From: Geotalea uraniireducens Rf4
GTDB lineage: Bacteria; Desulfobacterota; Desulfuromonadia; Geobacterales; Geobacteraceae
Reading direction: 5' to 3'
Assembly (NCBI RefSeq): GCF_000016745.1
Contig: NC_009483.1
Location: 2,070,001 to 2,102,000 of the forward strand
Length of the DNA stretch: 32,000 bases
A model generated the notes under the pieces. That model searched no databases. It was not told where the DNA came from and saw only the letters and a program-made list of their open reading frames with translations. Made by a program: the position numbers and the translations under genes. Each line of letters starts with the position of its first letter. The stretch's first letter is position 1. Shown here one piece after another: positions 1 to 32,000 of this stretch.

Positions 1-1176
1 TTACCCTATGATGTGATGAGCACTGAGGAAGCCGTGCAGATGGCGGCCGGGAACCCTTACAGCTTCCTTCATATTTCCCGGCCTGAAATCGACCTTCCGG
101 CCGCCGTAGATATTCATTCCGAACCGGTCTACGTCCAGGGGCGGGCAAATCTGGCTCGGTTCATGGGTGAAGGAATTCTGACTCAGGGTGAGAGGGAGTG
201 CTACTATGTCTATCGTCAGAAAATGGGAGGCATAACTCAGACCGGCCTGGTGGTCTGCGCCGGTGTTGATGATTACCAGGGGGGCACCATAAAAAAACAC
301 GAGCTTACCCGCGCCGACAAGGAAGAGGACCGGGTAAAGCATATCGATTACCTGGACGCCAATGACGAGCCGGTCTTTTATACCTATAAGAATGACCCGA
401 CCATTACCGCCCTTATTGCGGAAACAACCACCGGCGCTCCGGTGTATGACTTCACCACTGATGACGGGGTTTCCCACACCCTCTGGCTGGTTGCGGAACA
501 GGAGAGAATAGAGCAGCTTACCAGCCGTTTTGCCGCGATACCGACCCTTTACGTGGCGGACGGCCACCACCGCAGCGCAGCAGCGAGCAGGGTGAGGGAC
601 CTGAGGAAGGCGCAGAACCCGGCCCATACCGGCAACGAGGAGTACAATTATTTCCTCACGGTTATTTTTCCTGACAATGAAATGAACATCATGCCTTACA
701 ACCGTGTGGTAAAAGACCTCAATGGCCTGAGCATCACCGAGTTCATGGCCCGGGTGGGGGAAAAATTCGACATCAGCCCTTTGAGCGCCCCACTGAAGCC
801 TGAGCGCCGCCATCAGTTCGGCATGTATCTGGGTGGCAAGTGGTATGAATTGCTGGCGAAAGAAGGATCCTTCCTGGAGAGCGATGCCGTTGCCCGGCTC
901 GATGTCTCCATTTTACAGGATAACCTCCTCAGCCCGATCCTGGGGGTGCGCAATCCGCGCACTGACCAGCGTATCCATTTTGTCGGCGGCATACGCGGGC
1001 TGGACGAGCTGGTGCGAATGGTGAACAGCGGCGAGCACGAAGTGGCGTTCGCCCTTTATCCCACCTCCATAAAAGAGTTGATGGAATTGGCCGATGCGGA
1101 TAAGATCATGCCTCCCAAGTCCACCTGGTTCGAGCCAAAGCTCCGCAGCGGCTTGTTTGTCCATTTGTTGAAGTGA
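1..1176 (+). CDS. DUF1015 family protein, 5' end outside the window
   Basis: Frame 1 is open from the window edge. The first codons read [11 protein letters not shown], which fits the conserved PPYDV-type N-terminal motif of DUF1015 proteins. An [10 protein letters not shown] motif follows. Stop TGA at 1174-1176. The track ORF 13..1176 begins at an internal GTG. Confidence 0.75.
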
Positions 1177-1270
1177 TAGAGGCGGTCGATGGTAGATGGT
1201 CGATGGTCGATGGTCGATGGTCGATTTTGAAGCCTCTATCGACCATCGACCATCGACTATCCACCGATTT
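1177..1270. repeat. Heptamer tandem repeat palindrome: (GGTCGAT)x6 followed by about 4 copies of its complement (TCGACCA)
   Basis: Read directly: tagaggc + GGTCGAT GGTAGAT GGTCGAT x4 (1184-1225) + tttgaa + gcctcta + TCGACCA TCGACCA TCGACTA TCCACCG (1239-1266). The two halves can pair over about 28 bp with a 12-nt loop. Confidence 0.9.
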
Positions 1271-1286
1271 AAATAGGAGGAGTAAG

Positions 1287-1754
1287 ATGCGTAACGTGGA
1301 AAGACTGATAGTATTGTTGTTGTTGCTGGTGGCGATTGCCATCCCTGCCTGTGCGCAGAAGGAAACCAAGGCTGTCGCGGAGAAAAAGGGAGAGCCCGCC
1401 GCTGCCGCCAATACGGTGAAAACCCCTTCAGGCCTTGCCTATGTGGATCTAGTCCCGGGTAGCGGTGCGTCTCCGGTTTCTGGTAAGCAGGTGAAGGTGC
1501 ACTACACCGGTTGGCTGGAGAACGGCACCAAGTTTGACAGTTCGGTCGATCGTGGCGAGCCGTTTGTCTTTACCATCGGCGCAGGCCAGGTCATTCCCGG
1601 TTGGGACGAAGGTGTCATGTCCATGAAGGTCGGCGGCAAGCGCAAGCTGATCATCCCTTCGCAGCTTGGTTATGGGGCGGCCGGGGCGGGCGGGGAGATT
1701 CCCCCCAATGCAACCCTGATTTTCGAGGTTGAGCTGCTGGACGTGGCGAAGTAA
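1287..1754 (+). CDS. FKBP-type peptidyl-prolyl cis-trans isomerase, probable lipoprotein
   Basis: ATG at 1287 preceded by AGGAGG (1275-1280). Signal peptide with lipobox (LVAIAIPAC). Classic FKBP core [18 protein letters not shown]...[10 protein letters not shown]...[15 protein letters not shown]...[16 protein letters not shown]. The track start 1173 would translate the repeat, so I reject it. Confidence 0.9.
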
Positions 1755-1824
1755 CTGGGAGCTCGGGAACTCGGGTTTTGCTGATCCCCGATCCCAGATC
1801 CCTGTTTTTGATCCCTGATCCCCG
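1755..1824. repeat. Imperfect GGGA/TCCC-block palindrome plus direct GATCCC(C/T) repeats; terminator-like
   Basis: ctGGGAgctcGGGAactCGGG (1755-1775) can pair with CCCCGaTCCCagaTCCCtg (1786-1804) in three 4-5 bp blocks, followed by T5 (1805-1809). A further GATCCCTGATCCCCG copy lies at 1810-1824. Confidence 0.6.
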
Positions 1825-1852
1825 TTCGCAAGCTCTATTACCGGGAGGCGCA

Positions 1853-2830
1853 ATGCGCTTTTTTCTTGCCTTGTGTTTTGTCTGCTTGCCGGCGGTTTCG
1901 GCCCTGGCAGCGGACAAAACCGTTACCCTCTATCTGGACGGCGCCAGGGTCGAGCGCAACATGACTGCGACGAAAGGATATCTTGAGGTAGCCCTTCCTG
2001 CGGATATGCAGGGTGATTCGCTCAGGATCAAGCCGCTTGGCAGGACATTCATCGACCGGGTGGAGATTGTTGCGGCCCCATCAAACCCGAAGCGGGCCAA
2101 AGAGCTGGCCCGACTGGCAGAGCGTAAGGATCAGCTGGAAGACCGGCTGAAGGCCCTCGCTACCCGCGAAGAGATATTTACCGCAGCGGCCAAGTCCCAG
2201 AGTGGCAAGGCGCCGCGCAAAAGCAAGAGTAATCCCGAACCGCTGGCGGCCATCCGCCAGGGGACCGACTTTGCCATTGCCCAGCTGGAAACGGTTTATC
2301 ATGCCAGGCGCAAGGCTGAAAAAGAGTTGAAGTCGGTTGAAAATCGATTGGAGATTGAAAAAAAGGCCGGCAATATCGGCGGCAGTGTCGCCAGGATATG
2401 GCTGAAGGGAAAAAGCGGCAGGGTGGGCATCTCGTACCTGGTCAGCGACCTTCGCTGGATACCCAGCTATGATTTCAGGCTGAGCGGGGAGGGGGAAGCG
2501 GAGGTATCCCAGCGGGCATCTCTCCCTTTGCTCCCCAAGGGTGCGACCATAGCGGTAGTCCCGACTGTTTTGGCCGAGGCAGCGACAATGGCGCCGGTGG
2601 TTGTCGGAGTGGAGCCCTTGCCACCCATTGCCGCTTATGAGTTCCCGGTTGAAAAGGGACAGTTCAGTGCCTCTCCCCAACCGTACTTTTCCTTTTCCTG
2701 CCGGAACAACTCTCAGCAGAAGCTTCCCGCCGGGGAGGCCGCCTGCTACCTGGGCGGAGAATATCTGGGAAAAATACGGTTTCAAGGGCTGGCGCCGGGT
2801 GAGACAGGGGCGTTTGTCTGCGGCCGATAG
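1853..2830 (+). CDS. Secreted DUF4140/DUF4139-like (MuiA-like) protein with central coiled coil
   Basis: ATG at 1853 after GGGAGG (1843-1848). Signal peptide MRFFLALCFVCLPAVSALA. The N-terminal VTLYLDGARVER...GDSLRI and the later DLRWIPSYDFRL resemble the DUF4140/DUF4139 signatures. Family assignment is from memory. Confidence 0.6.
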   Translation: MRFFLALCFVCLPAVSALAADKTVTLYLDGARVERNMTATKGYLEVALPADMQGDSLRIKPLGRTFIDRVEIVAAPSNPKRAKELARLAERKDQLEDRLKALATREEIFTAAAKSQSGKAPRKSKSNPEPLAAIRQGTDFAIAQLETVYHARRKAEKELKSVENRLEIEKKAGNIGGSVARIWLKGKSGRVGISYLVSDLRWIPSYDFRLSGEGEAEVSQRASLPLLPKGATIAVVPTVLAEAATMAPVVVGVEPLPPIAAYEFPVEKGQFSASPQPYFSFSCRNNSQQKLPAGEAACYLGGEYLGKIRFQGLAPGETGAFVCGR

Positions 2831-2870
2831 ACGGATGAATCTTATTAAATAGAAATACAGGAGCGGTTTC

Positions 2871-4124
2871 ATGGGAAAAACAGGACAACACGTATTGTAT
2901 ATGATTGCAGGTTTATTGATGCTGGCTCTGTTTGCCGGCTGCGGTGACAGTACCTCCACACCCACCGTCCCGGCGACGGCGACGATCTTTTATGCCCACA
3001 GCCTGGCATTCAGGAACAGCACCACCATGGCCTGGGGGTACAACGGTTTTGGCCAGCTCGGTGACGTGTCGTTGAATAACAGTGCTTCGCCTGTTAAAGT
3101 CTCGGGCCTTGTCGGGGCGAAGGGTGTTGCCATCGGCGCCGACCATTCGCTGGCCTTCTTCAACAACAGCACGGTCCGGGCCTGGGGGTATAACGGCTTC
3201 GGCCAGTTGGGGAACGGGACAACCACTTACAGTAACATACCTGTGCCGGTGAAGACTCTGATCGGTACCGCTTCATCGATAAACCTTACCGGTGTCACTG
3301 CAGTTGCAGCGGGAGGATTTCACTCCCTCGCCCTCAAGAACGGCACGGTCTGGTCCTGGGGAGAAAACACGAACGGCCAGCTGGGGAGGAACGTCACCGA
3401 TACCAGCCCCCTCATTGCCGGGCAGGTTATGACAGACCCGCCGAATGGAATCGGACTTACTTCAATAACCCGAATTGCTGCCGGCGGGAGCCACAGCCTT
3501 GCCCTGGACAGCAGTGGCGCGGTCTGGGCCTGGGGGTATAACGGTTATGGTCAGCTGGGAGACGGGTCCTTGGTCGATAAGAAATTGCCGGTGAAATTGA
3601 CCGGTATTACGGTGCCGGTTGTTGCGATAGCTGCCGGCGGCGCCTTCAGTGTGGCAGTCGATAATAACGGCGCAGTCTGGGCCTGGGGGTACAATGGTTT
3701 CGGCCAGCTGGGCAACAAATCCACAACCGACAGTAATGTGCCGGTGCAGGTCGTCTTGGAGGATGGGACCCCTCTCCCCAACATAAAAGCGATTGCCGCC
3801 GGACTCGACCACGTGCTGGCGCTCGACAGTAACGGTGCCATCTGGGCCTGGGGATACAACGGGCTGGGGCAGCTGGGAAACAATACGACCATCAATAGCT
3901 CCACCCCTGTCCAAGTTCCGGCTTTTACTGCTGCGTTGATCGACTCCCCCTTTACCGTCGATGGCGTCAACCCAATCCTTGCCGCCGGCCATCATACCCT
4001 GGCGCGTAAAGCCGACGGAACGCTCTGGGCGTGGGGCGACAACGCCTACGGCCAACTGGGATTTGCCCCGCCGTCAAATCTCGAAACCTTCATAACCGCC
4101 CCGCGACCGATAGACGGCATGTAG
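2871..4124 (+). CDS. RCC1-repeat (beta-propeller) lipoprotein
   Basis: RBS CAGGAG (2858-2863). Lipobox LALFAGC. About seven repeats of the RCC1 signature (AWGYNGFGQLG / SWGENTNGQLG / AWGDNAYGQLG), each followed by A(A)GxxHSLAL. Confidence 0.85.
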   Translation: MGKTGQHVLYMIAGLLMLALFAGCGDSTSTPTVPATATIFYAHSLAFRNSTTMAWGYNGFGQLGDVSLNNSASPVKVSGLVGAKGVAIGADHSLAFFNNSTVRAWGYNGFGQLGNGTTTYSNIPVPVKTLIGTASSINLTGVTAVAAGGFHSLALKNGTVWSWGENTNGQLGRNVTDTSPLIAGQVMTDPPNGIGLTSITRIAAGGSHSLALDSSGAVWAWGYNGYGQLGDGSLVDKKLPVKLTGITVPVVAIAAGGAFSVAVDNNGAVWAWGYNGFGQLGNKSTTDSNVPVQVVLEDGTPLPNIKAIAAGLDHVLALDSNGAIWAWGYNGLGQLGNNTTINSSTPVQVPAFTAALIDSPFTVDGVNPILAAGHHTLARKADGTLWAWGDNAYGQLGFAPPSNLETFITAPRPIDGM

Positions 4125-4151
4125 CAGCCGGCAGCATGATCTGACCTTTTG

Positions 4152-4185
4152 AAGTCCCCCTTGTTTCCAAGGGGGACTTTTTTTG
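4152..4185 (+). terminator. Rho-independent terminator
   Basis: aagtccccctt (4152-4162) / aagggggactt (4169-4179) form an 11-bp stem with a 6-nt loop and run into a T tract (4178-4185). Confidence 0.85.
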
Positions 4186-4251
4186 TCTGCACTCCTTAAG
4201 TTTCCTCCGCGACTGTCGATATGAAAATTAATGCCACTAGAGGTGAATGCC

Positions 4252-5148
4252 ATGCGACGGTTAACGAAAAAACTCAATCACAGAACGATCTGCACAATCG
4301 TGCTGATGGCAACCGGAAGTCTTCTCTGGTGGTGTCTGTCCGGTTATCTCGGCGGAGCACGACTGCAGGTTGCGCTCTTGATAGCTGCAGGGATGGTTCC
4401 CCTGTTTTTCGTTTTTACCCGTCTGGAACGCATCGCAACCATGCGCCTCGTGGAAAAAAACTGGGCACTGGCCGGTGAAAACGTCCGATTGATGGAGTCG
4501 CTCGACGAAATAGAGGAGCGGTTCGTTGTTTCACTCAGATCCATAGCCGAAACTGTTGACGCCCATGACGTTTATGCAAACGGCCATTCGAAGCGTGTTG
4601 CCAATGTGGCGGTGAAAATCGGCAAGAAGCTGAATATGTCGGAAAAAGAATTGAATTCTTTGGAAACTGCCGCATTGTTTCACGATATCGGCATGATCTG
4701 GGTGCCGCACTATATACTGATGAAGGAACAGCCGCTGACTGCGGATGAACAGGCAGCGATCAGGAGGCACACGGTTCAGGGCGCCGAATTGCTTGACTCC
4801 GCCAAGTCTCTGAAAGATGAGGGGATTGCCGTTCTTCACCATCACGAAAGATTCGACGGCACCGGTTATCCTTACGGTCTTAAAGGGCTTGCCATCCCTC
4901 TGGCTGCCAGAGTTCTCGCCGTTGCCGATGCGTTCGATGCCATGACATCGGAGCGCCCTTACCGTTGTGCGCTGCTCATGCGTGAAGCCCTTGAAGAGCT
5001 TTATTCAAACGCGGGGGGGCAGTTTGATCCGCATGTTGTGGAAGCTTTCCTTAATGCACTGGATGACATTACCCGTGAGAATGAAACGGTAAGGCCGGAA
5101 ACTATGCGATTCGGAGCCCGATTGTACAGCATGGTCGGCAACTGTTGA
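4252..5148 (+). CDS. Membrane-anchored HD-GYP domain cyclic-dinucleotide phosphodiesterase
   Basis: ATG at 4252 with GAGGTG 6 nt upstream. Two N-terminal hydrophobic segments. HD motif (ALFHDIGM) and HHERFDGTGYPYGL (HD-GYP signature). Confidence 0.85.
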   Translation: MRRLTKKLNHRTICTIVLMATGSLLWWCLSGYLGGARLQVALLIAAGMVPLFFVFTRLERIATMRLVEKNWALAGENVRLMESLDEIEERFVVSLRSIAETVDAHDVYANGHSKRVANVAVKIGKKLNMSEKELNSLETAALFHDIGMIWVPHYILMKEQPLTADEQAAIRRHTVQGAELLDSAKSLKDEGIAVLHHHERFDGTGYPYGLKGLAIPLAARVLAVADAFDAMTSERPYRCALLMREALEELYSNAGGQFDPHVVEAFLNALDDITRENETVRPETMRFGARLYSMVGNC

Positions 5149-5187
5149 GAATGGATGAATCAATCTGTTTTTTTCCGAATTACTCTT

Positions 5188-5215
5188 GAGGCGTGCGATA
5201 CACGTCTCTTTTTTT
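5188..5215 (+). terminator. Rho-independent terminator
   Basis: gaggcgtg (5188-5195) / cacgtctc (5201-5208) form an 8-bp stem with one G-T wobble and a 5-nt loop, then T7 (5209-5215). Confidence 0.75.
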
Positions 5216-5277
5216 GTCTTTACTGTGATTCCTGGTTTGGTAATAAAATCTATCCCTTTTTCCCGCCTCCTTTTCTG

Positions 5278-5306
5278 TTGAGCAATTCTTGCCTTTATGG
5301 TAATTT
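5278..5306 (+). promoter_or_regulatory. Candidate sigma70 promoter for secA
   Basis: TTGAGC (5278-5283), 17-nt spacer, TAATTT (5301-5306) preceded by TGg (extended -10-like). Pattern match only. Confidence 0.35.
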
Positions 5307-5349
5307 AACCTGTTTTTAACTATTCATAATTATCGGGAGACTTAATCGG

Positions 5350-8034
<2,685 letters not shown>

Positions 8035-8092
8035 GGGAGGCCATACTGCGTTCAGCGTGCAACGTCGAACGCATGCCGCATAAGGAGCTGCC

Positions 8093-9274
8093 ATGAACAT
8101 AAAAGGATTCAAGTTCTCCGCCGTAGAGGCGGCCGTAAAGAAGCCGGGAAGGCTGGACCTGGGGTTGATCTTTTCTGAAGTGCCGGCGGCTGTGGCCGGG
8201 GTCTTCACCACCAATAAGGTCAAGGCTGCTCCGGTCCTTTTGGGTATGGAGCGGATGAAGAACGGCCTCTGCCAAGCTGTTGTGGTGAACAGCGGCAACG
8301 CCAACGCCTGCACCGGCCCGCAAGGGATCGAGGATGCCAGGGAGACTGCGCGGCTGGTGGCCGAAGGTTTGGGCATTCCAGACGAGGCCGTGCAGGTGTC
8401 GTCAACCGGCGTCATCGGTCAGCCGCTCCCCATGGAGAGGTTGAGACGGGCCATACCCGCCCTCATCGAAGGACTTGGAACCGGTACCTTTGATGATGTT
8501 GCCCGGGCCATCATGACCACTGACACCTTTCCCAAGATTGAGGCGCGGAACGGCGTAGCGGGCGGGATTCCATATTCCATCGCCGGTATTGCCAAGGGGG
8601 CCGGGATGATCATGCCCAATATGGCCACCATGCTCGCCTTTATCGTTACCGATGCTGCGGTGGAGCCTGCCTGGCTGAAAAAGGTGTTCAAGGAAGCAAA
8701 CGATGCGTCCTTCAATGTCATATCCGTGGATGGCGACACCTCCACCAACGACACGGCCCTGATCATGGCCAACGGCATGGCCGGCAACCCGCAGATCAAG
8801 GCAGGGACGCCGGACGCCGACTCGTTTGTACTGCATTTAAGGGATGTTCTCCTTGCACTGGCCAAGCAGATCGTGAAAGACGGCGAGGGGGCCACCAAGT
8901 TGGTTGAGATCACGATCAAGGGAGCCCGCTCCGGTGCAGATGCAAAGCGGGCTGCCATGGCGGTTGCCAATTCCCTGCTGGTCAAGACTGCGTTTTTCGG
9001 CCAGGACGCCAATTGGGGAAGGATTCTTGCGGCTGTCGGCTATTCCGGTGCGGAGGTCGATCCCGACAAAGCCGAACTGTTCTTTGATGATGTGCAGATG
9101 GTTAAAAATGGTATTTTTGCCGGAGGAGATGCCGAAGCCCGCGGTACAGAGGTTTTGCGGAAGAAGGAGTTTGCCGTGACGGTGAACCTGAAGCTGGGGG
9201 AGGGGATCTCCACCGTCTACACGAGCGATCTGTCCTACGATTATGTGAAGATAAATGCCGATTACCGTACTTGA
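8093..9274 (+). CDS. argJ: Bifunctional glutamate N-acetyltransferase / amino-acid acetyltransferase ArgJ
   Basis: 393 aa. RBS AAGGAG. ArgJ autoprocessing region PNMATMLAFIVTDA. Family-typical C-terminus DLSYDYVKINADYRT. Confidence 0.95.
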   Translation: MNIKGFKFSAVEAAVKKPGRLDLGLIFSEVPAAVAGVFTTNKVKAAPVLLGMERMKNGLCQAVVVNSGNANACTGPQGIEDARETARLVAEGLGIPDEAVQVSSTGVIGQPLPMERLRRAIPALIEGLGTGTFDDVARAIMTTDTFPKIEARNGVAGGIPYSIAGIAKGAGMIMPNMATMLAFIVTDAAVEPAWLKKVFKEANDASFNVISVDGDTSTNDTALIMANGMAGNPQIKAGTPDADSFVLHLRDVLLALAKQIVKDGEGATKLVEITIKGARSGADAKRAAMAVANSLLVKTAFFGQDANWGRILAAVGYSGAEVDPDKAELFFDDVQMVKNGIFAGGDAEARGTEVLRKKEFAVTVNLKLGEGISTVYTSDLSYDYVKINADYRT

Positions 9275-9330
9275 AGTGATGTCGTGAAATAGTGGTTAAT
9301 AACCTTCTGCATACGGATTCCGGAGGCTGT

Positions 9331-9744
9331 ATGAGGGTGCGAAAATTATTGTTGCTTGCTGGTTTGCTTGTCCTGACAAACTGTTTTTTCAGCGTATGTG
9401 CCACGGCTGATGCGGGGGCGCTGAAAATAACTGAAATGGCGGTTACCACGAAGATCGTCAAGGGGAACCCGATAGACTCGGTGCGACGCATTTCATCGAC
9501 TTCGGTTAAGGCGCTCTACTGTTTTACCAGGCTTTCTGCCTCCAAGGATGAAGATACCACCATCAAGCACGTCTGGTATAAAAATGATGAGGTTGTCGGC
9601 GAGTATGAACTTCCTGTAAAGGGTCAACACTGGCGGACTTACAGCAGGAAGCAGGTGGAGAAGGTTGCTGCAGGGGATTGGCGCGTTGAGGTTCTGGACA
9701 GTGAAGGGAATCTCCTTAAGACAGTGAAATTCAGGATGAATTAG
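9331..9744 (+). CDS. Secreted DUF2914-like protein
   Basis: ATG at 9331 after GGAGG (9322-9326). Signal peptide MRVRKLLLLAGLLVLTNCFF. C-terminal pattern HVWYKNDEVV...HWRTYSRK...GDWRVEVLDSEGNLL resembles DUF2914. Family name is from memory. Confidence 0.55.
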   Translation: MRVRKLLLLAGLLVLTNCFFSVCATADAGALKITEMAVTTKIVKGNPIDSVRRISSTSVKALYCFTRLSASKDEDTTIKHVWYKNDEVVGEYELPVKGQHWRTYSRKQVEKVAAGDWRVEVLDSEGNLLKTVKFRMN

Positions 9745-9761
9745 TCCCTTAGAAAAATTAA

Positions 9762-11015
9762 TTGCATGTTTTTTGCGAAGAATTTTTCGTGAAGGGACTT
9801 ATCCCGTTCATCGGGGTTAGGACTGTGCGGGGAAAAGCAGTGTCGTTCGTAAAGTACCTCCATATTGGACTCCTGTTTTTTTTTGCATCATCGGTTTTTG
9901 CTGGTGATGTGCCGGTAACTCAAGTTGATCGCTTGACTAAAATTGACCAGTTGCTGACCGGTGCTATCTCGCAAGGTTTGATAGCAGGTGGTGTTGTGCT
10001 GATCGGCAATCACGCCGAAATCCTGTTCGAACGGGCGTACGGCAAGGTTTCCAGTGCAACCGATGCCCGGCCGATGACTGTAGATACAATATTCGATATT
10101 GCTTCTCTCACCAAGGTAATAGCCACGACGCCGGCAGTTCTCAAGCTGGCGGAAGAGGGGAAGCTCAGCCTGGTTGATCCCGTGGCTAAGTGGTACCCCG
10201 AATTCAACGGACAGATGAAGGATGACTTGCTGATGGTCAACCTTCTGACCCATACCTCCGGCCTCGATGATTTCCCCTTGTCTTCCCAGAACTCCCTGCA
10301 GTATGCCGTGAATGGTGCAGCCGCGCAAAAACTGAAAGGCGCGGTCGGGAGCCGCTTCAGGTATGCCGATATAAATTTCATCCTGCTTGCTGAGTCGGTT
10401 AAAAGAGTTATCGGCGTGGGGTTGGATCTGTATACAACCGCCTGTTTTTTCGCACCGTTGGGGATGAAGGATACTTCCTTCAACCCGTCAAGGGAGAGCA
10501 CATCCCGTTGCGCGGCCACTCTCAATACTGATAATTCCCTGCTGGTTGGACAGGTCCAGGATTATGAGGCCCGCCAGCTGGGCGGCGTTGCCGGTCATGC
10601 CGGGCTCTTCAGTACGGCCGGTGATCTGGCCAGGTTTTGTCGAATGCTTCTCAATGGCGGGGAATATGAAGGGAAACGGATACTTTCCGAGCGAACCGTG
10701 AACCAGATGACGGCACCCTACTTTTCCCGGGGAGGGAAGGTGGTTCGCGGTTTGGGATGGGATATTGATTCGCCTTATTCTTCTCCTCGCGGGAATGGTT
10801 TTTCCGAGGTGTCTTTCGGACATACCGGCTATTCGGGGTCTTCGGTTTGGATAGACCCGGCAAGCGACACCTTTGTCGTACTGCTTACCTCTCGTCTTGA
10901 GTACCGGAAAACCAAGGAATTCAGCCGTTTGCGCAGCGATCTGTCAACCCTCGCAGCCGCACTGTTTGCACCTCCTGTTGAAATACGAGAGCTAACGCGC
11001 CTCAATTATGAGTGA
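9762..11015 (+). CDS. Serine hydrolase / beta-lactamase-family (class C / PBP4*-like) protein
   Basis: SxxK motif (ASLTKV) and HTG motif (FGHTGYSGS). The start is uncertain. The track start 9762 is TTG. In-frame GTGs at 9825 and 9840 would give a cleaner signal peptide (VSFVKYLHIGLLFFFASSVFA). Confidence 0.8.
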   Translation: MHVFCEEFFVKGLIPFIGVRTVRGKAVSFVKYLHIGLLFFFASSVFAGDVPVTQVDRLTKIDQLLTGAISQGLIAGGVVLIGNHAEILFERAYGKVSSATDARPMTVDTIFDIASLTKVIATTPAVLKLAEEGKLSLVDPVAKWYPEFNGQMKDDLLMVNLLTHTSGLDDFPLSSQNSLQYAVNGAAAQKLKGAVGSRFRYADINFILLAESVKRVIGVGLDLYTTACFFAPLGMKDTSFNPSRESTSRCAATLNTDNSLLVGQVQDYEARQLGGVAGHAGLFSTAGDLARFCRMLLNGGEYEGKRILSERTVNQMTAPYFSRGGKVVRGLGWDIDSPYSSPRGNGFSEVSFGHTGYSGSSVWIDPASDTFVVLLTSRLEYRKTKEFSRLRSDLSTLAAALFAPPVEIRELTRLNYE

Positions 11016-11037
11016 CTAATATAGGCCGGCAAATAAC

Positions 11038-11066
11038 TTGACACGATATAGGCTTTGTGCTAGTTT
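11038..11066 (+). promoter_or_regulatory. Candidate sigma70 promoter for the response-regulator gene
   Basis: TTGACA (11038-11043), 17-nt spacer, TAGTTT (11061-11066). Pattern match only. Confidence 0.4.
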
Positions 11067-11147
11067 TTTCGCACTTGTTCACAGATTTATGAGAATCCGC
11101 CGGGCTGTGTCAGCCTTCTTTTCAACGTCCCATCAGAGGAGGGATAG

Positions 11148-12413
11148 ATGAGCAATAAATTGCTCCTCGCCGATGACAGTATCACCATTCAAAAAGTAGT
11201 GGGCATAATCTTCGCCAATGAGGATTATGAGCTTACCGTGGTGGATAACGGTGATGCCGCGCTGGACAAAGCAAAACAGATTTCGCCGGATATAATTCTC
11301 GTTGATGCCTTGATGCCCGGTAAGACCGGCTATGAGGTCTGCGCAGAAGTGAGGCGAGACCCGGCGCTGAAGTCTACACCTCTTCTCCTTATGACAGGGG
11401 CTTTTGAGCCGTTCGATGAGGATAAAGCCAGGCAGAGCGGAGCAGACGACTTTATTTCGAAACCATTTGAATCTCAACAGCTTATTGACCGGGTTAAGAA
11501 GCTTATTGAGCTGGGCAAGGAGAGGGCATCATCCGTACCTCTACAGGAAGCCACGGTGACTGTTGCTCCTGCGATAGAACCTGTAGCAGCGGCCGTCTGG
11601 ACAGAGCCCGCAGTCACATCTGTTTCTTCACCAGCTGCTGCACAATCTGCCAATGACCTGGCTGAAGCATTTTTTGCCGGGGAAGAAGCGTGTGTGGCTG
11701 AACCCGAGGATATATTTCCCTTGGCAGAGGAAGTGGTTGAAGGGTGTCCCGATGACGATCTCTGGGGTGCGTTTGAGATTGAAGAGATTGCTGAGGGCGA
11801 ACCCGTTGAATTCGGCGAGGTTGCTGCTGAAACCGTACCACTCTCCGAGTTTTCCTCTGATATAGAAATTGATGATACTTTTTCTTTTGCCGAAGAAGAC
11901 GATGCCGGTATTGTAGAGACCGGACCGGAGGTGTTCTCCGAAGAACCGCAGGCATTTGGCACCGGATGGGAGCCGGTCGGTGAGCAGACCTTTGCATTTC
12001 GTGAAGAACCGGAAACCGTCGATTTTGAGCAACCTGTTGGGTTGGAGACTGTTCCTGGATTCGATACGCCACCGGCTCCTGCAGCGCAGCCGGAAGTGTC
12101 CGATTTCTTCGATGAAACCGTTGCGCCTGTTGTTGCCGCACCCGCCCCTGCGCCATCTCTTCAGGAGGTTGATCTGCAGTTTGCTCCTGAAGAAGAGTAT
12201 GTTCCCGTCCTTGAGGCCGCTGCACCTTCTGGTGCCGCTTCCGTTGCGCCTGCCGCGCAGCCTGCCGATCTGACCGAGGCGCAGCTTGCAGCGGTTATTT
12301 CCAGTGTCTCACGGGAGATCATCGAAAAGATCGTCTGGGAGGTTGTTCCTGACCTCGCTGAAATGCTCATCAAGGAAGAGATTCGAAAAATCAAGGAAGG
12401 ATCTGTGAGATAA
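11148..12413 (+). CDS. Response regulator: receiver domain, about 250-aa acidic Pro/Ala/Glu-rich linker, conserved C-terminal helix (RomR-like architecture)
   Basis: RBS GAGGAGGG. The receiver has DD (LLADDS), the phospho-acceptor D53 (IILVDALMPG), T (LMTGAF) and K (ISKPF). The linker has almost no basic residues. The C-terminus reads REIIEKIVWEVVPDLAEMLIKEEIRKIKE. The receiver call is secure; the RomR-like label is architecture-based. Confidence 0.8.
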   Translation: MSNKLLLADDSITIQKVVGIIFANEDYELTVVDNGDAALDKAKQISPDIILVDALMPGKTGYEVCAEVRRDPALKSTPLLLMTGAFEPFDEDKARQSGADDFISKPFESQQLIDRVKKLIELGKERASSVPLQEATVTVAPAIEPVAAAVWTEPAVTSVSSPAAAQSANDLAEAFFAGEEACVAEPEDIFPLAEEVVEGCPDDDLWGAFEIEEIAEGEPVEFGEVAAETVPLSEFSSDIEIDDTFSFAEEDDAGIVETGPEVFSEEPQAFGTGWEPVGEQTFAFREEPETVDFEQPVGLETVPGFDTPPAPAAQPEVSDFFDETVAPVVAAPAPAPSLQEVDLQFAPEEEYVPVLEAAAPSGAASVAPAAQPADLTEAQLAAVISSVSREIIEKIVWEVVPDLAEMLIKEEIRKIKEGSVR

Positions 12414-12440
12414 GGTCTGGCGACGTTATAACATTAAACA

Positions 12441-12469
12441 AAAAATGGGGATTTTATATCCCCTTTTTT
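12441..12469 (+). terminator. Short hairpin terminator flanked by A and T runs
   Basis: aaaaaatGGGGAT (stem 12447-12452) / ATCCCC (12458-12463) followed by TTTTTT (12464-12469). Confidence 0.6.
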
Positions 12470-12501
12470 ATTAGAAATTATGAGTGAAAGAGGTTGGTTG
12501 T

Positions 12502-15162
12502 ATGGCTGATAAAGAGCTGACAAAGGTATACGAACCGAAAAGCGTCGAAGAGAAGTGGTACAAAGAATGGGAGAGTAACGGCTATTTCCATGGGGAGGCC
12601 GTTTCTGCCAAACCGTCATACAGCATAGTGATCCCACCTCCGAACATTACGGGTGTGCTGCATATGGGTCATGCCCTCAACAATACGCTCCAGGATATAC
12701 TCTGTCGCTGGAAACGGATGAGCGGTTTCAACGTGCTCTGGATGCCGGGGACCGATCATGCCGGCATTGCCACGCAGAATGTTGTGGAACGTCAGCTTTC
12801 CGCCGAGGGGAAGGACCGTCACGATGTGGGGCGTGAGGCATTCATCGAACGAGTCTGGCAGTGGAAAGCCGAGTCCGGTGGACAGATCATCGGCCAATTG
12901 AAGCGGCTGGGCGCGTCCTGCGACTGGGAGCGCGAGCGCTTCACCATGGATGAGGGGCTCTCCAGGGCAGTGCGAGAAGTGTTCGTCCGCCTTTACGACG
13001 AGGGGCTTATTTATCGCGACAACCGTCTTATCAACTGGTGCCCGCGCTGCCATACGGCGCTTTCCGATATCGAGGTGGAGCACGAGGAAAAGGCCGGCCA
13101 CCTCTGGCACCTCCGCTATCCGGTTGTGGGTACGGAGCGACACCTCGTTGTTGCCACCACCCGGCCGGAAACCATGCTCGGCGATACTGCCGTGGCGGTC
13201 AATCCCAACGACGACCGGTACAGAGACCTGATCGGCGGCATGGTTACACTTCCGCTTGTGAACCGGCAGATACCCATCATTGCCGATGAGTACGTGGACA
13301 TGGAGTTCGGCACCGGCGTCGTGAAGATCACCCCGGCCCATGACTTCAACGACTTCGAGATGGGAAAGCGCCATAACCTGGACCGGATCAACATATTTGA
13401 CGAATCCGGGGTGATCAATGCCGCCGGCCACCAGTACGAAGGGCTGGACCGCTTTGCCGCCAGAAAGCGAATAGTCGCAGATCTTGAAGAAAAGGGCTTG
13501 TTGGAGAAGATCCAGGACCATACCCTGGCCGTCGGTGGGTGCTACCGCTGTAAGACCGTTGTCGAGCCGTACATGTCCCTTCAATGGTACGTGAAGGTCG
13601 GGCCGCTTGCGGAAGAGGCGTTGGCCGCGGTTCGGGATGGCAAAACCCGCATTGTTCCGCAACAGTGGGAGAATACCTATTACGAGTGGATGGAGAACAT
13701 CCGCGACTGGTGCATCTCACGTCAGATCTGGTGGGGACACCGCATACCCGCATGGTATTGCGATCATTGCGGAGAGATCACCGTGGCAAAGGTCGATCCG
13801 ACCGCATGCGCAAAATGCGGCAGCGAAGAAATCCGCCAGGAAACCGACGTGCTCGATACCTGGTTCTCGTCCGCCCTCTGGCCCTTTTCCACCATGGGGT
13901 GGCCGGATAAGACCCAGGAACTGGCAAGCTTCTATCCCACTTCCTGCCTCGTTACCGGCTTTGACATCCTCTTTTTCTGGGTGGCGCGGATGATGATGAT
14001 GGGCCTTCATTTCATGGAGGAGGTGCCGTTCAGGGACGTCTACATTCATGCCCTGGTGCGTGACGCCCAGGGACAGAAGATGAGCAAGTCCAAGGGGAAC
14101 GTCATAGACCCGCTGACCGTCATCGAGGCATACGGCACGGACGCTTTCCGCTTCACACTGGCGGCCTTTGCCGCACAGGGGCGTGACATCAAGCTGGCGG
14201 AGGAGCGTATCGCCGGCTACCGCAACTTCGCCAACAAGATCTGGAATGCATCCCGTTTTGCCATGATGAACCTGGAGGGATTCGATCCCGATGCCGTCGA
14301 TGCCGACAGCCTTGAGCTGTCCAATGCGGATCGCTGGATACTATTCCGTCTCAATGAAACGGCCGGAGAAGTGGACGAAGCCCTGGCTGCCTACCGCTTC
14401 AACGATGCAGCTGCCGCCCTCTATCGCTTTACCTGGAGCGAGTTCTGTGACTGGTACATTGAGCTGGTCAAGGATGATCTCTATAAGGGCGATAGCCGGC
14501 GACAAGTCACGGCCCGATATGTCCTTTGGCTGGTCCTGGAACATCTGCTGCGGCTGTTGCATCCCTTCATGCCGTTTATTACCGAAGAAATATGGCAGAC
14601 GCTGGCAGGGAAAAAATCCGCGCCCAGCATAATGCTTGCCGATTATCCGCAACGCAAGCAGGAGTGGGACTTCCGCGAAGGGGCAGCCGAAATGGCCCTG
14701 GTTATGGAGGTAATCAGCGCTATCCGCAATATTCGCGGTGAGATGGAGGTTCCCCCCAGCAAAAACATTGCTGCCATCCTCGATTGCAAGTCGGCGGACA
14801 GCCTGAAACTGTTGAAAAAGAACGAGGTCTACATCCTCAGCCTCGCCCGGCTCTCCGACCTTGCCATCGGCCAGGGAGTCGACAGGCCGGCGGACGCCGC
14901 ATTGCAGGTTGCAGGGGATGTGGAGATAGTCGTGCCGCTCAAAGGTTTGGTCAATGTGGAAGAGGAAGAGAAACGCCTCCTCAAGGAAATAGGCAAGATA
15001 GACAAAGATATCGAGTTTCTGGGCAAGAAACTTGAAAATCCCAGCTTTGTTGAACGCGCTCCGGCCGATGTGGTGGAGAAGGAGCGGGAGAAGCTGGCTG
15101 AGTTTGCCAACAAGAAGCAGGTGCTGGAAGAGAGTCTGGAAAAGATCCGGCGGTTGAGGTAG
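12502..15162 (+). CDS. valS: Valyl-tRNA synthetase
   Basis: ATG at 12502 after AAGAGGT. HIGH-type motif PPPNITGVLHMGHAL. KMSKS present (GQKMSKSKGN). C-terminal coiled coil. 886 aa from this start. Confidence 0.97.
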   Translation: MADKELTKVYEPKSVEEKWYKEWESNGYFHGEAVSAKPSYSIVIPPPNITGVLHMGHALNNTLQDILCRWKRMSGFNVLWMPGTDHAGIATQNVVERQLSAEGKDRHDVGREAFIERVWQWKAESGGQIIGQLKRLGASCDWERERFTMDEGLSRAVREVFVRLYDEGLIYRDNRLINWCPRCHTALSDIEVEHEEKAGHLWHLRYPVVGTERHLVVATTRPETMLGDTAVAVNPNDDRYRDLIGGMVTLPLVNRQIPIIADEYVDMEFGTGVVKITPAHDFNDFEMGKRHNLDRINIFDESGVINAAGHQYEGLDRFAARKRIVADLEEKGLLEKIQDHTLAVGGCYRCKTVVEPYMSLQWYVKVGPLAEEALAAVRDGKTRIVPQQWENTYYEWMENIRDWCISRQIWWGHRIPAWYCDHCGEITVAKVDPTACAKCGSEEIRQETDVLDTWFSSALWPFSTMGWPDKTQELASFYPTSCLVTGFDILFFWVARMMMMGLHFMEEVPFRDVYIHALVRDAQGQKMSKSKGNVIDPLTVIEAYGTDAFRFTLAAFAAQGRDIKLAEERIAGYRNFANKIWNASRFAMMNLEGFDPDAVDADSLELSNADRWILFRLNETAGEVDEALAAYRFNDAAAALYRFTWSEFCDWYIELVKDDLYKGDSRRQVTARYVLWLVLEHLLRLLHPFMPFITEEIWQTLAGKKSAPSIMLADYPQRKQEWDFREGAAEMALVMEVISAIRNIRGEMEVPPSKNIAAILDCKSADSLKLLKKNEVYILSLARLSDLAIGQGVDRPADAALQVAGDVEIVVPLKGLVNVEEEEKRLLKEIGKIDKDIEFLGKKLENPSFVERAPADVVEKEREKLAEFANKKQVLEESLEKIRRLR

Positions 15163-15190
15163 GGGCGAACCAGCGTGTTCGCCCTTGATT
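15163..15190 (+). terminator. Hairpin after valS; weak terminator candidate
   Basis: gggcgaac (15163-15170) / gttcgccc (15177-15184) form a perfect 8-bp stem. The tail is only ttgatt, so function is uncertain. Confidence 0.4.
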
Positions 15191-15221
15191 GGGGCAGGTA
15201 TAAGACCCCCCGAGGTATTTG

Positions 15222-16013
15222 ATGTTATCTGTTTTTCCGTTCTACTTTTTTGCCTTTATCTTCGGAGCACTGGTCGGCTCTTTCCTCAATGTCTGTATTT
15301 ATCGGCTGCCGAAAGATGAGTCGGTGGTGTTTCCACCATCCCATTGCCCGAAATGCGATTACAGGATTCGCTTTTATGACAACATTCCCGTCGTCAGCTA
15401 CCTGTTGCTGGGGGGGAAGTGCCGCTCCTGCAAGACCCACATTTCACTTCAATATCCGGCTGTGGAGCTGATAAACGGTTTATTGACCCTGTTCCTCTTC
15501 ATAAAATTCGGAATCACCTGGTCATTCCTCTTCCTGTTCCTGTTTTGCTCAGCCCTTGTCGTCATTACCTTCATCGATCTGGAGCACCAGATAATTCCCG
15601 ATGTGATCAGCCTGCCAGGCATCGTCATCGGCTTTGCCGCATCCTTTCTCCTCCCCTGGCTTGGGTGGAAAAACTCCCTGATCGGAATTTTAATAGGCGG
15701 CGGCAGCCTGCTGATTGTGGCCTACGGCTACCAGTTTCTCACCAAAAAAGAAGGTATGGGCGGCGGTGACATCAAGCTCCTGGCCATGATGGGGGCGTTC
15801 CTCGGCTGGCGGTCTGTGCCGTTCATAATTTTTGTCGCTTCGCTGGTCGGCTCGATCATCGGCATCACCCTCATGGTGGTGCAAAAAAAGGATTCAAAGC
15901 TGGCTATCCCCTTCGGGCCTTTTCTTGCCATCAGTGCGATTCTTTACATCTTCTTCGGCAAGGAGATAATCTGGTGGTATCTTTCGCTGGCCGGCAGCAG
16001 CCCCGGGGGCTAG
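15222..16013 (+). CDS. pilD: Prepilin peptidase / N-methyltransferase PilD (A24 family)
   Basis: ATG at 15222 with GAGG 6 nt upstream. Zn-type cysteine pairs CPKC...CRSC. Catalytic Asp regions FIDLEHQIIPD and GMGGGDIKLLAMMGAFLGW. Confidence 0.92.
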   Translation: MLSVFPFYFFAFIFGALVGSFLNVCIYRLPKDESVVFPPSHCPKCDYRIRFYDNIPVVSYLLLGGKCRSCKTHISLQYPAVELINGLLTLFLFIKFGITWSFLFLFLFCSALVVITFIDLEHQIIPDVISLPGIVIGFAASFLLPWLGWKNSLIGILIGGGSLLIVAYGYQFLTKKEGMGGGDIKLLAMMGAFLGWRSVPFIIFVASLVGSIIGITLMVVQKKDSKLAIPFGPFLAISAILYIFFGKEIIWWYLSLAGSSPGG

Positions 16014-16020
16014 CGTCCGC

Positions 16021-17607
16021 ATGAAGCATTTTCGCGTTTCCCTCACCTTTTCCATTCTCTCCTCGCTCGCCTGCCTGCTGGTCCTTACCTGGGTTCTGCT
16101 CAGTCTCATTTCGTTCAAAACTGCTGAAAAAGATCTCCTGGCCCAGAAGAACGAGGAAGCACGCGTGCTCCTTTCTGCATTTGCGGAAATCGCTCAGGCC
16201 TCGCTGAATCGCATAAACGAAGAATCATCGACTAAAATACTGACCGCGAGACTTGCCCGGGAGAAGGACTTTGCCGGCATTACGGTCATGGATGGGGCTG
16301 GGAAGGCGGTCTATGTCATAGCAGATGCCAGAGGTACAGATGCGACTCTTCAGGCGACATTGAAGAAGGGCAAGGAGTCGTTTGCTTTCACCCCGGACGG
16401 CAAATATATTTTACGATACGCGCCGCTTTACCGGGGAGATACCGTCATCGGCGCGGCCCGCCTGTCGCTCTCACTGGCAAAGGAGCAGGAACGGCTCAAA
16501 GGCTCGCGCCACCTGTTCCTGGCCTATTTTGTCCTCGATTTTCTGCTGTTGCTCGGTTTCGGTTCGTTCATGCTGTCACGGATCGTCGTTGTGCCGATCA
16601 GGAAGCTCCTCGCCGCAACCAAGAGGATTGCCTCAGGCGATTACGGTCATAGCGTACATGTGCCGGGGAGTGCCGAAATAGCCGAGCTCTCTGAATCATT
16701 CAACACGATGGCGGAAGGGTTGGAGAAGAAGCGGGCAGAGGTAGAGCAGACGGTCGATTCTCTGGAACGGGCCAACAAAGCATTGCAGGCTGCCCGTGAA
16801 GAGGCGGTCCGCTCGGAGAAGATGGCTTCCGTCGGTTTGCTGGCCGCGGGAATGGCCCATGAGATCGGCACCCCTCTTTCCGCCATCATCGGCTATGCGG
16901 GAATACTCAGGGACGAGCTTCAGGATGACGCAATCAAAGCCGATTATCTGCGCCGCATTGAAGCCGAATCAGGCCGGATTGACAGGATTGTCCGTGGCCT
17001 GCTCGATTATGCCCGTCCTACGGACGTTCATTGTGAACTTATGGATATATCCGGGCTTCTGACTGAAACAGTTGATCTTCTTGGCGCGCAGGGGGTTTTG
17101 AAGCAGATAACTACCTCGTTGATTCTGGATGATAATTTGCCGCGGGTATTTGTCGATCCGCACCAGTTGCAGCAGGTACTTATCAACCTTATCATCAATG
17201 CGAGGGACGCCATAAAGCAGGGGGGGGAGCTTGAAGTGGCTGCTCGTGCCGGAAAGGCGGAAATGCTTTTTGTCCAGTCTACCTCTGCTCCGGTTTCTGT
17301 CATGGGGAGGCGCAAGGATGATTTTCACGGCGCATTCAGTTATTCCTACCTTAACAGTAGAGACGTTGCCTGCTGGCTGGCCATAGCTGTAAGGGACAAC
17401 GGAGAGGGAATTGCCGCTGAAAACCTGGGAAAGATCTTCGATCCTTTTTTCACGACCAAGGAACCGGGGAAGGGGACCGGGCTCGGGCTTGCCATTTCCG
17501 CCAGGATAATAGATTCTTTCGGCGGCCGGATCATTGCCGAAAGCGAACCGGGAAATGGATCGGTATTGACCATCTGGCTCCCGGTTTTGAAGGATAAGGA
17601 AAGGTGA
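16021..17607 (+). CDS. Sensor histidine kinase (TM - extracytoplasmic domain - TM - HAMP - HisKA - HATPase)
   Basis: H-box AAGMAHEIGTPLSAI. N-box LINLIINARDAI. G-boxes RDNGEGI and GKGTGLGLAIS. Two hydrophobic segments bracket about 150 aa. Lies 8 nt after pilD. Confidence 0.9.
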   Translation: MKHFRVSLTFSILSSLACLLVLTWVLLSLISFKTAEKDLLAQKNEEARVLLSAFAEIAQASLNRINEESSTKILTARLAREKDFAGITVMDGAGKAVYVIADARGTDATLQATLKKGKESFAFTPDGKYILRYAPLYRGDTVIGAARLSLSLAKEQERLKGSRHLFLAYFVLDFLLLLGFGSFMLSRIVVVPIRKLLAATKRIASGDYGHSVHVPGSAEIAELSESFNTMAEGLEKKRAEVEQTVDSLERANKALQAAREEAVRSEKMASVGLLAAGMAHEIGTPLSAIIGYAGILRDELQDDAIKADYLRRIEAESGRIDRIVRGLLDYARPTDVHCELMDISGLLTETVDLLGAQGVLKQITTSLILDDNLPRVFVDPHQLQQVLINLIINARDAIKQGGELEVAARAGKAEMLFVQSTSAPVSVMGRRKDDFHGAFSYSYLNSRDVACWLAIAVRDNGEGIAAENLGKIFDPFFTTKEPGKGTGLGLAISARIIDSFGGRIIAESEPGNGSVLTIWLPVLKDKER

Positions 17608-17610
17608 AAA

Positions 17611-18990
17611 GTGAAAAAAAACGCTGACAATAAGAGCATCCTCGTAGTAGACGATGAGGAAAATCTGCGTCATATGCTTCATGTCATGCTCCAGAAGCAG
17701 GGATATCACGTCGAACTGGCAGTTGAGGGCGCTGAGGCCTTGCGGATGGCTGCACAGAAGGATTATGATTTTATTCTCTGCGACATCAAGATGCCGGTTC
17801 TGGACGGGGTCGGTTTCTTGAAAGGTGCAAACGCAGCAGGCATCAAAAGCACCGTCATCATGATGTCGGCCTATGGTACGGTGGACAGCGCGATCGAGTG
17901 CATGAAGCTGGGGGCGTATGATTATATATCCAAACCCTTTAAAAGTGATGAGATAGGACTGGTCCTGAGAAAGGCGGAAGAGCGGGAAAGACTGAAGGCG
18001 GAGAACAAGCGGCTCAAAGAGGAGATAAACAGGGAATTTTCCTTTGCCAATATAGTCAGTAAAAACGAGCGAATGCATGAAATATTCAACCTTGTTCAGA
18101 AGGTCTGCGATTACAAGACAACGGTACTGATTCTCGGCGAATCAGGGACAGGTAAAGAACTGATAGCCAGGGCTCTTCATTATAACAGCAGGCGCAAAAA
18201 CGCCACGTTTGTTGCGATCAACTGTGCGGCGATACCGGAAAACCTGCTGGAGTCAGAACTGTTCGGGCACATGAAGGGTGCCTTTACCGACGCTTCTTCT
18301 GATAAGGCAGGCCTGTTCGAGCAGGCGAACGGCGGGACCCTGTTTCTGGACGAGATCGGCGAGATGCCCCTTGCTTTGCAGGTGAAACTTTTGCGCGTAT
18401 TGCAGGATGAAGAAATCAGGGTGGTGGGGGGAACTGTAACGAAGAAGATCGATGTGCGGGTGATTTCCGCCACTTCGAAGCACTTGGAACAGGAAATCGC
18501 GGCAGAACGCTTTCGGGAAGACCTCTATTTCAGGCTGAATGTCTTCAGTCTCACCCTGCCGCCGTTGCGCGAAAGGCAAGAGGATATTCCCCTGCTTGCT
18601 GCCCATTTCATCGAAAAATACGGGCGGAAAATGGCTAAACACGTGGCGTGCTATACTCCCGAAGCCCTCAAGTTGCTTATGGACTACAGCTGGCCGGGGA
18701 ATGTCCGGGAACTGGAAAACTGCATCGAGAGGGGACTGGTCCTGTGCGAGGGAGAAGCGCTGGATGTGGAGTGTCTGCCGGAAAAACTGCGGAGCATGGA
18801 TGGCAGGGGACGGGGGGCGGGGATGGCCTTCGACGGCTTTTCAATAAAGCGCGCCGAAGAAAGTCTCGAAAGGGCGCTGATCAGAAAGGCGCTCGATGAA
18901 ACCGGCGGCAACAGGACCCATGCGGCAAGGTTGTTGGAGATAAGCCACCGGGCGCTTTTGTACAAAATCAAGGAGTACGGGATGGAATAA
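17611..18990 (+). CDS. Sigma54-dependent response regulator (NtrC/PilR family: REC + AAA+ + Fis-type HTH)
   Basis: GTG start 3 nt after the kinase stop. Receiver D (ILCDIKMP). Walker [15 protein letters not shown]-type loop (KGAFTDA). Walker [10 protein letters not shown]-terminal [27 protein letters not shown]. Confidence 0.92.
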
Positions 18991-19122
18991 TCCAAACCTT
19001 TTTGCGGGATTAACGGCTCTTGCTATGAAATAAATGCATAGTGTTGGGGCGGTGTATTGACTGTCATTGTCTAAGTTGCTTAAATCGCGTAATATTTTAG
19101 CTGGATTGTTCTGTACGAGCAT

Positions 19123-19138
19123 TGGCATGTGAGTTGCT
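19123..19138 (+). promoter_or_regulatory. Sigma54 (-24/-12) promoter
   Basis: TGGCATG-TGAG-TTGCT versus consensus TGGCACG-N4-TTGCW. Spacing is exact with a single mismatch. Lies 48 nt upstream of the ATG at 19186. Confidence 0.65.
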
Positions 19139-19185
19139 AGTCATACTGTGCGGAATCATGAAACGATTGAGAGGTAGAAATTTAC

Positions 19186-19968
19186 ATGTATAGAGTAATG
19201 GTGCTTACAGGACTGATGTTGGGGCTCTCGGCCGGCAGTGCACTCGCCATGGCAAAGGAAGGGTGCGGTGGCGAGTGCGTCTCGTGCCATTCGCTCAGCG
19301 AAAAAGAAGCTGGTACGCTGTTAAAGGGATTGGGGACGGTAAAATCCGTCAAGCCGTCACCGGTGCGAGGACTCTATGAACTACGTCTGGAGAAGGACGG
19401 TACCCAGGCAATCGCCTATGTTGATTATGGGAAGAAAAACATCATTGCCGGGCAGATATTCGATATCGCCTCCCGCCAGCTGGTTACCACAAAAATTACA
19501 GCGTCGCCAATAAAAGCAGAGAAGATAGATGTCGGCAAAATTCCCCTGGACAATTCCCTGGTCATGGGTAACGCGAATGGAACTAAGAAGCTTTTCGTCT
19601 TTACCGACCCGGATTGCCCCTACTGTGCAAACATGCACGCTGAACTGAAAAAGCTGGTGGAGATGGACAAAGATATCGCGGTTTATGTCAAGCTCTTCCC
19701 GTTGGAGATGCACCCGAAGGCCTACGACAAGTCACGGCTGATTCTGTCTGAAAACTCCCTGAATCTTCTGGATACGGCCTTTTCCGGCGGCAAGTTGCCT
19801 GAACCTCTGGCAAAGCATTCAGGAAAGGGTGTTGATGAAACCAAGGCTTTTGCCAGGTCTGTCGGCATCAGTTCTACGCCGACCCTGGTACTGCCGGACG
19901 GGCGGATACTGCCGGGGTTCAGGGATGCCTTAGCGGTAATGAGATCGGTTAACGGTGAAACACAGTAA
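19186..19968 (+). CDS. Periplasmic DsbC/DsbG-like thiol:disulfide isomerase with an N-terminal CXXCH motif
   Basis: Signal peptide ...SAGSALA. DsbC-type N-terminal domain (GLYELRLEKDG...YVDYGKKNIIAGQIFD). Thioredoxin active site CPYC (19615-19626). Extra C-x3-C-x2-C-H cluster at 19264-19290. Confidence 0.8.
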   Translation: MYRVMVLTGLMLGLSAGSALAMAKEGCGGECVSCHSLSEKEAGTLLKGLGTVKSVKPSPVRGLYELRLEKDGTQAIAYVDYGKKNIIAGQIFDIASRQLVTTKITASPIKAEKIDVGKIPLDNSLVMGNANGTKKLFVFTDPDCPYCANMHAELKKLVEMDKDIAVYVKLFPLEMHPKAYDKSRLILSENSLNLLDTAFSGGKLPEPLAKHSGKGVDETKAFARSVGISSTPTLVLPDGRILPGFRDALAVMRSVNGETQ

Positions 19969-20040
19969 TGTTTTTTCCCTTCCGATATTAATTGTCGTGT
20001 TGAGGTTTTAACCAAGATAAACCATCAAGGGGTGGATGCA

Positions 20041-23000
20041 ATGAACAACGTTAATTTCGTCAACAGGAAAATCCTCCGGTATTTATTGCCGTTGCTGCTC
20101 ATCATTCCGTGGCTACTGGCATCGGTTCAGCCGGCATCTGCTGAAAAGGTTGAGGTTACGGTTGAGTGGGGGAGTAACGCCGCGGGCGATAACGATAACG
20201 GCGGCTACGTAACGCCTCCCGGCAATGGTGATTCAGGAAAAGATGTAAAGGTTACAACCAATACTAACAAGACGTTTACCATCTTCACCGATTCCGGTTT
20301 CCAGATCTCGGATGTGAGATTGATAAACAAGGATTCCGGCACCAACCAGTCGGTTTTCACCCCTGTGAACATGCTTGGTGCAGGCGATACCTACACGTTC
20401 AACGTGGGGACTAGTGACTGGATACTGCGGGTTTTCTTTATACCCAAAACGGGGTCGAATGTAACCATAACTGCAACCGCCGGGGCCAACGGCTCCATTT
20501 CTCCATCCGGAGCGATCAGTGTCGCAAGAAATGGCAGCAAAACCTTCACCATGACCCCCAACGCCGGCTACATTATAGGCGATGTGCTGGTGGATGGTAT
20601 ATCGGTGGGCGCCGTCAGCTCTTACACCTTCCCCAATGTGACAATCGATCATACCATTTCCGTTTCATTTGTTCCACAAGCCTATACCATTACCGCGACT
20701 GCCGGCGCCAACGGTGTGATCTCACCGGCCGGCGCCACCAATGTGGCCAAAAACGCCGATCAGACGTTCAATATCATCCCGAATGCCGGTTATAACGTTT
20801 TGGATGTGAAAATTGACGGCACATCGGTCGGGGCAAGGACCTCCTATACCTTCACCAACGTCACCGCCAACCATACCATAAACGTAACCTTTGCCCTCCA
20901 GACCACTTCGATGGGGAACTATTGCCAGCAACCCTCCTTTATCGGCTCCATCACCCAATTGAAGCCCAATGTTCTGATCCTGTCCGATAACTCGGGCAGC
21001 ATGGGGTGGCTTGCATACGAGAGTGAAACGTATAACAATGCAAAGAGCTATTACGGCTATTTCGATCCCCAGAAAATGTATAAGAATTCGGGCACCGTTT
21101 TTACGATCGACACCACAAAAATACTCGACAAGAACGACATAATGTCGGGTAACTACTTGAACTGGCAAATGATGCGACGGATCGACGTCGTCAGGAAGGC
21201 GTTGATTGGGGGCAAGGTTGTAAATCGGACGGCTGCCACCAAATATTTGTCGGCTAATGGCGGCTTTACGGTTGAATACGGCCCCACGGAACCGACGGGA
21301 ATTATCCAGGCCCTAGACGGTAAGGTGAGATTCGGCCTGATGTTTTTCCGCTCCAATTACGAGGGAGGGTATATTGCTGCGCCTATCGGTTCCACTGCCG
21401 CCGACCTGGTCACACAGATAGAAGCCAAGAACCCCAGCGGCAACACCCCACTGGCAGAGTCGATCTACGAGGCGACCAAGTATTTCGGCCATGTTGCAAG
21501 CGCTTATGACGCAGCGGTTGATTACTCCACATGGGCGGACCCGATCCTGTACCCGTGCCAGAAAAACTTCATGTTGGTCGTCACCGACGGCGAGCCGACT
21601 GCTGACATCAACTTCCCAGGTTTTGACACAACCACCTGGAAGAATAAGATCACTGCCAATGGCGACACCCACAGCCCGTATTTCATGGAGGATGTTGCCT
21701 ACTACGCCCATGTCACCGACTTGCGACCCGACACCGGCACCGTCGGCAATCCCCCCATCGCTGCGGGCGGCATTCAGAACCTGACTATTTACAACGTTTT
21801 CGTCTTCGGTAGTGCAGCCAGCAAAACTATGCAACTGGCGGCAAAATACGGAGGATTTCAGGACAAGAACGAAAACGGAAAGCCTGACCTGGCAATTGAG
21901 TGGAACAAATCCGGCGACGGTGTGCCTGACACCTATTTTGAGGCGCAGGAAGGTGACAGCCTGGAGACCTCGCTGATGGATGCCTTGACGAATATACTGG
22001 CACGCATATCCTCCGGTACGGCGGCTTCCATCCTCAGCAACAGCGAGGGGACAGGAGCCAATCTATTGCAGGCGTTATTCTATCCCAACAAGATCTTTGA
22101 AAAGCAGACCCAGGCCAATTGGCTCGGCGAAATGCAGAACCTCTGGTATTACATCGATCCCTTTTTCACTAACAGCTCAGTGCGGGAAGACACTGATTAT
22201 ACCGATGCAGACAGGGCAGTAAATAAAAATCATGTGTTTAATCTCCTTGCTGACAAGGCAACCAACTTTTTCTTCGACAATGCTGCGACGAAACAGACAC
22301 TAGTAGATCTTTCCTATGACACAAATGGAGACGGCGCTCCCGATCTCTTTGACAAGCGAGTCACCCCTGACGAAGTGAACAGTATTTGGCGGGCGGGTAA
22401 ACAATTGTGGTCAAGGGACCTTTCAACTAACCCGAGAAAGATATATACGACTATTGACGGCAGCACGCTTGTTCCCTTTGTTGAAACGGCCGGAGCCAAT
22501 CCTCTTCGCGCTTATTTGCAGGCAGCAACCGATGCGGAGGCAAATAAAATAATCAGATATGTACAGGGCTTTGATTTCCCCGACGACACCTCGATGCGAA
22601 GCAGAACGGTCAAGATCGGCAATATTCCGTCAACAAACGTTACTGATCCTGCCTATAAGACCAATCCAAAGGATAAAGGCATCGGAGTCTGGAAGTTGGG
22701 TGATATTGTCAATTCTACGCCGCGACTGGTTTCGGCGCTCCCTCTGAACTTCTACGACAAAGCGCCTGATAAAGGTTATCGCGATAAATCGTACGGTGAT
22801 TCCAAGAATGGAACGGGTTATATTTATACGTCTGATTACAAGCGTAGAGGACTGTCGCTTGCCGGCGCCAATGACGGCATGCTGCATGCTTTCAAACTCG
22901 GCACACTCGATGTAACCGCCTATGGAGATACCAAAGCGACCCTGTCCGGAACAAATCTCGGTGATGAGCTGTGGGCGTATGTCCCGAAAAATGTGTTGCC

Positions 23001-24489
23001 GTACCTCAAGTACTTCTCGGATCCGGACTATTGTCATCTCTGTTATGTTGACATTTCCCCATATATTGTCGATGCCAGCATTGCAAAGCCGGCAGCGTGT
23101 ATGGAAGCGAAGGCCGAGGATTGCACAAAAGATTTAACCAGCTGGCGAACCGTAGTCATCGGGGGGATGGGACAAGGAGGTGCCAGCAGGGATAAAGCGG
23201 GAACCTGCAAAGATGCTACCGGCGTGGATTGCGTAAAATCGCCCCTCGACGGTGTCGGCTTTTCGTCATACTATGCTCTGGATATTACCAAGCAGTTCGT
23301 TTCATCGGGAAACCCGGTAATGCCGACCCTCCTCTGGGAATTTGCGCATCCGGAACTCGGATATTCGACATCCGGGCCGGTAGTGATGCGGATCAATGGA
23401 AAGGATAATTCAAAATCTCCACCGGTGCCTGACCCAACCAAAAATGGCAATTGGTATGCTGTATTTGCTTCCGGCCCCACCGGCCCGATTTCCGGTCAAC
23501 AATTCTTGGGGAAGTCCGATCAGAATCTCAAGCTATTTGTACTTAATCTGAAGACCGGCGCGCTGTTGCGAGTTATCGATACCGGCATTCCGTTTGCTTT
23601 CTCCGGATCTTTGAATGACGGGCATTCCGATACTGACAGAGTTGATCCGGAGAATCGGGGTTTTTATTCGGATGATGCACTCTACATCGGGTACACAAAA
23701 AGGGCTGGTGCAGGTACTGTTGCCAGCCCCTATACGTGGACAGACGGTGGGGTAGTACGGCTTTTGACAAAGGAAGACCCGGACCCGAACAACTGGACTG
23801 TAAGCAAGGTCATCGATGGTATCGGGCCGGTTACTACCCGAATTTCAAAACTTCAGGATAAAATTGACAACATCCTATGGCTCTTCTTCGGCACCGGCCG
23901 TTATTACTACGGCGCAGACGATATTGCCGTACAGCGCACCCTCTTCGGGGTGAAGGATCCGTGCTTCAAGGCAGTAGTCACTCATCTCGATGGCACCGTC
24001 TCCAAGAAAGGAGACATTGACGAGGCTTGCACCGAGGCGCCGGTTACCAAGTCGAGCCTCGATATCCAGACGAACATCTCGGCCACATCCCTGACAAGCA
24101 AAGGCTGGTACATTGAGCTTGATGCGGCCAGTGGGGGCTATGGAGCGGAGAGAATAATAACCGATACCGTGGCGCAGCAAAACGGTCTCTGCTTCTTCAC
24201 GAGTTTCAAGCCGAACATGGATGTCTGTTCCTTTGGCGGCAGTTCACATCTGTGGGTTGTGGACTGCGCGACCGGAACCGCACCTAAGGTCAACGCCCTG
24301 AAAGGCAGGGCGCTGATCCAGGTCTCTACGGGGAGCTTCGAGTCCGTTGACTTTGGAACCGCCCTTATTGAAAGAGGCAACAGGCGATCTGCGCCAATGA
24401 TAGGGAAACCGCCCGGCGAACCGCCGACTATCCAATCCCAGGCAAATAACAAACCGGTTAAGAAGATTCTCCGCATACGGGAGAAATAA
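20041..24489 (+). CDS. pilY1: PilY1-like T4P tip adhesin: signal peptide, three InlB-B-type repeats, vWA domain, PilY1 beta-propeller
   Basis: ATG at 20041 after AAGGGG. The track start 20032 is GTG. MIDAS motif LILSDNSGSM. VVTDGEPT. PilY1/PilC hallmarks WKLGDIVNSTPRLV and GANDGMLHAF. Confidence 0.85.
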   Translation: MNNVNFVNRKILRYLLPLLLIIPWLLASVQPASAEKVEVTVEWGSNAAGDNDNGGYVTPPGNGDSGKDVKVTTNTNKTFTIFTDSGFQISDVRLINKDSGTNQSVFTPVNMLGAGDTYTFNVGTSDWILRVFFIPKTGSNVTITATAGANGSISPSGAISVARNGSKTFTMTPNAGYIIGDVLVDGISVGAVSSYTFPNVTIDHTISVSFVPQAYTITATAGANGVISPAGATNVAKNADQTFNIIPNAGYNVLDVKIDGTSVGARTSYTFTNVTANHTINVTFALQTTSMGNYCQQPSFIGSITQLKPNVLILSDNSGSMGWLAYESETYNNAKSYYGYFDPQKMYKNSGTVFTIDTTKILDKNDIMSGNYLNWQMMRRIDVVRKALIGGKVVNRTAATKYLSANGGFTVEYGPTEPTGIIQALDGKVRFGLMFFRSNYEGGYIAAPIGSTAADLVTQIEAKNPSGNTPLAESIYEATKYFGHVASAYDAAVDYSTWADPILYPCQKNFMLVVTDGEPTADINFPGFDTTTWKNKITANGDTHSPYFMEDVAYYAHVTDLRPDTGTVGNPPIAAGGIQNLTIYNVFVFGSAASKTMQLAAKYGGFQDKNENGKPDLAIEWNKSGDGVPDTYFEAQEGDSLETSLMDALTNILARISSGTAASILSNSEGTGANLLQALFYPNKIFEKQTQANWLGEMQNLWYYIDPFFTNSSVREDTDYTDADRAVNKNHVFNLLADKATNFFFDNAATKQTLVDLSYDTNGDGAPDLFDKRVTPDEVNSIWRAGKQLWSRDLSTNPRKIYTTIDGSTLVPFVETAGANPLRAYLQAATDAEANKIIRYVQGFDFPDDTSMRSRTVKIGNIPSTNVTDPAYKTNPKDKGIGVWKLGDIVNSTPRLVSALPLNFYDKAPDKGYRDKSYGDSKNGTGYIYTSDYKRRGLSLAGANDGMLHAFKLGTLDVTAYGDTKATLSGTNLGDELWAYVPKNVLPYLKYFSDPDYCHLCYVDISPYIVDASIAKPAACMEAKAEDCTKDLTSWRTVVIGGMGQGGASRDKAGTCKDATGVDCVKSPLDGVGFSSYYALDITKQFVSSGNPVMPTLLWEFAHPELGYSTSGPVVMRINGKDNSKSPPVPDPTKNGNWYAVFASGPTGPISGQQFLGKSDQNLKLFVLNLKTGALLRVIDTGIPFAFSGSLNDGHSDTDRVDPENRGFYSDDALYIGYTKRAGAGTVASPYTWTDGGVVRLLTKEDPDPNNWTVSKVIDGIGPVTTRISKLQDKIDNILWLFFGTGRYYYGADDIAVQRTLFGVKDPCFKAVVTHLDGTVSKKGDIDEACTEAPVTKSSLDIQTNISATSLTSKGWYIELDAASGGYGAERIITDTVAQQNGLCFFTSFKPNMDVCSFGGSSHLWVVDCATGTAPKVNALKGRALIQVSTGSFESVDFGTALIERGNRRSAPMIGKPPGEPPTIQSQANNKPVKKILRIREK
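20461..20901 (+). repeat. Tandem duplicated coding module of about 220 nt (two InlB-B-like repeats) inside pilY1
   Basis: 20461-20679 (VTITATAGANGSISPSGAISVARNGSKTFTMTPNAGYIIGDVLVDGISVGAVSSYTFPNVTIDHTISVSF) and 20680-20901 (AYTITATAGANGVISPAGATNVAKNADQTFNIIPNAGYNVLDVKIDGTSVGARTSYTFTNVTANHTINVTF). A degenerate third copy lies at about 20146-20448. Confidence 0.8.
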
Positions 24490-24490
24490 C

Positions 24491-24970
24491 ATGAAACAGG
24501 ACGGTTTTTCATTGATTGAGCTTATCGTCGTCATCGGGATATCCGCTGTTCTCATGGCTATTGCCATGCTTAATTTCAACCAGATGATGAGAAAGTCTGC
24601 GATCGACAGTCAGGTAAAAATGCTGTATTCCGAACTCTTGAACACCAGGGTACAGGCGAGGTTCCAAAAGGAGGCACGTCGGGTCGGACTTAACAGTAAC
24701 AAGGTTATCCTGTATTCGCCGGATTTAACTAAGTCGCCGGATGTCCAGAGAGACTTATCCTCTCCGATCGAATGGGGCGGCGCATCGGATATTCTCTTTG
24801 ACACACAAGGCCTGACAAATGCCCCTGCCACCGGCAGCAAGAGTATCTGTATACAGGGGGATAATCCTGCTACTTACGATAGTATAGTGGTTTTCAAGAC
24901 AAGGATTCAGATGGGAAAAAGAACGAATCCTCTAGGAGGGTGCACCATTGATAATATCGTTACTCAATAA
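24491..24970 (+). CDS. Minor pilin, FimT/GspH-like
   Basis: Prepilin leader and methylation motif MKQDG/FSLIELIVV (G-1, F+1, E+5). Starts 1 nt after the pilY1 stop. Confidence 0.75.
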   Translation: MKQDGFSLIELIVVIGISAVLMAIAMLNFNQMMRKSAIDSQVKMLYSELLNTRVQARFQKEARRVGLNSNKVILYSPDLTKSPDVQRDLSSPIEWGGASDILFDTQGLTNAPATGSKSICIQGDNPATYDSIVVFKTRIQMGKRTNPLGGCTIDNIVTQ

Positions 24971-25328
24971 TAAAGGGTTTACTCTTGTTGAAATGATGTT
25001 TGCCATAATGATATCGCTTCTCGGCATATTTGCACTGTTGCAGTCCATGGATGTAATCACGCAGCACAATGTCAAGAATCAGATGCGTGACGAGGCAGTG
25101 AAGATTGCCGATGTCAGGCTGAAGTCAATGCGGGAAGGCCCTTTTGTCGAGAATATTGTATATATTCCGTACAGCACCGTTCATAACGAATCGGGTGTTC
25201 GCTCTTATGTCGTGAGAAAGTCAATGACTGCGTTGTCAGTCAATTCAAGGGAACTTATTGTCAACGTTGGGTGGGCTTATAAAAACATTTCATCTCACCA
25301 CGAGGTGCGGACCATTAAATCAAGATGA
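24948..25328 (+). CDS. pilV: Minor pilin PilV-like
   Basis: TTG start at 24948 with AGGAGG (24934-24939) 8 nt upstream. Motif NNKG/FTLVEMMFAIMISLLGIFALLQS. Overlaps the preceding gene by 23 nt. Confidence 0.75.
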   Translation: MIISLLNNKGFTLVEMMFAIMISLLGIFALLQSMDVITQHNVKNQMRDEAVKIADVRLKSMREGPFVENIVYIPYSTVHNESGVRSYVVRKSMTALSVNSRELIVNVGWAYKNISSHHEVRTIKSR

Positions 25329-25386
25329 GCATGGACTCAATCAAGCCATTTTGCCAACCTCAGCGAATGGCATCAAGGACGGGGTT

Positions 25387-26634
25387 ATGTCGGATAAAAA
25401 AGGTTTTACACTCATAGAACTGGTTGTGACGATGGCCATATTTGTCATCGTCATCATGCTAAGCTCATTTGTTTTCGAGAAGGTGATCGGTCAGGCAAGC
25501 CAGCGCTCCAAAACCATTGAGGGTCAGCTTGAAGGTGTCGTAGGCCTGGAAATATTGAGGACCGACCTGGATAGCGCCGGTTATGGGCTTCCGTTTAAAA
25601 TTATGTCTTCGGCTACAAAAATATCCGGTTACACCGAAGCGGTGGACTCCCCGAACTTTCCGGTTCCCGGTGTTGATAGGGCTAGTCTCAACGACGCGCC
25701 CGCCACGTCGCCTAGAGGCGTTGTGAGCGTAAACGGAAGCGGTAGCGTTGGTTTCAATCAATCTGATTATCTGGTGATAAAATCGGTAACTGTTGCCTTG
25801 AATGATACCTCGAAAAAATCGAGTCGTGTCACTTACAACAAAATAGGCACGGATCCCTTCGGTAAGATTGCGGTAACCGGAACCGATGACCTGCAACCGG
25901 ACGAAAGAGCCATCGTCATGAGATCCACTTTTGAGGGTGGCATAGAGAAGAAAAGAGAACTTTTGATAGACGAGAAGAACGGCGGCACCTTTTTTGTTAC
26001 GGTTCCGTCGACTTTTCTCCCGACTGCGTTTTCGCCCCTGACAACAGATGATACGTGTCTGATTTACGGGATAGATCCGGCCAATGGGTCACCACTGCGC
26101 ATGCCTTTCAATCGGGCAGATTATTTCGTCAAAAGGCCGGCTAATGTTCCTAAAATTTGCAATGCCGGCACAGGCGTTTTATACAAGGCCACGACTAATC
26201 ACAATAATGGTGGTATCACCTATTATCCATTGGTTGATTGCATAGGAGACATGCAAGTGATCTATCTCCTCGACATGGACGAGGATAGTGCCGCCGGGAC
26301 ATACTCCAACGCCGACGGTAGCCAGATATCGCCGCTGGGAGACCCCGAGAAAGTTGACGGCGTGAATGTCTCAATTTCCGATGTGGTGGCAACCTTGCAC
26401 GATCCCGAGTTGCTCAGACTCAGACTCAAGGAGATCCAGGTGTACGTCCTTGCCCAAATGGGCAAAAGGGATAATGTCTTAAATTATCCTAATGACGACA
26501 TAGTCGTAGGAAAACCGGAAGCGGTAGGTAGAAAGTGGTCAGCAAGTGATATGGCAGGCACCTTTGGCGCCGAATGGCGTAACTACCGATGGAAAGTGTA
26601 CAAAATCACATCCAATGCCAGTAATATGCAGTGA
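25387..26634 (+). CDS. pilW: Minor pilin PilW-like
   Basis: ATG at 25387. MSDKKG/FTLIELVVTMAIFVIVIM prepilin motif. 415 aa. The track ORF start 25258 lies upstream and has no pilin leader logic. Confidence 0.65.
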   Translation: MSDKKGFTLIELVVTMAIFVIVIMLSSFVFEKVIGQASQRSKTIEGQLEGVVGLEILRTDLDSAGYGLPFKIMSSATKISGYTEAVDSPNFPVPGVDRASLNDAPATSPRGVVSVNGSGSVGFNQSDYLVIKSVTVALNDTSKKSSRVTYNKIGTDPFGKIAVTGTDDLQPDERAIVMRSTFEGGIEKKRELLIDEKNGGTFFVTVPSTFLPTAFSPLTTDDTCLIYGIDPANGSPLRMPFNRADYFVKRPANVPKICNAGTGVLYKATTNHNNGGITYYPLVDCIGDMQVIYLLDMDEDSAAGTYSNADGSQISPLGDPEKVDGVNVSISDVVATLHDPELLRLRLKEIQVYVLAQMGKRDNVLNYPNDDIVVGKPEAVGRKWSASDMAGTFGAEWRNYRWKVYKITSNASNMQ

Positions 26635-26660
26635 CCAGAAAAAGAAATGGGCGGTGTCAA

Positions 26661-27284
26661 ATGAGATATCTGAAAAATCAAAACGGAATAGCATTGGTAA
26701 CTGCGCTGTTGCTTACCCTGATAACTGTTGCGGTTATTATGGCTGTATTTTATCTGCTTAACCAGCAGACAAAGACATCCGCAGCAGAGAAGGTCTACAG
26801 CTCCGCCCTGCAGGCTGCCTATGGCGATTCCGAGCTTTTTATTAAAGACATTATCCCGTCATTATTTCCCAACGATGCTCTTAAAAATATTAATTACTGG
26901 GAAAACAGCTTTTCTGCAATATCTTTGGACGTCGTTGCGACGGATGCCTGTATAAATGACAAACTGCACAATAACACCGATAAATGGACAAATTGTCCCC
27001 AGGGCAGTACAACGAAACTTGCTTACGATATGCCGGACACGACTATTGTACTTAGGGGGCTCAGCGAAAATTACAAGATATATTCAAAAATTGTCGATAC
27101 GACCGTAGGCAATACCGACGGGTCAGGACTAACGGAAAGATATACCTCTGGCGACGGCGTAACCGGAAAGGGGGCCGGAGTGGACCCAGTACGTGTTCCT
27201 TATCTCTACACCGTCGAGATTCAAGCGGAAGGGGCAGTTAATCCCAAGGAAAAGGCCCAGCTTGAGGTACTTTATGCGTATTGA
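26661..27284 (+). CDS. pilX: PilX-like minor pilin / pilus assembly protein
   Basis: MRYLKNQNGIALVTALLLTLITVAVIMAVFYLL resembles the PilX N-terminal domain. The alternative GTG start at 26631 overlaps the pilW stop. Confidence 0.6.
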   Translation: MRYLKNQNGIALVTALLLTLITVAVIMAVFYLLNQQTKTSAAEKVYSSALQAAYGDSELFIKDIIPSLFPNDALKNINYWENSFSAISLDVVATDACINDKLHNNTDKWTNCPQGSTTKLAYDMPDTTIVLRGLSENYKIYSKIVDTTVGNTDGSGLTERYTSGDGVTGKGAGVDPVRVPYLYTVEIQAEGAVNPKEKAQLEVLYAY

Positions 27285-27317
27285 ATGTTGTTTCTGATGT
27301 TTGGTTCACCTATGAAT

Positions 27318-27333
27318 TGGTTCCAAAATTGCA
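27318..27333 (+). promoter_or_regulatory. Candidate sigma54 (-24/-12) promoter
   Basis: TGGTTCC-AAAA-TTGCA. GG (27319-27320) and GC (27331-27332) are separated by exactly 10 nt, as in TGGCACG-N4-TTGCW. There are three mismatches in the -24 element. Confidence 0.45.
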
Positions 27334-27371
27334 GGTTTTAATTGCTTTAACAAATTGCATCCATAGATAAC

Positions 27372-27448
27372 GATAATACTAAACCATCCGCGAGGATGGG
27401 GCGGAAAGCCTATAGGGTCTCACGCAGACAGCCGGGTTGCCGAAATAT
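27372..27448 (+). promoter_or_regulatory. GEMM-I cyclic-dinucleotide riboswitch aptamer (c-di-GMP / 3',3'-cGAMP class)
   Basis: AAACC-ATCC-GCGA-GGAT-GGGGCGGAAAGCC ... CAGCCGGGTTGCCGAAA matches the conserved GEMM-I core. For comparison, Vc2 from memory is AAACC-AUUC-GAAA-GAGU-GGGACGCAAAGCC ... UAGCGGGGUUACCGAUGG. GNRA-capped hairpin at 27384-27399. Confidence 0.8.
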
Positions 27449-27477
27449 CACAATATTTCCGGCGCCCGGTTTTTTTT
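27432..27477 (+). terminator. Intrinsic terminator (riboswitch expression platform)
   Basis: ccggg-tt-gccg-aaatat (27432-27448) pairs with atattt-c-cggc-g-cccgg (27453-27469), giving about 15 bp with a 4-nt loop, then T8 (27470-27477). The 5' arm is the conserved 3' strand of the aptamer. Confidence 0.85.
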
Positions 27478-27480
27478 ATT

Positions 27481-27571
27481 TTGTTAACTAAAAATATAAA
27501 AGACTATAATTTTATATAATTTAACATAATTAGCGTTATTTGCTTGACAATTCTTTTATTTATTGTAATTT
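27481..27571 (+). promoter_or_regulatory. AT-rich region with candidate sigma70 promoters
   Basis: TTGTTA (27481-27486), N18, TATAAT (27505-27510). A second TATAAT at 27515-27520. TTGACA (27544-27549), N16, TAATTT (27566-27571). Pattern matches in very AT-rich DNA, so specificity is low. Confidence 0.35.
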
Positions 27572-27602
27572 CAACAAAAAATAAGTAAAAGCAGGTAAAA
27601 GA

Positions 27603-27803
27603 ATGACAGCAAATAACAATGTCAGAAACATTCGTGAAGAGCGATTGATGAGTAAGGCTGAACTCGCGCGGTTAGCTGGTGTCTCGCCAGTTACGATTGA
27701 TCGCATAGAGCGTGGCGAAGAGTGCCGCATGGAAACTAAAAGGAAAATCATTCTGGCTCTTGGTTTTTCTTTGTCTGAGAAGGAAAAAGTATTTCAGGAC
27801 TAA
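27603..27803 (+). CDS. Small XRE-family helix-turn-helix protein (66 aa)
   Basis: HTH_3-like core LMSKAELARLAGVSPVTIDRIERGEE. Ends 21 nt upstream of pilM. Confidence 0.8.
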   Translation: MTANNNVRNIREERLMSKAELARLAGVSPVTIDRIERGEECRMETKRKIILALGFSLSEKEKVFQD

Positions 27804-27824
27804 TTCCTCGAATAGGACAGAATC

Positions 27825-28877
27825 ATGTTTCTCTCAAAAAAGAAAGATTTAGTTGGTATCGATATCGGCTCCAGTTCTGTAAAGCTTGTGCAGCTTAAGG
27901 AGCAAAAGGGGGTGTTTCATCTGCAGAATGTCGGAATACTCCCTCTGCCTGCAGAGGCCATTGTCGATAACAGCCTTATGGATAGCTCTTCCATCGTGGA
28001 AGCCGTGAAAAATCTCTTTAAAAGTCTGAATATAAAGGCAAAAGAGGCGGTCTGCTCCATATCTGGCAATTCGGTTATCATCAGGAAAATATCCTTGCCC
28101 GTCATGCCTGTTGAAGAGCTTGAAGATCAAATACACTGGGAGGCTGAACAGTATATACCCTTTGATATCAACGACGTAAATATCGATTTTCAGATTTTGT
28201 CTGCTGACGAACTTGATCCGTCAAAAATGAACGTCCTGCTTGTTGCCAGTAAAAAAGACATAATAAACGATTATCTTGCGGTATTTAATGAAGCCGGCAT
28301 CAAGCTGATGGTTGTGGATGTGGATTCATTTGCGGTGCAGAACGCCTTCGAGCTCAACTACGATTTCGATTTTGAAGAGGTCTCGGCGCTTGTAAATATA
28401 GGTGCCAGCATCATGAATCTGAACATTGTGAAAGGGGGCATTTCTCTCTTTACCCGCGATGTTCAAATAGGTGGCAATCTTTACAACGAAGAGATTCAAA
28501 AGCAATTCGGAATGAACAACGAAGATGCCGAAAGAACTAAAATTTCCGGGGATTCTCCTGATAAAACCAGGCTCAAGGACATTATTTCACGTATAAACGA
28601 TACCCTTTCCCTGGAGATGCGCAGGTCTCTGGACTTTTACAATTCAACGGCAGGCGAAGGGAAAATAAGCAAGGTGTATCTCAGTGGTGGCGGTGCAAAA
28701 ACAACGATGCTGCTGGATTCTGTGAGCCAGAAACTTGATTTACCTGTAGAAATACTTAATCCGTTTTTAAAGATCAGATACAATGAAAAAGAGTTTGATC
28801 CAGAGTATCTTCAAGAGATAGGTCCTCTTGTGACTGTTGCTATAGGGCTGGCGACAAGGAGGCTTGGAGATAAATGA
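27825..28877 (+). CDS. pilM: T4P assembly ATPase-fold protein PilM
   Basis: 350 aa. N-terminus LVGIDIGSSSVKLVQL. Actin-like fold motifs (VVDVDSFA, YLSGGGAK). Confidence 0.93.
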   Translation: MFLSKKKDLVGIDIGSSSVKLVQLKEQKGVFHLQNVGILPLPAEAIVDNSLMDSSSIVEAVKNLFKSLNIKAKEAVCSISGNSVIIRKISLPVMPVEELEDQIHWEAEQYIPFDINDVNIDFQILSADELDPSKMNVLLVASKKDIINDYLAVFNEAGIKLMVVDVDSFAVQNAFELNYDFDFEEVSALVNIGASIMNLNIVKGGISLFTRDVQIGGNLYNEEIQKQFGMNNEDAERTKISGDSPDKTRLKDIISRINDTLSLEMRRSLDFYNSTAGEGKISKVYLSGGGAKTTMLLDSVSQKLDLPVEILNPFLKIRYNEKEFDPEYLQEIGPLVTVAIGLATRRLGDK

Positions 28878-29449
28878 TAAAGATCAATTTACTGCCGGTC
28901 AGGGCTTCTAAAAAGAAGGAAACCACCAGACAACAGATTTCTATTCTTATAATCTCTGTCATTGGCGTTCTTGTTGTCGGTCTTAGCCTGTATAGTTTAA
29001 CCCTTGCAAAAATCAGTGCGACTAAGGATGAAGTCAGTAAGTCTGAGCAGGAGATTCAACAACTAAAAGCCAAGATTGGTCAGATTGATAATATCAAAAA
29101 GCTCCAGGCAGAAGTAAAGAAGAAACTCGACGTACTCAATCAATTAAGAAAAGAAAAGAGCGGTCCGGCCAGCAGGTTGGCAAAGCTGAGCGATGCTGTG
29201 CCGGAGAAGCTTTGGCTCACTAAATATACTGAAAATGCAGGTAATGTTTCAATTTCCGGCATAGCATTCAGTGAAGACCTTATTGCTGAATTTATGCGCA
29301 ATCTTCAGGCGTCAGATGATTTCTCCAATATTGATCTTCAGGTATCAGAACAGTCTGAAATTTCTGGAACAAAAGTAAAGAAGTTCGATATTACTTTTAT
29401 TCTTAAGGGATTGAAGAAGGAAGAGCCGGCAAAACCTGGCAGTAAATAA
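28874..29449 (+). CDS. pilN: T4P assembly protein PilN
   Basis: ATGA overlap with the pilM stop. MIKINLLPVR signature, single TM, coiled coil. Confidence 0.85.
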   Translation: MIKINLLPVRASKKKETTRQQISILIISVIGVLVVGLSLYSLTLAKISATKDEVSKSEQEIQQLKAKIGQIDNIKKLQAEVKKKLDVLNQLRKEKSGPASRLAKLSDAVPEKLWLTKYTENAGNVSISGIAFSEDLIAEFMRNLQASDDFSNIDLQVSEQSEISGTKVKKFDITFILKGLKKEEPAKPGSK

Positions 29450-29489
29450 ATCCTATGGGGCACTTCCATGCCCGGTTCCGAGGCTTTTC

Positions 29490-30089
29490 ATGGACCCACA
29501 AATAGAAAAAATATTAAAGCTTCCTACCAAACAAAAAGTAGCATTGTTGATTCTTGTTCTGGCATTGGAAGGCCTTGGCATTTTCTTTGGCTTGTATCAA
29601 CCCAAGATGAATGAACTTAAAGGATTTCAAGCAAAGCTTGAGGAACTGCAAAAAAAGATCACAGAAGATAAAAAAGTTGCTGACAATATTTCAAAATATA
29701 AAAAAGAATACGATCAATTGCAAAATGAATTGAAGACCGCCCTCACCGAGTTGCCCAATCAGAAAGAAATACCTTCACTTTTAACCAGTATAACAAGTGC
29801 GGGTAAAAGTGCCGGACTCGATTTTCTTCTGTTTAAACCAAAGCCCGAGGAATCCAAGGACTTTTATGCTGCTGTTCCTGTCGACATTTCCGTTTCCGGT
29901 TCTTTTTATAACATTGCCGACTTTTTTGTCTCAGTAGCCAATCTCCCCCGCATCGTAAATATAAACAATGTAAATTTTGCGGATATAAAAAACGTTAACG
30001 GCCGGACGACGTTAAAAGTCAATTGCCTTGCCACTACCTTCCGCTTCATTGACAAGAAAGAGATAAAAGATGAAAAGAAAGGAAAATAG
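29490..30089 (+). CDS. pilO: T4P assembly protein PilO
   Basis: Position between pilN and pilP. TM segment VALLILVLALEGLGIFFGL followed by a coiled coil and a ferredoxin-like C-terminal part (VPVDISVSGSFYNIADFF). Confidence 0.8.
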   Translation: MDPQIEKILKLPTKQKVALLILVLALEGLGIFFGLYQPKMNELKGFQAKLEELQKKITEDKKVADNISKYKKEYDQLQNELKTALTELPNQKEIPSLLTSITSAGKSAGLDFLLFKPKPEESKDFYAAVPVDISVSGSFYNIADFFVSVANLPRIVNINNVNFADIKNVNGRTTLKVNCLATTFRFIDKKEIKDEKKGK

Positions 30090-30621
30090 ATTACGTGTAA
30101 TTACTCTGCTTTTTATTGTGTCCGGGCTGGTATTTATTGGATGCAAAAAGAAAGAAGATATTACTGTGCAGCAGGCGGCGCAACCAAAAGTTGCAACAAA
30201 GCCAAATGTGCCTGTGCAGAAACAGCCTTCATCAGCTAAAGGCACTGCTTCAGGTGTCATGAATTATGACTTCAAAAATAAAAAAGATCCTTTTAAGGCT
30301 TTCTTGATGCCGACTGAGCCGTCTGCGTCCAAAGCAAAGACGGTTAAAGCAAGAACATCAGAACTCTTGCCGATACAAAATTATGATGTTAGCAAGTTCA
30401 CCGTTTCCGGGATAATTACCGGGCTTAAGGAAAACAAAGCTTTAATAATAGACCCGACCGGCAAGGGATATGTCGTCAGACAGGGGATGCTGATCGGAAA
30501 TAACGATGGTCGCATCACCAGGATATCACCGTCGTCTATCGAAATTTCTGAACAGTTCCGTGACGATAGCGGTCATGTAAAGAAAAGAAAAATTGTGCTG
30601 CCACTGGCCAAGAAAAAGTAA
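30070..30621 (+). CDS. pilP: T4P assembly lipoprotein PilP
   Basis: Lipobox LVFIGC. Overlaps pilO by 20 nt. C-terminal beta-domain motif (FTVSGIITG...ALIIDPTGKGYVVRQGMLIG). Confidence 0.75.
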   Translation: MKRKENRLRVITLLFIVSGLVFIGCKKKEDITVQQAAQPKVATKPNVPVQKQPSSAKGTASGVMNYDFKNKKDPFKAFLMPTEPSASKAKTVKARTSELLPIQNYDVSKFTVSGIITGLKENKALIIDPTGKGYVVRQGMLIGNNDGRITRISPSSIEISEQFRDDSGHVKKRKIVLPLAKKK

Positions 30622-30633
30622 GGAGATTTCCAG

Positions 30634-32000
30634 ATGAGAATGTATTCAAGCAGAATCATTTGCCATGCACTGATACTCATCTTTATCATGGCTGTTTCTG
30701 GTTGTGCAAAAAGAATGGTAGCGGCAAAAGATGTGAACCAGATTGAAACGGCAGGTGTCGCTGCTGTTCAGGCAATCAATGTTAAAGACGACACCTCTCA
30801 GATAGAAATTTCCACTAACCGGCCGTTAACATATACATCCTATAAGACAAGTGATCCGCCGAAGGTTTTTATCGACCTTGCTCAGACGGAACCGGGTGCA
30901 GTGACCAAGCCGTTAGAGTTCGCTTCAGGCAATGTAAAAAGTGTCAATTTGTCCAGGCAGGATTTTGGCGGTGGTTTTCTCACACGTGTTGAGATCGCAC
31001 TGAATAAAGACGTGGATTTTTCAGTAAGCACAGATCCAGCGGATCGGGGCAAATTGCTGGTTACTTTCGCTAAACCCCAGGTTGAAGAAAAGTCGTCCAA
31101 AGCCGAGGTTGAAAAGCAGGGGCAGGTAGCGTCAAATGTCGAGGAAAATGCAGCCAAACCCGATGTGAAGCCGGAAACGAAATCTCTGAACGCGGAAATG
31201 TATAAACAGGCCGCTGCTGAAGTGGCTGCCGGAGTAAATGTTGTAACCCATGAGACGAAGCCGGAAGTTGTTGCCGAGGTCAAGGAAGGAGCCAAGATTG
31301 CCACGCCGGGGTCTAATCCTGTCGAACTACAGACAAGCGTCGAAGTAAAAGAGCCACCCAAGGCCGAAGCAGAGGTTAAATCTGAAATTGCTCCACAGTT
31401 AAAGACGTTAGATGCCATCAACATAGTGAACGATGGGGTTGAAATTATCGTGAATGGTGGCGTGGACTCCTTTAACACATTCAAGTTGAACAAGCCGGAC
31501 CGTCTGGTTGTGGATATTTTTGGCGCTAAGAATTCGATCTCTGCAAATTTTATAAGTATCAACCGTTTTGGCGTCGGTAAAGCCAGAGTCGGCGTAACAC
31601 CGGAAAAGGTACGTATCGTCTTTGACGCGGCCGCTGAAGCGCTCCCTGCTTACGAAGTGGCAAAGACTGACAATGGTTTAAAGATACATTTGTCTGATAT
31701 ATCCGCAGAGCAGCCAGCAAAGAACGTCAACGAGCCTCTCGACGAGCCGGCAAAGCCGGCATCTGAAGCAAAAAAAGTCGTAAAGACTGAAACAGGTTCG
31801 ATAGAGTCGATTGACTTTAATGTCGTGGATGGAAACTCCAGGATTGCCATAAAGCTTAACGGAGACTGTATTTCAGGTAAGCCGATTAAGACAGCCAAAG
31901 GTCTGTCGTTTACAATCAAGAATTGTCGGATTCCGAAAAAACTTCAGAGAACGCTGGACACGAGAGGTTTTGCAGGCCCAGTCCAAAGCATTACTCCTTA
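30634..32000 (+). CDS. pilQ: T4P secretin PilQ, N-terminal part with three AMIN domains; 3' end outside the window
   Basis: This ORF is not in the supplied track. I translated frame 1 from ATG 30634 (RBS AGGAG 30621-30625) to position 32000 and found no stop. Lipobox MAVSGC. AMIN-like modules at about 30766-31068, 31408-31692 and 31801-32000, separated by K/E/P-rich linkers. Confidence 0.85.
   Translation, partial: MRMYSSRIICHALILIFIMAVSGCAKRMVAAKDVNQIETAGVAAVQAINVKDDTSQIEISTNRPLTYTSYKTSDPPKVFIDLAQTEPGAVTKPLEFASGNVKSVNLSRQDFGGGFLTRVEIALNKDVDFSVSTDPADRGKLLVTFAKPQVEEKSSKAEVEKQGQVASNVEENAAKPDVKPETKSLNAEMYKQAAAEVAAGVNVVTHETKPEVVAEVKEGAKIATPGSNPVELQTSVEVKEPPKAEAEVKSEIAPQLKTLDAINIVNDGVEIIVNGGVDSFNTFKLNKPDRLVVDIFGAKNSISANFISINRFGVGKARVGVTPEKVRIVFDAAAEALPAYEVAKTDNGLKIHLSDISAEQPAKNVNEPLDEPAKPASEAKKVVKTETGSIESIDFNVVDGNSRIAIKLNGDCISGKPIKTAKGLSFTIKNCRIPKKLQRTLDTRGFAGPVQSITP

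Follow-up and report, generated by a model that had tools for sequence, protein, structure and literature searches.

The Geobacteraceae are a group with a known cGAMP pathway, and the association of cGAMP riboswitches with pilM has reportedly been in the literature since 2015. In GEMM-I aptamers, the specificity position is A in the cGAMP class and G in the c-di-GMP class. In Vc2, adenine A47 intercalates between both ligand bases and cytosine C92 forms a Watson-Crick pair with the ligand G; Vc2 is thought to act on translation.

The closest described system is the G. metallireducens 'pilM riboswitch', which Landgraf et al. (2022) presented as a cGAMP-responsive transcriptional ON switch with mutually exclusive aptamer and terminator folds (PMC9262584). 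Transcripts of 77–101 nt were binding-competent (KD down to 0.25 µM by ITC) and C75 was sequestered by G102 in the terminator; binding was measured in that study and cotranscriptional folding was modelled (PMC9262584). The Gm0970 aptamer (Kellenberger et al., 2015) is cited as showing ~1600-fold selectivity for cGAMP with a KD of ~16 nM (PMC8835794), and the substitution A20G turned the Gmet_0970 riboswitch c-di-GMP-selective (PMC6456294). Gm0970 and the G. metallireducens pilM riboswitch are probably one RNA, on the circumstantial ground that Gmet0972 is listed as predicted to be activated by cGAMP (PMC12285248). In the G. sulfurreducens aptamer Gs1761, A14 replaces G20 of Vc2 and pairs with the A of cGAMP (PMC6140456). 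Hallberg et al. (2019) found GEMM-Ib riboswitches ahead of genes for cytochromes, pilus assembly and polysaccharides in most Geobacter species, and reported that deletion of the cGAMP synthase gene gacA in G. sulfurreducens lowered expression of the regulator and pilMNOP genes 2–3 fold (PMC6456294).

We examined a candidate riboswitch in a 32-kb stretch of DNA (hereafter the window), for which a preliminary description had proposed a GEMM-I element with an overlapping terminator. Judged by its sequence and its place before the same operon, this element is the ortholog of a published, biophysically characterised riboswitch, and as such is already known. Its parts are as follows.

27366–27449, + strand: GEMM-Ib aptamer, assigned by the RF01051 match, pairing in orthologs and 90% identity to the G. 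metallireducens pilM riboswitch
G27366-C27449, A27367-U27448, U27368-A27447 and A27369-U27446, + strand: P1 (GAUA/UAUC), kept in relatives
C27371-G27442 and G27372-C27441, + strand: inner pairs of P1, from covariance-model alignments and the pair check
Between the P1 5' strand and A27378, + strand: linker of five nucleotides, from the model alignment
27373–27380, + strand: ATAATACT, which is free of G, read in the sequence
A27378, + strand: A at the Vc2 G20-equivalent, the specificity nucleotide, from covariance-model alignments with two clan models
C27379-G27404 and U27380-G27403, + strand: 2-bp helix, from the model alignment
27381–27385, + strand: AAACC, read in the sequence
27384–27389 with 27394–27399, + strand: P2, capped by a GCGA loop (GNRA), from the model alignment
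27384–27399, + strand: CCATCC-GCGA-GGATGG hairpin, read in the sequence
27400–27410, + strand: GGCGGAAAGCC, read in the sequence
A27405, + strand: A47-equivalent, invariant in orthologs and aligned by the model as the first A to follow the GG that closes the 2-bp helix
27407–27419 with 27427–27438, + strand: P3, from the model alignment
27429–27445, + strand: CAGCCGGGTTGCCGAAA, read in the sequence
G27439 followed by C27440, + strand: the two nucleotides 3' of P3, from the model alignment
C27440, + strand: C92-equivalent, the ligand-pairing cytosine by model alignment, paired with G27462 in the terminator fold
27430–27471 (hairpin) and 27470–27477 (U8), + strand: intrinsic terminator, from folding

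The element is a member of the GEMM-I (c-di-GMP-I) class. With curated thresholds, a search of all 4227 Rfam families over the complete 32-kb window returned RF01051 (c-di-GMP-I) as the sole family over threshold. The match, at + strand positions 27368–27444, scored 47.5 bits (gathering score 35; E = 1.8e-6) and was full-length, covering model positions 1–87 of 87. The preliminary description had recognized the GEMM-I core by comparison with Vc2, and the significant covariance-model match bears this out; the motifs it listed (AAACC, the GNRA hairpin, T8 and the G-free 8 nt) are all present at their given positions. Its interval of 27372–27477 was right at the 3' end and began too late at the 5' end, as P1 reaches G27366-C27449 and the element spans 27366–27477. 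In a permissive Rfam scan of 27200–27650, families outside the GEMM clan gave chance-level matches only (snoRNA and miRNA models far below their thresholds). The variant family c-di-GMP-I-GGC (RF03167) scored 47.8 bits in the same scan, under its gathering score of 59, and was rejected.

The model alignments also place the specificity nucleotide, which had been left between A27378 and C27379: A27378 fills the column directly 5' of the 2-bp helix, which is the Vc2 G20 column (Vc2 numbering counted by hand), and this rules out C27379 as the position-20 equivalent. The G20 column held A and the C92 column held C in every complete ortholog (25 of 25 each), and no G20 (c-di-GMP-type) version was found at the orthologous sites examined. 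A27405 and C27440 lie in the A47 and C92 columns of the Vc2 model and were invariant in 25 orthologs. By its A27378 signature the element is assigned to the GEMM-Ib (3',3'-cGAMP) subclass, in line with the class suspected beforehand, and 3',3'-cGAMP is most likely the ligand of the window RNA by analogy with its relatives; this preference would follow from 90% identity to the cGAMP-binding G. metallireducens pilM RNA together with the Gm0970 data. No Hypr GGDEF cGAMP synthase (GacA-like) is encoded within the 32-kb window.

Aligned with the supplementary sequence of the G. metallireducens pilM riboswitch, the window RNA was 90% identical over 89 aligned columns, which begin with P1 and extend into the terminator loop. 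Both elements stand upstream of a small regulator and pilM, and both carry the specificity A, the ligand-pairing C (C75, corresponding to C27440) and an aptamer 3' strand that doubles as the 5' arm of the terminator. They differ by nine substitutions, of which one leaves an A-A mismatch in P1 (U-A in G. metallireducens), P2, P3 and the junctions take one each and others lie in the P3 loop, and the terminator loop of the window element is shorter (22 nt from the ligand-pairing C to its terminator partner, as opposed to 27 nt). The G. sulfurreducens GEMM-Ib elements (Gs1761/pgcA, PDB 4YAZ, and the regulator-pilMNOP leader) share with the window element the A in place of G20 and the antitermination logic, although Gs1761 controls a cytochrome gene and has a much larger effect (10-fold). 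The window element also fits the theme of the G. sulfurreducens GEMM-Ib regulon, which places pili, cytochromes and surface functions under GacA-made cGAMP (PMC6456294). Vc2 and the RF01051 class at large have the same fold as the window element, with a GNRA-capped P2, P3, the intercalating A and the Watson-Crick C; Vc2 differs in carrying G20 and sensing c-di-GMP, where the window element has A and a transcription terminator.

The terminator hairpin contains 18 pairs (8+4+6) with an unpaired U27438 and a bulged C27459, and folds at -23.2 kcal/mol (z = -4.7; 0 of 200 shuffles equally stable). A built-in terminator scan missed this real terminator because of its bulged stem and gave only the reverse strand of P2, so folding was used instead. 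The preliminary description had correctly drawn the 5' arm from the aptamer 3' strand and ended the hairpin in T8, and had undercounted the stem at 15 bp (about 18 here). The 5' arm consists of the P3 3' strand, C27440 (paired with G27462) and the P1 3' strand, so that aptamer and terminator exclude each other, as had been proposed, and this sharing of stem nucleotides, including C27440, makes the element in model terms a transcriptional ON (antitermination) design. The earlier reading of an ON switch agrees with this shared strand and with the same logic described for the 90%-identical G. metallireducens pilM riboswitch (PMC9262584), and ligand-dependent read-through is predicted by analogy. 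For the leader 27345–27480, the minimum-energy fold was the terminator form at -41.5 kcal/mol, compared with -18.2 kcal/mol when the aptamer pairs were enforced. With the terminator fold far more stable on the full leader, the default state would be OFF and the ligand would have to act during transcription.

We then compared the element across relatives recovered in a PilM scan of 185,579 species genomes. The nearest PilM (93% identical) came from a Geobacter sp. MAG and the next matches from Geotalea, Geomobilimonas, Geomonas and others, which places the window in the Geobacteraceae. Of the first 20 loci, 7 gave an Rfam match to the aptamer upstream of pilM, and a sequence model search found the element in 25 of 80 pilM loci plus one partial copy; this model was built from two sequences without structure and is adequate for close orthologs, and a recheck of its negatives with Rfam gave 0 matches in 40 loci. 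Nearly all copies begin 350–580 nt upstream of pilM, the exception being L062 at about 1.7 kb. In this locus (L062:1407–3000), a 290-aa transposase-like ORF lies between the riboswitch terminator and the XRE gene, and the switch stands ~1.6 kb from the operon. In 79 of 81 loci the XRE gene stands directly before pilM. A + strand frame of ~210–260 codons ends 66–321 nt upstream of the element in most orthologous loci (counted from the conserved ATACT at 27376).

Over 25 distinct orthologs, the 20 aptamer pairs were paired in 96.5% of 487 cells (slid controls, 30–50%). Four pairs changed on both sides, with compensatory changes in P1 and P2; covariation is modest because the clade is narrow. All 24 orthologs folded over the full terminator formed the terminator hairpin on the aptamer 3' strand; L045 and L056, where an internal T-run shortened the fold, stand outside these 24. 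The terminator 3' arm covaries with the aptamer strand (GGGUUGCC/GGCAACC, GGGUCGCC/GGCGACCC and GGGAUGCC/GGCAUCCC). The aptamer pair A27407-U27438 becomes A-C in 10 sequences, and the column tracks its terminator partner instead, which argues that the expression platform constrains column 27438.

A pseudo-riboswitch in L061 (2440–2595) retains the aptamer 3' half and the terminator intact while the 5' half (ACUAAACC, P2) has decayed, which should result in constitutive termination. Six Geomonas loci (L008, L015, L018, L020, L023 and L024; ~2550–2600) have no aptamer and carry a plain terminator right after the stop of the minor-pilin operon, with a 5' arm (GCGGGTTGCTGAAA) identical to the aptamer 3' strand (GCCGGGTTGCCGAAA) at ~13 of 15 positions by eye. 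This terminator may be a riboswitch relic, or an ancestral terminator that underlies the aptamer. Together, the Geomonas terminators and L061 suggest a second role for the hairpin in ending the minor-pilin operon, and loss of the aptamer in some lineages. The second-closest relative (L002; PilM 82% identical) has no riboswitch within 3 kb upstream of pilM. Across the family, presence is patchy, with both closer and more distant relatives than L002 carrying the riboswitch.

The genes and promoter-like features around the switch are listed below.

20032–27284, + strand: upstream co-directional operon of a 1485-aa protein (PilY1 position) and four minor-pilin-like genes, from N_methyl/PilW matches and the ORF list
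27318–27333, + strand: candidate sigma-54 (-24/-12) promoter motif TGGttccaaaaTTGCA, an exact TGG-N8-TTGCA match
27523–27571, + strand: promoter-like block (P2 block) between the terminator and the XRE gene, with a putative promoter function
27523–27534, + strand: AT-rich palindrome-like element within this block, consensus ATATAATTATAT, from the locus alignment
27544–27549, + strand: -35 TTGACA, from the locus alignment
27566–27571, + strand: -10-like TAATTT, 16 nt past TTGACA, from the locus alignment
27603–27803, + strand: first downstream gene, an XRE/Cro-type helix-turn-helix protein of 66 aa (Pfam HTH_3, E = 1.9e-9)
27825–28877, + strand: pilM (Pfam PilM_2, 1.5e-85)
28874–29449, + strand: pilN (Pfam PilN, 2.4e-22)
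29490–30089, + strand: pilO (Pfam PilO, 7e-51)
30070–30621, + strand: pilP (Pfam PilP, 2.7e-15)
30634–32000, + strand: 5' part of the gene at the pilQ position (Pfam AMIN, 2.2e-29), which runs off the window before the secretin domain

From gene order, we infer that the AMIN-domain gene is PilQ. The minor-pilin operon stops 82 nt before the aptamer, and the ORF list and terminator scan revealed no terminator between its stop at 27284 and the aptamer. Two of its proteins, of 1485 aa (20032–24489) and 217 aa (26631–27284, the last gene of the operon), had no Pfam or NCBIfam match. The 1485-aa protein starts with repeated Ig-like segments of about 75 aa each.

The sigma-54-like motif at 27318–27333 would start the riboswitch leader near 27345. 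A single match to TGG-N8-TTGCA is unremarkable, as 1.4 are expected by chance per 32-kb window. In 12 of 23 orthologous loci, GG-N8-NTGC[AT] occurred no more than 170 nt before the aptamer, where shuffles gave a mean of 0.8 and a maximum of 4 and the reverse strand gave 3, and 5 further loci had a sigma-70-type TTGAC-N17/18-TAnnn[T/G] instead; these loci are related and the counts are not independent. Directly upstream of the window aptamer, no convincing sigma-70 promoter could be placed by eye, and the best candidate there is the sigma-54-type motif. In many species, sigma-54-type promoters seem to feed the switch. At 15219–18990, just upstream of the pilus gene block, the window encodes a prepilin peptidase (PilD), a HAMP histidine kinase and a sigma-54-dependent response regulator. 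This regulator (17611–18990) is a candidate activator for the 27318–27333 motif.

Downstream of the switch, the promoter-like block aligned in ~79 Geobacteraceae pilM loci, with or without the riboswitch, ~60–110 nt upstream of the XRE start and better conserved than the terminator. Its consensus across loci runs from the palindrome through about 8 nt to TTGACA, then 16 nt to TAAATT, with TTGAC nearly invariant, and an exact TTGACA lay within ~130 nt of the XRE start in 58 of 79 loci, with or without riboswitch. This conserved block is probably an independent promoter with an operator, the latter perhaps for the XRE protein itself. The element had been placed directly upstream of XRE-pilMNOPQ; it is upstream, and not directly so, since 125 nt holding the promoter-like block separate the U-run from the XRE start codon. 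Likewise, the proposal that pilMNOPQ and the regulator are under second-messenger control at the RNA level stands, with the amendment that control is probably only partial given a promoter-like block downstream of the switch. Because this block is conserved independently of the riboswitch, the switch probably acts only on transcripts that arrive from upstream, and partial gating fits the modest published 2–3 fold effect in G. sulfurreducens (PMC6456294).

The best explanation for this locus, to which we assign a probability of about 0.88, is that the 'pilM' GEMM-Ib riboswitch of the Geobacteraceae is present here as a transcriptional ON switch, with 3',3'-cGAMP as its most likely ligand. The family, the specificity A, the overlap of terminator and aptamer, the conservation and covariation, and the synteny were computed here; cGAMP binding and selectivity, ON behaviour and the 2–3 fold effect are carried over from orthologs. 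RNA polymerase would arrive from a near-upstream promoter (sigma-54-like here) or from the adjoining minor-pilin operon and transcribe 27366–27449. If cGAMP were captured during the ~20 nt of transcription that precede emergence of the downstream terminator arm, P1 and P3 would stay closed, the 27430–27471 hairpin would be blocked and transcription would run on into XRE-pilMNOPQ. Without ligand, the more stable terminator fold would win and transcription would stop at U8 (27470–27477). Given the riboswitch-independent promoter-like block, the switch would then provide a cGAMP-dependent increment over basal expression and not the sole control; both promoters and this additive logic are putative readings of the motifs and their conservation.

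Two alternatives concern whether and to what the RNA responds. It is improbable, in our estimate, that the aptamer senses c-di-GMP, or both c-di-GMP and cGAMP, such that the pilus-assembly genes answer to c-di-GMP as in classical GEMM-I systems. The matched Rfam family is named c-di-GMP-I, and an A at position 20 is necessary for cGAMP selectivity without guaranteeing it: both dinucleotides are bound by Vc2 G20A and by the natural aptamer Cbe 1-2, and c-di-GMP can bind A20 aptamers via a protonated adenine (PMC6140456). In addition, Gmet0972 rose in a high-c-di-GMP, low-cGAMP strain of G. metallireducens (PMC12285248), which favors c-di-GMP sensing and, since the rise came at low cGAMP, implies that inputs other than cGAMP act on the operon. 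Against this, all 25 orthologs have A and not G in the specificity column, the nine differences from the cGAMP-binding G. metallireducens pilM RNA spare A27378, A27405 and C27440, and the Gm0970 aptamer strongly prefers cGAMP (~1600-fold) and requires A20G to favor c-di-GMP (PMC8835794, PMC6456294). It is more improbable still, to the point of being hardly credible, that in this genome the element is a relic in decay, without any regulatory function. Absence from 54 of 80 related pilM loci (a few of whose contigs end less than ~500 nt upstream of pilM) and visible degradation in one further locus, L061, are what such decay would produce, yet the window copy matches at full length over the gathering score with every ligand-contacting position intact, pairing is maintained at 96.5% with compensatory changes, and the terminator arm co-evolves with the aptamer strand.

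The remaining alternative leaves the cGAMP switch in place and differs over the transcripts that reach it. The hairpin and U8 may be mainly the ordinary terminator of the minor-pilin operon, with the aptamer acting as a conditional coupler that joins the minor-pilin/PilY1 operon to XRE-pilMNOPQ in the presence of ligand, in place of a leader with a dedicated promoter. We regard this as possible and on the doubtful side. The lack of any other terminator from the stop at 27284 to the aptamer, the conserved co-directional upstream operon, the riboswitch-free Geomonas loci whose plain terminator follows the same stop with a 5' arm (GCGGGTTGCTGAAA) resembling the aptamer 3' strand, and L061, which keeps its terminator beside a decayed aptamer 5' half, all speak for such coupling, whereas 17 of 23 loci have promoter-like motifs in the interval from the upstream stop to the aptamer, and the length of this interval varies from 66 to 321 nt. 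The coupling and dedicated-promoter readings are moreover compatible, as both sources of transcript meet the same switch. Returning to the cGAMP ON switch, we tentatively propose, at somewhat under even odds, that it is not the 5' leader belonging to the main promoter of the operon and forms a separate upstream module, driven by sigma-54 with an enhancer-binding protein and gated by cGAMP, from which read-through would cross a riboswitch-independent sigma-70 promoter with a palindromic operator; the hairpin would also end the minor-pilin operon, and Geomonas and L061 would have kept the terminator only. If this were so, the pilus alignment and secretin genes would be fully induced only by two signals together (activator phosphorylation and cGAMP), and read-through would either supplement an autoregulated basal promoter or interfere with it.

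The assignment is of use chiefly as correct annotation: it counts XRE-pilMNOPQ in this Geobacteraceae genome among the operons of the cGAMP (GacA) regulon, the one that controls surface-associated metal respiration in Geobacter. To the known system our analysis adds a putative independent promoter downstream, apparent sigma-54-type feeding, and presence in about one third of pilM loci with apparent relics elsewhere; these architectural points are refinements of a known system and no new kind of system. An independent downstream promoter would account for the small in vivo effect on pilMNOP. Elsewhere in the window and unrelated to the riboswitch, a 417-aa RCC1-repeat protein (2871–4124) adjoins an HD-domain (HD_5) protein (4231–5148).
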